Positions 1-64,000 of a stretch of DNA of 64,000 nucleotides are shown here, piece by piece (positions within the stretch are counted from its first letter, which is position 1; every line of letters starts with the position of its first letter). A program made the position numbers and the translations under genes. Where the stretch lies: the IMG/VR virus record IMGVR_UViG_3300042301_002363, positions 24,098 to 88,097 of that record, one strand, 5' to 3'. Below the pieces are notes generated by a model. The model was given only the letters and a program-made list of their open reading frames with translations. It ran no database searches and was not told the origin of the DNA. The stretch comes from a virus.

Positions 1-3000
1 TTTTATATTTTGCATCGCAATGATGTCACCTTCAGAAACTGTTCTTCCTGTATTGCGTACTTCTGTTTCAATTATTTTTCTAAACTCTTCTTCATTGATA
101 TTAGCTGGAAGTAAAAGTTTTGACTGAACAGAATGTTTCGCTTTGTCTTTAACACCACTTGTTTCAACCTGCAAATACTTTGCACTGTTTGGAACATTAA
201 GCGCTGCCATTTTAAAGTTAATGTATCCATCTTCTGTTTTTTCTGAGAAGAATACATCTACTGGTAGAAGTGTAGCGTTTTTAGATGCTGTAGTATCCAT
301 CAACTGATCAATTTGGAAAAGTTCCATTGAGTTGAGAATGTTGTGCATCATTTGGCGATGTGGCATTGGCCTATAATAGGAGTGTATATCTCTATACAAA
401 TTCTGGATGTCAATATCTATTTTGGTTATTTGATTTTTGGCATCAGGCATTTCTGCTGCTAATTCACGATCCTTACGTAAATCATAAACAGACATGTATA
501 ATCCATGCAGCTCATCATATGTACGAGCAGTTGCTTCATCAATTGATTCTTCTCCTTGTGGTATGATATCAAGAATACTTACATCTGTTCTGTCAATATA
601 ACTTTCAGATTGTTTATGGTAAACATTGCGATCTGCTGTAATTGTTTTCTTAGCATTGTTGACTACCTTCATTGACTCAAGATATCGTGTTTCATCTTGA
701 GTAAGTGCTCTGTAATGTTTAGCAACTAAGATGTACAAACCACGATCATCTAGCCTACCTAGTGTATCATGCATATCAATCTGGTGCATTAATGATGAAA
801 TACTTTGACCATCAAAGATTTCACGCATCATGTCTGCCCATTTTACAACACGCCCATTAATATTTTCAACAGTATTACCTTTTGCTTTTTCAAAACCCTC
901 CAGTAATTCCTCACGAATATTTTGATTAGGAATTGTAAAGTCACTTTCAATTTGTTCTGCATCAAAGTATGGTCCAAATTGAGGAAACTCTTCATGGATA
1001 AAAGCTGTAATAGTATTCATGTATGCAACTTTGTGACTTCCATTTTTCATATTGGATCCACTTGCCACAATTTTCTTTAGACGTTTTACATAATCTTGAG
1101 CGTTCTTTACGTTCAATGCCATGTCACCATCCATTAACTGATTTAAATAAAGTCCATTTCTCCAGTTATTCATGAACATATCAAACAACAATTTCTCAAT
1201 TGGTTCAATTGCTGATGCTTCATTAGTACCATATGGTGTTCCATATGCATCTATAAGAGATTGTTTAGCAAAACCTTCTTTAAGAGATGTTGGTAACATA
1301 CTTGAAGAATAATACTGAGATGGCAACAATGCTGCAACAGCTGGTCTTATTTCAGCCTTCTTATCTTTCTCATTAATAGGAAGTGTCTCTATTAAACCAA
1401 GTGTTTCAAGTTTTTCCAAATATGTTTGAAACTCTTTCTGTGCATAATCATTTAATGCTGATAACAAATCAGACATGTCTATCTCTTCAAATGCAACTTG
1501 TTTTTTGGCCAAGTCAATTAAATCATCTCTCAGAGATTGGTTATTTGGATCATCAAAGAAATCTTCTAACATGTTGAACCTGTAAGCTCTCAAACTTGAG
1601 TCATCAACATTTGCTGTTACATTATCATCTTCTAATACAGCATTATATTTGTTTATTAACTCATTGCTTTTGCCATTTTCAAAATTAGCTTTCAAGTCAA
1701 GTCTACGATTCCACTCGCGAGATGCTCTATTGTATTCTTGATTTACAATAGAAACAAGATCCTCAACTATCTTAAGATACTTTCCTTGATAAAGCAATTG
1801 ACCTTTGTCATTAGTTTGTTTTGCTTCTTTTGAAGTAAATGGCTGGTATATAGCAGATATTAAAAAGTTTGTAGATGTAGCCTCTAACTGATGGAATGAT
1901 CTTAAGTATGTAGATATTTCATTACCTCCTTTGTCACGCAATACTTTTTTATCCATAAACGCTAATACCTGCAGCATGTGCAAAGATCTTTCGTCAACAG
2001 ATTTAAAGGTTTGTCCTTTTTTAGTGACATCCCCAATACGTTGTTGTACGCCACCAAACATTGCTACAGTAAAGTTGTCTAAGAACAACTGCATTTTTAC
2101 GCTGTCTGCATTAACTTCTCCTTTTAAAATTGGACCAAGTAATGCATTGTCTTCCATGAATGATCTTAATGTAGTTTCAAAATATGGATCATCAGCCAAT
2201 GCTTCTTCTAATGTCATTGTGTTCAAACGCTGACCAAGTAGTAATAATGGATTGTATTTTGTAAAACGATAGATTGGTTTACCCTCAGCATTTTTTACAA
2301 CACTTGGTATTTCTGTTGGATCATACTTCACAACATATGCAGATGCCTTTTTAAGAATAGTAAGCAATCGTTTTGCATCTTTATTTTTAGATTTCTCATC
2401 ATCTAGTATATTTCTAATACCACTATTTGGTTTACCACTTTCAAGATAAGATGCGTCTAAAACAATCTTCAAACTTCTGAAAAAGTCTTTTTCTAAATAC
2501 TGCTCTTGTCGTACAAAGTCTTCATTGACATCATAAAACTTTTGCAGTCTTATATCAACATCAAGATTGATATTATTTTCAACCTTGTTAATTCCCATCA
2601 ATGATAATCGCACTAATGATTTTGGAACTCTCATTCCAATTGTAATCATAGCATTGTGGATTTCATCAGTAAGCTTTTGTAAACGCATTGTTTGACCAAC
2701 CATTCCATCAAGAATATCTGGTGCGTTCATAAAGTTTGTGGCAAAGTTTTTAAGATATTGAACTGCCTCTTTAAACTCATCAGTGTTTGCATCTGTTGAA
2801 TGCTTCTTAATGAATCCTGAAATAATATCATTACGTTTTTTAGTAACGTCTGCATCAACAACCTTGTCAAATACTCTAAAGTTTACAGACTCAGAACGTA
2901 ATAATTCTTCGCCAGAAGTGATGTCTTCCATGTTAACCTTACGTGGAGTAGATACATTGAACATCACATTATTCAACTCAACACCATGTAATACTTCTAC

Positions 3001-6000
3001 AATAAGATTTAGTAATTGCTTATTGGTTTGTGCAACACCATTTGAGTCTGCTTTTGTACGTGTTTGTATTTCATTGAATATTGTCTGAAGATCTTTACCC
3101 ACTTGATCGTATCCATCTTCAATCATTTGTTCTGACATTACACCAATGCTATCAATGATGTTTTTTGGATTAATGCCAGCTGTTATTTTCAAAAGTGTAG
3201 GGAATAACACTTGTCCATCAATCATACGTGGAAAGTATATTCCATTCTTTTTATCAAACTGATCACTTCTAAGAGTAGAAAAGAATCTTCTTATTTGAGC
3301 TACATAAGAATCCATGCGATTATATTCTGCCATTCCAGAATCAAAGTCATTGCTTTCTAATTCTTCTTGTGCTGATACGCGTTCATCATCTTGTACCTCA
3401 GTTGCAGTTTCACCATTAAATGTGTTTTCTACTTCCTCTGAATCTAACGTAAACTCATCATTTTCTCTTAGTATCTGTACACTGTTAGCTTTGGTATACT
3501 TGTCTTTTACCAATCGTTTCAATGTTTCAAAAGAGTACTGACCCATAGTGTTGTCTATAACTTCACCATTAATTAGTCTTATCTTATTTACGTTAGCCTT
3601 ACTGTCATACTTTGAATCACCAGTAAGGTTAATATCATTTACATTTAAACCCTTCATTCTTGCACCAAGAATAAATCTGTAAGATGATATCAATGGTCCA
3701 TAATCTTTTTCAATCTGCTCTCTTGCTGCAGGATTTTGCGCAACAAGTTTTTCCATACTATAAACCTCACTTAGAATTTTATCTGCAGCACGTTGGAATT
3801 TAGTTTCAAAAGTATCTGACTGAACTGCATCTTGAAATATAACACCAACCATCATGTCAATCAATTGGTTTTGTTCAGAAACACTAAGTGTAGAATTTTT
3901 CTTTTCTACGTTACCTTGTTCATTTGTATTATACTTTACAAGTCCATCAATTAATTCATATGCAACTTGACCATTGTACATGTCAGATTTAATAGTTGCT
4001 GTTTTGTAGTATCCAGTTTTCACACGGTCATACACAGCTTCTATCTGAGTTCTATTTTTGACAAAGAAGTTAAGTAACTTTTTAAGCATGTCAAAGAATA
4101 TTTGCAATGCTGTTTTAGGTTTTCCTTTTCTTTCTTTGCTCATGTATTTTTGAAAGCCATCAGCAAGTATTTCTTCTGCTACTAACTCAGCAAGCACATC
4201 ATAGTTTGTAATAGATAAATTTCTTACTCTTGCAAACTCTTTCAATGATAGTGATGTAAAGTTGTCAGAATGCTTTGGGTCATCCATTATTTGTTTGACT
4301 AACACCTTACGTTCTGAATCTGTTAAAAGATATCTAAAGACACCATGAAATGCTTCATGGTAGATTGTACCTTTACCAGTAATAGTATCATTTAGGTAAA
4401 TGATTTTGTCTTTAAACATTCCTAAAACTGTACCATCAATTTTAGCCAGATTGATCATATCCTTTAATGAACTTGTATCAAGTCCAAACTGAGGTAAGTT
4501 TTCAGCAAGCCATTGTGATTCTGTTAATATATCTTGTTCAGTAGCAACTTCAATACCTGTACCTTCAGCAATAGAGAATGGAACATCATCATCAGTAAAG
4601 TCAATTACATCATTGTCTTCATCGTTTTGATTTTCATCAGTAACATCTTCTTCTGTTTCTGTAGTATCATTCAGGATAATTGGCGTACTGCTAACATTAT
4701 CTGGTGTAATTTTTACAGAAGAATTTTCTTTGTCAGCAACCTCATCTACAATAGCTTTTTCTTCTGAAGTCTGATCAAGATTTTCAGAAGTTTGATCAGC
4801 CATTGATACATTAACAGGAGACTTTGCAACAAGATTAAATGATCTACGACCAGTAGATTCATACACTTTTACATTTTTCATGGATCTGTTGTACGAACTT
4901 CTAGCATCGCTTTGAGTAGATAATGGTGAATTAATTTTCAAAACACGTACGCCTTCATCATTTTCTCTTGAGAATAAATCTTCTATTTGGAAATTTGTAT
5001 ATGGAGCAAAGTCTTCATTAAGCGCATCTAAAAATTCACCATATACATTATCAGGATTTGCCTTAATATATTTGGTAACAGAGTCTAGAACTGTTGCAGT
5101 AAACTTCTCTTGTGCAATAGATACTTGCTGTGCAAGATTTTTAACATTTAGAGATGCTGTTGGTAATTTTGCTAATTCAAAAACTGTTGTATAAAATTGC
5201 ACCAAATCATCTGCCTTGGATAAATCTAATTTTGATAATGCAATGTTTTCTGATTTTACTATACCAACAAGAGGTCCTTCAGTAAGTGCTTTTGATAATA
5301 ACATAATTTCCTTTTCAGGAATTATAAAATTATACGCGTACTTAGAGTTATCAGACTTAAGAATGATGTTACCATAACGAGAATCTTTTGAACCTCTGTA
5401 TGGGCGTATCTCTACTTGCAACGCTCTTCCATTTTTAATGGTAGATGTTGCAAAGTCAATAGTCAATTGTGGTTCTGCTTTTCCTGGCATTCTTACAGGA
5501 TCAAACTGATACATTGTCTTCTGCATTGCTCTTATGTTTGCAGATTTATTTATATTAGTTGGATCAATGATTGTTGCCATGGTTGTGATAAACTTTGCAA
5601 AAAACTCAGGGTTTTGCAATTGGTATACCTGATCAACAATAGCATAAGAGATTTCACCAGTAGATGGAAACTTCAATACAAAATGCATTGTTTTTGTCAC
5701 ACGAGTCAATGGTTGATTTGTTTTCATCAACTCAATCAATCGTGCATCCTCTTCTTGAAATAATGTTTTTACTTTTTCATTTAGATTCAGTACATCCTCA
5801 ATGTATGTTTTTTCAGTAAGCATTTTGACTTCTCCACCAGGCAGTGTTACTTTAATTCTTTCATTAGCTGATAAGAAAGTAGAACTGACATAGTTGATTG
5901 TAGCAAATTTTGGATCAAAGGTTTTGTAAAAGTAAAAAGGCAGTTTGCGTTCTTCTTCAGATACAGCATCTCCTTTTGCATCAATTTGCACTACTGTTAC

Positions 6001-7530
6001 TGTTTGACTAAATTGAGGATTCTTTTCTACAAGTTCTTTAAGAGTTGTTTTTACAGGTTGTGAAGAACGCGTATTGGTAAAATCATACATCTGCAAAAAG
6101 TCATCAGTGACATCAATTGATGTTCCTGTATTAAAAGCTTCTTCAATTTTATTGGATATCTTGTCTTTGAACTCTTGATACAATTTTTGAGAAGCAACAA
6201 TAGAAAGGATGTCAGAATTATTTAAGTCCTGTACATTGTTTCCTGCTTTCTTAACTGACATATCCTGAAGCATTTTCAAATGTCCAGGATTTGTAAGATC
6301 AAGTTTTTCTGTAGAGTTGTCACTTGACACAAATACAAAGTTGTCCATAGAGTATATGTAAAACTTTTTACCTGTTGCAAGTATCTCACCTACCAACGCA
6401 AAATCTTGTTCACTTGCTTTTGGTCTTGATACAGTAAGCACTTTGCCATTTGGATTAGACTGAAGATATGCAACCTGAGTTGAATTCTCAAAAGTTTCAT
6501 AATCTCTTTTTGCAAGAGCTGCATATTCTGTTTCTGTTGCTGCGAGTTCTTTTAATCTTTGAACACGCATATCACCAAAGTCACTTAGCTTAACAGCAGT
6601 AATTTTAATACCTGATGATGGTGATGACATCTTACTTAGTTCTGTAAGGATACTAACATGGTCTTCAGGATTAATTGCATCTACTGTTAAACCAGACGCA
6701 AAGAAATCTTCTTTGAATACTTGCTTGCCATCATTTGAATCAGACCAGTCTGCAGGTCTTGCTGATTTTCTTGCGATAATATTTATAGGATCAATTTCTG
6801 TAAGTGTTCCATCGCTTTCAATCTTGTTAAGCATACCATCATATTCAATGGCTTCAATCATAGAACCATCCTTTAATGTGACAAGAACGTTATCTAATTG
6901 AATAGTCTCTGCAACAGAATCAATAGGAATATAACTTGACTTAGGCTGCAAACTGTCAATGTAATCATCTATTGCAGAATACAATACCTGTTTGTATGAG
7001 TTATCTGCTTTAGATAAATCACCAATTACTTCTTTTAATTGACCACGTATTTGATCAATGGCATCTGTCTTATCTTCTATTGTATCAAATTTATAAGTTG
7101 ATACATAGTTCTTTAATAACTGAAGAACACCTCCAGCTTTTGTTAAGTCTTGAAGAGTGATTAATGATTGCTTACCTAACTCTTCAATTGCTTTTGATAT
7201 ACCATCATAAGTTTGAGGTCTTGGTTTTTTCAAATCAAAAAGCGTAAAAGCATTTGATAAATACTTAGCTGTATCATCAAACATGGAGTCTGTTCCAAGA
7301 TTGATAATATCCAGTCCTTTACCAATATTATACTTCTCTTGATTTAAACCAGAAAGCCCATTGTAGATATGGGCCATATTGTGCAGAGCTAATTTCTTTT
7401 GCTCTTCTGTCAAATTTGCACTTAGAATAAATCTTGCTGCGTTATCATAGTTAGTGTAAACACTTGGACTTAACCTAATTAAGTTTTCTACTACAGGTAT
7501 ATATTGTTCAGTAGTTAAAGCACATCCCAT
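1..7530 (-). CDS. Giant virion protein, 3'-truncated by the window (>2510 aa): zincin-like domain fused to probable crAss-like virion RNA polymerase
   Basis: Not in the ORF track because it runs off the window. ATG at 7530 (MGCALTTEQYIPVVENL). The frame was open wherever spot-translated down to base 1. It has TIYHEAFHGVF at 4345-4359 followed by EEILADGF (zincin), an acidic linker at ~4580-4800, and segments QLMDGDMALNVKNAQDYVKR (~1081-1140), IFDGQS (805-813) and YLQVET...HSVQSKLL (~110-180) that resemble crAss-like RNAP blocks. It sits at the end of the cargo cluster. The catalytic DxDxD is not inside the window. Confidence 0.75.
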   Translation of the reverse strand, partial: MGCALTTEQYIPVVENLIRLSPSVYTNYDNAARFILSANLTEEQKKLALHNMAHIYNGLSGLNQEKYNIGKGLDIINLGTDSMFDDTAKYLSNAFTLFDLKKPRPQTYDGISKAIEELGKQSLITLQDLTKAGGVLQLLKNYVSTYKFDTIEDKTDAIDQIRGQLKEVIGDLSKADNSYKQVLYSAIDDYIDSLQPKSSYIPIDSVAETIQLDNVLVTLKDGSMIEAIEYDGMLNKIESDGTLTEIDPINIIARKSARPADWSDSNDGKQVFKEDFFASGLTVDAINPEDHVSILTELSKMSSPSSGIKITAVKLSDFGDMRVQRLKELAATETEYAALAKRDYETFENSTQVAYLQSNPNGKVLTVSRPKASEQDFALVGEILATGKKFYIYSMDNFVFVSSDNSTEKLDLTNPGHLKMLQDMSVKKAGNNVQDLNNSDILSIVASQKLYQEFKDKISNKIEEAFNTGTSIDVTDDFLQMYDFTNTRSSQPVKTTLKELVEKNPQFSQTVTVVQIDAKGDAVSEEERKLPFYFYKTFDPKFATINYVSSTFLSANERIKVTLPGGEVKMLTEKTYIEDVLNLNEKVKTLFQEEDARLIELMKTNQPLTRVTKTMHFVLKFPSTGEISYAIVDQVYQLQNPEFFAKFITTMATIIDPTNINKSANIRAMQKTMYQFDPVRMPGKAEPQLTIDFATSTIKNGRALQVEIRPYRGSKDSRYGNIILKSDNSKYAYNFIIPEKEIMLLSKALTEGPLVGIVKSENIALSKLDLSKADDLVQFYTTVFELAKLPTASLNVKNLAQQVSIAQEKFTATVLDSVTKYIKANPDNVYGEFLDALNEDFAPYTNFQIEDLFSRENDEGVRVLKINSPLSTQSDARSSYNRSMKNVKVYESTGRRSFNLVAKSPVNVSMADQTSENLDQTSEEKAIVDEVADKENSSVKITPDNVSSTPIILNDTTETEEDVTDENQNDEDNDVIDFTDDDVPFSIAEGTGIEVATEQDILTESQWLAENLPQFGLDTSSLKDMINLAKIDGTVLGMFKDKIIYLNDTITGKGTIYHEAFHGVFRYLLTDSERKVLVKQIMDDPKHSDNFTSLSLKEFARVRNLSITNYDVLAELVAEEILADGFQKYMSKERKGKPKTALQIFFDMLKKLLNFFVKNRTQIEAVYDRVKTGYYKTATIKSDMYNGQVAYELIDGLVKYNTNEQGNVEKKNSTLSVSEQNQLIDMMVGVIFQDAVQSDTFETKFQRAADKILSEVYSMEKLVAQNPAAREQIEKDYGPLISSYRFILGARMKGLNVNDINLTGDSKYDSKANVNKIRLINGEVIDNTMGQYSFETLKRLVKDKYTKANSVQILRENDEFTLDSEEVENTFNGETATEVQDDERVSAQEELESNDFDSGMAEYNRMDSYVAQIRRFFSTLRSDQFDKKNGIYFPRMIDGQVLFPTLLKITAGINPKNIIDSIGVMSEQMIEDGYDQVGKDLQTIFNEIQTRTKADSNGVAQTNKQLLNLIVEVLHGVELNNVMFNVSTPRKVNMEDITSGEELLRSESVNFRVFDKVVDADVTKKRNDIISGFIKKHSTDANTDEFKEAVQYLKNFATNFMNAPDILDGMVGQTMRLQKLTDEIHNAMITIGMRVPKSLVRLSLMGINKVENNINLDVDIRLQKFYDVNEDFVRQEQYLEKDFFRSLKIVLDASYLESGKPNSGIRNILDDEKSKNKDAKRLLTILKKASAYVVKYDPTEIPSVVKNAEGKPIYRFTKYNPLLLLGQRLNTMTLEEALADDPYFETTLRSFMEDNALLGPILKGEVNADSVKMQLFLDNFTVAMFGGVQQRIGDVTKKGQTFKSVDERSLHMLQVLAFMDKKVLRDKGGNEISTYLRSFHQLEATSTNFLISAIYQPFTSKEAKQTNDKGQLLYQGKYLKIVEDLVSIVNQEYNRASREWNRRLDLKANFENGKSNELINKYNAVLEDDNVTANVDDSSLRAYRFNMLEDFFDDPNNQSLRDDLIDLAKKQVAFEEIDMSDLLSALNDYAQKEFQTYLEKLETLGLIETLPINEKDKKAEIRPAVAALLPSQYYSSSMLPTSLKEGFAKQSLIDAYGTPYGTNEASAIEPIEKLLFDMFMNNWRNGLYLNQLMDGDMALNVKNAQDYVKRLKKIVASGSNMKNGSHKVAYMNTITAFIHEEFPQFGPYFDAEQIESDFTIPNQNIREELLEGFEKAKGNTVENINGRVVKWADMMREIFDGQSISSLMHQIDMHDTLGRLDDRGLYILVAKHYRALTQDETRYLESMKVVNNAKKTITADRNVYHKQSESYIDRTDVSILDIIPQGEESIDEATARTYDELHGLYMSVYDLRKDRELAAEMPDAKNQITKIDIDIQNLYRDIHSYYRPMPHRQMMHNILNSMELFQIDQLMDTTASKNATLLPVDVFFSEKTEDGYINFKMAALNVPNSAKYLQVETSGVKDKAKHSVQSKLLLPANINEEEFRKIIETEVRNTGRTVSEGDIIAMQNIK

Positions 7531-7542
7531 TTCTTTAAGTAT

Positions 7543-10500
7543 TTATTTAAAACAAGAATTTATCTTTCTCAATTGATCCAAAATTGATTCTTCAGAGACA
7601 GTATCCTCCTTAACAAATTTACCAATTTTTTCTGAGATTTTTGCTAATTCTCTTCTAGTATCTTCCACAGTTTGAGTTGCTTTTTCTATTGCATCATCAT
7701 ATTCAGCAATAAGCGTATTCAACTTTTCTACTAATGCAGGATTAGATGCAAGATTTCTTTGACTGACAAGATCTTTTCTTTCTTGTTGATAGTCTGGTAT
7801 AATAGCAGTTTCATAGTCATTGATTACAAATTCCAATGACTCAATGCGACTTTGTGTTCTTTTGTCTATTACAGGTTTGTTTGTAGTAATTGATTTTTGA
7901 ATTGCATCTCTAATTTCATTTAAGACTCTTTCTGTTTCTGCAGGTGTAGTAGAATTAGGGTATTTGATTTCTGCTACAAGTTTTGCAAAAACAGTTTCAT
8001 CAAAACCTTCTGGAACTTTAACATTCACTTTTGTAGAACCACCATCTCTTCCAAATAAATCTTTGCCCTCAATGATTACACCAAGCACTCCATTGTTGAT
8101 ATAGTAATTAGTCTTACCATATCGTTTTAACTTGTTAAGTTCTTGAGATTCATCACCCATTTTTATAGATGTATCATCATTGATAAGTCTTTCGTTACCA
8201 TTTTTTGTAGTAGATTCTACATTCAAATTTAAAACTACATCAACTGCTGATGTTTGTGCAGACATGCTTTCAAGTCTGTCAAACAAATCTTGAACTGATT
8301 GCATTGGTAATGCAGGTCCACCTACAAATCCAGATGTTGTATCTTCAAATAGATTTAATTGTTCTTGCTCTTGACGAGCTGCTTTTTTTCTTTTCTGTTT
8401 GATTTTGTCAAGAGGCACACCTGTCAGTATGGATTCTTTTATATCATCAAGATTACGTTTACCTTGTGGTATCTTGTAATACTCTTCTAATGTTTGAATG
8501 GTAGTTTCATTTGCTTTGTTATAAGCACGCAAAGATATTTGACCTCTACGCACCATTTGATCTACCTTATAGGTTGGATCTTCAAATGCTGTTAAATCAC
8601 CCAAATGTAATCTTGTCCAATCAATATCTGTTCTTGCGTTGTTAAGTTCATTTGCAAGATCATTTGCTTTATCTTCAGATTCAATTTTCTCATCAGTAAG
8701 AGTTATTCCATTTCTGGAAACAACGTCATACCCTTCTTCTGGATCTCCTTCAACAACAAATGGCTCTTGCTCATTCTCTGCTTTGTTTGTACCATCTTTA
8801 CCAGTACCATTAAGTTTTTCAAGTATTTCCAACTGTGCTTGTGCTGCTGCATCAGCTGCATCTATTGTTGATTGGCTTACAGGATTGTCTAATGGATCTT
8901 TTGTTTCATCAAGTGTTCCTTCTGGTTGTTCAAATACTTGAGGAACTTCTTCCTCTTGTGCTTCTTGAACAGGTGCATTTTCTTCCTCTGATCTCAAACG
9001 TTCATCTTCTATAATAGATTGAATATCAGATATTTCAGCAGCCTTTGCAGTCATAATTTCAACCTCACGTGGAGTTAAATCAATACCTTCAAGATCGCGT
9101 CTTGCAATACTTTCTAATGTAATATCATCAACTTGTTGATTCTGTTTAAAGTTTTCATATACAGTATCAGAAATTACTTCAATAGGTGTATTGTTAAAGT
9201 GTTCTATAACATCATCATTGGTGATGAGATTTCGCTCCATTGCCAAATTCAACACTTCATTTTCTGGCATTGCATCAAGTTGTGCCATTTCAAATTCGCC
9301 ACTATTAACAAGAGCTTCTTTTGCCAAAGTTACTTTTGAACCATCCTCTACACCTCCATTTGCATTTTCATCAAAGTTTAAAGTTGATACAATAGAATCC
9401 ACTTCATCTTTGTTAGCATTATATACTTCACTTTGTCTGTCAGTTAATTGAACCTTTTGAGCAATTCTACGTGCAATAAGTGCAAGTGTATATCTTGGAA
9501 CTTTTTTGGTTTTTTGAAACTCTTCATACTGCATGTCATTGATGTCACCTGTAACATCCTGAGTTGCATATGAGTCAAGCATTTCAGCAATCTTGTCAGA
9601 AATTAAATCATTAAGTTTTTTAATGTTTTCCTGTGCAAACTTTGCATTTTGTAAACCTGTGTTTTCATCAATACTAACAAGAACAAGATTTTTATAGTAG
9701 TCACTACTTGTAACAGCAGTAGATAGTTCCTCATATAGTTTAGCAGCAAGTTGTAATTTTTCTACAACATCTTCTAAATCTGAGTTGGTAGCTACACTTA
9801 AAATTATATCTCTTAATCTGTTATTTAAATTATCTACGAACTCAAGGATTTCATATTTGAATCTACCATCTTGAATGTTTGTAAGCGTTTGACGATAGTA
9901 CTCTGGATTAAACAGCAAGTCCATTGCCTGTGTGTAATCTTTTGAATCTTGATCTAAACGCATGAAATCTACAACCTTATCAAGTGCATCACGTAATGAT
10001 TGTTCTGATAATTTATCTGATATCCCAAATTCTTTATTGCGCAGATTGATAAATTCTCTAAATGTTTCTGCTATGTCTTTATGATCTAAAGAGTAGACAG
10101 TGGTATTTTCATCAATAAGGTTCCCATTCTCATCATAGTATTTAATAGAATTGATTGGAACTCCAACAAATGTGTTATAGATTTTTTCTTTTTGTTCTAC
10201 AACTTCTCCTGTTTCAGAATCTTGTCTCATCGCAATAGTATCACGATCATCCCAAAATTCCATCCACTTATCATATAATTCTAATAAGCGTTTCTTATCT
10301 TTTATTTTTGCTTGTACTTGTTCTTTTTGCGCAGGTGTCATCTCTGTTGACTCTAAACTTTCTTCAAGAAGTTTAATATCTGCAAGCATGTTACCTGATT
10401 CAGCTTTGAAATTTTCAGGATTAGCAAGAACACGTAATGCATACTCAGATGAGTTAGACATTCCAGGAATTGCCAAAAGATCTTGAGAAACTTTTTGTGC

Positions 10501-13122
10501 GCGCTCAGAAGCACGCGTTGCTTTCATAGCGTTAAGTGCTACAATACGAATTGCTTCTTCTTGAGCATTATGCATTATGATTGCAGTCATTTGTTCTTTG
10601 GATCCTTTTTCATACATTAAAGGATCTGGTATATTGCGCACCTTTCTGCGTATACCATCAACAGTGTCAGAATATTTTTTAACGTCTTTGGCCATTGCCT
10701 CAGTCATCTCAGCAGCAGAATTATATTTTGTGTCTGAAAGTTTAATTCCAAACGCAGCCTCAAACTCTTCATTACTCATAGTTTTACCCATTTCACGAAG
10801 TGCTTGTTGGAATGTAAGGATAGTACCAGAACGATTAGCTGCAAGCGCAGCACCAAGTACTGAATTATCCTGAGCATTTTGCCATTCATACTGATGACCT
10901 TTTGCTGCTGCTTCTGTTTGTGCTAAAGTTGAATCAACTTGGTTTGTAAAGTTTACAACATTATCTTCAAATTTCTTACCTGACATCTGAGCCATGACAT
11001 CATTTTGTAAATTGATATCACGTTTCAATTGCTCACGCATTTTTACATATGGATTTTCAGCAGGATTATCTTTGTACGCTCTTTCTGTTGCTTTTTCATT
11101 TATGTAACTTGTCATTTTGCCAACAGTGTGAGTAACAGGTCGTATCATAGATCCTGTTAATGCACCTTGTAAAAATGTTCTAAGTCCTTGTTTTGTAAAC
11201 TGCTCATCTAGACCTTTATTAAAAGCTTCGCCCAATGTGTATTTAGTACCATTGTACTGTCCAGCATAATAGTATTTCCAACCAGCTCCAGACATTTCTT
11301 GAAGGTTCTCTTGAATACCTTCAGTAACCTCAAACCTAAGCAAGTCCTTAGCAAAAGCTTTACCTACTTCAAATGCTGCTTGCTTTCTTCCAAAATCTTT
11401 AGCAATCTTTCCTGCTAAACCATACGTACCAAAGAAACCTTTTTCATAAGTCTTGCCAAGAAGCTTAGTTGATTTCCACATTTTATTTACACCAAGTGTT
11501 TTTTCAACACCTTCTTCTAAAATTTCTTTTGTCCATTTATTTGCTCCAATAAAGCGATTGAATAAAGTACCAAATTGCAATCTGTTTGTGACTAGTAACA
11601 GGTTAAGATTTGTATTATAATTTGCACTTGCTGATCTCATTGCAAGATCTTGCATTTTAGTAAAGTCTTCAGCAGATGGATTTTTACCTTCATTATCAGA
11701 ACGATACTGTTCAACCATCATATCTAATGTTGAACCATAAGATGTAACAGCCTCAAAGTTTGCTTCTGTAGAAGACATGTTAAACTCTTGAGCCATACGT
11801 CTCACACCTTGTAATCCAATTCCTGTAAGCTTGCCTGCACTTAATCCACCTTTAGCACCTGCTACAACCTTTTCACCATAGCGTATTCCTGTACCTAGTA
11901 TAGGCGTACCTTTTGCAAAATTAGCAGCAAGTTCTCCAAATGATTTAGATTTGATAATGTTACGCATGTTTAGTGTGTAAATATCAAATACTTCTTTCAT
12001 TGATGAACGTAATGCTTCAGATCCCACCTTACCAGCATTGGTTATATTTTTTGCTTGATTAGCTTTCTGAGTAACCTTACCAGCTGCTGATAATGCGTCA
12101 GTAGATTGGTTAGCAAATTGATATGCCCCCTTACCCATATCAGCAACAAAATCAGTAAATCTAAAAGCAGTAGATTTTAAAGTTTGCCTTAAACCAGTTT
12201 TTGCTCCTGCCATTGCTGCTTCTTTAGCACCAACACGTGCAGCTGTTGCACCAAAAGATACAGCACCACCACCGCCAGTTACAGCTGTTAGCACTGCATC
12301 AGCAACAAGTTCCAATCCTAATCCTGCAAATGTACCTAATGCAAAACCAGCATTACCTACAAACTCAGATACTGAACGTTTACTAAATATATCATCTTCT
12401 TCTTCTGGTGGTACAAACGTATAGTTACGCATTGATTCTTTGTACTCTTCAAAATTGGCATCTATCATTTCACCCTCAGTATACTTGAGTTTGTCCCAGT
12501 CCCAATTCCAAATTGCTTCACCTATCCTTCCATAGGATGCAAAGTAATCTGTAAAAGTATTACCAAATCTTGTGGCAAAACTGTCAAAGCCTTTGCCTAA
12601 TGCGGATCCCCAAGTTTCTGCTTCAATATAACCCTTCTGCTTTTCAGGATTGAAGTAGTTAAACCCTTGAGGATCAAAGTCATCTTGATATCTAAACATA
12701 TCAATATCCTGTCCTGCATACCTTGTCTTAGGTCCTACAATAGGATTGATCTTTTCACTTAAAGTTTTTGGTTGAAATCTTTCTACAAATATCTCATTAG
12801 CATTTGAATCAATTACTTGATTCATTGCACTCATAAAATCACTTGGCTGAGGTGTTGGCTGTGTTGATATATTTGGTTTTGCAGGAGCAGAAGGTTGTCC
12901 AAAATTATTTGCACCATCTCCTGGTCCAGGAGCTACAATGTTATTAATATTAAAGGATGGCGCAGATGCTTCAGACGTAGCTTGTATTTCTGCTGCGCCC
13001 ATATCTAATGCATCTTCTACTGATAAGTTTTGTGACAAACTTGTTTCAGCACCCATGCTTGCTTCAGCATTAGCAGCCATTTCTGCTAATTGCTGTGTTC
13101 CCATTTCTAGTTCCTCTGCCAT
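7543..13122 (-). CDS. Large virion cargo/ejection protein (1859 aa)
   Basis: Long ORF with Gly/Ala-rich hydrophobic segments (AGFALGTFAGLGLELVADAVLTAVTGGGGAVSFGA), an EGIQENLQE motif, coiled-coil and acidic regions; directly upstream of the RNAP-like gene as in crAss-like phages. Confidence 0.7.
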   Translation of the reverse strand: MAEELEMGTQQLAEMAANAEASMGAETSLSQNLSVEDALDMGAAEIQATSEASAPSFNINNIVAPGPGDGANNFGQPSAPAKPNISTQPTPQPSDFMSAMNQVIDSNANEIFVERFQPKTLSEKINPIVGPKTRYAGQDIDMFRYQDDFDPQGFNYFNPEKQKGYIEAETWGSALGKGFDSFATRFGNTFTDYFASYGRIGEAIWNWDWDKLKYTEGEMIDANFEEYKESMRNYTFVPPEEEDDIFSKRSVSEFVGNAGFALGTFAGLGLELVADAVLTAVTGGGGAVSFGATAARVGAKEAAMAGAKTGLRQTLKSTAFRFTDFVADMGKGAYQFANQSTDALSAAGKVTQKANQAKNITNAGKVGSEALRSSMKEVFDIYTLNMRNIIKSKSFGELAANFAKGTPILGTGIRYGEKVVAGAKGGLSAGKLTGIGLQGVRRMAQEFNMSSTEANFEAVTSYGSTLDMMVEQYRSDNEGKNPSAEDFTKMQDLAMRSASANYNTNLNLLLVTNRLQFGTLFNRFIGANKWTKEILEEGVEKTLGVNKMWKSTKLLGKTYEKGFFGTYGLAGKIAKDFGRKQAAFEVGKAFAKDLLRFEVTEGIQENLQEMSGAGWKYYYAGQYNGTKYTLGEAFNKGLDEQFTKQGLRTFLQGALTGSMIRPVTHTVGKMTSYINEKATERAYKDNPAENPYVKMREQLKRDINLQNDVMAQMSGKKFEDNVVNFTNQVDSTLAQTEAAAKGHQYEWQNAQDNSVLGAALAANRSGTILTFQQALREMGKTMSNEEFEAAFGIKLSDTKYNSAAEMTEAMAKDVKKYSDTVDGIRRKVRNIPDPLMYEKGSKEQMTAIIMHNAQEEAIRIVALNAMKATRASERAQKVSQDLLAIPGMSNSSEYALRVLANPENFKAESGNMLADIKLLEESLESTEMTPAQKEQVQAKIKDKKRLLELYDKWMEFWDDRDTIAMRQDSETGEVVEQKEKIYNTFVGVPINSIKYYDENGNLIDENTTVYSLDHKDIAETFREFINLRNKEFGISDKLSEQSLRDALDKVVDFMRLDQDSKDYTQAMDLLFNPEYYRQTLTNIQDGRFKYEILEFVDNLNNRLRDIILSVATNSDLEDVVEKLQLAAKLYEELSTAVTSSDYYKNLVLVSIDENTGLQNAKFAQENIKKLNDLISDKIAEMLDSYATQDVTGDINDMQYEEFQKTKKVPRYTLALIARRIAQKVQLTDRQSEVYNANKDEVDSIVSTLNFDENANGGVEDGSKVTLAKEALVNSGEFEMAQLDAMPENEVLNLAMERNLITNDDVIEHFNNTPIEVISDTVYENFKQNQQVDDITLESIARRDLEGIDLTPREVEIMTAKAAEISDIQSIIEDERLRSEEENAPVQEAQEEEVPQVFEQPEGTLDETKDPLDNPVSQSTIDAADAAAQAQLEILEKLNGTGKDGTNKAENEQEPFVVEGDPEEGYDVVSRNGITLTDEKIESEDKANDLANELNNARTDIDWTRLHLGDLTAFEDPTYKVDQMVRRGQISLRAYNKANETTIQTLEEYYKIPQGKRNLDDIKESILTGVPLDKIKQKRKKAARQEQEQLNLFEDTTSGFVGGPALPMQSVQDLFDRLESMSAQTSAVDVVLNLNVESTTKNGNERLINDDTSIKMGDESQELNKLKRYGKTNYYINNGVLGVIIEGKDLFGRDGGSTKVNVKVPEGFDETVFAKLVAEIKYPNSTTPAETERVLNEIRDAIQKSITTNKPVIDKRTQSRIESLEFVINDYETAIIPDYQQERKDLVSQRNLASNPALVEKLNTLIAEYDDAIEKATQTVEDTRRELAKISEKIGKFVKEDTVSEESILDQLRKINSCFK

Positions 13123-13124
13123 TA

Positions 13125-15800
13125 TTATTCTATTGTAGGATATTGTAATAAATCTTGCGTACTAAACTGTTCTTCCCAAATTGACGTTGCGTTTTGGAAG
13201 TTGGTCCATGTTGTATTAACCATTTCAGATATTTGCATAAACTGAGAAGGATCATTTGGATCAACTTGAAAGAATCTACTTGTACCTTCTTTTACACCTT
13301 TCTGTGGATTTAACATTGTAAAGTCAATATTTACACCATACTGTCCATTATTATTTCTTACGCCTGCTGCAGTAAAATCAAACCCAGTTGCTGTCATACT
13401 TGCTGGAGCTTGAACTCTTGCCATTGGATTTCTAGAAAAGTCTTCCATGATACCATAAGAATCAGCAACAATAGAGTTATTAGGAAGATAATTTTTAAAA
13501 CGTGTTAGTGGACTATTCTGTATATATGAGTATGGTAATTTTACACGTATTGTTTCACCTGCTTGCAGTTTCATAGATTTTGCTTCACCGCTATCTGGAT
13601 TAACTTTTAAATCTACATAAACACTTTTACCACCAGGATCAAAACTTGCCAAGAAACTTTCACCAAATAATTTTACTTGACTAGCATAAGGCAAATTACC
13701 AATAAGTGATGGATCAATCTTTTCACCATTTGATCTTGTAATAACAATGTTTTTATCTGCTTTATTAAAAAACTGATACAACTCTTCTGGTTGAGGTTTG
13801 GTCATGCTATATGTTGAACCTATAGGATTTGCACGACTACTAAACTCAGAACCAACAACTGTGCTTAAATGTTTACGCTTTGCTTCTGACAAACCAGATA
13901 AGTCAAATATAGGAGTACCATCAGCAAGTCGCGATACAATTTTAGCACCTGCGTAATCTGATTTAACTTTTCCTGATCTAAAATCATATACTTTAGATGC
14001 TACTTCTCTATAACTTTTATCAAGTTCTTTTTGTTCTTGCAATATACCTTTCATTGATGTAATTGTACCTTCAAAGGATTGAGCATATTTTCTACCTTCA
14101 GACTGTTTACCATTATCTGAATACCATTGTAAAACTTCAGTTGCTTTATTATAAGTATTTGATGCAAGAGTTTGTATTAAAGCATTAGCACTTGACGCAT
14201 TATTGACCTCAATACCACGTCTGTAACCTACAAGACTTCCATATTCTTTTAATAATTGTGTATCTTGTGCAGTTAGTTTTGCGCCATTACCTTGAGCAAT
14301 TCCTTGAACTTTTGATAGCACTTGATAATATTTAGAATGGTCTCTATTTTTGCCAATAACCATATTCATTAAACCATTCTGTGCACCAAATGCATTATTA
14401 AATAGTTCAGTTTTATTTTTAGAATTTGCTGTTCCAAGAACGTCTACACCTGTACTACCTGTACCAACATAATCACCAACATAAGTTTCAGTAGGAAGTT
14501 TGCCTTCTGCTTTGAGTTTCATCATTTCAATCTCATTGGCATTTTGCATTTTCGCAATTTCCATTTGTTGGTTTTGTTGAAAATGTCTTTCGTTTTGTGC
14601 AAGAGTAGCAGCATGTCTTGCATTGGCTGCAGCTCTATCAAAATCAGCAATTACTTTTTGATCTGGCTTTACATCCACCTCAGCAGTAGCTTGAGCAGTA
14701 CTCACACCCCATACTGTAGCAGCGTTTTTCTTAGCTTGTCCAGAAAGTATTCCATACAAATTAGAGACAGTATAATTTTCAGGATCCTCTTCTATTTTTT
14801 TGATTTCGCCTTCTGATTGAGTTTTAGATGAATTTAAATCATAACGTAATTGCAAAAGTTTTTCATACTTTTGAAGCACATCTGCTCTACCAGATGGAAT
14901 ACCTTGAGGATACAAATCTTTTATTGTCTGAATTTGTTGTTCAACACTTGTTAAATTGGTAGCAGTTTCTTCAACGTCAACCTGCTGAGACTTCATGTAA
15001 TCAGCAGACAAACTTTTTGCAACTTGTTGCGTAGCTTGCTCTCTTGATACTCCTTGACTTATTAAGTCACGTATTTGATTTTCAGCTGTCACACGTCCAA
15101 TAACTCCAAACTGTCTATCAAAACGATTACCCATAGTCATTGCAGCCCAGTTACTAAAAGGAACTTCAGCATACTTACCATTGGTATATGTCATTATATA
15201 TCCTTTTCCATCAGGATTAGCAAACTTTACTTGAAGTTTTGCTTCTTTTGCTGCACCTGATAAATATTCATTGATATCTTCAAATGGTGTAAAGTCACGT
15301 GGTTGTACAGATGTTATAGATCCATCGCCACGTTTTGCCTGACGCAAGTCATCTTCAGCAAACATCAAGTCAAGTTTTGCATAGTCACTATATTGAGCGC
15401 GCACTTTTGCGTCAGTACTATTTTTATAACTATCCATTAATGCTTTTTGATTACCCTCATACTTAGTAAAGTACATATCATACGCAATCTCTTTGTCATC
15501 TGTAATTGGATCCAACAATGATTGTGCACGCATAACATTTGATGGATCAGATAAATCTAATGCAGAAACATTACGAAGACTTCCTTGAATTTTTTCAAAC
15601 ATGTCTTGTCTAAATTTCTGATTGTCACCATTTGTCAGTGGACTATTTAATACAGAATTGTATAAACTCTTAACTTGATTAAATCCTTTATCAAAACGTG
15701 CTTGAGTCACACCATAAACCTGAGATAAAAAAGACCAATCAGGAGACCATGGTTTTATCTCTGCTATTGGGTTTGCATCACCTGGAACAAAATTTGCCAT
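13125..15800 (-). CDS. Virion cargo/ejection protein (891 aa)
   Basis: Long ORF tightly packed in the cargo cluster, helical N-terminal half; function inferred from position. Confidence 0.6.
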   Translation of the reverse strand: MANFVPGDANPIAEIKPWSPDWSFLSQVYGVTQARFDKGFNQVKSLYNSVLNSPLTNGDNQKFRQDMFEKIQGSLRNVSALDLSDPSNVMRAQSLLDPITDDKEIAYDMYFTKYEGNQKALMDSYKNSTDAKVRAQYSDYAKLDLMFAEDDLRQAKRGDGSITSVQPRDFTPFEDINEYLSGAAKEAKLQVKFANPDGKGYIMTYTNGKYAEVPFSNWAAMTMGNRFDRQFGVIGRVTAENQIRDLISQGVSREQATQQVAKSLSADYMKSQQVDVEETATNLTSVEQQIQTIKDLYPQGIPSGRADVLQKYEKLLQLRYDLNSSKTQSEGEIKKIEEDPENYTVSNLYGILSGQAKKNAATVWGVSTAQATAEVDVKPDQKVIADFDRAAANARHAATLAQNERHFQQNQQMEIAKMQNANEIEMMKLKAEGKLPTETYVGDYVGTGSTGVDVLGTANSKNKTELFNNAFGAQNGLMNMVIGKNRDHSKYYQVLSKVQGIAQGNGAKLTAQDTQLLKEYGSLVGYRRGIEVNNASSANALIQTLASNTYNKATEVLQWYSDNGKQSEGRKYAQSFEGTITSMKGILQEQKELDKSYREVASKVYDFRSGKVKSDYAGAKIVSRLADGTPIFDLSGLSEAKRKHLSTVVGSEFSSRANPIGSTYSMTKPQPEELYQFFNKADKNIVITRSNGEKIDPSLIGNLPYASQVKLFGESFLASFDPGGKSVYVDLKVNPDSGEAKSMKLQAGETIRVKLPYSYIQNSPLTRFKNYLPNNSIVADSYGIMEDFSRNPMARVQAPASMTATGFDFTAAGVRNNNGQYGVNIDFTMLNPQKGVKEGTSRFFQVDPNDPSQFMQISEMVNTTWTNFQNATSIWEEQFSTQDLLQYPTIE

Positions 15801-15810
15801 AACCTTTTAA

Positions 15811-18800
15811 TTAATAATTATCATCAAAAAACATACCTCCAAATTCCATAGCGCCTGGTGCTGTATACATTGTTCCCCCAAACCTTTGAATAAAGTTTTG
15901 ACCGTACATTTGTTGTTGTGTTTTTGTTTGTGCATTTGCTTTATTTAAATTCTGAGAAATACAAGCCTTTTGCATATTAGACGCATACTCTTCTTTAGCA
16001 TCTTGATCCATTGTTGTATCATTTTTAACTTGGGCCATTGCATCAGAATATGCTTTTGAACAATCTGCTTGTGTTGCTGCTGCACCTGAAGAGACTGAGG
16101 TATCAACAGATGATAATGGATCTTTACCATAACCTGACCATGCAAATGTAGGTTGAAGACGTTGTGCATGCCATGCATTTGGATACATAACTCTTAAAGC
16201 ATTATCTTTTTGTACATTGCCAAATCCTTGACCAAAAAGCATTGCACCTTGTGCATCTTTCTTATTACGTTGTGCAGCTAATTCCTCTTGATATGTTGCA
16301 CCTTCTGTATCAAACTTACCACGTAATAATGTGTTTTTGTAATCAACATCAGTATTAAGTTGACCAATTGTTTGAAGATATGGATTAACAATCTTAGTTG
16401 TGTTGCCTTCTTCAACATCAGCAATGTCTCTTGACAATTGTTCATACCCTTGATTTGCACCTGCAGCAAATGCTGTTTGTGCATCCATAGTATTCATTGC
16501 CAAATCCTGACTTTGTTTTACCAATCCTGTAGTACCAGCAATTCTAGTAATAGGATTAATTGTATCATATCCACTATAGGCAGCATTCATCTGTCTTAAC
16601 ACAGGTGGTGTGTTAGGAATTATTTGACGCTCATTAGCCATATAGTTTACAATGTCTGGAGCAAACCATGTTTGAGGCTGAGGTATACCACCTGGAGGTT
16701 TTTTAGGTGGTGGAGGTGTGCCACAATTTTTAGTTGCGTCATCAGCAGTTTCATACTGAGTAGCTTTAGTAACAGTTTTACCATTCACCTCACCACTTGG
16801 CGCAACAGGTTGTTCACCTTCTTTGTAAGAAACTGTTTTAGTTTCTTTTGTACCATCAGAATACTCAACACAGTAATATGTGCTTTTTTCACCTGGAACT
16901 TCTGGTGGTGGCGGTGGTTTAAGGTTATAACCAAGTCTTTCCTCTAACGTTGTGTTAGTACTAAATCTATCAATACCAGATACTTTACCTTGAATGCCAA
17001 ATACAGTTTCATCAGCTACACCAGTTTGTTGATGACTAGCTAATCCTTGAAAGTCTGGGTTATTCATAAGAGCACGTCTATAAGAAATATATGTACCCTG
17101 TCCTAGTTCATTTTTAGAAAAATCAATATCACTAAGGTTTACCTTGCCATCTTTTGACTGATTATCTTTAATGATTTGTCTGGCTTCTGCGTTTACGTAA
17201 TTACCTTGATAGTCACCATGAGTAGCATCTGATTTTACAGCAACATTCTGGCCAGCTACAAAGTTAGGATCTGACCATGGACCTGTCCCTGATGTTCTAT
17301 CCCCATAACCAAACGCTGCCATTCTTGCATTGTTTTCTTCAAATTGCATCATTGTATTAATGATTGCTTCAGGATTTTGTGCAAGTGCTTTTACATCTGT
17401 GCCATATAAGTCTGAAAACTTCTTTCTTGTATCTTTTTCTTTACCAGTATACATTCGCAGTTCTGGATCTGCAACATCTGCTTGATACTGACCTACAATT
17501 GCATCTCTAAATTTACTATTTAATCGTATTTGATTATTTGCATTTTTAAAGTCAATGTATGCTTGTGTATTACCATTCCATCTTGAGTCAACTTCCTTTT
17601 TCTCAGAAGCATTAAGATTATCTGCTGTTATCCAATCATAAGAACTACGAGTTATTTCTGCACCTGCAGGAATAGATTCTTTAGTTGTATTGTTTCTTCT
17701 AAGAATAATATTACCAGTTGCTTGGTCTTCTAAAACCTGAACTTCAGTATCACCACTTTTACTTTTGTAAGTTAATGTATACGCATTCATTGGTTTACCA
17801 CCATTTCTATTTGGATCAGTTACAACTTTTACTTCACTCTTAACTGGATCTCCTGAACCTGATACTGTCCCAGCATTATTGTATTTAGGTAAAACAGAAC
17901 CTCCTCTGTCATAACGCAGTTTACCATTTTCATTAATAAGACCACCATACTTAAAGACTTTATCTCCAATGGTTATATTAGAACCAAGTGTTGGCATTGT
18001 ACCACCAAATTTCATACCCCCAGAAGATCCAAAAATATTATCAAGATCCTGATCTGTAAATCCACCTTCATATTTTGGTTTTGAAGGTGCTGGTTGTGAT
18101 TGTTTTCCTACTGGAGTTACAGTGCCAGGTTTTTGTTCTGTATTCTTTTTTACAGGAATTACAGTTTGTGGATTAATTTTATTTTCTTGCTCTAGCATTT
18201 GAATAGCATCCATTGGTGCTTTGGCTGCAGGAAGTGCAACTTTCTTACCTTCTTTTGTAGAAGCTGCTACATTCAATGCGTCAACCCAAACTTGGTTTGA
18301 TACTTCTAATTGAGCACCATCTTGTGTTTCTTCAAACCAAACCATTTGACCATCAATATTTTTACCCATTGTAAATATTGAGTTTGGCGCAGCTTTAAGT
18401 TTATATGGTTGAGCATAACCTTTTGAATCTTTTGCACTGTTAGATGGATTTTGTACTTGACTTATTGCTCTAACATTGTCAGCTATTTCTGGTGCATTAT
18501 AATTTAAAAAACCTTGTCTTTCATTTGTATGTGTCAACCCTTTATTACCCAAAGGTGCAATTGTTGCAACAGTAGTACCTTTTATTTTGTCATGACCTTT
18601 TGTAATTTCATCATATATTTCAAAATAAGTTTTGTATCTAGGTCCACCAAACCATGAATCAGTTCCCTCAACAACATCATTTTGATCAAGATTCATTCCT
18701 AGTATTTCTGTTTCGTTAAACAAAAAGTCAGTAGGATAACCATAACGATACATTACCTCCTCATCTTGAATTACGTTTCCTATACCTGGTCCAGGTAGCC

Positions 18801-20769
18801 AACTGTTTTCTGCTTCAAACTTTGAAGAGTTTACATTTTTTTTCCAACTTTTATGACCTGGGCTTTCTAAGTATTCCTTATAGCGTTTGTATTTAGCAGA
18901 AAGATCAGCATACTGTTTTTTAGTTTTTACATCTACTGCTTCTCTAGCTTTTTTATCAAAATCAGCTATCAAATCATCTGCTTTTGACAGCATTGTTTCT
19001 GTTTGATAATACTTTTGTATTTTAGTTTTTTCCTTTTCATTTAAAATTTTATAAGCTTGCTCATACAATATGTCATACATATCATCAACCTTATCTTGAT
19101 CTGTAAAAGGCAACCAACCTAAACTCCAATCTACATCAATGTTTTTTATATCATCAGCTGCAGCTATCATTTGCTGAGGGTCATTTGACAAAAGTGCTTT
19201 GTAAAATGTATCCCCTGCTACAAATTGACCTGAACCAGAGTTCATATATTCTTTAAGAGCATCTTTGCTACCAAATCCTGGGATAGTATTTCCTAATGCT
19301 TTTTCTTTTTGATACTTATCAGCATAACTTTCAAAACCTTCTGCTTTAGCTTCCTCTTCTCTTTTTGCTTTTGCTTTTTGCTCACTTGAAAGTGTGCCAT
19401 ACTTTTTATCTGTGTCATACACAAGATCCTCTTCTGCTTGACGTTCATCTGTAAACTTGCCAGTAGCAGGATCTAATCCCAAAAAGTATTTATTAAGATC
19501 TTTCAGTAACGCTTGTTCTTCAGTTGTTGCATTGCCTTCTAATACCTTTTTTGTGAGTGTACCTGCTTGGCTTGCTTTTTCGTAGTAACCTTCTTTTTTG
19601 CGTTTTTCTTCAATAAGTCTTGTTTGTTCTGCTTTTGACTTTTCATATGCAGTAGGACCATTGTCAATTATCTTAAAAGATTTGTCAAAAAGTTCTTGAG
19701 CTTTTTGATCTGCTGCAGTAGGTTTTTTCTTAGGCGCTGCTGTTACTGGTGGAGATTGCCATTGTTGAGCATTACTTTGAAATGCTTCGTATGGTATATT
19801 ATAAATTTGTTTTACATTTTTAAAAGTAGGAGTGACACATTCTCCAATAGATGAATTATAAACATAACCAGGTTTACATGCAGCTGGTGCATAACTATTA
19901 CCATAAACAGTTCTGTTTAACATGTCAAACCATGATTCACCACCTTCAGGAAATTTAGGTTTCATACTTCCACCATATCTTCCTTGCATTTGATTAGCAA
20001 TATCTTCAGGTGCTACAGCAGGACCTTCAGGTAACATACCTTGCATTGCATCCTCATCTTCTGACATAGGTATTCCCTGTCCTTCCATTGGAGGCATCAT
20101 TCCTTGTTGTGGCATTCCCATACCTTGCTGAGGTTCCTGTGGCGCAAACTGTTGTGCCATTTGATTAGGGTCAATACCCATTGTGGAAAGAACCTCTTCA
20201 GCAATAGCAGGAATTCCATCAGGAAATCCTTTCATTGATTCTTGAATGAAAGCAAGTAAACCAAGTTTCTGTTTGTTCTTTTTAAGCATTTCAGCTGCAG
20301 AACGTTTTGCTAATGGATCTGAAGTTTCATCTTTTAAAATCTCAACATACATGTTGATATCATATTTCCTAGAAATTTCAGCAGGTGTGTATCCTTGTTT
20401 TCTTGGAGGAAGATTAAATATTTTTTCAATTACTTCTGGATCTTTTATTGTAAGATTCTTTGTGTCTGAGTAAATAAATGAACCTTCAGGTATATTGACA
20501 GGTACGCCACCTTCAGTATGTCTTTTTCCTTTAAAGTGCATAAGCTCCATAGTGCCATCTTTATTGACATCGCCAATAACAGATTCACCACCTTCAACTT
20601 CTATATTTGCTTGATCTCTTGGAATAGCACCCATTGTATCATTTACAGAAACAGATTCAGGAGACGTTTGCATTCCTCTTGAATTTCTAACAAGACCATA
20701 TCCATCTTGTTGTCCTGTGCTTTTATATGTTCCACCTTCTGGAGATGTTTTTATGCGTACCTTAAACAT
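15811..20769 (-). CDS. Virion cargo protein (1652 aa) with crAss-type N-terminal domain and GG-motif repeats
   Basis: N-terminal ANIEVEGGE...GKRHTEGGV...FIYSD block resembles conserved crAss-like cargo proteins; multiple YGG/FGG motifs and Q/M/P-rich linkers. Confidence 0.65.
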   Translation of the reverse strand: MFKVRIKTSPEGGTYKSTGQQDGYGLVRNSRGMQTSPESVSVNDTMGAIPRDQANIEVEGGESVIGDVNKDGTMELMHFKGKRHTEGGVPVNIPEGSFIYSDTKNLTIKDPEVIEKIFNLPPRKQGYTPAEISRKYDINMYVEILKDETSDPLAKRSAAEMLKKNKQKLGLLAFIQESMKGFPDGIPAIAEEVLSTMGIDPNQMAQQFAPQEPQQGMGMPQQGMMPPMEGQGIPMSEDEDAMQGMLPEGPAVAPEDIANQMQGRYGGSMKPKFPEGGESWFDMLNRTVYGNSYAPAACKPGYVYNSSIGECVTPTFKNVKQIYNIPYEAFQSNAQQWQSPPVTAAPKKKPTAADQKAQELFDKSFKIIDNGPTAYEKSKAEQTRLIEEKRKKEGYYEKASQAGTLTKKVLEGNATTEEQALLKDLNKYFLGLDPATGKFTDERQAEEDLVYDTDKKYGTLSSEQKAKAKREEEAKAEGFESYADKYQKEKALGNTIPGFGSKDALKEYMNSGSGQFVAGDTFYKALLSNDPQQMIAAADDIKNIDVDWSLGWLPFTDQDKVDDMYDILYEQAYKILNEKEKTKIQKYYQTETMLSKADDLIADFDKKAREAVDVKTKKQYADLSAKYKRYKEYLESPGHKSWKKNVNSSKFEAENSWLPGPGIGNVIQDEEVMYRYGYPTDFLFNETEILGMNLDQNDVVEGTDSWFGGPRYKTYFEIYDEITKGHDKIKGTTVATIAPLGNKGLTHTNERQGFLNYNAPEIADNVRAISQVQNPSNSAKDSKGYAQPYKLKAAPNSIFTMGKNIDGQMVWFEETQDGAQLEVSNQVWVDALNVAASTKEGKKVALPAAKAPMDAIQMLEQENKINPQTVIPVKKNTEQKPGTVTPVGKQSQPAPSKPKYEGGFTDQDLDNIFGSSGGMKFGGTMPTLGSNITIGDKVFKYGGLINENGKLRYDRGGSVLPKYNNAGTVSGSGDPVKSEVKVVTDPNRNGGKPMNAYTLTYKSKSGDTEVQVLEDQATGNIILRRNNTTKESIPAGAEITRSSYDWITADNLNASEKKEVDSRWNGNTQAYIDFKNANNQIRLNSKFRDAIVGQYQADVADPELRMYTGKEKDTRKKFSDLYGTDVKALAQNPEAIINTMMQFEENNARMAAFGYGDRTSGTGPWSDPNFVAGQNVAVKSDATHGDYQGNYVNAEARQIIKDNQSKDGKVNLSDIDFSKNELGQGTYISYRRALMNNPDFQGLASHQQTGVADETVFGIQGKVSGIDRFSTNTTLEERLGYNLKPPPPPEVPGEKSTYYCVEYSDGTKETKTVSYKEGEQPVAPSGEVNGKTVTKATQYETADDATKNCGTPPPPKKPPGGIPQPQTWFAPDIVNYMANERQIIPNTPPVLRQMNAAYSGYDTINPITRIAGTTGLVKQSQDLAMNTMDAQTAFAAGANQGYEQLSRDIADVEEGNTTKIVNPYLQTIGQLNTDVDYKNTLLRGKFDTEGATYQEELAAQRNKKDAQGAMLFGQGFGNVQKDNALRVMYPNAWHAQRLQPTFAWSGYGKDPLSSVDTSVSSGAAATQADCSKAYSDAMAQVKNDTTMDQDAKEEYASNMQKACISQNLNKANAQTKTQQQMYGQNFIQRFGGTMYTAPGAMEFGGMFFDDNY

Positions 20770-20782
20770 ATTTTAAAATTTT

Positions 20783-20810
20783 AAAAAGGGATATGTCTTA
20801 CCACATCCCT
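20783..20810 (-). terminator. Intrinsic terminator-like hairpin
   Basis: Minus strand AGGGATGTG-gtaaga-CATATCCCT followed by TTTT, between the 906-aa and 1652-aa genes. Confidence 0.5.
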
Positions 20811-20828
20811 CATTAGAAGTTACAAAAT
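20808..20828 (-). promoter_or_regulatory. Conserved late-region upstream motif, copy 1
   Basis: Minus strand ATTTTG-TAACTT-C-TAATGAGG; related copies at 38658, 45360 and 52589. Confidence 0.5.
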
Positions 20829-20857
20829 TATTCTGATTTATCCTATCCTCCATAATA

Positions 20858-20865
20858 CAAATGTA
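20858..20865 (-). promoter_or_regulatory. Bacteroidota sigma70 -7 element
   Basis: TACATTTG on the minus strand matches TAnnTTTG, in an intergenic gap. Confidence 0.45.
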
Positions 20866-20871
20866 GGAATT

Positions 20872-23592
20872 CTAATCTAAAAATTCAACCTCGCCACCCA
20901 TCTGTATAATGGCTTGCAATTCTTGTGGAGAAATCATATATGTTCCACCCCTTCTATAATTTTTGGTTCCTCCAAATTTAGAAAGTGTAGTACCCCAATC
21001 TTGTGTATGACCAAGGTCTGCAACATATTGATTGGCTCCTGGTCCAGCATTCAAATTCCAAGTACCATAACTTCCTTGAGTATTGATTGCATTATTAGCC
21101 ATCATAGTATTACCAGCTTGTTTCTGACGTTTCTTTAAGTCTTTAACTGCTCTTCTTTCTGCCCATTGTGCTGTGGCATCCTCCATCATATTGAGACCTT
21201 GAAGTGTATTACTTGCTACTTGAAATCCTAATGGATCTCCACGTTGAGTAGTATACTCTTTTGTGTCAGTCATGTTAGCATTAGGATTAGCACTCAATGC
21301 ATTATTAGTATTGTCTGTAGTATTAATTGCTCCATTTGTCCCTGGTGCAGATGCGTTTGCAGGATTATTAAAGTTTGAAACATAAGTGTTATAAGCATCC
21401 CAATCATTTCTATTTAATGGGAATGGTCTACCTGTTTTAGTTGCCCATTCTTGCTGAGAGTATGCAACTGTTTCAGTATCAAGCGCACCACCCCCAACAT
21501 ACATTGGCATTGTGATATTTAACTTACGTCTATTATCTACAAATGGATTCCACTCGCCACCATCTCTTTTGTTCTCATCATTAATTGGTCCTGACAAATT
21601 GCTAACCATTGAAGGTGCAGCTACAGGCGCTCCTCCAGCATTAGGATCAACAGGTGCAACTGGATTCTTTTTAGGAACATTAGGATTATAGTTAGGTGCA
21701 GATGGATTATCTGATTGTAAGTCTCCATTGACTGAACCATTTGGTGGTTGATTCACGTTCAATTGACTATTCATATAGTCAAGTTTAGGATTACCTGTTG
21801 ATGTATTTTCTGGTACAGTTGATGTTGTTGGTTGTACAGGTCCACTTGGCGTGGCTGCAGGCTGCTGAGCATTTCTTAGCGCTCTTCTCTCATCACCTTT
21901 ACTGTTATAAAAGAATACATTACCCTTATCATCATAAACACGAGATTCATCACCAGCCATTCCTTTAGCAATACCTAATCCTGCACCTCCAGCAACTGCT
22001 GCTGCACCCATTAAAAACTTAAGTCCAGGACCAAATCCACCAGTAATAGGTGCAAACCTTGGATCAGCAAATGAATTACTTACTGCCATTGCTCTTGTTG
22101 CCCAATTGGAATCAATGTTTGCAATTTTATTTTTGTCAGACATTACAATGTATGGGCTATTAGTAGTTCTTGGATCTACAGGCATTGTACCAGATGGATT
22201 ATTAGCTGCTCCAGTTTTCCATTGGTCATATGACAACTGAGGTGCAGCACCAGTATTACTAGCATTAGTTGCAGAATATTGATTTACATAATTCTGGTAT
22301 GCAGCTGGACTAGTTTTCATTTCGTTATACATTTGATCCTGAGCAGGATTCTGAGAAATAAATTCCTCATACGATTGCATTGGTGCTCTATTCATGCTAG
22401 GATCAACTTTACCACTATTATAAAAGTCTACAACTTGTGTTTGATATTCTTGTTGTGCTTGACCTGCACCAAATATTTTTAAGCAATCACCATCAGGACC
22501 TTTGTAGTATCCAATTGGACATCCATCCTCAGTTCCTCCTGCACCATATTGCTTCATTCCACCATTGACAAATTTATTAAGTCCACCAAAGCGTGCATAT
22601 CCTTGAGTAGCGGGAACTTGTGGTTGTGGATTAGTTGTATTTTGAAAAGATTGAAAAAAGTTATTTCCTGGATTTGCCATCTGATCATTGCGAATACCAG
22701 AATACAAGTTGCCAATAGCTTGCTGTGATGCCTGTTTTTGTGCAACACGATTGGCATCATAATTTGCTAGTCTATTTGCATAATAACCAGCTTCTGCACT
22801 ATTTCTAGTATCAGCTGCTTGTGCAGATGCAACTACATTTTGATTATACTGATCCATTCCTGCTTTTGCACCTTGTGGTCCAGCAACTTCATTGCCACCA
22901 AATATTTTCATTCCACCAGCACCTTGTTGTGCAGTGTTTGCTGTAACAGCAGTAGGCATACACGTTGCAGTCATTTCATTCCATTCGTATCCATCAGGAC
23001 ATGAATTACCACCTGCACCATATCTACGTAACTTTTTCATAGAACCACCATATCTTGCTTGCATTGCCATTTCTTGATCTGACATTTGTTGTTGATCAGA
23101 ACCTTGAGCCATTGCCATTTGAGACTGATCCATGCCAGTTTGTGGTCCAGCTTGTTGCCCCATTCCCATTGGATCTTGGTTGTTAAGGATTCCCATTTGT
23201 TGTTGCAATGCCATTTGCTGCTGTTGTTGCAACTGTTGCTGTTGAGCCTTTTCATTTACATAGTCTCCTTCTTGAGCAAGTTTCATGTATTCCTCTTTGG
23301 CAACAGTTAATAATTCTTCAGCTTGTTCGCGCTTTACTCCAGAATCAATTAATGTCTTTTTAAGAATACGTTCACTTGTTCCTTTGTTCAACTGTTCTAA
23401 GAGAAAAGTCATAAGTTGTTTTGCAGTTGCATCTAATGGATTAGGTGGACGCATTTGTTGTTGTTGCATTTGACCCATGTCTGCAACAGCTGATTGATTT
23501 TGCTGCATCATGTCTCCACCATCAGCATAACGTACTTTGCCACCACACTTGTAGCATTGGCCTCCAGTCATATATTCTAACATGTTATTCAT
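20872..23592 (-). CDS. Low-complexity virion cargo protein (906 aa), Q/M/N/G-rich with many GG motifs
   Basis: Long ORF with poly-Q tracts, about 13 xxxGG motifs, two CPxGY mini-modules and one hydrophobic segment (FLMGAAAVAGGAGLGIA). Confidence 0.6.
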   Translation of the reverse strand: MNNMLEYMTGGQCYKCGGKVRYADGGDMMQQNQSAVADMGQMQQQQMRPPNPLDATAKQLMTFLLEQLNKGTSERILKKTLIDSGVKREQAEELLTVAKEEYMKLAQEGDYVNEKAQQQQLQQQQQMALQQQMGILNNQDPMGMGQQAGPQTGMDQSQMAMAQGSDQQQMSDQEMAMQARYGGSMKKLRRYGAGGNSCPDGYEWNEMTATCMPTAVTANTAQQGAGGMKIFGGNEVAGPQGAKAGMDQYNQNVVASAQAADTRNSAEAGYYANRLANYDANRVAQKQASQQAIGNLYSGIRNDQMANPGNNFFQSFQNTTNPQPQVPATQGYARFGGLNKFVNGGMKQYGAGGTEDGCPIGYYKGPDGDCLKIFGAGQAQQEYQTQVVDFYNSGKVDPSMNRAPMQSYEEFISQNPAQDQMYNEMKTSPAAYQNYVNQYSATNASNTGAAPQLSYDQWKTGAANNPSGTMPVDPRTTNSPYIVMSDKNKIANIDSNWATRAMAVSNSFADPRFAPITGGFGPGLKFLMGAAAVAGGAGLGIAKGMAGDESRVYDDKGNVFFYNSKGDERRALRNAQQPAATPSGPVQPTTSTVPENTSTGNPKLDYMNSQLNVNQPPNGSVNGDLQSDNPSAPNYNPNVPKKNPVAPVDPNAGGAPVAAPSMVSNLSGPINDENKRDGGEWNPFVDNRRKLNITMPMYVGGGALDTETVAYSQQEWATKTGRPFPLNRNDWDAYNTYVSNFNNPANASAPGTNGAINTTDNTNNALSANPNANMTDTKEYTTQRGDPLGFQVASNTLQGLNMMEDATAQWAERRAVKDLKKRQKQAGNTMMANNAINTQGSYGTWNLNAGPGANQYVADLGHTQDWGTTLSKFGGTKNYRRGGTYMISPQELQAIIQMGGEVEFLD

Positions 23593-26500
23593 TTTCTGAT
23601 AAATTTACTTAATTTTTTTATACTACCACCATATCTATTATTAGTAGTTTGCTGTTCTTCACCATTGTTCATCATTGTACCAGCAGCTCCTCCAACACCA
23701 ATTGTAATTGCAACTTGAGGTAAAATTTGAATCAATGATTTTTTAGTCTCATATGTTGCTTCTGGTTTAAAATGTTTATTCAGATTACCAAAGCCACTAT
23801 CTAAATAATATTGATAAAGTTCATCATCTCCTATCCTTTCCATTTCTTTGATTTGCTTTATAGCATCATCCATATTGATATTTTTTTCTTTCATTATTTG
23901 ATTTGCAAAATTAAATCTAGCCTTTTGCAACTCTGAATGAAGTTCTCCTGGACTACTTAACCATGATTGATAATCATAATCTTTTTCCACTGTTCCATCT
24001 GCTTTTGTTACTTCTTTAGCAGGTAAAGGATTTAGCATTGCTTCATTATATGTCTCAGCTAATATGTTATCTGAATGACCAGTATAATATCCAGCATCTT
24101 GATCATATTTCTGAATAAGATTTATCCAACTATCATACATAGGTTGTATATCATGACCAATCTCATGAGCATTAACTCCTGCAACTTGATAAAGAGAAGT
24201 TGGACTTTGATAACTTCTATCTATTAGTCTAGCTGTTCCATCAGAAGTTGGATCAACATAACTATATGTACCTTCAGGTTCTATCCAATTGTATTTTGGT
24301 TTAAACCATGGGTTAAATGTATTATTTTTCCAAGTCAATGGGTTTGTAATTTGAAATGGATTTGTTTGTTCATAATAACCAGGTTTTGTCACATTAAACT
24401 TTTGTTTAGGTTTTGCTAAAAAATAAGATTGTACAGGTTTAGATGCAAGTGTTATTGTGCTATTGCCAGTTCTAACTCCACCTAAAGTTGGATAATTTTT
24501 TAACAAGTAGTCTTGGTCATCAAATGATAAATTTGAGAAATTTTTTGCTGTAGGATCAACATCTACAAGTGTTGTCCTTTTAGCATCAAATAATGGATTC
24601 CACATACTTACTTTTGTACCACCAAGATCTATTGGCGGTGTACCTATCATTTCTCTATTAAAACCATGCATATATTGAGGCATAGGTCTACCAGCTAATG
24701 TGTGCAATTCACCAATTTTACCTCTAAAATCTGGATCCATGTTGGCTTCCATTTCATCATACAACTTGAAACTATCATCATATAATTGTTGTTCTTGTTG
24801 TGCTAATTTTAAACCACGGTTATATGCTAACTTTACAGTTGGATCTTCTTGTGATATCGCTTTATCAAAATAACCACTTGAATGCATTTCTTGTTTGAGC
24901 GCATCAAGATCGTCATATTTTTGAGTAAGAGCAGTGGCATCATTTCCTGCAAATCTACCAAATGCCTCACTTGGTTTTAAGAATGGTTTATTATAAGTTC
25001 TAAATGTATCCAACGCTGTATAAAGATCTTTTATTTCAGTATCACCTAATCCTTTTACATCTCTTAAATAATTATCAAGTATAGATCTTTCTGCATATAT
25101 ATTCCAATTATAATATTTATTTTGTTTAAGTGATACAAGATCATTATGATTGGTCGTTAACTTAGTACTTAAATCTTCATATTTTAAAGGATCTTTAAAC
25201 ATCCATTTTTGTGAGAAGTCTGTGGCTTGATCAAATACTCTTTGTTGAGCTTGTTCAACTGTTTCTCCAGGAAGAAAACCTTCTTCCCCAAAAGTGTTTA
25301 GTTTTCCTAAGCGTTGTTGATCTTGAATTAAATTTGGATATCTTTTTAAATATGCATCATACTCATCTTTGCCAGATAATCTAGTAAATTCATACTTGTC
25401 ATAATCTTTAGTAGGATCTAATGAAAGAGGTGGATTTTGAGAACTATTGATTCCATTTGTGTTTTGCAAATTAAAACCTTGCTTCAAGCTAGGAACAGAA
25501 AGTTGTGACTGCAAACCATTTGAAAGTTGCAATGCTTGGTTTGAAAATGCTGGCAAACTTGTAGTACCACTTCCTAGAAATTTGGTAAGTGGAGTTTGAT
25601 TTGCAAGTTGCATTGCTTGTGACTCTCCTAATTGAGGAGCTGTTTGTCTTAAAAATTTATATTCTCCAAGATTATTTGCACCTGTAAATCTATTCAACCT
25701 GCTTGTAAATCCAGGAAACATTTCTGTAGTATTAGCCAGATTAGTGTTACCTGCTAATAAATTTGAACCTGATGGAGTTTTAGCAAGAAGACTATATGAG
25801 CCTGGTGTTTTCAATATTGCATTTGCGCCTGGTGTTCTTAAAGCATTAAGTGCTCTGTATGAACCAACTAATGGTTTAACTGCAGGCAAAAGACCAAGAG
25901 CTGAAAAAGCTGTGTTTTTCCATGCTTCATCTGTATCGCCTTTTTGAAATGCGTCATATGCTTGTTCAGCAAATCCTTGTGGTTTTAATGTTTCATATGC
26001 TCCATATGCTCCTAATGCATTACCTACTGTCAATCCTGGTAATGTTGAGAATGGTGCGTATGCCATGGCTGAACTTAATGCTCCTACAGTAAAAGGAGCT
26101 GCAGCAATCACACCTGGTGCATAGAATAATGGATGTTTATAAAACTCTTCCATATTATCACCAAGCATTGCTTTGTTATATTTATCTGCTTCTTCTTGTG
26201 TCATGTATACTGTTTGTCCAGCCATTTCATCTGGAGTTACAGTTTTTGTACGAAGTTCGCCAGTCATTGGATCAACTCCTCCAGTTGGTACTTGAAATGA
26301 GTATTGATAGAACTGTCCAGAAGGATTACCAAAAGCATCCTTTTTATTTGGATCAGTGACAAACATTTTATTTGGTCTCCAAGAATCTTCACTTGCTATT
26401 TGTACAGCAACTCTTCCATCTTTCCATCTTTTTTCTGCTTCTCCTAACGTAGGAGAATATTTTTGACCAAATGCTTGTGGAGTCAAAGATGTGTAATCTT

Positions 26501-28025
26501 TAAGTTTATTCATTGACTGCACATCAAGTTGAGATGGTTCAGTTATCAATGCTTTGTATGAATCATCTGAATCTAATCTTACCAATTGATTTGATTTAGG
26601 CATCCATCCCCATTTACCTGTTCTAAGTTTATAAAGGATTTGCGCACCATAGTCAGGACTATTGCTGTAATTAGGAGAAACAATATCAATATTAGCACCA
26701 TGACTATCAATAAAGTCTCTATCTTTTGCCAATGTGATTATATCATTATCATTCCATCTATTAACTATATCTAGATCTTGTCCTTGCTCATATGGTTTTT
26801 CATATTCATCGCTGTAAGCAACAAAAGATTTTGCCCATTTCTCTACCTCATTAAAATCTTGATTATACAATTTTTCCAAAGATTCTCTTGATTGACCAAG
26901 ACCTTTTTTATTAACCAAGTAGTCAATAGCAGCATCTCTACTCATACCTTTTTTCATAAGGTCAAGCAAGAAGTTTTTGGTTTGATAAGCATGATACTGA
27001 TCAGCTTGATCCATGATAGTACCAAATGATTCTTTTATGCTTTCTGCTGTACCAACACCAAGTTTGTTTACAATTTCACCTGTTCTTAAACCATTATCCC
27101 ATATTCTAGATTGTATTTCTGTTGCTGGATATAATTCAACAATATTATCTTTAACATTTACAAAATATCCTTGTTGTTTCAATTCTTCTAGATAGTCAGG
27201 ATTAGCATTTATTCTGCTATCATATTCATATTTTGGTATTGTTTCAAATGGTTCTAGTGCATCATGCTTACCTTTTTTGTCAAAATCTTCTTTTCGTTTT
27301 GTCAACTTATCTTGCCATTGTTGCGCAGCCCACTCTTGGTTTTTCAATTGTAACGCTTCTCTTTCAGCTTTTAAGTCGCTCAAAGTTTGGTCTAACTTTG
27401 CCATTCCTGCAGACCAATCCACATCTTCTTGTGTTACAATAGGATATGTTGCTTCTTGTCTTGCCCATTTTTCCTCTTGTGTCAATTCGTCTCCAGGTAA
27501 TTCAAAACCTTGACCTGGTTGATTTATAACCAATGGTACTTTAGTTTTCCAATCCTCATTTGTATTTACTTCTCCAGTAATAGGATCTATCATATGGGTT
27601 GTGTTCCAAATATCATCCAAATATCCTGGTTGTCCATAGTCAGGTCCCATGCTTTTTTTCTTTCTTCTTTTTCCAAAAAGACCACCTTCATCAAATTGTG
27701 GAACTTGTTGTGAGAACTTTTTACTTTGCATTACTTGCAAAAAGTTAGGTTCTTTTCTAAGTTTCTCAATAACAATTTGCTCCATGTTTAATGGACCTCC
27801 AACTCTTTGACTATTTTCTTTTGACAAGTAGTATTCATACAACTCAGGAAAATGCTTATCTATATTACCAGAGTTAATTAAAGATTGTGCTAGTTTTTTT
27901 TGACGTCTAGCAATAGATAAAAATTCACCACCATCTGGATATTTTTTTAAACTAGAGTTTTTCTTTCTTGAACTTGAGAATTCAGAAAGCTTATCAAACA
28001 TCCTTTTTTGACTATACTTTGCCAT
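23589..28025 (-). CDS. Virion cargo protein (~1478 aa) with C-terminal zincin-like domain
   Basis: NAHEIGHDIQ at 24153-24167 with downstream SPGELHSEL; hydrophobic segments; GG motifs at both ends. ATG at 28025 preferred over the TTG at 28028. Confidence 0.65.
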   Translation of the reverse strand: MAKYSQKRMFDKLSEFSSSRKKNSSLKKYPDGGEFLSIARRQKKLAQSLINSGNIDKHFPELYEYYLSKENSQRVGGPLNMEQIVIEKLRKEPNFLQVMQSKKFSQQVPQFDEGGLFGKRRKKKSMGPDYGQPGYLDDIWNTTHMIDPITGEVNTNEDWKTKVPLVINQPGQGFELPGDELTQEEKWARQEATYPIVTQEDVDWSAGMAKLDQTLSDLKAEREALQLKNQEWAAQQWQDKLTKRKEDFDKKGKHDALEPFETIPKYEYDSRINANPDYLEELKQQGYFVNVKDNIVELYPATEIQSRIWDNGLRTGEIVNKLGVGTAESIKESFGTIMDQADQYHAYQTKNFLLDLMKKGMSRDAAIDYLVNKKGLGQSRESLEKLYNQDFNEVEKWAKSFVAYSDEYEKPYEQGQDLDIVNRWNDNDIITLAKDRDFIDSHGANIDIVSPNYSNSPDYGAQILYKLRTGKWGWMPKSNQLVRLDSDDSYKALITEPSQLDVQSMNKLKDYTSLTPQAFGQKYSPTLGEAEKRWKDGRVAVQIASEDSWRPNKMFVTDPNKKDAFGNPSGQFYQYSFQVPTGGVDPMTGELRTKTVTPDEMAGQTVYMTQEEADKYNKAMLGDNMEEFYKHPLFYAPGVIAAAPFTVGALSSAMAYAPFSTLPGLTVGNALGAYGAYETLKPQGFAEQAYDAFQKGDTDEAWKNTAFSALGLLPAVKPLVGSYRALNALRTPGANAILKTPGSYSLLAKTPSGSNLLAGNTNLANTTEMFPGFTSRLNRFTGANNLGEYKFLRQTAPQLGESQAMQLANQTPLTKFLGSGTTSLPAFSNQALQLSNGLQSQLSVPSLKQGFNLQNTNGINSSQNPPLSLDPTKDYDKYEFTRLSGKDEYDAYLKRYPNLIQDQQRLGKLNTFGEEGFLPGETVEQAQQRVFDQATDFSQKWMFKDPLKYEDLSTKLTTNHNDLVSLKQNKYYNWNIYAERSILDNYLRDVKGLGDTEIKDLYTALDTFRTYNKPFLKPSEAFGRFAGNDATALTQKYDDLDALKQEMHSSGYFDKAISQEDPTVKLAYNRGLKLAQQEQQLYDDSFKLYDEMEANMDPDFRGKIGELHTLAGRPMPQYMHGFNREMIGTPPIDLGGTKVSMWNPLFDAKRTTLVDVDPTAKNFSNLSFDDQDYLLKNYPTLGGVRTGNSTITLASKPVQSYFLAKPKQKFNVTKPGYYEQTNPFQITNPLTWKNNTFNPWFKPKYNWIEPEGTYSYVDPTSDGTARLIDRSYQSPTSLYQVAGVNAHEIGHDIQPMYDSWINLIQKYDQDAGYYTGHSDNILAETYNEAMLNPLPAKEVTKADGTVEKDYDYQSWLSSPGELHSELQKARFNFANQIMKEKNINMDDAIKQIKEMERIGDDELYQYYLDSGFGNLNKHFKPEATYETKKSLIQILPQVAITIGVGGAAGTMMNNGEEQQTTNNRYGGSIKKLSKFIRK

Positions 28026-28034
28026 CAATTAAAT

Positions 28035-30380
28035 TTAAAAAAACTTACGCAATTTTCCTATATTTCCTCCATATTTAGCCATCTGTATATCAGATCCTGA
28101 TACATCATTTTTACCTTCTCCAGAACTAGCAAGAAGGTTAAACAGATTTGCCAAAGATTTGTTATCCTTAGAAAGTCTATACAACCTGTAAATATCATCA
28201 ATATAGTTAGGATTATTTCTATCTGTATATCCTTTTTGTACAGCTTCTTCCATCATTTGTTTAACTCTTTCTTCTGTAATAACATCTGTTGGTTGAAGGT
28301 TAAATAATTGTCTTGCTACATTTATGTTTGAATGAATATTATCTTCTTTTGGTGTAGTTGAATAATAATAGTCTTCCTCCATTTGTGCTATGGTTTCATC
28401 ATCTTTTGGATTAATCTTTCCTTCTTTGATTCCTCTATCAATGATATCATCAAATGACATTAAGTTATCCTCAATAGTTCCTGAATAAAACTGTTGATAC
28501 TTTTTGTTCTCAAAGAATGGTTCATTTAGATACGTAGTCCATTCATGATCTAATGTTGCAGCATAATCAAGAGGTTTACCTAACTCATCCTTTCTTACAT
28601 AAATCTGTGCTGGATTTCCATCAGCAGCTTTCACATATTGACCTACAGCACTAGGATCACCAAGCTCATCTTTATATACAATTGGTGGAAGTTCTGAACC
28701 TCCTTCATTTGGAACAAATTGATTTTGCATTTGTGGAATCACAGTATTCATAAGATCAACATGTTTCTGTACTTCATTTGGATATTTTGGATCAGTAATC
28801 GCTTTAAGGTATTCAGGATCAGTAAGAATTTCTGGACGTTTTTGATACCAGTTTTTCATATATGTTTCTGTATCCATTGGATTAGGAAGTTCAACTCCCA
28901 TTGGTACGCATGTTTGATGCACATCACTCCATTCATGATTTTCTGGACAATCACCTGGACCCATCATTCCACCCATTGCTTTTCTACGCAACTTACGTTC
29001 TTGCTCTATCATCTCGCGCGTAGGCTTTCTACCAGAACCTTTGTTAGCTCTTATGTTATCCCAAAGACCTCTTTGTGAATATGACCCATCAGCACGTTTA
29101 ATCATCTCACCACCTTTTCTGTAATTGCCATTCATAAATGCAGGAGACACTTCTTTGTAGTGTTCTGCAAAGTATCTAGCATCTGCTGGATTATCAAACT
29201 GCATTGCTTCATTTGAAGACGCATCGTAATCACCTAGCATCAACTGACCATTTTGGTTTTGTATTTGTGGTACAGCGTAATTGTCCATACTTGCCATATA
29301 ATGTGTACCAACTTGACCATTATCAAACATATATGGATTATCAACAGGTGCTACCATTCTTTGAGCTGCTGGATTACCAAATTCATTTGCATAAGCTAAT
29401 CTTGATTTCATCATTGCATTGGTAGAGTCTTGCAAGTGTTGTGGTAATGGCACATCATATTGGCCTTCATATTCTTTATAGTCTTTTACAACTTGTCCTT
29501 GTGGTGTATTTTCTCTCCAATTTCTGTACTCATTCAAAGTATCCTGCATTAATTGGTAATCAGTTAATGTCCAACTTGCTGGATTTCCTATTTCTGCTTC
29601 AACACTTTTTATATATTGTTTCCATTCTTCAGGAGAATTTGGCACACCCATTCCTAGTTCACCACCTGTTTCCCAGGTAGCTTTTGCGTATGCTCTAAAG
29701 TATGGGTTCTTTTTAAGATTGCCTGCATGTCTTGCGTAAAAAGCATCTTTACCATTCTTTGATTTGCTACGTTCACCCATATTTGGATCGCCAAAATATT
29801 TTTTAGTACCATCAGGTCCAGTTACAACATGCGTTTTTCCTTTACGATCATTAGATTTTCTTACAGTGTATCCACCTTTACCATATTGTGGCATATCAAA
29901 ATCACCACCATACTGCATGTTGTTAAGAATTTTATTCTGAACATATTCTGGTAAAGCATTAAAACCTGGATTGTTGATTGTACCTCCTTCTTCTTTAGCA
30001 AAGTTTCTGGCAAAGTTTGCTTTCTTTATCATTGCTGACGAATAGTTATCTTTATTTGCCAATATATGTGCAGCTGCTTCTTGTATGCCCATACCCATGC
30101 GCGTAGCTTGAGCTTTGAATGTTCCTTTTTTAGCAGGATCTAGATGTATACCACCACGCTTTGCTTGTTGATATGCTTGCTCCATGCTCATCTCTTCTTG
30201 AGGAGGCATTTGTTGTTGCATACCTGGTACAAATTGACCAAGTTCTTGAGCTTGATTCTGCATCAATGCTTGTTTCAGTTGATCTTTTAGAGACTTTTCT
30301 TGTTGCACTTGAGCTTGTCTTTTACCAAAGTTGGCTAACACATCAGCTATTGTGAACTTGTTAGGGTTACTTGAATTCAT
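28035..30380 (-). CDS. Modular cargo protein (781 aa): small basic modules separated by GG motifs, degenerate zincin-like C-terminus
   Basis: Modules IHLDPAKKG...KKANFARN, RKSNDRKGK...FGDP...FYARH and KRADGSYSQRGLWDNIR, each flanked by xxxGG; HEWTT at 28533-28547. Confidence 0.6.
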   Translation of the reverse strand: MNSSNPNKFTIADVLANFGKRQAQVQQEKSLKDQLKQALMQNQAQELGQFVPGMQQQMPPQEEMSMEQAYQQAKRGGIHLDPAKKGTFKAQATRMGMGIQEAAAHILANKDNYSSAMIKKANFARNFAKEEGGTINNPGFNALPEYVQNKILNNMQYGGDFDMPQYGKGGYTVRKSNDRKGKTHVVTGPDGTKKYFGDPNMGERSKSKNGKDAFYARHAGNLKKNPYFRAYAKATWETGGELGMGVPNSPEEWKQYIKSVEAEIGNPASWTLTDYQLMQDTLNEYRNWRENTPQGQVVKDYKEYEGQYDVPLPQHLQDSTNAMMKSRLAYANEFGNPAAQRMVAPVDNPYMFDNGQVGTHYMASMDNYAVPQIQNQNGQLMLGDYDASSNEAMQFDNPADARYFAEHYKEVSPAFMNGNYRKGGEMIKRADGSYSQRGLWDNIRANKGSGRKPTREMIEQERKLRRKAMGGMMGPGDCPENHEWSDVHQTCVPMGVELPNPMDTETYMKNWYQKRPEILTDPEYLKAITDPKYPNEVQKHVDLMNTVIPQMQNQFVPNEGGSELPPIVYKDELGDPSAVGQYVKAADGNPAQIYVRKDELGKPLDYAATLDHEWTTYLNEPFFENKKYQQFYSGTIEDNLMSFDDIIDRGIKEGKINPKDDETIAQMEEDYYYSTTPKEDNIHSNINVARQLFNLQPTDVITEERVKQMMEEAVQKGYTDRNNPNYIDDIYRLYRLSKDNKSLANLFNLLASSGEGKNDVSGSDIQMAKYGGNIGKLRKFF

Positions 30381-33300
30381 TATCTTGGACTATTTAAATT
30401 TTTAACGTTTGTAAGTTTAAGGATCATTTTGTTATCACCACTTATGTTCCTTCTTAAAATTACTCTATTACCATAATGTCTGAACTTTTTATGTTCAAGT
30501 GGTGATTTGTTGTAATCCACATAATCAGGATTGATATACTTTTTACAACCTGCACATTCAGTAATCCACATTGGAAGTTTTGTGCCAGAAAACTCTCCTC
30601 TGTCATTAGTAATATCCCAGAATGTATTGAATCTATACTTGTTCTCTTCTTTAGAGAAAAGTATTTCAATATAATCAGCACCTATTACAGGATTTGCTAA
30701 TATGTCAAGAGGATTGCTTTTTTGCTTAATCCTCATTCTGAGAACACCTGATATCTGTTCTGAATTATAAATGATAGCTCTATCAAAGTTTTCATCTAAA
30801 ACATGGAAGTAATCCTTACCATCATTGTAAAACTTATACACATCAAGATAGTATTCAAAACTTCTGAGAGTTGTAATCTGATTTGGTGTTACAATTGGGT
30901 ATTCAATTTCCCAAGGGTAATTTGTACCATAGTAATTACAAAAACTATCCCATCTATTGTTATGCTTCCATATCTGATTGTTGTTGATTGTATAAAAGTT
31001 TTGATATGATGGCATCATTAGTGATGGCAACCAGTCATGGAAGCTAATCCACATTTTTGATTTTGGATCATAACTTACTGTCCAATTACAAGGTTCAAAA
31101 CATAATGGATCATCAAATGCACATGGACATCTTTGAACAATTGCGTTTAATGTTATATGTATTTCGCATAACTTTTGATCTCCGCTTGCATTTTCCACAA
31201 GTATATTGTAGGTTGTATTACCTGCTGGTGTTACTGTAAGGCTGCCATTTAATGGTATTGGTCCAATGCCATTATTCATTACAACTGAAACAGCATTTAT
31301 AGTAGACCATGTCAATGTAACTGATTGGCCATAATCTACATTTATTGCTGATGCTCCAAGTTGACAATCAGGACAAGGATTGCCTGGTAATACTTCTGTT
31401 ATTTGACAAAGTGGTATTTCACAAGATCCTTCAATCTGAGTACTTCCATCAGGACATGTATATTGACCAGACGAATTTGGTACTGGAATTTCTTGACCAA
31501 TAAAATCTCTTGTTGAAAATATGATAAATGGTTCTAAGTCTGCTGGAGTTGGTCCACAATTGGTAGGAGCTGTTGTAAATGGAGTCAGCAATGTGCTTGC
31601 TTGCAACTGTGCTAAAGTCATATCATATACTTCTCCTGCAAATGCAGCATCAAGGTCATGATTTCTTCCACACAATCTTATTGTTCTTGTACCTGCAGGA
31701 AGAGTTACAGGAAATACATGCCAGTGATTAAAAGGTCTCATTACGCCACTATCCTCACCACCAGCTGAATCACGTGCAGATAAGTATACCCATAAGTTAC
31801 CATCAACATATATCTTTACTTCATTGTCACCTGCAATCCCAACTAAATATTGTTTTGTTTGAGGAACATCAAAACAAAAAGAATAACACACGTCAACATC
31901 TTCAGGAAGTGTACCACCAGCTGGCCATACACCTGCAATATTCAATCTTCCTCTTGTTGCTCCTCCACATGCACCACCATCTGAGTTCCATAAACCATTT
32001 TGAACATTTACCAAAGGAGTAACAGGAGCACCAATACCATTCATTCCTCTTACTTGGTATGTACTTTGACTTCCAACTCCTTTTAATGGTTTTATTTCAG
32101 TTGTAATATCTGGATATAATCTAATACCAAATTTATTGTAAGCTGCTACGTTTTGAGCTGCCTCAACTGTAAATGTTGGTCCTGTATATTCAGCAGGAGC
32201 TGTAGATGTTATTACACATTCACCATTAATAATTTCTGCTTCAGGAGGACATCCTTTACATTCTGGAATTACTGGTGGATCATAAGGAATATCTGATGGT
32301 ATTATCTCACCACATATATAATATGGTACACCATTTGGATCATCAAATAATAAATCATCTCTCAATGGTCTATAATCCTTTTTTGAGAAATAGAGTAACT
32401 CATATGTTGAGTCATAAATAGCTTGTACTCCAATTCCTGCTACAGGATTATCATATAATGGATAGTTTGGATATACATCAAGCATCTTTGATGGCAAGTT
32501 ATCAGCAAACCAAAACTTTAATCCAGTTCTTGATATTTCCTCTAAACCAGAACCATTAGACACAAAGATTTTACCAATGTCTTGAGATACAAAGAATAAA
32601 CCATAAGGTGTGTTTATTGCAGCTCTTGATGAGATTGAAGCCCCATAAGAAAGCGCATCATCTGCGTTAACAAGACTCTGAAAGTTTTGTTGAAATAAAC
32701 CACTATCACCAATTGATACTTTTGTTCCAGCTGTAGTTTGTAATTGATCCTGACCTACAAACGTTGTTGGTTCAGCATCCTCAAACAAAATAATACAACC
32801 TGTTGCATTCAATGGTTTTATGATGTTTATTTTACCATAGAAATCTTTGTAGTTAAGTGGTAGATAATTTCTCCAGTTGTCTCTTCTAAGTCCTGACCTT
32901 TGTTGTAATGAGTACACACTTCTTCGTGGGTAGTATTCAAAACATGATGAATACAGTTGTGGGTCATAGTCACGTGGTAAGATTTGTCCCCAGTTTGCGA
33001 GGTTGTTAAATAACTTGGAACTACTAAGTGATAAGTCATATTTGTAATATGTTGGTTTAGTAATAATATCAGATCTAAACATTGTACTAATGTCATTGAA
33101 AGAAAAGCCATATACATCATAAAACTTTTGGAAATCCTCAAGTCCATAGTCTCTATATGCCATGTTTAATTCTGACTCTGTAAAGTAATCGCGTACACCA
33201 TTGTAAAATAAATAAAACCAGTTGTTTCTTCTTACCAATCTTAGAGTAGAACCATCACCTGGTGCATCTAATCTATAATTATCTGAAGGTGTGGTTGCAT

Positions 33301-36223
33301 CCCATTGTGGTAAAATTTCACTAGGAAAGTTCCAAGAAAATGTCAAATCAAAATCTGATGAATCAAAGTTTGCATAGTTTGCCCAGTACCTTGGCGCAGG
33401 TCCATTTACATAATTTCTGTAATCCCATTCAGTACCATCTAATTCACCTAGCATCCATGTGTTAAAAAAGTAGTATGGATTCTTTTCTGTATATCTGTTG
33501 ATATATACATCCCCACCAAAAATGGCAGAGGTAGAATATGTTAATCCTACTGCTGGTGTTGTTTCGTATACACAAGAATCTGTTGGTATTTGCACAATCC
33601 CATATAATTGACCATACTGATTTTGATAGTCAACTTTAATTGCGCCATAGTACTGACAAATATTAGATATAAATTCACCATATGGATCCTTATATGTAAT
33701 TCCATTTACAACACCATCTAAGTCTCTAACTCTTTTTTTAGAGTTATCTGATGATGATGGATTTGGTAAATCTTTTGTCAACTTTAAACATAAAAATTTA
33801 GTTCTGTTTAGGTTGTTGATTCTATAAGTATTATCAAAATCCTGTACATGCATTCCAATGTACTTGATCATATTATTCTGTATCTTTCTTCTATAGCATT
33901 TTGGATATGCAGCAGGAACACTTGAATTGTTTACGTTTGTATAATTTGAATAGAAACCATGACTATTGTACTGAAGAGCATAATCTCTATAGTTAGCCAT
34001 ATTACGTATCAAATCTAATACAACGCTCATTCCTTTTGGAACCCAGAAACTTAATTGTAGAATTAACTGTACAATACCTGCAATAGTACCAAGCAAGTTA
34101 CCTTGACCACCTGCAGAAATTGCTGACAAAATACCACCACTAATTAAATCTGCAATTGTTGTCGCTGGAGCTGATTCACGTGTTGCGTCTGCGTATATAC
34201 CACCACTACCCACAGCTAATGGAAAGTTACCACCCTTAATTGTGGATTTTCCTACAGCTTCAATAAGTGCAATACCTACTCCAACACCTAACGCTAATGT
34301 AAATGCGTTATCAGTAAGCAGCTTGAATCTTGGATGTTTATATGGTAATTGATAGTTACCTGTTGAAATTCCTTTTTCCTCAGTGTAGATCTTTATGTAA
34401 TTTGTTCCAAATGCTGGTCTTTCAAAATGAATCTCAGGAGAATGGAATGCAAGATAATTCTTTTTGTACTTGTTAAGTTTTGAAGCATCTTCCCAATTTT
34501 CCTCATTTTCATTGTTATCTAAGATTGTGTAATCATCAGATAAGAATGGATCAGGTCTTAAGTCATTATAAGGATAGTTTTCAAATAAACCTTTTCTATT
34601 ACCAATAGAACCATTTACATTGAACTCAACCATATTAGAGAACAATCCTTTTGTAATAATAGACTTGTTGTTCTCTCTTGAACCTCTTAGTATTTCATAT
34701 CCAACAATATCAGGAATTGGATTGCCATTTGCATCAACAGGTGGTTCTATATTAGAGAATTCAACACCAAGTACTATAATTCTACTACCACCTTGATTAT
34801 GAATATGCGTGGTCTCATTAGATGGCATTTTGTGATGACGTATAGGTTCATAACACAGATCACCCCATACTTCAGGATTAGTTGGATATCTTTCTGTTGA
34901 TTCCCAATATGCCATATTTCCTCTTGCTACTACAATACCTCCATCCTTTTCTGTTCCAGATGAAGGAGCATACGTAGATGTATCATAAACTTGCCATGCT
35001 TCTATTTCAGTTGGATCCACCACATCGTTGGTTGTAATATTTACCAAATCAGATGGTATTGCAGCTCTTCCTGGTATATGATATGATGCTGTTCTATTAC
35101 CTGTATTGTATATCCATCTGATAAAGAATGAATATACTTCATCACGCATGTAACCAACAATATTACCACCATTCCAATAATAATTAACATCATACTCAAC
35201 AGCTACCCAGTTGGTAAGTATTTTATTTGCTTGAAGTTGGTAGTTAATATATGGTTGTGTGCTAACGCCACTTCTGATAAGATATCCATTTACTGCAGCC
35301 ATTTTTTCACTGCGTTCATATACAACATTTCTAAGTGGTATATAAGAAAGTGGAACAGTTTCTAAACTACCTTGTATAATATCAAGTACTACTGTCTTTT
35401 GATTAATATTGTAGTATCCTATCTTTTTTGCAATTGCTTGTTGTGTGACAACAGAGATAATAACAAGTTCATACTCATTATATTCCTCATCAAGATCAGT
35501 AAGATCTATTTGGATACTTCCACCTTGCCCACTATCTTGCCATAATCCTTGTGGCACACTTGGCATTGAATATTCAGTAAGGCGTATGCCATCTTCTGAA
35601 TATGCAATTACTGCCATATAACTTCCATTATTTAACTGTCCAGCACCTAGCGCTTTTCTAATAGATACACATGGTTGTTGGATTAAAGGATGCAAACGAA
35701 TTTTGTCACAATCAAGTCTATCTGTGCATATCTCACCATCACATGGATTTTCACTTACTGGCTCACATATGTAAGGAACATTGTTAATGTTCATTGTTCT
35801 ATCAGGATTTAGATTATCCTGCCAGTATCCTGAAAAAGTACAGTCATAGTTTTCTTTAACAAATGCTGTTATAAGATGAGTAGTCTTAAAGTTTAAGCAG
35901 TCATCATTTATGACTGTTGTATAACTACACTTAGACTCATCAAATATTCCAATTTCTGAACCAATATTATTTGTTGAAAATATCAACCATTCAGTCTCTC
36001 TAATAAAAGCATATCCAATAATTGTATAAGGTGCTTCAGTGCAATATCTATTTGATGGCTCATTGCCTATAGAACCAGATTCTCCATAGTGAGAATTATT
36101 TATTGCATTAATAGCATTGTACCAAAGACCATCTGACATATAAATGTCAGTATTGTCTTTATTCATTCCTTTATTAAAGGACTGAGTCTTTGCGCCAGAT
36201 GTATTTTGGATTCCTTCAGCCAT
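30380..36223 (-). CDS. Tail muzzle / tail stabilization protein (1947 aa) with inserted beta-sandwich domains
   Basis: N-terminal FNKGMNKD...GSIGNEPSN, central GYMRDEVYSFFIRW and FGGDVYINRY, C-terminal WTVSYDP...WISFHDW; size and position after ring proteins match crAss-like muzzle (P22 gp10-like) proteins. Confidence 0.75.
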   Translation of the reverse strand: MAEGIQNTSGAKTQSFNKGMNKDNTDIYMSDGLWYNAINAINNSHYGESGSIGNEPSNRYCTEAPYTIIGYAFIRETEWLIFSTNNIGSEIGIFDESKCSYTTVINDDCLNFKTTHLITAFVKENYDCTFSGYWQDNLNPDRTMNINNVPYICEPVSENPCDGEICTDRLDCDKIRLHPLIQQPCVSIRKALGAGQLNNGSYMAVIAYSEDGIRLTEYSMPSVPQGLWQDSGQGGSIQIDLTDLDEEYNEYELVIISVVTQQAIAKKIGYYNINQKTVVLDIIQGSLETVPLSYIPLRNVVYERSEKMAAVNGYLIRSGVSTQPYINYQLQANKILTNWVAVEYDVNYYWNGGNIVGYMRDEVYSFFIRWIYNTGNRTASYHIPGRAAIPSDLVNITTNDVVDPTEIEAWQVYDTSTYAPSSGTEKDGGIVVARGNMAYWESTERYPTNPEVWGDLCYEPIRHHKMPSNETTHIHNQGGSRIIVLGVEFSNIEPPVDANGNPIPDIVGYEILRGSRENNKSIITKGLFSNMVEFNVNGSIGNRKGLFENYPYNDLRPDPFLSDDYTILDNNENEENWEDASKLNKYKKNYLAFHSPEIHFERPAFGTNYIKIYTEEKGISTGNYQLPYKHPRFKLLTDNAFTLALGVGVGIALIEAVGKSTIKGGNFPLAVGSGGIYADATRESAPATTIADLISGGILSAISAGGQGNLLGTIAGIVQLILQLSFWVPKGMSVVLDLIRNMANYRDYALQYNSHGFYSNYTNVNNSSVPAAYPKCYRRKIQNNMIKYIGMHVQDFDNTYRINNLNRTKFLCLKLTKDLPNPSSSDNSKKRVRDLDGVVNGITYKDPYGEFISNICQYYGAIKVDYQNQYGQLYGIVQIPTDSCVYETTPAVGLTYSTSAIFGGDVYINRYTEKNPYYFFNTWMLGELDGTEWDYRNYVNGPAPRYWANYANFDSSDFDLTFSWNFPSEILPQWDATTPSDNYRLDAPGDGSTLRLVRRNNWFYLFYNGVRDYFTESELNMAYRDYGLEDFQKFYDVYGFSFNDISTMFRSDIITKPTYYKYDLSLSSSKLFNNLANWGQILPRDYDPQLYSSCFEYYPRRSVYSLQQRSGLRRDNWRNYLPLNYKDFYGKINIIKPLNATGCIILFEDAEPTTFVGQDQLQTTAGTKVSIGDSGLFQQNFQSLVNADDALSYGASISSRAAINTPYGLFFVSQDIGKIFVSNGSGLEEISRTGLKFWFADNLPSKMLDVYPNYPLYDNPVAGIGVQAIYDSTYELLYFSKKDYRPLRDDLLFDDPNGVPYYICGEIIPSDIPYDPPVIPECKGCPPEAEIINGECVITSTAPAEYTGPTFTVEAAQNVAAYNKFGIRLYPDITTEIKPLKGVGSQSTYQVRGMNGIGAPVTPLVNVQNGLWNSDGGACGGATRGRLNIAGVWPAGGTLPEDVDVCYSFCFDVPQTKQYLVGIAGDNEVKIYVDGNLWVYLSARDSAGGEDSGVMRPFNHWHVFPVTLPAGTRTIRLCGRNHDLDAAFAGEVYDMTLAQLQASTLLTPFTTAPTNCGPTPADLEPFIIFSTRDFIGQEIPVPNSSGQYTCPDGSTQIEGSCEIPLCQITEVLPGNPCPDCQLGASAINVDYGQSVTLTWSTINAVSVVMNNGIGPIPLNGSLTVTPAGNTTYNILVENASGDQKLCEIHITLNAIVQRCPCAFDDPLCFEPCNWTVSYDPKSKMWISFHDWLPSLMMPSYQNFYTINNNQIWKHNNRWDSFCNYYGTNYPWEIEYPIVTPNQITTLRSFEYYLDVYKFYNDGKDYFHVLDENFDRAIIYNSEQISGVLRMRIKQKSNPLDILANPVIGADYIEILFSKEENKYRFNTFWDITNDRGEFSGTKLPMWITECAGCKKYINPDYVDYNKSPLEHKKFRHYGNRVILRRNISGDNKMILKLTNVKNLNSPR

Positions 36224-36228
36224 TGCTT

Positions 36229-37398
36229 TTAAGTATAATATGGATGATAAGGCATGTGATTCTTGAACATGTCATAGTACTTGTGATACTGTGCTCTTTT
36301 ATTTGTCTCCCAAACTTGTTTCATCTCACCAAAGTCAGGAGTATTAATAAATCCTAATGCTTTGTTTCGTGCTTCACGCAATTTGCCAGACATAAGTTGC
36401 ATCAACTGCACTGTGTTCTCACCTGCCTGAGCAAGATTTTCATAGATTCTTTCTTTCAATGCGTACTCATAATACTCATCTGCATATGGATGACTTAGTA
36501 CCATAAGTTCTCCTTTGTCAGTTTCCATTACACTTTCATACATGACAAGGACTTCACCTTCTTTAAAGTTTGTTTCTAAGAATCCATTCTTTAAGAATAC
36601 ATTGTAATAGTTGCGAGAATTTACATCAACACAATCTGCAGAAACTGAATTGTTTTTTACAATGCCAAGTCTAAATAAATTTTTAAACTTTCTAGTTCTA
36701 CCATTACATCTATCTACAACAATAGGACAACCTCCTTCTGATGTAAGAGATGTTTCATGACATGGATTAGGGTCAACTATACAAGGGTTAGGTGGAATAG
36801 GACATGGGTCTGGAGGACATGTTGCATCACATGACGATTTAGAACCCATTATTGTAACTACAACTCCACTGTAAGTCGTGGTATAATTGGAAACCAACTG
36901 TATTGTATCTTGATCAATAACAATAATCTCCAAGTTTAATAAAGTATGATTTGCAGCAAGTGCTTGTACAATCACATAATTAGTTCCTAAGTTATGTGTA
37001 ACTGTATTTATGCCTGGTGCAATTGTCAATACTTGAGTACATTGCTCTACCATATTTCTATAGATTTCAAATTCTGCTTGATATATACCATCTGCTACAC
37101 CTTGTTGATATGTTTTATAAGACCAAAGTGGTGGAGTTTCTGTTTCAATGGAACCTGTGCATAATAACGCATGATTCAATACAGCAAAGTCAGATGGTAA
37201 TTTTGCACGATAGTTTGATACTTCTAACATTTTTGTGCGATTTGGATTTATCTTTAATCCTAAATCATAATTTACACGCTGAACAACTTTGATAAGTGTT
37301 TGATCATCTATCATTCCTTCAAGATCATACGTTCTTATATCAATCTTGACACTGTCAAGAAGCTCATCAAATGTTCTATATTTAAGTTCTGCTTTCAT
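36229..37398 (-). CDS. Tail ring/adaptor protein (389 aa) with an inserted THNLG domain and Cys/Pro linker
   Basis: RAKLPSDF N-terminal block and GFLETNFKEGEVLVMY...DKGELMV C-terminal block typical of crAss-like ring proteins; immediately upstream of the muzzle. Confidence 0.6.
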   Translation of the reverse strand: MKAELKYRTFDELLDSVKIDIRTYDLEGMIDDQTLIKVVQRVNYDLGLKINPNRTKMLEVSNYRAKLPSDFAVLNHALLCTGSIETETPPLWSYKTYQQGVADGIYQAEFEIYRNMVEQCTQVLTIAPGINTVTHNLGTNYVIVQALAANHTLLNLEIIVIDQDTIQLVSNYTTTYSGVVVTIMGSKSSCDATCPPDPCPIPPNPCIVDPNPCHETSLTSEGGCPIVVDRCNGRTRKFKNLFRLGIVKNNSVSADCVDVNSRNYYNVFLKNGFLETNFKEGEVLVMYESVMETDKGELMVLSHPYADEYYEYALKERIYENLAQAGENTVQLMQLMSGKLREARNKALGFINTPDFGEMKQVWETNKRAQYHKYYDMFKNHMPYHPYYT

Positions 37399-37401
37399 TT
37401 A

Positions 37402-38070
37402 TTAAGATGTTGCACTTGTTGCTGATTGACCTGGATCTGATGGGATTTGAATCATCACACCTAAATCACGCATAACTAGTTGTTCAATTTCTGAGAATAA
37501 AAACTCTGGCACATTTATCTTTTGATTTACAATTGCCAAACAATCATCCTGTGTGTCACAAGTTAACTTTGATATGTCAGCTTCAAACACACCTTCAATT
37601 CTTATTGCATCCCAATCTAAATTAGGAAAGTATAAGTAACCATTTAAATACCAGTAGTATTTTTTAGTGTTGTATTTGAATGTGCTTTGTTTTGATATTT
37701 GTTGAAACGTAGATGGAAAAGTTGCTAATAATTGATGTGATAAATCTAAAGATGTTACTGCTCTTAATAAAGGACCATAATATCCTTCAATCATTCGTGG
37801 TAGTTTGTCTTTAGTTCTTTTAAAATAACAACCTGTATCTACGCCATAACATTGTGCTTCTGCTTTATCTACAGTAATTAATTCAATAAAGTTTAGTGTT
37901 TGAAATACACTGTTAAACTTCATTATGCGATTTAGATTATCCTGACGATGCATGAAAAAACGTGCATGTTTCATGATCATAGAATACAAATATCTATTTG
38001 TGATATTTGCATCTTGCTTTACAGATTTAATCTGGTTACGCACTCTTGATATAGCTTCTCCAATTGTCAT
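37402..38070 (-). CDS. Tail ring / tubular protein (~222 aa)
   Basis: Motifs KRTKDKLP, YYWYLNGYLY and IRIEGVFE resemble crAss-like ring proteins; ATG at 38070 preferred. Confidence 0.6.
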   Translation of the reverse strand: MTIGEAISRVRNQIKSVKQDANITNRYLYSMIMKHARFFMHRQDNLNRIMKFNSVFQTLNFIELITVDKAEAQCYGVDTGCYFKRTKDKLPRMIEGYYGPLLRAVTSLDLSHQLLATFPSTFQQISKQSTFKYNTKKYYWYLNGYLYFPNLDWDAIRIEGVFEADISKLTCDTQDDCLAIVNQKINVPEFLFSEIEQLVMRDLGVMIQIPSDPGQSATSATS

Positions 38071-38071
38071 T

Positions 38072-38650
38072 TTAAAATTCAAATTCGTTATATGTCTTCA
38101 AACTTTCTTTAGCATCTTCATTGCGTTCAATGTTATATAATCTGCTTCTATAAAGACTACTAATTTTCATGCGAGGATCTACCTGTATATAAGAATTCCA
38201 TTTCTTAGGGTATTCTTTTGCAACAGTTCTTTTAAACTCCCTTACACCAGTAAAGCCCCACAATTCATTATTTTTGAATTTGTATCTACTAGCAAAAGTT
38301 GTGAAAAAGATTTTTGCCAAATAGTCATCGCTTTCATAGTTCTTATGCTGTATCACTTTACCATAATCAGCAGATGTCTTAAAGTCTACGTTTTTACTTT
38401 TCTTACGTGGACAAGAACCTATAAATAGATGACCAAGCTGACTTGGTATTTCAACACCATCTCTTTTCTCTATCACTGTATTCCAAACTTCATTATTGAA
38501 TTCTAGAATAATGCTTTTAATTTGTTTTTCTGTTAGGTATTTTGCTGCAAAAACTTCAGACTGTATATGGTCCACCATTTCTTTAACAACAGTTTTCTTT
38601 GTTGTCTTTCTAAATCTTGGTCCTTTTACGTCTGGCATACAATTTTTCAT
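38072..38650 (-). CDS. IHF/HU-like protein (192 aa)
   Basis: Helical N-terminus then DGVEIPSQLGHLFI, resembling the HU/IHF beta arm; crAss-like phages carry an IHF-like gene just upstream of ring and muzzle genes. Confidence 0.55.
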   Translation of the reverse strand: MKNCMPDVKGPRFRKTTKKTVVKEMVDHIQSEVFAAKYLTEKQIKSIILEFNNEVWNTVIEKRDGVEIPSQLGHLFIGSCPRKKSKNVDFKTSADYGKVIQHKNYESDDYLAKIFFTTFASRYKFKNNELWGFTGVREFKRTVAKEYPKKWNSYIQVDPRMKISSLYRSRLYNIERNEDAKESLKTYNEFEF

Positions 38651-38657
38651 AACAGAT

Positions 38658-38680
38658 CCTCATTAAAATATAGGCAAAAT
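38658..38680 (-). promoter_or_regulatory. Conserved late-region upstream motif, copy 2
   Basis: Minus strand ATTTTGCC-TATATT-T-TAATGAGG. Confidence 0.5.
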
Positions 38681-38692
38681 AATTGGTTTTAA

Positions 38693-38700
38693 CAAATGTA
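38693..38700 (-). promoter_or_regulatory. Bacteroidota sigma70 -7 element
   Basis: TACATTTG on the minus strand just downstream of a terminator; identical to the element at 20858-20865. Confidence 0.45.
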
Positions 38701-38703
38701 ATC

Positions 38704-38739
38704 AAAAAACAAAACCCTCACAAGATGCAAGGGATTTGT
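38704..38739 (-). terminator. Intrinsic terminator
   Basis: Minus strand ACAAATCCCTTGCA-tct-TGTGAGGGTTTTGT then TTTTT, ~20 nt after the stop at 38759. Confidence 0.65.
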
Positions 38740-38758
38740 CTAGTATCTCAGAAGTCTG

Positions 38759-40648
38759 TTAACTGCCTATTATTTTTACAAATGCAGGTTTGCTATCTGC
38801 AGCACCAGATATGGATATAATATCAAGAGATCCTGCACTTGTATTATACACATAATCAATGCCATTGGCTAATACCAGATATGGAAATGCTCCATTTTTT
38901 GGCACATATATGGTAATTGATGCAAATGCACCAAATCCATGTGTTATTGTAATTAGACCATTTAGTGGGGCTAACGTAACACTGAAAACATTTGCGTCTA
39001 ATCCATCTATTGTAACATCTGTAGCTGTTGATGATAACGTAATTCCTGTTCCTGCTTTTAATCCTTTTGTTGCCAAACTAGGACCATTTCCATCATTTAC
39101 TAATGATTCATGCGCTGTTGTACCAGCATCTGCTAAAACAACACCTGATCCAGAATCAGCATTTATAATTGTTATCTCGTCTGTTGCAGAATCTGTTGTT
39201 ATAGAAATACCTGCACCTGCCACAAACGTCAAAGTATCATTGTTACTATCTGCTACTACTGTAGGCTGTGTCGCAACTGCAATATTTTTAAAAATAAATT
39301 GCGATGACCCAAGATCACTGTTTGTAATTGTGAGTTCATCAGTTGCTGGATTTGTTGTAACCGCAATACCTGTTCCAGACACAACTGTCAAAGTATCGTT
39401 ATTAGTATCTGCTACAATAGTTGGTTGTGTTGCTACTGCAACATTTTTAAATATATTCTGAGCTGAACCTGGATCAGTATTAGTCACAGTGTAAGTTGTT
39501 TGAGCACCTACTACATTAGGATTAACTTGAATCCCTGCTCCAGCTGCAACTACAAAGGTTTGAGTACTTGTTGGAATAAAATCTAAGAAATTTTCAAATG
39601 CTATTTTTACTTGCTGACAACCATCCACATACGTAATTGTAAACGTTGAACTATTATTTGGATAACACCATGCACCTGTTGTAGCAGCTATCCATGGAGC
39701 ATCAAAAATAATATTTGAAATTGGTGCAGCGTTATTATATTTTGTATCAATTAAATCAGAGTTCAACCATACTAAATTTCCAATAACCTCAGCATTGTAA
39801 AGATTACCATCATTGTCTTTATATGCGTTTGATATAAAGTCTCCATCTGTTTCATTACAGTCAATTGGTCTTACCAATCTTACTTTGTATCCAAATCTAT
39901 ACGAACCAGGATTATATGGTGAAATTGTATCTGATAAATAATCAACTCCATAAGCATACGCAGTAGCAGTATTATCGTTACCTGACCAATACACAGTACC
40001 TTGCCCATTATTTGTAGCAAAAAATCCTGTTGATCCATTTCTGACAACAGTTGGAGAAACACCTAATCCTGAACTATTAGTTGCACCACTATTTGGTAAT
40101 GACCAACATGTAGTTGATTTTATTTTTCCTCCTGCGTGATTTAACCAAGGAGTTTGTGTAGCAGCAGGATCTAGCGCTAATGCTAATGCGTACCAGTCAT
40201 TATTATTTGGAACTCGCCAAGTATTTATCTGATTATCTAGAGGATTGATATTAACAATACCACCAGCAGTTCTTCCATCACCAGCAGTTCCTACGTTTAA
40301 TGTGTACCAGTTATAAAGTTTTCCTACATGCGCGCACGTAGCAGTAGAATCAGTACATAATACAATGTAGTCAGGATTATCTATTTCTATTACTGCAGGA
40401 ATTGAACAACATGCTCCAAGACATATGTAATCCACAATTGCTTCCAATGCTTCTACAAGAGATGAGTTTGTTGGAATTATAGGAGAATCCTTGCATGTTA
40501 TTGCAGGTCCTGTATATACAACGCATTGTGCATTGATTATTTCAGTACATGGTTGTGGATCTAGACATACTGGAGGTGGTGTAATACATGGTTCAGGTAT
40601 TGCTGGTCCACATCCACATCCTTGACAGTTATTATTATAAGTTCCCAT
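38759..40648 (-). CDS. Tail fiber/appendage protein (629 aa) with FISUMP (Fib_succ_major) C-type-lectin-like domain and tandem repeats
   Basis: GKLYNWY, WRVP, AGGKIK, PNSGATNSSG, YWS, GYKVRLVR and DNDGNLY...IGNLVW motifs; Cys-rich N-terminus; two ~53-aa repeats. Confidence 0.7.
   Translation of the reverse strand: MGTYNNNCQGCGCGPAIPEPCITPPPVCLDPQPCTEIINAQCVVYTGPAITCKDSPIIPTNSSLVEALEAIVDYICLGACCSIPAVIEIDNPDYIVLCTDSTATCAHVGKLYNWYTLNVGTAGDGRTAGGIVNINPLDNQINTWRVPNNNDWYALALALDPAATQTPWLNHAGGKIKSTTCWSLPNSGATNSSGLGVSPTVVRNGSTGFFATNNGQGTVYWSGNDNTATAYAYGVDYLSDTISPYNPGSYRFGYKVRLVRPIDCNETDGDFISNAYKDNDGNLYNAEVIGNLVWLNSDLIDTKYNNAAPISNIIFDAPWIAATTGAWCYPNNSSTFTITYVDGCQQVKIAFENFLDFIPTSTQTFVVAAGAGIQVNPNVVGAQTTYTVTNTDPGSAQNIFKNVAVATQPTIVADTNNDTLTVVSGTGIAVTTNPATDELTITNSDLGSSQFIFKNIAVATQPTVVADSNNDTLTFVAGAGISITTDSATDEITIINADSGSGVVLADAGTTAHESLVNDGNGPSLATKGLKAGTGITLSSTATDVTIDGLDANVFSVTLAPLNGLITITHGFGAFASITIYVPKNGAFPYLVLANGIDYVYNTSAGSLDIISISGAADSKPAFVKIIGS
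39162..39470 (-). repeat. Two tandem ~53-aa coding repeats
   Basis: GSAQNIFKNVAVATQPTIVADTNNDTLTVVSGTGIAVTT / GSSQFIFKNIAVATQPTVVADSNNDTLTFVAGAGISITT. Confidence 0.85.
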
Positions 40649-40680
40649 ATTTATTTTTTAATTTATTTACAATCATTTAT

Positions 40681-42045
40681 TTACACTTCAGTATATGTTA
40701 CATCCATAGTCAGATTATCACATGGACATCCAAGTTCTGAAAGCACCTCTGGTCTTACTACTAGTTTTACTCGCATGTCCCCATTATCAGTATAGTCCCC
40801 CCAACTTTGGTTTGCATTTAAATCATCTACTAATTCTGTAATATTAACAGGTAATCCCATAGGTCCTGAAGGTACATAGTATCCTATCTGTATTTCATTA
40901 CAATAAAAAGTTACTAAATTAACAGGATAAAATGCTATATAATTTGAATATACTATACAAGCTTCAGGTAAAATTCCATTACAAGGTACTATTTCATGCA
41001 ATATGCATGATGGTACTCCCAGACATCCATCTAATGTATATCCATCAGGACAAGTCCATGTTATAGTTTCACCAGGTGCACCTATCACCAATGGTGGTGT
41101 AGACACTAAACTTGCTGATGAAAATAAAATATATGGTTCTAGGTCAGCAACTGTCATTGTTGGATCTGCCATTAGCGTCATTAAATCAGCTTCACTGATA
41201 TCATATATTTCTGCACCAAATGATGCAGGTGTTCCAAAATCCATTCCTGACAACTGCAATGTATGCAAACCAGCAGGTAAAGTAATTGGAAACATATGCC
41301 AAATCTTAAATGAATTTGGTTTACCAGAACTTGTTGGACTTCCTGTTGGACTATTAGATCCCCATATGTTTACAAGATTAAAGTTTGTGACACCACCATT
41401 AAAGGTTGTTGATGTTATTCCTGCTTTAATTTGATTATCACCAGCAATGGCAAAAATGTAAGTTTTTGTAGTGCTTATGTCAATGCAAAACTCAACGTCT
41501 AACCATTGATTGGCAGGATATCCTGTAGCCCATATTCCAACTGCATTTAATCTTCCATCAACATTATTTGCTGCTGCGTTTGTAAATACAGTATTACCTA
41601 TTACTGATGTAGATTGTATTGTGATTAATGATCCTGTTCCAGAATTCTCAAAAACTTGATAACCATTTGCACAGGTTGTACATATTGTGTCATTTTGCCA
41701 TCCATTTAATGGGAATATTTTTGTGCTAATATCTTCATATAACCTTGCACCAAAATTTCCATAGGCTGCACTATCACCTCCTCCAACAATGTTGTATATA
41801 GTTGCACCATCATCAGGTGTTGCTGCAATTACATCATATCTTTCACATTTTCTGATTATAGGATTATATATAAATCCTTCTGGACATTCACAGCAAATAA
41901 TTTCACACCAGTTTGCACCATCCCAATATTTAGTTGTACAGTTCCATGGATCAATCTCTTTCCATTGTGCAAGTGTTTTAACACGAACACTGCAGTTGCA
42001 GACATCAACCCAGTTTATACCATCAAATATCTTATACTTGTTCAT
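40681..42045 (-). CDS. Tail-associated protein (~454 aa) with PA14-like beta-sandwich
   Basis: ATG at 42045 (MNKYKIFDGINW) avoids overlap with the upstream gene; IAGDNQIK...WHMFPITLPAGLHTLQLSG resembles PA14-type jelly rolls and has a paralogous copy inside the muzzle. Confidence 0.55.
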   Translation of the reverse strand: MNKYKIFDGINWVDVCNCSVRVKTLAQWKEIDPWNCTTKYWDGANWCEIICCECPEGFIYNPIIRKCERYDVIAATPDDGATIYNIVGGGDSAAYGNFGARLYEDISTKIFPLNGWQNDTICTTCANGYQVFENSGTGSLITIQSTSVIGNTVFTNAAANNVDGRLNAVGIWATGYPANQWLDVEFCIDISTTKTYIFAIAGDNQIKAGITSTTFNGGVTNFNLVNIWGSNSPTGSPTSSGKPNSFKIWHMFPITLPAGLHTLQLSGMDFGTPASFGAEIYDISEADLMTLMADPTMTVADLEPYILFSSASLVSTPPLVIGAPGETITWTCPDGYTLDGCLGVPSCILHEIVPCNGILPEACIVYSNYIAFYPVNLVTFYCNEIQIGYYVPSGPMGLPVNITELVDDLNANQSWGDYTDNGDMRVKLVVRPEVLSELGCPCDNLTMDVTYTEV

Positions 42046-42047
42046 AG

Positions 42048-42749
42048 TTACAGTGGTGTGCAAGGCTGAATCCAAAGATCACCTGGTCTTATTGTGTTAT
42101 TAACTCCAATATAATTTACTCCAAATCCTTCAATAGAACCATAGATGCTATCAAAATCAGATTGTGTTGGTTCAATTGTTTGTACAAAAACAGCAACTCC
42201 TCTACCTGACTTACCCTCAGCTCCTGAATTTCCAGGTAAACCTTGTATTCCTGGAGGGCCAATTGGTCCAGGAGTACCAGTAGCTCCAGTAGCCCCAGGT
42301 GTACCAGCACATCCATTACATGCAAAACTAGTACTTATAAGAGTATCAGATATGCCATCAAAATAATCTATTTGAACACCACCACATGGACAATGTCTAC
42401 TTCCTGAAAGTACTGTAGATACCTTTATATAATTACCATTTATACCTGCTGCTCCATTTGTACCTCTTACACCTGGAGGGCCAGGTAGTAATTGTATATT
42501 GCATATTTGGTCTATGACAAGTTGAAACAATTCTGAGAAATCAGTTGGTGGACATGAAATATCATTAAAACAAGAAATGTCATATCTGGTAGGATCAAGC
42601 ATTACTAACGTATCACAAAACTTAATAGCAAGTTTGTACAATACTTCAGTTATTGTATCACCATTACACAGTTTCAAACATGGAATATCTGGACCTTCCC
42701 AGATCACACAGTTTGAAGAAGTTTTTATACATCCATCTTTGCTTTTCAT
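42048..42749 (-). CDS. Cys-rich tail fiber protein with collagen-like repeats (233 aa)
   Basis: Gly-X-Y runs (GPPGVRGTNGAAGING; GTPGATGATGTPGPIGPPGIQGLPGNSGAEGKSG); N-terminal CVIWEGPDIPC domain. Confidence 0.7.
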   Translation of the reverse strand: MKSKDGCIKTSSNCVIWEGPDIPCLKLCNGDTITEVLYKLAIKFCDTLVMLDPTRYDISCFNDISCPPTDFSELFQLVIDQICNIQLLPGPPGVRGTNGAAGINGNYIKVSTVLSGSRHCPCGGVQIDYFDGISDTLISTSFACNGCAGTPGATGATGTPGPIGPPGIQGLPGNSGAEGKSGRGVAVFVQTIEPTQSDFDSIYGSIEGFGVNYIGVNNTIRPGDLWIQPCTPL

Positions 42750-42759
42750 ATCTAATTTT

Positions 42760-44349
42760 TTAACATGTTCCTAAACTTGTTAATGTCGTATCTAACCCTA
42801 TTGTACTTGGTAAAGGAGCACCTCCTGCCAATTCTGCACTAACAAGACAAAGAACACTTCTTGTTGCATTTATACATCCTTCACCTGGGCAATAAATCAA
42901 CCCACTTGAGAAGAACATAGTAGTTCCAAAAGATTGACCATTTGGAATAGTTATTACAAGATCTGTTTCTACTACTGGATCTGAACTACAAGCGACATAC
43001 TCAATTCGTATTGTAACCTCTATTGCTGTTCCAGTATTTATTAACGCAGCTCCTAAGCTATCTAATAAATCAACTCTTAGTGTTGTTTGTGTAGGATTAA
43101 ATGGTGTAATCACTGGTCCTATTGGATTAGTACAATTTTGTGGTTTACCAACAACTGAAGTACTTCTATAGAATAATTTTCCAACATATGGTAAATCTAC
43201 TAATACACCAGTTGTTTCAACAGGACCAGATGTACCACAATCATAAATTGCAGAAACATTAATAACATATTCTACATCTGGATCAAGACCAGGACTTACA
43301 ATTGTATAACTCAATGGTGATGGTCCAACAGTAGTAGTTATTAATGGAACTCCTCCTCCTACATAGAATACTTCAATTTTGTAACCAACAGGTGGTTGTG
43401 ATCCAGTAGTCACTGGAGCAACCCATGTTATAGTTCCACCTGTAGTGCTTGTAGATGTTATTGCCACAGACACTGGTGGAATGGTTATACAAGGAATTGC
43501 AGGTGTTGTTGACATACAATCGTTTAGTTGACAAACAACCAACCAAAGATTTGTCATTGATTGCGCTGCTGTACTAGGATTAGTAATCCAACCTGCTATG
43601 TCACCATAAGTACCATCACCACATGGTAACGGTGTTGCTTCGTCAATACAAATTGTATTGAACATTTCTTGCCATTGTGTTAAAGTACCTAGTATTGATA
43701 AGTAACTACACAATGCTTGCTCCATGTTAGAGAATGCAGTTTCAATTGCTAATGTTTGTCCAGGAGCAGTTCCACTTAAACATTGAGTAGTAACATTAAT
43801 TATAGGTGGTACAGAACTACCTCCACCACCATTGTCAATGATATTCTGAATAATTTGTAATTGAGTATTTATTGAGTTTAGTACTGACTCAATACTTCCT
43901 ATGCTAAGGAGTATATCACAAATCTTTTGAGCAAGATACTCAACATACTCAACTATTGGCAATGCTGTAACAAGATCACCAGTTTCAGGATCAATGTATC
44001 GCAAACAACTTGGTAATTGAGCAATAATGATTGGAGTAGGTGGTACTGGTGGATCAACAGGTGGTAAACAAACTTGTGAGATTATTAACTGCAATGTTTC
44101 AAGTAATGTATCAGGTGGACATTGACCTGTTTCCAAAAGACACTCAAAATCAAGAGTAGATACATCTAGTATATTTTCAGTTATATCGCAAAGAACTTTT
44201 GCCATTTCGTAAATGACTATATCAATTGTATCTCCTCTACATAAATCTATGCATGGAATATCTGGTCCATCCCACGTTACGCAAGATGCAGAAACAGGCA
44301 TACAACCTGACTTTCTGTATTTATCAATATTTGATGGTAATGCTTTCAT
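42760..44349 (-). CDS. Cys-rich tail appendage protein with fibronectin type III domain (529 aa)
   Basis: N-terminal CVTWDGPDIPC domain; FN3 pattern PPVSVAI...ITWVAP...GYKIEV...GLDPDVEYVINVSAI at ~43225-43480. Confidence 0.65.
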   Translation of the reverse strand: MKALPSNIDKYRKSGCMPVSASCVTWDGPDIPCIDLCRGDTIDIVIYEMAKVLCDITENILDVSTLDFECLLETGQCPPDTLLETLQLIISQVCLPPVDPPVPPTPIIIAQLPSCLRYIDPETGDLVTALPIVEYVEYLAQKICDILLSIGSIESVLNSINTQLQIIQNIIDNGGGGSSVPPIINVTTQCLSGTAPGQTLAIETAFSNMEQALCSYLSILGTLTQWQEMFNTICIDEATPLPCGDGTYGDIAGWITNPSTAAQSMTNLWLVVCQLNDCMSTTPAIPCITIPPVSVAITSTSTTGGTITWVAPVTTGSQPPVGYKIEVFYVGGGVPLITTTVGPSPLSYTIVSPGLDPDVEYVINVSAIYDCGTSGPVETTGVLVDLPYVGKLFYRSTSVVGKPQNCTNPIGPVITPFNPTQTTLRVDLLDSLGAALINTGTAIEVTIRIEYVACSSDPVVETDLVITIPNGQSFGTTMFFSSGLIYCPGEGCINATRSVLCLVSAELAGGAPLPSTIGLDTTLTSLGTC

Positions 44350-44577
44350 TTATAACGTGTTAATGTATTCTGTTACAGTATTATATCCACAACAACTATT
44401 ATCAGCAGGAAGTCCACAATTCTGACGTTCTAATCCTCTTTCATATATGTTTTTCATTTCATATGCCAAATCAGGATCCAATCGCTTCTTACATCCTTCA
44501 ATGCCAAAGCGACTATTGTTAAACTCTTGAAATAAAGAGTCAGCAAACAATTCATTTATGTAAACTTGTGTATCCAT
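44350..44577 (-). CDS. Hypothetical protein (75 aa)
   Basis: Fills the gap between co-oriented genes with abutting start and stop codons. Confidence 0.6.
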   Translation of the reverse strand: MDTQVYINELFADSLFQEFNNSRFGIEGCKKRLDPDLAYEMKNIYERGLERQNCGLPADNSCCGYNTVTEYINTL

Positions 44578-44762
44578 TATTGTTTAGGATAATAGTTATG
44601 TGGTATGTCCCATACATATGGTCCATTATTTTCGTCTGTTGCGTTTGGTCTCAATGATTTCTCATATACTGCAATACAGTTTGAGCATACTGATTTACCA
44701 TCTGACGCAATTCTTTGTTGGCAACTACATGATAGTTTAGTTCCGCAATGTGTGCATTTCAT
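44577..44762 (-). CDS. Small Cys-rich protein, possible zinc ribbon (61 aa)
   Basis: CTHCG...CSC...CSNC; stop overlaps the next start. Confidence 0.6.
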   Translation of the reverse strand: MKCTHCGTKLSCSCQQRIASDGKSVCSNCIAVYEKSLRPNATDENNGPYVWDIPHNYYPKQ

Positions 44763-44780
44763 ATTCTTCTGTTTTTAAGG

Positions 44781-45338
44781 TTATCTACACGTAATACAAC
44801 AACCCATGATATACTTGTCCAAAAGTCTGTTGGCATATGACAACATTTCAACTCCTTGCTGTGGTGCATGACAGTATTCTGCCTTTGCTTTAGCTGCATC
44901 AATAAGCATTTTGATATATCTTAGGTCATCTAATTTTTGTCTCTCCTCTGAGCTTGGTTCACATTCTTGCAAATGTAATTTGCAAATTTCTCCATAGTAC
45001 CTGTTTGTAACAGAAGTTGTTCTCAAATGATAGTACTTAACATACATTTGCTCATTAGGAGAAATACTATATCTAATAGTATAAAGACCATCATGTAATG
45101 GTGATCCTGGAGGACAGTCAATTCCTAAATCTGTGGCATCAAATACTGCACAAAAATTTGGAGTAAGTCCTAATGTTATATAGACAGGCTGATTAGTTCC
45201 TGGAATAGTAATGTCTAATTGTTGACATTCTATTGGTAATATTGCTGGATCAGCATAGATTGATGTATCAACAACTCTAATGATATTCTCACAAGCTGTC
45301 TCAGGTACATCTAACTGTAATATGTGTGTTATTGCCAT
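44781..45338 (-). CDS. Structural (tail/collar) protein (~185 aa)
   Basis: ATG at 45338 (MAITHILQLDV); LHDGLYTIRYS motif; lies in the tail module. Confidence 0.55.
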   Translation of the reverse strand: MAITHILQLDVPETACENIIRVVDTSIYADPAILPIECQQLDITIPGTNQPVYITLGLTPNFCAVFDATDLGIDCPPGSPLHDGLYTIRYSISPNEQMYVKYYHLRTTSVTNRYYGEICKLHLQECEPSSEERQKLDDLRYIKMLIDAAKAKAEYCHAPQQGVEMLSYANRLLDKYIMGCCITCR

Positions 45339-45359
45339 AGTTGCAGATTTTAAATACCG

Positions 45360-45380
45360 CTTCAATAAAATTTAAGAAAT
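45360..45380 (-). promoter_or_regulatory. Conserved late-region upstream motif, copy 3
   Basis: Minus strand ATTTCT-TAAATT-T-TATTGAAG, just downstream of a terminator. Confidence 0.5.
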
Positions 45381-45398
45381 TTTTCTGAAAGATACAAC

Positions 45399-45436
45399 AA
45401 AAAAGAAAAAGAAGAGCGCAATGCCCTTCTTTTCCT
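45399..45436 (-). terminator. Intrinsic terminator
   Basis: Minus strand GAAAAGAAGGGC-attgc-GCTCTTCTTTTT followed by CTTTTTT, after the stop at 45460. Confidence 0.65.
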
Positions 45437-45459
45437 CTTTATAATAGTCAGGTATGCTA

Positions 45460-46980
45460 TTACGCAACAACCTGTAGGACAACGCCTGACTGAGCAGAAG
45501 TTAACCAAGTATTCCACCAAGTTTGGAATGTTGTTAAACTTGTAGCAGTTGCACCAGCAGCTGTTGTAAAGTTAGGAACAACAATCTTAACTAAGTATTG
45601 GTCATTATCATGCACACTAGTTGGGTTATTCTTACGTGGAATGCTGTGTAGTAAATAGTAAACACTATATCTGTTACCTCGTACGATTTCTGGTCCACCA
45701 GAGTTACTTGTACCAAGAGTAGTGTCATTCAATACTTCACGTAAACGTGGATCAGCATACCAAGGTTCTTGTTGGTAACGTTTAGCAAGAATTAGTTCAC
45801 GAACCAATGTCTCACCAAATCCTTTACCTTGTTTTGCTTCTTGAATTTCAGTAATTACTAAACAAGAAACTGAACAAGTATCACCACCAAGGTCATTAGA
45901 GTTGTTTGCGTAAGCAGCTACAGAAGCATAAAGCAAGATTGGCTCAGTTTCAAAATGATCTTGTGGATTAAATGAACAGTCACCAAATACTGTATCTACG
46001 TATGCACCAATGATATCAAGACAAGAACTAACAGTGTTTGCAGCAGCTCCAGTTGCAGGAACGTAAGTTGCAGTTGTAGTTGTACGATATACATTAATTG
46101 CAGTACCAGCAGGAATTGTTGCAGGTAAAATAAATGGAGTTCCATTTTGATTAACAAGTGGAACAGTAGTTGCACCTGCAACATATGTAGGTCCTACATA
46201 TGCAGAGTATCCAGCAATTTTAATCTTGTTGTTGACTTGAATTGCAGTAGCACCAGAACCAGCTGATACAACAGTAAGTGTTGATGTACCAATAGTACCA
46301 GAAGCAGTTGTAGCCAATGCAGTTTTAACATAGACCAAAGCTGCAACAAATTGGTTCAAGAATGGAGTAGAGTTGTTACCAGAAGAAACACTATTAATTT
46401 GGTCAGCCCATTGTAATAATACAACTGTAGGGTCAACTAAATCAGGAGTAGTTGCTGATACAACATTTGTACAACATCCAGAGTATGCACTAAGTGTTTG
46501 ATACAAGTTGTGATTCAAGAAACGTAATGCTGGAGAACCTTTGATGTCCAAACGTAAGTCATACATTGTATCACAAGTAAGACCACAGTTGATTTGACAA
46601 ATTTCAAGAACTTCGTTTACTGGAGCTGCAGGATCTGTTCTGTAGAACGAACTTACAAACTTAGCATTGATGCCTTTTGATTTTACAGACTCTTTGTAAC
46701 CTCCATGGAAAGGACCAATCTTGTCCAATGAATGGAAACTACCTTGTGCCAAGTACACTTGAGAATAAGCATTCGCAGTTGTAGCTGGTCCATAAGTAGG
46801 AGCAACAGCAGGGTCAATAGGTACGTTTGTCAACGCGTTAACAATAGCAACTTGACCTGCATTAATAGCCAAGGTTGTTGCTGGAGTAGCACCACCACTA
46901 GGGAATGGTACTGGAGTTACACCACCCGCTGGGTGAGTTGCAACTAGCATTTTCTGAAATGCATGTGGAAAATAAGCCAT
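45460..46980 (-). CDS. Virion structural protein, possibly auxiliary capsid protein (506 aa)
   Basis: Thr/Ala/Val-rich; GKGFGETLVRELIL and YSVYYLLHS C-terminal blocks; followed by a terminator; located in the head-tail module. Confidence 0.5.
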   Translation of the reverse strand: MAYFPHAFQKMLVATHPAGGVTPVPFPSGGATPATTLAINAGQVAIVNALTNVPIDPAVAPTYGPATTANAYSQVYLAQGSFHSLDKIGPFHGGYKESVKSKGINAKFVSSFYRTDPAAPVNEVLEICQINCGLTCDTMYDLRLDIKGSPALRFLNHNLYQTLSAYSGCCTNVVSATTPDLVDPTVVLLQWADQINSVSSGNNSTPFLNQFVAALVYVKTALATTASGTIGTSTLTVVSAGSGATAIQVNNKIKIAGYSAYVGPTYVAGATTVPLVNQNGTPFILPATIPAGTAINVYRTTTTATYVPATGAAANTVSSCLDIIGAYVDTVFGDCSFNPQDHFETEPILLYASVAAYANNSNDLGGDTCSVSCLVITEIQEAKQGKGFGETLVRELILAKRYQQEPWYADPRLREVLNDTTLGTSNSGGPEIVRGNRYSVYYLLHSIPRKNNPTSVHDNDQYLVKIVVPNFTTAAGATATSLTTFQTWWNTWLTSAQSGVVLQVVA

Positions 46981-47023
46981 AACAAATAGATTTAAAAATT
47001 AAACAAAAAAAACAATTAACAAT

Positions 47024-47503
47024 TTATTTTAAAAACTTGAGTTTATACTTTGCTGAGTTCAATGCAGATTTGACATTGTCAAGATCGTTTACTATTTCGC
47101 TATAAGGCATCATAGCTTGTAGTTCATTTACTTCAGAAGTAAGCTCTCGTATATAAGATAATGCATCTTCAACAGAATTGCAAACTTTTTTTGAATATTC
47201 TTCTTCATGAGAACATTCAACAATTCTTTCTACTGCACCTTGATACCCTTCAATAAGAGTATCTGCATGATCAGGTAATGCTTCATACAAATCTCCAAGA
47301 GCTTTGTGTGCAGCAAAAGAACCTAGGTCTTTTACTTTAAGATGTAACTTGTGAAAACATGATGCAGCATCCATAAGTTTATAACCTAATTTTGCCACCT
47401 CTTCATCAAGAGGGTTTTCAGAACTACGATAAGTTTCTTTATCAATAGCTGCTGTAATCAAAGGGCGTCTTTTTAATGAGTATCCACCAGTAAAATCATC
47501 CAT
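47024..47503 (-). CDS. Ferritin-like / Dps-like protein (DUF5856-like, 159 aa)
   Basis: KLHL...SFAAHKALGDLYE...DTLIEGYQG and C-terminal KYKLKFLK match phage ferritin-like four-helix bundles. Confidence 0.7.
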   Translation of the reverse strand: MDDFTGGYSLKRRPLITAAIDKETYRSSENPLDEEVAKLGYKLMDAASCFHKLHLKVKDLGSFAAHKALGDLYEALPDHADTLIEGYQGAVERIVECSHEEEYSKKVCNSVEDALSYIRELTSEVNELQAMMPYSEIVNDLDNVKSALNSAKYKLKFLK

Positions 47504-47515
47504 AATATTTTATAT

Positions 47516-48217
47516 TTATTCGTTTGTAGTTTGACTTTGTTGTGCTCGTTGCATTTGATTGAATGATTCAATATCTCCTGCCAATATTGCAACAGCACCA
47601 TCAATGAGTAGTTCTGTAACATCATCTTTAAATTCAGATGTTATATCAACTGCAGATGCTACTCCAGTTGATATATCAATGCATCCAAGAAACTGAATAG
47701 GACGTGGTTTTCTATAATATGTTAAAACCGCATCATCAAGTTCAAATTCATTGTTAGTATAAATGCGAATTTTATTACTTTGCATTGTACAGAATGTTTC
47801 TTCCCACTCATAACTTGGCTTTTTAAACTCATCTGATAACAAGTTGTCAACGTCAGCTGTTTCATCAAGATATACTGTTAAAGCACGTGGAGGACAGCAG
47901 TCTTTAATTCCTTTGATTGACATCCTTTTAAAGTACAAGTAATCATCTGGAATTAATTCTGTCTCATAATAAAGATCACGCTTAGCTATTATGATATTGT
48001 CAGAAAGCAATATGTTTTGGACATCATCAATCTGCATCTTAGAGGATTCATCATACTCAGGATGTGTAGGTGATACGTGAATTTGTCTACGCACCCATTC
48101 TAACTGAGCTTTGTTAAAAGCCTCAACTATCTGCCAACATTCAATGTTGTCATAGTCAAATGAAGCGAGTTTATTCAAACGCTCATAAATCTTTATTCTG
48201 AGTAGATTGTTATCCAT
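47516..48217 (-). CDS. Head-tail adaptor / tail tubular ring protein (233 aa)
   Basis: FNKAQ, IPDDYLY and LTYYRKPRPI motifs typical of crAss-like ring proteins; two genes downstream of the capsid gene. Confidence 0.65.
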   Translation of the reverse strand: MDNNLLRIKIYERLNKLASFDYDNIECWQIVEAFNKAQLEWVRRQIHVSPTHPEYDESSKMQIDDVQNILLSDNIIIAKRDLYYETELIPDDYLYFKRMSIKGIKDCCPPRALTVYLDETADVDNLLSDEFKKPSYEWEETFCTMQSNKIRIYTNNEFELDDAVLTYYRKPRPIQFLGCIDISTGVASAVDITSEFKDDVTELLIDGAVAILAGDIESFNQMQRAQQSQTTNE

Positions 48218-49233
48218 TAGCTATTCCAGTGTGATTCAACATTACGTATTACATCCATCAATATTTCTTCATTGAGAGGATTTTTTAAATACTCAACAAT
48301 TTCAGATGGAGTTTTTCCAAGCATTGCTCCACTCTTCATGTGATAGATGTTTCCATCACCACGTGTTGCAATTACTTTATAGAAGTTAGCATCTTTTACA
48401 ATAGCTCTTAGTTTTAGTGTCTCCATATCTAAAGCACTGATTTCTAAGAACTTAGATGCTGTTTTCTTTTTATCTTTATCAACAGACTCACCATTGATGT
48501 ATTTGTCCATATTATCATATAGTACATCATTTGGAGTAGACTTTCTATATTGTGTAGAGTTTCCATCAATAACCTTACAAACCAAATACAACTTGTTAGC
48601 GTTTTTGTCATAAAGTTTTTGAAGTTCAGAAAGCGCTTTGTTACGTAATTTCTTAACTTCTGTCTTGATAGACACAGTCTCTTCATATCTATCCAAGTAG
48701 AACTTGTGTGTTACACTTGTTCTTGCTTGATCTAAAGATCTTGCAACCAATGAAAAACCACCTGCTTCAATAGCACGCAATTTAATTAAATCATATGGGT
48801 CAAGTGTAGGATCAAGAAATACAGGATCATTACCCATTCTCAATATAATCTTTTCCCAAAAGTCAGAGTTGTCTGGTTTTAGTAGTCTTACCTTATTCCA
48901 AAACTCTTCATCTTTTGGATCAATTACATTAGATGCTAATTCTTTTTCTAACTGAGCAACAGTTGATCTAATTTCTTTAATTGCTGCAGATCGTTCTTCT
49001 TCTGGTAATGACTTTAACTCAGGTGCAAATTCATTAAGACCAGTTACATATCTTTTAATACCATTGTACTCAAGACATGCTACTACTTCTTCATGTACTA
49101 CTCCTTCAAATACTGCCATTTCCCATTTCTCTAATCCCATGTTTGAGATAGAAGAATTTACATAAGGTTTAATTGACACAGTGCTAGTTCGCTTCTGTGC
49201 CCTGTCCTTTTCAACTACTGTAATGTTTTCCAT
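48217..49233 (-). CDS. Conserved crAss-like head-module protein (338 aa)
   Basis: RYVTGLNE, FW...LDP..PYD and LGKTPSEIVEYLKNPLN motifs; position after the capsid gene is conserved in crAss-like phages. Confidence 0.6.
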   Translation of the reverse strand: MENITVVEKDRAQKRTSTVSIKPYVNSSISNMGLEKWEMAVFEGVVHEEVVACLEYNGIKRYVTGLNEFAPELKSLPEEERSAAIKEIRSTVAQLEKELASNVIDPKDEEFWNKVRLLKPDNSDFWEKIILRMGNDPVFLDPTLDPYDLIKLRAIEAGGFSLVARSLDQARTSVTHKFYLDRYEETVSIKTEVKKLRNKALSELQKLYDKNANKLYLVCKVIDGNSTQYRKSTPNDVLYDNMDKYINGESVDKDKKKTASKFLEISALDMETLKLRAIVKDANFYKVIATRGDGNIYHMKSGAMLGKTPSEIVEYLKNPLNEEILMDVIRNVESHWNS

Positions 49234-49264
49234 TTTTAAATTGTTTTAATAGTGTTTTTCTTTC

Positions 49265-49410
49265 TTCTTAGCAACATTGGTTTCGCATTTCTGCTACTTA
49301 GCTTCTGAGCCACGTCAAGGCTGTTACTTTTCAGAAGTACCAGGAAGATTTGTGGTCTTCCTGGCGTGCTTCCATCAGATTCACATCTGATATTGAGGAG
49401 GTGGAGCGTC
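49265..49410 (-). ncRNA. Candidate structured RNA (four consecutive stem-loops)
   Basis: Inverted repeats at 49374-49380/49385-49391 (GTGA tetraloop on the minus strand), 49340-49348/49356-49364, 49302-49308/49331-49337 and 49269-49273/49292-49296 within a ~180-nt intergenic gap. Confidence 0.45.
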
Positions 49411-49411
49411 T

Positions 49412-49642
49412 TTATTTACGTTTTCTTGCAAGTGTCATAGTTGACTTCTTTGCTGCAACAGACCCACCTTTTTTAAAGTTACGTGTTTCACCACGAGTTG
49501 TATTGGTGTTTGAATTATCTACACCACTAGGTGCTGGTTTAGGTCCAGACCCAACCATGCTTGGTGTCATTTTTCTTCCTGTTGATGCATTGAATCCTGT
49601 GCTACTACCACCAGCATTCATACGTTTAAGTTGCTTTGCCAT
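49412..49642 (-). CDS. Small basic protein (76 aa), probable internal head protein
   Basis: Directly downstream of the capsid gene; K/R-rich and disordered; carries MNAGG and FKKGG motifs. Confidence 0.6.
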   Translation of the reverse strand: MAKQLKRMNAGGSSTGFNASTGRKMTPSMVGSGPKPAPSGVDNSNTNTTRGETRNFKKGGSVAAKKSTMTLARKRK

Positions 49643-49666
49643 TGTATATTGGTTTAAATATTACAA

Positions 49667-51295
49667 TTAGAATGATCCTCCAGTCACTGGATTTCTCATA
49701 ACAATCTTCAACACTTTAGTTGGATCTTTAACCCAAATAGATGGCATTGTTTGAGACATCATGACACGGTATCCATTGAAGTTTCCAGAAGACTGGAATC
49801 CTTGTGAACGTCCCATGTAGTCCATAGTACCATTTTGGTAGAACCATTTCAACTCACTATCCCATTTTAATTTCAACAAGAAGATGTTGTCATTTGTATT
49901 GTCAGTGATGTCAAAGATGATAAAGTTGTAAGAAGATAATGGGAAACCATCAATGATTGGGTTTTCAATATCATTTGTGTGAACGTTGTCAAACGCTGGA
50001 TTCAATACAAACTTCACATTTGCCAAGAAAGGAATTGTGTAGCTAGTGAATGCAAATCCAAAGTTCAAGTCCATTGCGTTGTTACCAGAGATAGCACCTA
50101 CACCAGACTGATCCATGTTGACAGTAAGACCTGTACCAAACGCCTCTTTTTTGATTTGTTGGTTGATCATTTTCATACCTGCCATACCTGTTTGTACGAT
50201 CAAGTTACGTTGTGGATCTGGTCCTTTGAATTCAACTTTACCATTGAAGAAGTTGAAGATCTCAGAGCGGAACAAGTCAAGAGTAAATCCTGATTTGTTG
50301 TAGATACGCTTGTAAGAGTTATCCAACTGTGCCCAAAGTCCAACAGACAATCTCATATCATCTGGACCATCTTGCTTGATGCGACCACCTTGTCCCCACA
50401 TTAAGTAAGTCTCAATGTCAGTTGCAATCTTAGTCAAGTGTGCAGCTTCCATTTTAGTCAAGAATGAACGAGTCAATGAACCATTGTCATATGCTTTCTT
50501 GATATACTCTTTACCCATTACAGCTAACATTTGGTCAATGTTTGCAATAGAAGGATCTAAGTTTTTATCAAATGTACGCCAGATTTCAGTTACAGGAACA
50601 GAACCATCAGCATTCAAACCACCTTTCATCATCATCTCTGCGCGAGAAGATACTGAATAGTGAACGTGAGCTTCAGCACCACCAACAAAGTTGTAGTACT
50701 CACGGAAACCATTTGACAATTCACCAATGTCAGAGAAACGCTCACCATACTCACCACGTGCAGAACCTTTTCTAAAGAATTTAGTTCCTGGCTTCAAGTA
50801 CTTGTGATCTAAAAATGCACTGTTGTTATTGTTTACAAGTTGAACAGTGTAGATGAAACCATCTGCAGAAGGAAGAATATCATCAGCAACGATGTACATC
50901 TCCAAACCTTTGTACTTATCATAAGTGATGATATCACCATGACCAAATACACGTCTGTTCAATTTGATTTTGAAGTTAGTACCATCTTGACCAAGAACCG
51001 CAGAAAGTGGTTCAATATCTTCAGTAATGTAAGGAAGATCTTGTACAATTGGTGTTTGCCATTTGTACTCACCACGTGGTGTGTCCACCATGATAGTGTT
51101 CTTCCCACCAAATGAAGACATTTGGTAAAGAGGCATTTCTACTTTTTGAGACATTGCCCAAAGATCAACAGGACCTAAATCCATAGGTTCTGCAGACTTC
51201 AGCATGTTTACGAGGTGGTATGAGTCAATGTGAGACGAAACTTTGTAGTTTGTATCTCGCAAAAACAGACCATTGTTTAAAACTGGTGTTGCCAT
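49667..51295 (-). CDS. Major capsid protein (542 aa)
   Basis: Order terminase-portal-acidic protein-this gene; EYKW, GLWAQL, VQTGMAG and C-terminal SIWVKDPTK motifs fit crAss-like HK97-fold capsid proteins; codon usage visibly biased as for a highly expressed gene. Confidence 0.85.
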   Translation of the reverse strand: MATPVLNNGLFLRDTNYKVSSHIDSYHLVNMLKSAEPMDLGPVDLWAMSQKVEMPLYQMSSFGGKNTIMVDTPRGEYKWQTPIVQDLPYITEDIEPLSAVLGQDGTNFKIKLNRRVFGHGDIITYDKYKGLEMYIVADDILPSADGFIYTVQLVNNNNSAFLDHKYLKPGTKFFRKGSARGEYGERFSDIGELSNGFREYYNFVGGAEAHVHYSVSSRAEMMMKGGLNADGSVPVTEIWRTFDKNLDPSIANIDQMLAVMGKEYIKKAYDNGSLTRSFLTKMEAAHLTKIATDIETYLMWGQGGRIKQDGPDDMRLSVGLWAQLDNSYKRIYNKSGFTLDLFRSEIFNFFNGKVEFKGPDPQRNLIVQTGMAGMKMINQQIKKEAFGTGLTVNMDQSGVGAISGNNAMDLNFGFAFTSYTIPFLANVKFVLNPAFDNVHTNDIENPIIDGFPLSSYNFIIFDITDNTNDNIFLLKLKWDSELKWFYQNGTMDYMGRSQGFQSSGNFNGYRVMMSQTMPSIWVKDPTKVLKIVMRNPVTGGSF

Positions 51296-51330
51296 TTTGT
51301 TTGTTATTTAGAGTTAAAAATTAAAATACG

Positions 51331-52557
51331 TTATCTATTACTAAAAATGTTACGTGGTTTTTTCAAAGATGACCTTGAGCTTGTTGTTTCCCTTTCTTCT
51401 GGAACTGTTGAAGACAATTTTCTTGCTTCTTCAGTTTTAAGTTTCTTTACAGTATCCTGTGTTGCTTGATTTCTTCCTTGTTTTCTAATCTGTTCTTTGT
51501 AATCATCTGGATCTGACAATAACCACAATGTTTCAGCGATAAGGTCATATCTTGGACTATTACTAAACTGATATTCTTCAAGCAACCTTCCTAAAAGATT
51601 TGTTTGTTTTCCTTGTAAACTTTGATACTTCAATGTTGTCAATTCTTCCCATAAGAATTTTTGACGTTTGTTATCAACCTTTACACCATTTAAATCTCCA
51701 GGCTTTAAAGTATTGTATATGTTTTCCATATACGCTTCTTTTTGCTGTTGTTGTTGCATTTTAAACTGCTCTTGTTGTTGCAGTTTAGCTTGCAAAACTT
51801 GCGTTTGCATGTCATCTAATTTTGGTTTAAACTGATTAGCACGTTTTGAAATTGTACCACTATTGACCCATTCTTCAATTTGGTCTTCAATCAACGCTTG
51901 ATCACCACTTCCAAAATTAGTTGCGTATAGGTATTGACGAACAATCATTTCCTGATGTTCATCATTTGAAGGATCTAATGAACGTTGTTCTTCAACTTGA
52001 GCTAATGCTCTGAACAACCCTTTCATATCCTTACCACCCTTAGCAACATACTCTGCAGCATACTGTAATTCTTCAGGCAAAGCTTCAAAGAACTCTTTTG
52101 GAGTCTGCTCACGTATTGCTCGCTCCTTTTCTTCTAAATTGGCTTGGATTAATTCTTTCCAATCCTTTATAGAATAATCTTCCATTGGTTTGTCATCATC
52201 AAAACCCATTAGAACGCCTTCGTCCATTAGTTTTGAGAATGTTTCTACCATTCCACTTTTATCAATCTTTTTACGACCAAGTTTTGTTGCATCATCAGAG
52301 TCTTCAAATTCACCATCAAGTTCTGATAGTGCAGAATCTAACTCTTCTTTAGTTACTCTTGGCGTGTCTGAATCTTCAGCACCATCCAAAAACCCTAAGT
52401 CAGTTGGTTCAGGTTTTGAGAAAACTGTTTTTACTTCGTCTTCTTCTGATGTAACCACGCTGTCTGCCCCTGGTAGAGGTAAAAAGTCATCAATGTTTTC
52501 AATCGTAACTGAACTCACGTCTTGAGTATCAGTGTTTGGTTTGTTTGTGTTTTCCAT
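51331..52557 (-). CDS. Scaffold-like protein (408 aa)
   Basis: Acidic N-terminus, coiled-coil Q-rich middle and basic C-terminus; lies between portal and capsid genes. Confidence 0.6.
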   Translation of the reverse strand: MENTNKPNTDTQDVSSVTIENIDDFLPLPGADSVVTSEEDEVKTVFSKPEPTDLGFLDGAEDSDTPRVTKEELDSALSELDGEFEDSDDATKLGRKKIDKSGMVETFSKLMDEGVLMGFDDDKPMEDYSIKDWKELIQANLEEKERAIREQTPKEFFEALPEELQYAAEYVAKGGKDMKGLFRALAQVEEQRSLDPSNDEHQEMIVRQYLYATNFGSGDQALIEDQIEEWVNSGTISKRANQFKPKLDDMQTQVLQAKLQQQEQFKMQQQQQKEAYMENIYNTLKPGDLNGVKVDNKRQKFLWEELTTLKYQSLQGKQTNLLGRLLEEYQFSNSPRYDLIAETLWLLSDPDDYKEQIRKQGRNQATQDTVKKLKTEEARKLSSTVPEERETTSSRSSLKKPRNIFSNR

Positions 52558-52588
52558 GCTTTCTGTTTTATGTGGATTCTTCTTCTTT

Positions 52589-52610
52589 CTTCAATATTAA
52601 GTTAGCAAAT
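52589..52610 (-). promoter_or_regulatory. Conserved late-region upstream motif, copy 4
   Basis: Minus strand ATTTGC-TAACTT-AA-TATTGAAG, ~30 nt upstream of the scaffold/capsid genes. Confidence 0.5.
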
Positions 52611-52673
52611 AAACTTCAAAAATTTAAACTGACAATGACTAGTAAATAAAGTTTTTGTCAGTATATGGCTAAA

Positions 52674-55403
52674 CTATTTTTTCTTGTCATATTTATTTTT
52701 GTTGACCATTGCAATTTGTAATTGTTTGTCTGCAATATTCTCACGAGTTTGCATCTCCTGACGTTGTAAATCACTCTGTGCTTGATTTTCTATCATCTTG
52801 TTAATTTCACGTGTTTCAGACATTTGTTGATCGCGTTCTTTTAATCTACGCTTATCTAAATATTCAAGTGTATCTATGTAATCAGTTTGTTGATTTAAGT
52901 TTTGATCTTTCATACCAGTAAATCCTGCAGCACGTATTTCAGCAACCTGAATTTCAGCATCTCTATCAAGTTGAGCTTGCTCTGCTTTAAATCTAAGTTC
53001 AGCCTCTTGACGTTTGTTTTCACCTTCCTGACGCATTTTCTCAGACTCTGATTGAGATTGAGCTTGTTGTTGTTGCTGAGCTTGTACTTTCTCTTCAACA
53101 CCTTTAAGTGTATGCGTTATTTCTGCAAGTGAATCTGCTTTAATCAAGTTACCTAAGTCATATATAGAAGCTCCAGATGTATTATTATTAAGAGCAAGTT
53201 GTCTAATCTGCTCCATAATCTGTCTTTGGTTTACTTTGGTAGAAATAAAAATGTTTAACTCTCTTGCCAAAAGCTCTGTACCATTCATTTCAAAATTAAC
53301 TTTCTCATCCATAGTTGTCATATACTGCAACCTTAGACTTGGCTTATTAGAATGATAGTACTGTGCTAAGTCTGTACGCATTTGGTGAACACGTGGCATA
53401 AGATATTCTGAGTGCTGTACAAAGTACATTTCTGTTTGAGAATAACTTTGATTAATTGCTTGTTCAATACCTTGTGCTGTTTCTTGTGAACTTACTGCAC
53501 CCATGCGCTGAGGTGAAATACCAATTGTCTCAAAGCATTGTTGCTTAAAGTGATTTGCCAATTGAATTCTGCTCATCAACCTATTTGTTTGCTCAAGATT
53601 GAGCACTTGATAATGTTGGAAATTAAGAGCATTTTCTGTGTTAGTGATAGATGTGTCCAATGGTAAAATACCAAAGTTCTTCATTGCAACATAAGCTTTG
53701 CCAAAATTACCATGGCCCCAATCTTCACCAGCAGAATGTCGTGGCAATGCGTTCTGATCTAACAATATAACTGTACCTAATTCATCAATAAGGATATCTG
53801 CAATCTGATTGTTTACAAGATTATAGCCAATTTGATATGGTTTCATTTTATCTACAAGAGAACGTGACTTAGTATTTCTATCTGAAAATACAGCTCCCTC
53901 CACAGGCAACTTGCAACCATATAATGTAAAGTCACCTTTAAATTGGAACTTGATTGGTGCAACATTTAAGTAGATAGGAGAAAAGTTTAAATTGTCTGTG
54001 TTACCATAGAATGTAGGTCTGTTAGGTCCAATCTTTACACCACCCCATGTTTGGTTAATCCATATCCAATCAATGTGTTCACCCATAATCAAAGTATCTC
54101 TTGATTTTTTCTTGATGACAGCAGTGTCATAGATTGGTTTTTCAGTAACGTTATAGTTCTCATCTACAATCATATCTATAAGCATACCTTGCTCATCAAT
54201 ACGTGTTAAGTGTCCAACCATTCTCTGAGACTTCCAATAAGTTGTAGTTACACGTAATAGACCTGTATTATCAAAGTCTAATAAGTCTTCAGATTCAGTT
54301 AATATCCTTAAAATAATATCATCACCATATGCATTTGTAGTATCGCGATATGATGTAAATTGACGCATGCCTAATGATGGACCATCAACATTCCATTCGT
54401 GCGAGCGCGTAGCATCATAAAAAGAGCCATCATTTTGTACACCAGGAAGAATATATCCTGCAGATTTTACTGGATAAATGGCCTCAAGACTTTTAAGTTG
54501 CTCACCATTCATCATGTACCCATACTTGTCTATTACATCAGCAGGTGTCATAAGATCAATCTTACCTGCCCAATTAGACTGAGAGATGTATCTTGCTCCT
54601 GGTGATTTATGGTAGAATGTAATAACAGGATTCCAGACTTCTACTTCATAATCATCCTCTAACATGTTAAAATGCCAAAACTCTCTATCAGCAATAAGAC
54701 TATCTCTAAACGCTAACGTCTCAAGTTCTTTCATGTTAAAACGCTCAGTATCAACGTTATGCTGATGCGATGCCCACTCTTCAACCATTGACTTGTAGTT
54801 CTTTTTAAAAAACTCTTCAATTTCTGGTAAAGTTTTTATTGCTTCAGGAGACATCATTTGCTGTGCTTGTTGTTGCTGCTCTTGATTGTTTGGGTCTAAT
54901 CCCATTGAGTCAACCTTCATCTTCATTTTCAACTCTGCACTAGACAACAATGTTTCTTCAACCATTGCTCTTTTTTGCTCAAGCATTTCATTGTAAGATG
55001 TGTCATCAACTGATCTGTACATGATTTTGTCATTGCGTTTAGCAAATTCACCAACCATTACATTAACCACATTTGGTATGATAGGGAAAAACTTTAACTC
55101 AAATGCTGAGGTGTCTTCTTTTGTGAGAACATCAACCAATTCAGCCATATCATTATCTTCCTCAACTATGTAATCAGTCTTGTCAATAATACCAGTTGCT
55201 AACTTGTAGTTCTTTAATAAGCGCCTTGCATTTCTGCGTATCTGTTTCATACCTTGCATTTCATACCAATCCAGGTTCCAAGCACCCCATGCGTCATCTT
55301 TCTCTTTTGAACGTAGAAATTGCACAGGTTGGGTAAACGTACCCATCTTGTTATAATCAGCTTTTGCGCCATTCTTTAGCTGCAGTGCATTAAATACTTG
55401 CAT
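52674..55403 (-). CDS. Portal protein (909 aa)
   Basis: Follows terminase; FFPIIPNVVNVMVGE, SLVDKMKPYQ, IGISPQRMG and SQTE motifs; Q-rich coiled-coil C-terminal barrel. Confidence 0.85.
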   Translation of the reverse strand: MQVFNALQLKNGAKADYNKMGTFTQPVQFLRSKEKDDAWGAWNLDWYEMQGMKQIRRNARRLLKNYKLATGIIDKTDYIVEEDNDMAELVDVLTKEDTSAFELKFFPIIPNVVNVMVGEFAKRNDKIMYRSVDDTSYNEMLEQKRAMVEETLLSSAELKMKMKVDSMGLDPNNQEQQQQAQQMMSPEAIKTLPEIEEFFKKNYKSMVEEWASHQHNVDTERFNMKELETLAFRDSLIADREFWHFNMLEDDYEVEVWNPVITFYHKSPGARYISQSNWAGKIDLMTPADVIDKYGYMMNGEQLKSLEAIYPVKSAGYILPGVQNDGSFYDATRSHEWNVDGPSLGMRQFTSYRDTTNAYGDDIILRILTESEDLLDFDNTGLLRVTTTYWKSQRMVGHLTRIDEQGMLIDMIVDENYNVTEKPIYDTAVIKKKSRDTLIMGEHIDWIWINQTWGGVKIGPNRPTFYGNTDNLNFSPIYLNVAPIKFQFKGDFTLYGCKLPVEGAVFSDRNTKSRSLVDKMKPYQIGYNLVNNQIADILIDELGTVILLDQNALPRHSAGEDWGHGNFGKAYVAMKNFGILPLDTSITNTENALNFQHYQVLNLEQTNRLMSRIQLANHFKQQCFETIGISPQRMGAVSSQETAQGIEQAINQSYSQTEMYFVQHSEYLMPRVHQMRTDLAQYYHSNKPSLRLQYMTTMDEKVNFEMNGTELLARELNIFISTKVNQRQIMEQIRQLALNNNTSGASIYDLGNLIKADSLAEITHTLKGVEEKVQAQQQQQAQSQSESEKMRQEGENKRQEAELRFKAEQAQLDRDAEIQVAEIRAAGFTGMKDQNLNQQTDYIDTLEYLDKRRLKERDQQMSETREINKMIENQAQSDLQRQEMQTRENIADKQLQIAMVNKNKYDKKK

Positions 55404-55404
55404 A

Positions 55405-57609
55405 TCATCTCATGTTTTTAAATGGGTTCCTAGGTTTCCTCATAAGGCTACTTTCTGAACTATGTTCAGTATTTCCAATATGACGAAAGGGACTCATAAA
55501 TAAGTTAGTATTTTTATTTGTATTTTGCAAACTCTGTGGATCTTCATGATCTGTACGTTTTGCAAATCCTCTATTTGACTCTTGAACTCTTGCAAATGCA
55601 ACTAAAGCGCAGAACGCTACCAAGCGGTCAACGTTAAGTCCATCTCTATAAGCCTGCATTTCTTTAAGTAACATTAAATCAGGTATTCTCTCAACACCAT
55701 ATGTTACTTTGGTTATTGTACCATCTGGTTTAGTTTCAACATCTATTTCTTCTTCTAAGAATTGTATAGCATAAGATACAAGATTGGCTTTGAACAATGT
55801 ACCAGTATTACGCCATCCATACTCCTGATAAACATTATTATTACTGCCTAATTCTTTTAAGAACATAATCTGATTCTTGGGTACTAAATACTTTTGCTTA
55901 CGCCTTGATATCATGTACTGTATAAACAAGTGTACGTTATTTTCTACTAAAGTCCATGCATTGTAGTACTCAATGATAAGTTCAAGTCTTTCATGCGTTT
56001 TTCTCAAGTCATCAAAACGTCCACACCACGCTGCCACAATTCTATCACTTTCAACATATGATTCAATAGAACCATCTTTCTTATGGACAGTGACTTCTTG
56101 TGCAGTTTTGTATACAAAGATGGAACACAATGATTCTGATGTTGTTGTCTTACCCTCAGATACAGGGTCAATAGAAGCATAGTAGGTTCCAAACTTAGGA
56201 TTTTCTATTGGCTTGTCGTAGATAATAATAGCACCTTCTTTATTCTCTGTTTTAGGTGATATTGGAAATTCCATTATTGGTAACTTGCGTGTAAATTTCT
56301 GGACAATCTTGTCATCTTCCCACACTAAATCTACAAACTCCATTGGGTACTCCTTGTCTTCTATACGTCTAATTTGTTGTGAAACCAGATGTTCAGGAAA
56401 TCTTGCATCTTTTCTGTAATCAAAAGCCTCTTTGATATTAATAGGTTTCTGAGAAATACGAAGTCTATAGTCTTCTGGTTTTAGTTTCTTTTTCCAGTCT
56501 TCGCGCTCAAGAAGAATCATTTCCAATGCCTTCTCAACCTGAGAATTACCATAATCATCTATGCATGGAAGCATTGACCATTGTTCTGGAATAAACAAAC
56601 CACATAGTCCTTTTGTACCATTCTCATCTAACAAGTTTGTTTCAACAGCAAGTATGTCTTTTGAGTCTGGATTTAAGATTAGTTCTTTCAGTGGTTCACA
56701 CTGATCCAAATCACCCACAGATCCTGCTACTACAAACATACCTGTATACATCATACCTGACTTCATGGCAGGTAGTAAGTACTCAAGTGTTGTGCTCATC
56801 TTAGGAGCAATCCCTGCCTCCTCATGAAAGAATAATGTACATGGACCCCCTACACCATTTGTTGGATCTTTCTCAAGTACCAATCCAAATATAACTGACT
56901 TCAGTCCAATATCTACTTTTCTACCTCCTTGTGTAACCTCAGCTTTTTGTTCCCAGTTAAGAACCTTATCTGGATTACAAGGACGATACCATGCTGTGTG
57001 CTTGTTTAGGAAGTTGCGATACTCTTCAAGAAAACGCCATGTACCTTTCTCATTGATATAATCCTTAAGTGATCCTGCCATTTTAGATACAGAACCCTCC
57101 TCAAAATAAAATAGGTTAATAATTTTACCAGAATGGTAATATGAAGATGCAATCTGACGTTTCTTAAGTATTGCTGCGTGTTTGTTTTTTAGTTGAGCTA
57201 ACTCTTCATAAAGAGCCATGTGATACTGTGCGTCACGCACATCAGCAAATGTAAACCTATTTACCTCTTTATTGTAGATAGGTAAGAAGTTTAGCCACAT
57301 ATAATAATCACGTGGCAAATACCATGTTTTACCTTTGTTCTTAAATATAACTCCTCTTCTACATTTCTCCTTTTCTGTATCCCAGTAATGTATGAAATCT
57401 TTAGAACGCTCAGGTGCTAAACAGTATAACCTATTCTTATTGAACTTTCTAGCTTCTGCATTAAACATAATTGAACACTCGTCAAAGTCATACTTTCCTG
57501 GCTCTTTGAATATGTCTTCAAGAAACTCAGCAAGGTCATCTTTAGTCTCAAACGCAGTGTATCCCCACTGTTCAAGCTCATAATCATATGTTGGTATATC
57601 TCTAAACAT
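55405..57609 (-). CDS. terL: Terminase large subunit (~734 aa)
   Basis: Deviant Walker A ILKKRQIASSY, Walker B FFHEEAG, nuclease motifs YASIDP, LVENN and NVDRLVA; ATG at 57609. Confidence 0.9.
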   Translation of the reverse strand: MFRDIPTYDYELEQWGYTAFETKDDLAEFLEDIFKEPGKYDFDECSIMFNAEARKFNKNRLYCLAPERSKDFIHYWDTEKEKCRRGVIFKNKGKTWYLPRDYYMWLNFLPIYNKEVNRFTFADVRDAQYHMALYEELAQLKNKHAAILKKRQIASSYYHSGKIINLFYFEEGSVSKMAGSLKDYINEKGTWRFLEEYRNFLNKHTAWYRPCNPDKVLNWEQKAEVTQGGRKVDIGLKSVIFGLVLEKDPTNGVGGPCTLFFHEEAGIAPKMSTTLEYLLPAMKSGMMYTGMFVVAGSVGDLDQCEPLKELILNPDSKDILAVETNLLDENGTKGLCGLFIPEQWSMLPCIDDYGNSQVEKALEMILLEREDWKKKLKPEDYRLRISQKPINIKEAFDYRKDARFPEHLVSQQIRRIEDKEYPMEFVDLVWEDDKIVQKFTRKLPIMEFPISPKTENKEGAIIIYDKPIENPKFGTYYASIDPVSEGKTTTSESLCSIFVYKTAQEVTVHKKDGSIESYVESDRIVAAWCGRFDDLRKTHERLELIIEYYNAWTLVENNVHLFIQYMISRRKQKYLVPKNQIMFLKELGSNNNVYQEYGWRNTGTLFKANLVSYAIQFLEEEIDVETKPDGTITKVTYGVERIPDLMLLKEMQAYRDGLNVDRLVAFCALVAFARVQESNRGFAKRTDHEDPQSLQNTNKNTNLFMSPFRHIGNTEHSSESSLMRKPRNPFKNMR

Positions 57610-57610
57610 A

Positions 57611-57805
57611 TTAAAACTTTGGTCTGTCAACTAGTAAAGTTACTGTTCTTCTGTCAGATAAGTTCCAAGAAACATTTTTAACTACAAAGTTTTCTGCTCC
57701 TATCTCTACCCAATCACCTCTTGATGGAACACAAGGTAATTCTCTTTGTATCAGTTTTCCTTCTGATATATGTTCAACTTTTACTATAAACATGAACTGT
57801 TCCAT
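57611..57805 (-). CDS. Hypothetical protein (64 aa, beta-rich)
   Basis: ATG at 57805 (MEQFMFIVKV...PSRGDWVEI) fits exactly between its neighbours; the longer 187-aa track ORF overlaps another gene. Confidence 0.6.
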   Translation of the reverse strand: MEQFMFIVKVEHISEGKLIQRELPCVPSRGDWVEIGAENFVVKNVSWNLSDRRTVTLLVDRPKF

Positions 57806-57809
57806 CTTT

Positions 57810-58325
57810 CTAGAATTGGTCGTATGCAAGATTTTGTCCTCCCCTAACTTGACTTTTTTGTTCTTCCATAAGGTCTTTATACGCTCCTTTGTACGAGCCA
57901 CGTATCTGCTCAAACTTTGCTGCAGCATTGACCAGCGGTGTGATATTGCCATCACGACCATGGTGTATTGGGGTATGTTCCATATATGTAGCAAGACGAT
58001 CCAACATAGATTTGATACCCATGTAAGCCCTGTATGAAGGTGTCTCATAAAGCTTTTTGCAAAATGCAAGTGCAATAATAACATCTTCATCCTCAGTAGA
58101 AAACTCTGCTTGCAGCTGAGTAAGTATAAGCTCTTCTTTTTCATGCTCTCTAACGTCAAAAAATGGATTAACATCTGGATTAGGACATGACATATAAAAT
58201 AGGTATTGGTAAACTTTCATGTATTCCTCTGGATAGATATCCATTATATCTTTAAGAGCTTTCAATGCGTAGCAATGTTCTGTAGGAACAAGCACTCCAT
58301 TTTGTATGTCAAATAACTTAATCAT
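57810..58325 (-). CDS. Conserved protein upstream of terminase, possible small terminase subunit (171 aa)
   Basis: Helical, with a C-terminal VRGG; assignment rests on position only. Confidence 0.4.
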   Translation of the reverse strand: MIKLFDIQNGVLVPTEHCYALKALKDIMDIYPEEYMKVYQYLFYMSCPNPDVNPFFDVREHEKEELILTQLQAEFSTEDEDVIIALAFCKKLYETPSYRAYMGIKSMLDRLATYMEHTPIHHGRDGNITPLVNAAAKFEQIRGSYKGAYKDLMEEQKSQVRGGQNLAYDQF

Positions 58326-59169
58326 TATTTTTATTTTTTGAGAAGTTTAATAACGCATCTTTATTCTCTTTTGCCCATTGAAATATGGCCAAAACCTCTT
58401 CTTTAAGATATGGCAAGTTATACTGAATAACTTCTTTTACAATAGGATCCCCTTGTTCAGTGCGACTAACAATAGGATATCCATATTGATCTTCACCATC
58501 AGTCTCAAAAATAATATGATGCAAAATTAAATCTCCTGGTTTTAGTGTAGGGTTATGCTTTTGTATCATGTACATATATGCAGATAACTGCAGTGCATAA
58601 TGATAATAGTTACAATCATCCAAATGAGATACAGGATGATTCATCTTTTGCGAAATGCCTTCCCAGTTCACATATGATTGTGTTTTGATTTCTTTATTTG
58701 TCTTGTAGTCTGTAATGTGTATTAAGCCATGTGCAATCTCAACCAAATCTGATTGACCACACACACCAACAGATCTTAAATACACAAGATGCTCAGGATA
58801 TATACCATGTAAAAGTTTCTGAGAAGATGCTACTTTATATCCTTTTTCATTGACGATAGGTTTAATAACCTGCAATGTAGCCTCATGACGATTAATGGTA
58901 TCACAACTTGTGATGTCATGTTCTCTTTGGTCATGATACCAGGTTCCTAAATCAGTAGCACGTTTGGCTTCAGCTTTCCATATTTCTCTTATTTTTTCAG
59001 GAGTTAAACCTTGCCATTTCTTACTGCTCTTAGAACTCTTCTTTGCAATAGCTTTAGCATCAAATGGCTGCTTAAAATAACTAATCAAAGTTGTCACACT
59101 AATCCAATCAATATTATCGTTTGGATCAATTGACTTATACTTATGGTTTTCTGGTTCAAATGATAACAT
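58318..59169 (-). CDS. PD-(D/E)XK nuclease (283 aa)
   Basis: SVTTLI, GTWYH, PEHLVY, GQSDLV, ITDYKTN and YALQLSAY motifs of RecB/lambda-exonuclease-like nucleases. Confidence 0.8.
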   Translation of the reverse strand: MLSFEPENHKYKSIDPNDNIDWISVTTLISYFKQPFDAKAIAKKSSKSSKKWQGLTPEKIREIWKAEAKRATDLGTWYHDQREHDITSCDTINRHEATLQVIKPIVNEKGYKVASSQKLLHGIYPEHLVYLRSVGVCGQSDLVEIAHGLIHITDYKTNKEIKTQSYVNWEGISQKMNHPVSHLDDCNYYHYALQLSAYMYMIQKHNPTLKPGDLILHHIIFETDGEDQYGYPIVSRTEQGDPIVKEVIQYNLPYLKEEVLAIFQWAKENKDALLNFSKNKNND

Positions 59170-59171
59170 AA

Positions 59172-59477
59172 TTAATCCTTTATACTGTTAATAATAGCAT
59201 CCTCTTCATCCTCAGAGGTGATAGCATTCCATTTGCCTTTTGGGCATGATGAAGATAATGATCTTGTCTTAAATGACAACTTGCAACCACAATCACCACA
59301 ACAAGGTTGTGTACCTGCCATATAACACTTAGTACCAACTCTATCTATAAGCTCACAACTTTCACAAATTGACATTCTTGAAGATGCTATTTCTTCAATA
59401 TGCTCTTGTTTAAAGATACTGTTTTTTACTCCTTCCAGTATCCTACCCTTTTCTTTCCACAGTTTTATCAGACTCAT
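59172..59477 (-). CDS. Cys-rich probable metal-binding protein (DUF6171-like, 101 aa)
   Basis: RMSICESC...CGDCGC...KT...CPKGKW pattern. Confidence 0.6.
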   Translation of the reverse strand: MSLIKLWKEKGRILEGVKNSIFKQEHIEEIASSRMSICESCELIDRVGTKCYMAGTQPCCGDCGCKLSFKTRSLSSSCPKGKWNAITSEDEEDAIINSIKD

Positions 59478-59862
59478 GTTTATTCGTTTTGTAAAGTTTT
59501 TTTTCTTCTTCTTTGTTCTTCTTTTTTTCGTTAAGCAAATCTAACTCATCTACAATATTCTGAAACATATTAACATCATTTTTTAGTGACATCAATGATG
59601 AGTATTCGCTAAGTGTAGGTTCCTCTATATCTTCAAACTTTTTCAAGGCCTGCTGATAAATATTAAGTTTTTCCTCAAGTTTGGACCTCTTAATATAAAA
59701 AGTGCCTAACCCATCAATTGTAATTTGTGCATGAGCTAATTTGCTTAACTTCTTCTGAATAGCATTGTAATAGCACTGTACTATTTCATCTACAGTTTCA
59801 GAAGATAGTTTTAACCTTTCTGCTACCTTTTCAGAAAGCTGTTTACGTTTAATTGGTCGCAA
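59443..59862 (-). CDS. HU/IHF-like DNA-binding protein (~139 aa)
   Basis: KQLSEKVAERLKLSSETVDEIV...ITIDGLGTFYIK matches the HU core; probable TTG start at 59862. Confidence 0.65.
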   Translation of the reverse strand: MRPIKRKQLSEKVAERLKLSSETVDEIVQCYYNAIQKKLSKLAHAQITIDGLGTFYIKRSKLEEKLNIYQQALKKFEDIEEPTLSEYSSLMSLKNDVNMFQNIVDELDLLNEKKKNKEEEKKLYKTNKHESDKTVERKG

Positions 59863-60238
59863 GTGCAAGAAATTTATAGTCCAACATGACATTACCAGAC
59901 TTTAGAACAGGCACTGACATTGCAATCTCAATAGTCTTTTTGTAACTATCAGACTTCTTTATCATACCTCGCTTCTCAAGCTTAGTCAATTTGTTACGTA
60001 TATTCTGCGATCTTACACCAAACTCTTCAGGAGCAATCTCAGGGTATGTTTTCTTTACAGCATTATTACAAAACTTTGTAAGTTCCACAGGTCCTTCAAG
60101 CGCCAAAAGCGTAAGCAATTCTAAATCAGTATCAATAAGGTTCTCTTTCTTAAAGAATACAAACTCAGTTATGACCTGATATTTAACCAGGTCATAATGA
60201 GTCAATCTGTATTTCTTTTCTACCTTATTTACTTCCAT
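59849..60238 (-). CDS. Winged helix-turn-helix protein (129 aa)
   Basis: DLELLTLL...SQNIRNKLTKLEKRGMIKK pattern. Confidence 0.55.
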   Translation of the reverse strand: MEVNKVEKKYRLTHYDLVKYQVITEFVFFKKENLIDTDLELLTLLALEGPVELTKFCNNAVKKTYPEIAPEEFGVRSQNIRNKLTKLEKRGMIKKSDSYKKTIEIAMSVPVLKSGNVMLDYKFLALATN

Positions 60239-60254
60239 TCTTCTGTATATTTTG

Positions 60255-60584
60255 TTAATTGAAAGTAGTAATCACCTTGACAACGTTCATTTGTGCATTG
60301 ATGATTTCACCAATAGCATGATTCATTAAGAACTCTCTATTTGCTGTAAGAGTTCCATGAGCACTACTATCCTCACGATGCTTTTCAATTATATCAATCA
60401 AATATGCACACGCACGTTTTACTGTATCCACTTCACTATTTGCTGATGGATTAAAGCTTAAACCTACCAATTGTTCTCCACGACTAACCTCTGAGATTTT
60501 GTCCATGTCAATAAGTTCTTCATTGACAATGGTTGGCTTATTCAATAATTCTTCCTTCTGTTCTGTTGTCAGTTTATTTTCCAT
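60255..60584 (-). CDS. Acb2/Tad1-like helical hairpin protein, candidate anti-defence nucleotide sponge (109 aa)
   Basis: GEQLVGLSFNPS...VDTVKRACAYLID...R...AIGEIINAQMNVVKVIT resembles the Acb2/Tad1 hairpin pattern; ATG at 60584. Confidence 0.5.
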   Translation of the reverse strand: MENKLTTEQKEELLNKPTIVNEELIDMDKISEVSRGEQLVGLSFNPSANSEVDTVKRACAYLIDIIEKHREDSSAHGTLTANREFLMNHAIGEIINAQMNVVKVITTFN

Positions 60585-60927
60585 TTTCTTCAAATTTACG
60601 TTCAAGTTTACTTGCATTGATATCTCTTCTTCTTTCAGGATTTAAAACCTCATCCCAAATGATTGCGATTTCAAACTCATTAATCATCAGTTTTGCATCC
60701 TCACCAATCATAATTCTTTCAGCTGATGATAATGATGACACTGACACATAGACTTTGTCTCCTGGTTTAAATACAGTAACATCTGTACCTACAGCATAGA
60801 CCTCAAGATTTGTCCACTCTTGAATCATATCCATTTCAAGTTGCCTCTCTACTTCAGGAGTTAATTCAATGATTGACTCTTTCTTTCTTGGTGTGGTCAA
60901 TAGCACACGTTTACCTAATAATTTCAT
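60574..60927 (-). CDS. GroES-like co-chaperonin (117 aa)
   Basis: MKLLGKRVLL...SIIEL...EVYAVGTDV..FKPGDKVYV...INEFEIAII follows the Cpn10 pattern. Confidence 0.7.
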   Translation of the reverse strand: MKLLGKRVLLTTPRKKESIIELTPEVERQLEMDMIQEWTNLEVYAVGTDVTVFKPGDKVYVSVSSLSSAERIMIGEDAKLMINEFEIAIIWDEVLNPERRRDINASKLERKFEENGK

Positions 60928-60938
60928 GATTTAAACTT

Positions 60939-61178
60939 TTAAGATTTAGTTTCTGGTTGATCGTCTTCATCATCCTCCTCCTCATTACGCATGATTTCAT
61001 TTCCTGCAGTCTTGATGTTTGCAATCATGACAACATGCTGTAGTCTCTCAGACTCGTAGCGTACTGCGCGAGCTTGTTGCTCTGCTAAGTCTGCTCTAAG
61101 AGTAGCCAGTTCAATTTGGTCTTTGTACCAAGCAACTGCTTCTTCTCTTGTAACTTGTTTTTCTTTTTCTTCTTCCAT
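60939..61178 (-). CDS. Acidic coiled-coil hypothetical protein (79 aa)
   Basis: First gene of the minus-strand block, ~22 nt downstream of a TAnnTTTG element. Confidence 0.65.
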   Translation of the reverse strand: MEEEKEKQVTREEAVAWYKDQIELATLRADLAEQQARAVRYESERLQHVVMIANIKTAGNEIMRNEEEDDEDDQPETKS

Positions 61179-61200
61179 GATTATGTTATTTAAGTTTCTA

Positions 61201-61249
61201 CAAATATATACTTAAAAGTTTAAATTAAAATCATTTATTATTAAATTTG
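61201..61249. promoter_or_regulatory. Divergent Bacteroidota sigma70 promoters
   Basis: TATATTTG on the minus strand (61201-61208) and TAAATTTG on the plus strand (61242-61249), each pointing at an adjacent ATG, in an AT-rich gap at the strand switch. Confidence 0.65.
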
Positions 61250-61263
61250 TCAAAACACTTATC

Positions 61264-61758
61264 ATGTACGTATCAAGAGATTTAGAATGGACAGTGCTTC
61301 AAGAGTTCTGTGAGAAATTAGAAACACTGGATACACATCCACATGACACCTTGGTAGTAGTGGTAAGTCCTGATTATAGTGCTACAGTAGGTATGCATGT
61401 AGCTCACCACTTAAGCAAAGATGGGGAGATGCTAAACCTTACATATCTAGAAGTACCATATCCTGATGAGGACATGAATACATACAGATCAGAGTTTCTA
61501 AACCAGCTCAATCCATATGGTATAAGAAACTACCAAGGATATAAAAACGTACTGCTATTAGAAGCTGGCGTAATCACTGGCAAAAACTACACCTGGATCA
61601 CTCAGTGCTTAGAGACAGCAGCCATTAAATACTACACAGCTGCACTCTTTGAAAACATAGACAGCATATACAAATCTGACATAGTAGGAAGATACTATTC
61701 TGAGAAGCTGCACGAACTAGAGTTTTATTGGGAGAAACCTAATAACCACTGGTCATAG
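61264..61758 (+). CDS. Divergent type I phosphoribosyltransferase-fold protein (164 aa)
   Basis: KNVLLLEAGVITGKNY aligns with the PRPP loop VLLVDDxxxTGxT; later AALF...SDIVG...FYWE resembles the HGPRT/XGPRT C-terminus. Confidence 0.55.
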   Translation: MYVSRDLEWTVLQEFCEKLETLDTHPHDTLVVVVSPDYSATVGMHVAHHLSKDGEMLNLTYLEVPYPDEDMNTYRSEFLNQLNPYGIRNYQGYKNVLLLEAGVITGKNYTWITQCLETAAIKYYTAALFENIDSIYKSDIVGRYYSEKLHELEFYWEKPNNHWS

Positions 61759-61852
61759 GAAATCAAAAAAAAATTTTTGGTATTTTGAAAATCACTTGAG
61801 TGTGAGAACACAGAGAGTGTCTATGTAGCACCGCCCCCCAGCATGGCGCAGC

Positions 61853-61866
61853 TACGTCACCCCCCA
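61853..61866 (+). promoter_or_regulatory. Early-region repeated motif, copy 1
   Basis: TACGTCACCCCCCA, identical to 63458-63471; ~29 nt upstream of the ATG at 61895. Confidence 0.55.
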
Positions 61867-61894
61867 TGACGTTCAGGACACAAACGTTCACACA

Positions 61895-61996
61895 ATGACA
61901 CAAACTTTCATCATTGGAGGAATGGTCATTCGTGCATTCTCTCTGCAAGAGGCATACGCTATCTACAGAGAGTACTGCATGAATGCAAATGGATAG
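61895..61996 (+). CDS. Small hypothetical peptide (33 aa)
   Basis: MTQTFIIGGMVIRAFSLQEAYAIYREYCMNANG; preceded by the repeated motif and followed by a hairpin at ~62029-62052. Confidence 0.45.
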   Translation: MTQTFIIGGMVIRAFSLQEAYAIYREYCMNANG

Positions 61997-62100
61997 GTGG
62001 GATACCTGTCGCCTCGCAGCCAGAGCCACAGGGAGAGTACTATCTCTCTCTGTGTATCTCTATTTAAGCTGTTGTCCTACACACAATTGCATTCAAGGGT

Positions 62101-62119
62101 TACTTCAACCCCCAAATGA
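62101..62119 (+). promoter_or_regulatory. Early-region repeated motif, variant copy
   Basis: TACTTCAACCCCCAAATGA, upstream of the gene at 62206. Confidence 0.4.
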
Positions 62120-62205
62120 TACAGGCATAAGCACTATGGCCTTGAGAATTATAGTGCACAATTTAATTTAGAACCTTTTGGTGCTTAGGTAACCATCCCA
62201 CGATT

Positions 62206-62700
62206 ATGGCAAATTCAGTTGCTATCAAAAAGAACGACAAAGGTGCGTTCGTTAATGTGTATTCCTCTAACGCAGAGTTTGGATACATAGTGCTTGAGTC
62301 TAACTCTATCTCCACTGTTGGTGGTTGGATTAGAGAGTCCAAGCGCACAACCCTCATCAGAGGTACTGTGCAACTCCTTGAGAAATACCTTTCTCTATCT
62401 ACTGGTGGATTGCTACCAGGACGCATTGCAGTGCGCGAATATCTTGAGGATGCTATTCCTGCAGATATTGCTGCAAAGGAGTTGCGCGATGATGTCACGT
62501 TGGAGGAGGCGCTTAAGCCATACTTCAAGCGTGCAGGGCAGGATGGTGTTATTCTATCTAAGGATGGAAAGCGCATCGTTCGCTTCACTGAGTATGACCC
62601 AAGTGGTTCTATTCAGGACATCACGCTCTCTCACGACAATGTGGCAGAGGTGAGTGCGTCTAAGGCGCAAGGTGCTAACAAGGAAGATGCACCGTTCTAA
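62206..62700 (+). CDS. Hypothetical early protein, paralog A (164 aa), with SSB-like acidic tail
   Basis: Clear paralog of 63506-64000; ends in EDAPF; followed by a strong hairpin. Confidence 0.75.
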   Translation: MANSVAIKKNDKGAFVNVYSSNAEFGYIVLESNSISTVGGWIRESKRTTLIRGTVQLLEKYLSLSTGGLLPGRIAVREYLEDAIPADIAAKELRDDVTLEEALKPYFKRAGQDGVILSKDGKRIVRFTEYDPSGSIQDITLSHDNVAEVSASKAQGANKEDAPF

Positions 62701-62710
62701 ACAGTCTTCC

Positions 62711-62748
62711 AAGAGAGGCACGTCTATCACGCAGGCGTGTCTCTCTTT
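62711..62748 (+). terminator. Terminator-like hairpin
   Basis: AAGAGAGGCACGTCT-atcacgc-AGGCGTGTCTCTCTT (15-bp stem with two G-U pairs), 10 nt after the stop at 62700. Confidence 0.6.
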
Positions 62749-62792
62749 AAATTAAGTGCGTGACAGTTATTAATGCTTTAAAAACAATTCCC

Positions 62793-63134
62793 ATGAAAGC
62801 ATCAAATTACAATTTCCAGTGGCTTGAATCTCAACCTCTTCACAGCTGGATGAAAAAGAATCGTGTTGAAACACTACACGTTGAAGAGATTGAGGGTATA
62901 AGATTTGCAGTGTCCAAATGTGGATGGCAAATCTTAATGGCATCTACAGTGCCAGGTCTCTGTGGCGATATGCAGGTTGCACTTGTAACCAATAAGCGTC
63001 ACAAGATGTTTCCAGGTGAGTATGCCATCATCACTTGGGCGCCTTATGCAAATAGGCGTAAAGCGTGTAAGAAAAGCTACACGTGCACAAGAGTGAAGAA
63101 TTATGTTGAACGTGATTACTCTCTCTCAGCATGA
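62793..63134 (+). CDS. Hypothetical protein (113 aa)
   Basis: ATG at 62793 after an A-rich leader; its stop overlaps the next start (ATGA). Confidence 0.6.
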   Translation: MKASNYNFQWLESQPLHSWMKKNRVETLHVEEIEGIRFAVSKCGWQILMASTVPGLCGDMQVALVTNKRHKMFPGEYAIITWAPYANRRKACKKSYTCTRVKNYVERDYSLSA

Positions 63135-63283
63135 AAAAGCAAATCTTACTTTACCTCTGGGCAGTGGTCTGCTTGGGGGTATTCAGTGGGGTGTTGATGA
63201 GCTTTGGTTCTCACATCCTTCCTGCAATTGGATTCATGTGCGTCTTCTGGGCGTGCATGCTCATGCCAATGCTCGCTGATTAG
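63131..63283 (+). CDS. Small two-helix membrane protein (50 aa)
   Basis: MKKQILLYLWAVVCLGVFSGVLMSFGSHILPAIGFMCVFWACMLMPMLAD; ATGA overlap with the upstream stop; too short for the ORF track. Confidence 0.6.
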   Translation: MKKQILLYLWAVVCLGVFSGVLMSFGSHILPAIGFMCVFWACMLMPMLAD

Positions 63284-63457
63284 ACGTCATCCACCTATGG
63301 GGAAAAGCTGTACACACGTTGTGCAGTTTTTTGTCCCCAGGGTGGGTAAGGGGGAGGACGCGTGTCAACATACGATACGCAGCAGTTTTTTCCCCAAGGT
63401 GTACTCATACTGCAACCACCCTTGAGTACACGTGGAGTAGAATACTGATCTGTCCAA

Positions 63458-63471
63458 TACGTCACCCCCCA
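63458..63471 (+). promoter_or_regulatory. Early-region repeated motif, copy 2
   Basis: TACGTCACCCCCCA, ~35 nt upstream of the ATG at 63506. Confidence 0.55.
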
Positions 63472-63505
63472 ATGAGTTCAAGTATTAATTTAAAACTCTT
63501 GATGT

Positions 63506-64000
63506 ATGAGTAATGTAAGAATCGTCCCTGGAAAGAAGGGAACAGTCGTGACAGCGTACGAATCAAACGCTGATTTTGGTTATGTGCAATTAGAGCAAAG
63601 TGCTATTGTACAAACAGGAGGTTGGATACGCGAAGTTAAGCGTACGTGTCTTTTGCGCGGTAAAACTGCAACCCTTGAAGCTTTTGTAGGCGCAAGTAAA
63701 GGTTTGCAATTACCTGGCAAGTTGGTTGCGCTTGAGTACCTTGAGTCTCAAGTACCTGCTGACATTGCGAAGGAGTATCTTCGTGATGATGTTTCCTATG
63801 AGGAAGCAATTGACTCATATCTTAAGCGCGCAGGTGCTGATGGTGTGGCGTTGACTGCAGGAGGCGAGCGTATCTTGCGCTTTACCAAGTATGATGCTGC
63901 TGATCAGATGCATGATGTACGTGTTATGCACGATAATCAGGCTGAAGTTAGCGCTGAGAAGAACTTGGCAAGCAACAGAGGCATGTTGCCTGGTGGTGAA
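63506..64000 (+). CDS. Hypothetical early protein, paralog B (3'-truncated, >=165 aa)
   Basis: Not in the ORF track. Translated by hand: MSNVRIVPGKKGTVVTAYESNADFGYVQLE...GGWIREVKRT...KRAGADG...HDNQAEVSA; open to the window end. Confidence 0.8.
   Translation, partial: MSNVRIVPGKKGTVVTAYESNADFGYVQLEQSAIVQTGGWIREVKRTCLLRGKTATLEAFVGASKGLQLPGKLVALEYLESQVPADIAKEYLRDDVSYEEAIDSYLKRAGADGVALTAGGERILRFTKYDAADQMHDVRVMHDNQAEVSAEKNLASNRGMLPGGE

What the first reader, a model, noticed from the sequence alone, without database searches (positions are those of the whole stretch)
15811..30380. A recurring xxxGG code punctuates four cargo proteins: candidate polyprotein-processing or capsid-loading system
Seen: about 35 copies of a motif, usually (Y/F/M/W)xxGG or (R/K)(Y/F)GG. 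In the 781-aa protein: AKRGG, KEEGG, MQYGG, YGKGG, WETGG, YRKGG, KAMGG, AKYGG. In the 1479-aa protein: YPDGG, FDEGG, NRYGG. In the 906-aa protein: YMTGG, YKCGG, YADGG, ARYGG, YGAGG twice, ARFGG, FVNGG, SKFGG, YRRGG. In the 1652-aa protein: GRYGG, FPEGG, MKFGG, FKYGG, YDRGG, QRFGG, MEFGG. Copies cluster at termini and between unrelated modules and are not evident in the neighbouring 891-aa and 1859-aa proteins. Known: adenovirus protease cuts (M/L/I)xGG-x, ASFV pS273R cuts GG-x, and T4 internal proteins use a short capsid-targeting sequence. Inference: the motif is either a maturation cleavage site that releases many small proteins from polyproteins or a multivalent tag that docks cargo inside the procapsid.
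Basis: partly seen in the sequence, partly recalled or inferred. Interest (0 to 1): 0.85.

Follow-up and report, generated by a model that had tools for sequence, protein, structure and literature searches.

The report
Gly-Gly seam motif in crAss-like cargo
Four large proteins that this crAss-like phage most likely carries in its particle and injects are strings of swappable modules, and their joints and ends carry one short conserved peptide ending in Gly-Gly, which looks more like an uncut hinge or docking seam than a protease cutting site.

Summary
In the four proteins at 15811-30380, [KR][YF]GG occurs 9 times against 0.3 expected. The other ORFs show no excess.

The motif glycines are conserved in relatives, while other GG pairs are not. 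They lie in low-confidence parts of both models. In the 781-aa protein they mark where homology with 120 mosaic relatives starts and stops: 73% of 389 boundaries lie within 6 aa of a GG, against 14% for random sites. All four proteins, and their counterparts in three related genomes, end in an aromatic-GG tail.

The excess recurs in crAss001 cargo protein gp45 and Cellulophaga phi4:1 gp040.

Cutting is not supported:
- No GG-specific or prohead protease family was found.
- 15 of 36 notional fragments would be 15 aa or shorter.
- The solved portal-bound gp45 domain begins at AFGG.

It is not excluded either, because a conserved zincin-like domain sits in these proteins. Docking is untested.

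This scan found the same motif before on other DNA: 84 notes in at least 77 genomes. Six paper searches turned up no description of it.

The parts
28035..30380 (-). 781-aa cargo-type protein, first gene after the muzzle gene (the slot of crAss001 C1 gp45). Small cassettes are bounded by GG at residues 76, 132, 158, 169, 239, 423 and 470. The C-terminal domain (about 475-751) is zincin-like but lacks HExxH. The tail is AKYGGNIGKLRKFF.
23589..28028 (-). 1479-aa cargo-type protein. The cassette at residues 38-106 lies between YPDGG (ends 34) and FDEGG (ends 116). The C-terminal domain is zincin-like with HEIGH. The tail is NRYGGSIKKLSKFIRK.
20872..23592 (-). 906-aa protein, mostly low-confidence or disordered, rich in Q/M/G/N. 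It has 13 motif copies, with glycines of 9 of its GG pairs invariant in 49 homologs.
15811..20769 (-). 1652-aa protein with 10 motif copies, including an array at residues 917-957 and a double FGG C-terminal tail.
23515..23574 (-). 906-aa protein residues 7-26, YMTGGQCYKCGGKVRYADGG: three motif copies 7-8 aa apart. All six glycines, C13 and C16 are invariant.
22954..23055 (-). Composite seam: RYGG-x10-GG, then a CPxGYxW..C hairpin (906-aa protein residues 180-213). A second copy lies at 22480-22593. Related copies lie at 19837-19980 (1652-aa protein) and 28947-29021 (781-aa protein).
20875..20979 (-). 906-aa protein C-terminal tail, KFGGTKNYRRGGTYMISPQELQAIIQMGGEVEFLD. This tail type is shared with many mosaic relatives, including ones that carry SET or ART-PolyVal domains.
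28038..28079 (-). 781-aa protein C-terminal tail, AKYGGNIGKLRKFF (tail type 'aromatic-GG plus 9 aa ending FF/FL').
23592..23639 (-). 1479-aa protein C-terminal tail, NRYGGSIKKLSKFIRK. It is conserved in 4 of 4 related genomes and in many zincin-bearing relatives.
24153..24167 (-). HEIGH, the putative zinc-binding motif of the zincin-like domain of the 1479-aa protein.
17899..18021 (-). 1652-aa protein residues 917-957: four GG copies within 41 aa (GGMKFGG...KYGG...YDRGG).
15814..15888 (-). 1652-aa protein C-terminal tail, QRFGGTMYTAPGAMEFGGMFFDDNY.
30380..38082 (-). Context: the muzzle-like 1947-aa gene (30380-36223), preceded by crAss ring protein 1 (36229-37398) and ring protein 2 (37402-38082). 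This fixes the four genes in the cargo slot of the crassvirus gene order.

Best explanation
The four genes encode virion 'cargo' (ejected, polyvalent-type) proteins of a divergent crAss-like phage. Each is a string of small, exchangeable modules and disordered spacers.

The motif has two registers: aromatic or Met at -3 with a basic residue at -2, or a basic residue at -2 with an aromatic at -1. Gly-Gly follows, then often E, T or S. It is a protein-level seam.

The proposed mechanism has four parts. That the motif is a conserved seam is shown; the rest is inferred.
1. The GG is an uncut swivel between modules.
2. The neighbouring aromatic and basic side chains cap the next module, or dock the chain on lumenal surfaces. 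In crAss001, the ordered cargo segments seen on the portal wing and the tail-barrel rings begin at or just after such a motif.
3. Because every cassette carries the same seam, and every chain ends in an aromatic-GG tail, cassettes can be swapped without disturbing packing in the head or module-by-module threading through the portal and tail.
4. The C-terminal tails probably act as anchoring or loading tags.
For: Cargo slot:
- CrAss_Ring_1 and CrAss_Ring_2 lie directly before a muzzle homolog, and the four genes follow it. This is the crAss001 order muzzle gp44, C1 gp45, C2 gp46.

Selection acts on the protein:
- Glycines of GG pairs make up 19 of the 64 invariant columns of the 49-sequence alignment of the 906-aa family.
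- Motif GGs are kept in orthologs, while GGs without an aromatic context (VPNEGG, KKPPGG, PIDLGG, QVPTGG) are not.
- Gly codon use in the motif equals the background.

The motif sits at seams:
- 73% of 389 internal BLAST boundaries of the 781-aa protein against 120 relatives lie within 6 aa of a GG, against 14% for random sites (0 of 2000). 5 of 8 boundary clusters are at a GG (2 of 2000).
- Cassettes occur in permuted order in relatives such as P0242 and P0278.
- Cassette 38-106 of the 1479-aa protein, bracketed by motifs ending at 34 and 116, sits at 176-244 or 264-345 in orthologs.

The copies are flexible:
- 13 of 13 copies in the 906-aa model and 6 of 6 in the 781-aa model lie in stretches with pLDDT under 50. 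In the 781-aa model they lie 4-11 aa before the confident modules.

Tails:
- The four window proteins, and the 14 counterparts listed for three relatives (L003-L005), end in [YFH]GG 6-31 aa before the C-terminus.
- 82 of 120 relatives of the 781-aa protein have an aromatic-GG in the last 40 aa (shuffles give 11.3). So do 49 of 49 relatives of the 906-aa protein (5.4). 0 of 21 other window ORFs do.

Signs that the seams are uncut:
- Tandem copies lie 7-14 aa apart, and 15 of 36 notional fragments would be 15 aa or shorter.
- In gp45, AFGG is residues 425-428, where the portal-bound domain 425-552 begins. AYGG is residues 207-210, 4 aa before the tail-barrel segment 214-245.
- crAss001 virion gels show bands up to 150, 270 and over 300 kDa.
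- No GG-specific or prohead protease family was found.
Against: - No binding partner was identified, so docking is inferred only from the crAss001 structure. That structure is of a distant relative: blastp between gp45 and the 781-aa protein gives E 0.02 over 83 aa.
- Invariant GG with a conserved upstream context is also what a protease site looks like.
- The same proteins carry a zincin-like domain whose HExxH is kept in 97 of 113 relatives.
- The literature on polyvalent proteins predicts processing by zincin-like peptidases, and phage P1 DdrB is processed (Iyer 2017, passages).
- The absence of Pfam protease hits is weak evidence in a genome where the four proteins themselves hit no Pfam or PHROG family.
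- The link between boundaries and GG is only marginal for the 906-aa protein: 44% vs 24% (126 of 2000) and 4 of 7 clusters (101 of 2000).
- Homologs are related to one another, so counts over them are not independent events.
- Low pLDDT may reflect shallow alignments rather than true disorder.
- The gel band identities in crAss001 are given only in a figure and supplement that I could not see.
Confidence: 0.5

Rival explanations
1. The motif, or a subset of its copies such as the one before each C-terminal tail, is a cleavage site. The zincin-like domain carried by the 1479-aa protein, or an unrecognised phage or host protease, cuts the cargo proteins in the head or after injection. This would release modules or remove loading tags, as T4 removes its capsid-targeting sequence.
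For: - The motif sits at module joints.
- The GG pairs are invariant.
- The zincin-like domain keeps HExxH in 97 of 113 relatives. It is followed by a hydrophobic stretch and then a GG tail: 76 of 113 have an aromatic-GG near the domain end.
- The best fold matches of the paralogous 781-aa C-terminal domain are zinc metalloproteases: Zmp1 Z 6.7, rmsd 4.3, 180 aligned; PepO, neprilysin and ECE-1 Z 5.6-6.4. These are below the tool's level of confidence.
- Iyer 2017 predicts such processing for polyvalent proteins and cites P1 DdrB.
Against: - The first ordered residue of the gp45 domain is the A of AFGG.
- The authors' model needs one gp45 chain to bridge the tail and the capsid across three motif copies.
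- 15 of 36 fragments would be 15 aa or shorter.
- Pro follows GG in some copies: WFGGP and RVGGP here, AYGGP in gp45.
- crAss001 gp45 and gp46 have no HExxH.
- MPTase-PolyVal (PF18818) is not found in 5 of 5 records.
- No C39, C48, OTU, JAB, C5 or S78 family was found.
- N4 vRNAP, which carries such a peptidase domain, is packaged unprocessed according to Iyer 2017.
Confidence: 0.22
2. The motif has no function of its own. It is the common end of cassettes that spread by duplication and recombination (a scar or joint, like the conserved junction motifs before polymorphic-toxin domains), kept only because it is a harmless flexible linker.
For: - Cassettes are shuffled and permuted, with breakpoints at the motif.
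- The DNA coding for RYGGSMKKL copies is 82-87% identical over 31-34 nt between genes (families D11 and D13).
Against: - Non-homologous modules and five different tail types share the motif.
- The glycines stay invariant down to 35% overall identity while the flanks diverge.
- GGs outside the motif context are lost.
- Codon use shows no DNA-level constraint.
- The strong bias to the last 40 residues is not expected of a neutral linker.
Confidence: 0.13
3. The copies act as 'stickers' (Tyr/Phe plus Arg/Lys next to Gly, in Q/N/M/G-rich disordered chains) that make the cargo proteins condense with each other or with DNA. This would give a dense, fluid protein body that can be packed and then extruded.
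For: - The 906-aa protein is predicted mostly disordered (mean pLDDT 41) and is rich in Q/M/G/N.
- An aromatic at -3 or -1 with a basic residue at -2 is the enriched context.
- Many copies per chain sit in tandem arrays.
- The resemblance to RGG/YGG stickers is recalled, not tested.
Against: - Positions are conserved residue by residue in alignments, whereas sticker grammars usually conserve composition rather than position.
- Copies are tied to module boundaries and termini.
Confidence: 0.1

Closest known systems
Cargo protein C1 (gp45) of Bacteroides phage crAss001 (Bayfield et al. 2023, PMC10172136; PDB 7QOG, 7QOI, 7QOJ, 7QOL, 8CKB; Pfam crAss_CARG1 PF25725)
   Same: - Same gene slot, right after the muzzle gene.
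- A virion cargo protein seen partly unfolded in the tail and the capsid.
- It carries the same aromatic-GG excess, 10 vs 3.7.
- Residues 346-419 align weakly with residues 45-126 of the 781-aa protein (E 0.02).
- Cassettes of the 781-aa protein occur in one chain with a crAss_CARG1 domain in relative P0242.
   Different: - No crAss_CARG1 match in this record or in four relatives, even at E<=10.
- There are four or five cargo genes here instead of two.
- These proteins have zincin-like C-terminal domains that gp45 lacks.
- The passages of the paper that I read do not mention the motif, and a find for 'cleav', 'proteoly' and 'protease' gave 0 occurrences.
Polyvalent proteins of phages and conjugative elements (Iyer, Burroughs, Anand, de Souza, Aravind 2017, PMC5512222)
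   Same: - Large, mosaic, fast-evolving proteins that are packaged and injected.
- Relatives of the 781-aa protein carry ART-PolyVal (E 9.8e-12), SET (E 2.6e-10), a weak Pkinase hit and CBM_14.
- A zincin-like peptidase domain sits in the same chains.
   Different: - The window's four proteins hit no Pfam family, and MPTase-PolyVal is not found.
- The paper contains no occurrence of 'crAss', 'linker' or 'glycine'. A shared seam peptide is not part of the described concept.
T4 internal proteins with a capsid-targeting sequence, and encapsulin cargo-loading peptides (both recalled, not read here)
   Same: A short terminal peptide on cargo destined for the inside of an HK97-fold shell. Here every cargo chain ends in a conserved short tail after an aromatic-GG.
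   Different: - The T4 tag is N-terminal and is removed by the prohead protease after Glu.
- Encapsulin tags have a different consensus.
- Here the motif is also internal and multicopy, no binding has been shown, and no prohead protease was found.
GG-X polyprotein processing by adenain-type or Ulp1-type cysteine proteases (adenovirus, ASFV pS273R), and double-glycine leaders cut by C39 peptidases (recalled)
   Same: A conserved Gly-Gly with a defined upstream context at the joints of a multi-part protein.
   Different: - Position -2 (P4) is basic here, not Met/Leu/Ile.
- No C5, C48 or C39 domain was found.
- Copies sit in tandem 7-8 aa apart and a few residues from the chain ends.

Membership tests
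Crassvirus virion cargo proteins (crAss001 C1/C2 type) | Genes lie directly downstream of the ring-protein and muzzle genes | tested here: met
   Pfam CrAss_Ring_1 (36229-37398, E 2.7e-6) and CrAss_Ring_2 (37402-38082, E 7.2e-20). The 1947-aa protein matches the annotated muzzle and structural proteins of csAssE, Cellulophaga phi4:1 and FpV4.
Crassvirus virion cargo proteins (crAss001 C1/C2 type) | crAss_CARG1 (PF25725) portal-binding domain | tested here: not met
   No match at E<=10 in G000 or G001-G004, and no Pfam hit for the four proteins. hhalign of the 1652-aa N-terminus against gp45 residues 401-578 gave E 0.16. The domain does occur together with cassettes of the 781-aa protein in relative P0242.
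Crassvirus virion cargo proteins (crAss001 C1/C2 type) | Presence in the virion | not testable with these tools
   This is an uncultured phage. The Cellulophaga phi4:1 record annotates gp040 as a virion protein 'based on experimental MS/MS proteomics'.
Polyvalent proteins (Iyer 2017) | Several domains of disparate biochemical activity in one phage-borne polypeptide | tested here: inconclusive
   This holds for relatives (ART-PolyVal, SET, Pkinase, CBM_14). In the window's own proteins only the zincin-like domain (HEIGH) is recognisable.
Polyvalent proteins (Iyer 2017) | MPTase-PolyVal zincin peptidase domain (PF18818) | tested here: not met
   0 of 5 records match at E<=10. A different zincin-like domain is present.
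Viral polyproteins cut at GG-X (adenain, pS273R, Ulp1-like) or double-glycine leaders (C39) | A cognate cysteine protease encoded by the virus | tested here: not met
   - PF00770: 0 of 5 records
- PF02902: 0 of 4
- PF03412: 0 of 5
- PF02338 (OTU): 0 of 5
- PF14464 (Prok-JAB): 0 of 5

These are Pfam-level searches only. A novel protease would be missed.
Viral polyproteins cut at GG-X (adenain, pS273R, Ulp1-like) or double-glycine leaders (C39) | Cleavage after the second Gly | not testable with these tools
   Indirect evidence only. The gp45 model starts at the A of AFGG.
Terminal cargo-loading tags (T4 capsid-targeting sequence, encapsulin loading peptide) | A short conserved peptide at a chain end of the cargo | tested here: met
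   The four window proteins and the 14 counterparts listed for three relatives end in aromatic-GG tails. 82 of 120 and 49 of 49 relatives do so, against 11.3 and 5.4 in shuffles. Two widespread tail types are seen.
Terminal cargo-loading tags (T4 capsid-targeting sequence, encapsulin loading peptide) | The tag binds the shell, scaffold or portal and is needed for loading | not testable with these tools
   This needs an experiment. No computational result here bears on it.

The most novel reading that the evidence does not exclude
The aromatic/basic-GG peptides are a cargo code of crassviruses. In this reading, the multivalent seams and C-terminal tails load the cargo proteins into the procapsid. 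They also dock the chains in order on the portal and the tail-barrel lumen. Some copies, notably the one before each tail, would then be trimmed by the cargo-borne zincin. This would be a phage counterpart of encapsulin targeting peptides and the T4 capsid-targeting sequence, and it would let any cassette flanked by the seam be packaged and injected.
Probability: 0.2. Interest if true: 0.85.

Novelty: new variant of a known kind. Interest (0 to 1): 0.6.

Why it matters
Crassviruses are among the most abundant gut and marine phages, and how they load and eject megadaltons of cargo protein is an open question. A short, conserved seam shared across lineages has four uses:
- It gives a sequence handle for recognising cargo proteins that no family model detects. 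The four proteins here hit no Pfam or PHROG family.
- It defines the units in which these proteins evolve, which are cassettes that carry effector-like domains in relatives.
- It offers precise sites to mutate in cultured relatives, so that loading, ordered ejection and possible processing can be tested.
- If it proves to be a loading tag, it could be used to pack foreign proteins into such phages.

Tried and rejected
- **Family searches.** PHROGs and Pfam on the four proteins and the 891-aa neighbour gave no family, apart from a sub-threshold UPF0181 hit on the 891-aa protein. phmmer against PDB sequences with three of the four proteins gave nothing meaningful. tblastn of the 906-aa protein against 50,697 phage records found no match.
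- **ESM Atlas on the 906-aa protein.** Best score 0.76, below the level of a lead.
- **Complex prediction.** The job used the major capsid protein (alignment A3), the acidic 408-aa scaffold-like protein (A4) and the last 40 residues of the 1479-aa protein (A5). It scored 0.00 and 0.00, verdict 'no answer'. This is evidence neither for nor against binding. The portal, the ring proteins and the other tails were not tried because the cap is one job.
- **Homology of the 1652-aa N-terminus to the gp45 portal-binding domain.** hhalign gave E 0.16 and PF25725 was not found, so the idea is not supported. By eye a similar stretch (EVExGE...HxxGGV) occurs in phi4:1 gp040.
- **Fold searches with the 781-aa model.** Foldseek against PDB found no match at E<=0.001. 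The VIA wide search gave only Z<=6.7 matches to zinc metalloproteases, below the tool's level of confidence.
- **DNA-level explanations.** Direct repeats are only 19-40 nt long, and Gly codon use in the motif equals the background. A recombination signal or other nucleotide-level element was therefore dropped.
- **Double-glycine leader.** The 906-aa C-terminus (ISPQELQAIIQMGG) resembles one, recalled as LSxxELxxIxGG. I dropped the idea because the register differs, the peptide is C-terminal, no C39 peptidase is present, and a Leptolyngbya phage homolog has GY in place of GG.
- **The 76-aa ORF at 49412-49642 as a fifth motif carrier.** No ORF of 50 aa or more lies between the capsid gene and the next gene in 3 of 3 relatives with the same layout. 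A fourth relative has a different insert there.
- **Paper searches that found no description of the motif.** (0 papers; none of the 10 listed papers holds 'Crassvirales').
- **Material I did not see.** Supplements were not opened. Three sources could hold peptides spanning or ending at seams: Bayfield Extended Data Fig. 3 and Table 3, the band identities in Shkoporov 2018 Fig. 3a and its supplement, and the peptide lists behind the phi4:1 annotation.

Full report
**What the window is.** All long ORFs of the region lie on the minus strand. PHROGs identifies a large terminase (55405-57630), a portal (52674-55403) and a major head protein (49667-51295). Pfam identifies crAss tail ring proteins 1 and 2 (36229-37398 and 37402-38082). 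The 1947-aa protein that follows (30380-36223) matches the muzzle or structural proteins of csAssE, Cellulophaga phages phi4:1 and phi17:2, Flavobacterium phage FpV4 and Leptolyngbya phage Lbo-JY46 at about 25% identity. The window is therefore part of a divergent crAss-like phage. The record is 88 kb and estimated 69% complete. The four genes of the finding occupy the slot that holds cargo proteins C1 (gp45) and C2 (gp46) in crAss001, ahead of the giant RNA-polymerase-type proteins. None of the four hits a Pfam or PHROG family.

**The observation.** No shuffle reached any observed value.

- Shuffling only inside 15- or 30-residue blocks leaves the excess: 27 vs about 6, and 38 vs about 16 (0 of 1000 each). 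Plain GG is only mildly enriched, 51 vs 38.3 (7 and 17 of 1000).
- The 22 other window ORFs of 150 aa or more have no excess. In the whole record [KR][YF]GG occurs in these four proteins only.
- Around GG, aromatics are enriched at -3 and -1 (16 and 13 of 50 sites, 5.1 expected each) and basic residues at -2 (16 vs 5.5). E, T or S is common at +1. The same profile appears in three related genomes.

**Conservation.** The 906-aa protein has 49 database homologs down to 35% identity. Of the 64 invariant alignment columns, 19 are glycines of GG pairs. In a 15-sequence subset, 11 GG pairs are invariant. Orthologs of the other three proteins were taken from four related viral contigs, which are 94-100% complete. 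They keep the motif GGs but not the GGs that lack the aromatic context. Gly codon use in the motif matches the genes' overall use (GGT 40 of 66 against 222 of 406), so selection acts on the protein.

**The motif marks seams.** The 781-aa protein has 1681 database relatives at E<=0.001. The 120 best mostly share only 10-46% of its length, at 60-80% identity.

- I mapped BLAST alignments of these 120 relatives onto the query. 73% of the 389 internal alignment ends fall within 6 residues of a GG, against 14% for random sites (0 of 2000). 5 of 8 boundary clusters sit at a GG (2 of 2000).
- The blocks (about 76-135, 132-242, 245-428 and 420-473) occur in other orders in other proteins, each still flanked by the motif.
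- Some of these relatives carry ART-PolyVal, SET, a weak protein-kinase match, CBM_14 or the crassvirus cargo domain crAss_CARG1. This places the family among the 'polyvalent' injected proteins of Iyer et al. 2017 (abstract start and passages).
- For the 906-aa protein the association is weaker: 44% vs 24% (126 of 2000), and 4 of 7 clusters (101 of 2000).
- In the 1479-aa protein, the block 38-106, bracketed by motif copies ending at 34 and 116, sits at 176-244 or 264-345 in orthologs. In two relatives this slot is split into two genes (958/970 aa and 1046/1197 aa), and each ends in its own aromatic-GG tail.

**Chain ends.** The four window proteins, and the 14 counterparts listed for three relatives (L003-L005), have [YFH]GG 6-31 residues before the C-terminus.

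| Set | Aromatic-GG in last 40 aa | Shuffle mean |
|---|---|---|
| Relatives of the 781-aa protein | 82 of 120 | 11.3 |
| Relatives of the 906-aa protein | 49 of 49 | 5.4 |
| Other window ORFs | 0 of 21 | 1.0 |

Two tail types recur. The first is aromatic-GG plus about 9 residues ending FF/FL or FIRK. The second is GG followed by a roughly 28-residue element ending in ...G[GY]x[FV]E[FI]x.

**Structure predictions.** The AlphaFold2 model of the 906-aa protein (49-row alignment) has mean pLDDT 41. All 13 motif copies lie in stretches below 50. The model of the 781-aa protein (41 rows) has mean pLDDT 58.6, with confident parts at about 90-126, 246-300 and 475-751. All 6 aromatic motif copies, plus AKRGG and KEEGG, lie in stretches below 50, typically 4-11 residues before a confident part. 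Low confidence may partly reflect the shallow alignments.

**Other lineages.** The same pattern is enriched in Cellulophaga phi4:1 gp040: 10 vs 1.9, mostly [FY]QxGG. This is the second gene after the muzzle, and the record annotates it as a virion protein from MS/MS. It is also enriched in crAss001 gp45 (10 vs 3.7, sd 2.0). It is not enriched in the cargo-slot proteins of FpV4 or Lbo-JY46.

In gp45, AFGG is residues 425-428 and AYGG is 207-210. Bayfield et al. 2023 (passages) resolved residues 425-552 on the portal wing and 214-245 on the tail-barrel rings. They propose that one chain spans the portal between these two segments. So both ordered cargo segments start at, or 4 residues after, a motif copy, and the 425 copy is not cut after GG.

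**Cut or uncut.**

Against cutting:
- No match at E<=1 to Pfam S78, C39, C48, C5, OTU or Prok-JAB in the own record or in four near-complete relatives.
- 15 of 36 notional fragments would be 15 aa or shorter, and 19 would be 35 aa or shorter.
- Pro follows GG in some copies.
- crAss001 virions show bands at 150, 270 and over 300 kDa (Shkoporov 2018, methods passage). The band identities were not visible to me.

For cutting:
- The 1479-aa protein ends in a zincin-like domain (HEIGH). It is found in 113 representative proteins, mostly at the C-terminus (69 of 113). HExxH is kept in 97 of them, and an aromatic-GG lies near the domain end in 76.
- The 781-aa C-terminal domain is a weak paralog (E 0.004). 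Its best fold matches are zinc metalloproteases at Z 5.2-6.7, below the tool's level of confidence.
- Polyvalent proteins are predicted to be processed by such peptidases, although N4 vRNAP is packaged uncut (Iyer 2017).

**Verdict.** I put the uncut hinge or docking seam at 0.5, cleavage of at least some copies at 0.22, a neutral cassette end at 0.13, and a condensation 'sticker' role at 0.1. The residual 0.05 is for readings not listed.

**Earlier notes of this scan.** After I had reached this reading, a look-up showed 84 notes in at least 77 genomes on the same motif. The eight follow-ups listed reached the same verdict. They are not independent evidence. Three notes on this window gave leads that I tested:
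- the paired zincin-like domains with a shared tail;
- the cassette nature of the 781-aa protein;
- the 76-aa ORF, which is not conserved.

**Limits.** Supplements were not opened. The one complex job gave no answer. Homolog counts are not independent events. The motif pattern was defined after the sequence had been seen. No experiment bears on this phage itself.

Noticed in passing
window 22954-23055, 22480-22593, 19837-19980, 28947-29021; also 40681-42075: A two-cysteine hairpin, CPxG[YF]x[WY]-x4-7-C-[VM]P, follows the GG seam in three of the four cargo proteins and in their orthologs. It is predicted as a beta-hairpin. A similar CPEGFIYNPIIRKC occurs in the Cys-rich 464-aa tail protein.
   Followed up: partly
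The cargo evolves far faster than the shell.
   Followed up: partly
A fourth relative has unrelated ORFs there. It may not be a gene.
   Followed up: partly
window 20320-20769 (1652-aa protein residues 1-150): A highly conserved N-terminal domain (IEVEGGES...KRHTEGGVPVNIPEGSFIYSD; 79-93% identity in four relatives). It resembles a stretch of Cellulophaga phi4:1 gp040 (AEVEKGE...THEKGGVAIDL) and, loosely, the crAss_CARG1 region of P0242 and gp45. hhalign against gp45 was not significant (E 0.16).
   Followed up: partly
window 23515-23574 (906-aa protein residues 7-26): An invariant CxxC (C13, C16) sits inside the triple motif at the N-terminus. There is only one such pair per chain, so it might bind a metal between chains.
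   Followed up: no
window 21958-22041 (906-aa protein residues about 518-545) and 23640-23700 (1479-aa protein residues about 1443-1460): Gly/Ala-rich hydrophobic stretches (ITGGFGPGLKFLMGAAAVAGGAGLGIA; ITIGVGGAAGTMM) that look like membrane-insertion segments. A similar stretch follows the zincin-like domain in most of its 113 relatives. This recalls the predicted transmembrane helix of gp45.
   Followed up: no
protein P0049 (relative of the 906-aa protein), residues about 190-330: In some relatives the middle of the protein is replaced by a module that, from recall only, looks like a GH108-type lysozyme N-terminus (..KGGYKNGKAISLDNYGY..). It is inserted right after the first seam.
   Followed up: no
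L009 26062-28086 (Leptolyngbya phage Lbo-JY46, second gene after the muzzle): Its C-terminus, LSPEEVAKLIELGYDFEVV, matches the 906-aa tail ISPQELQAIIQMGGEVEFLD with GY in place of GG. The last GG of that tail is therefore probably a turn in a small fold rather than a site.
   Followed up: no
L003 3988-10004 and L005 3502-10004: The slot of the 1479-aa gene holds two genes in two relatives. The first (958/970 aa) is very motif-rich (10 and 8 aromatic-GG) and unrelated to the N-terminal half of the window protein beyond its first residues.
   Followed up: partly
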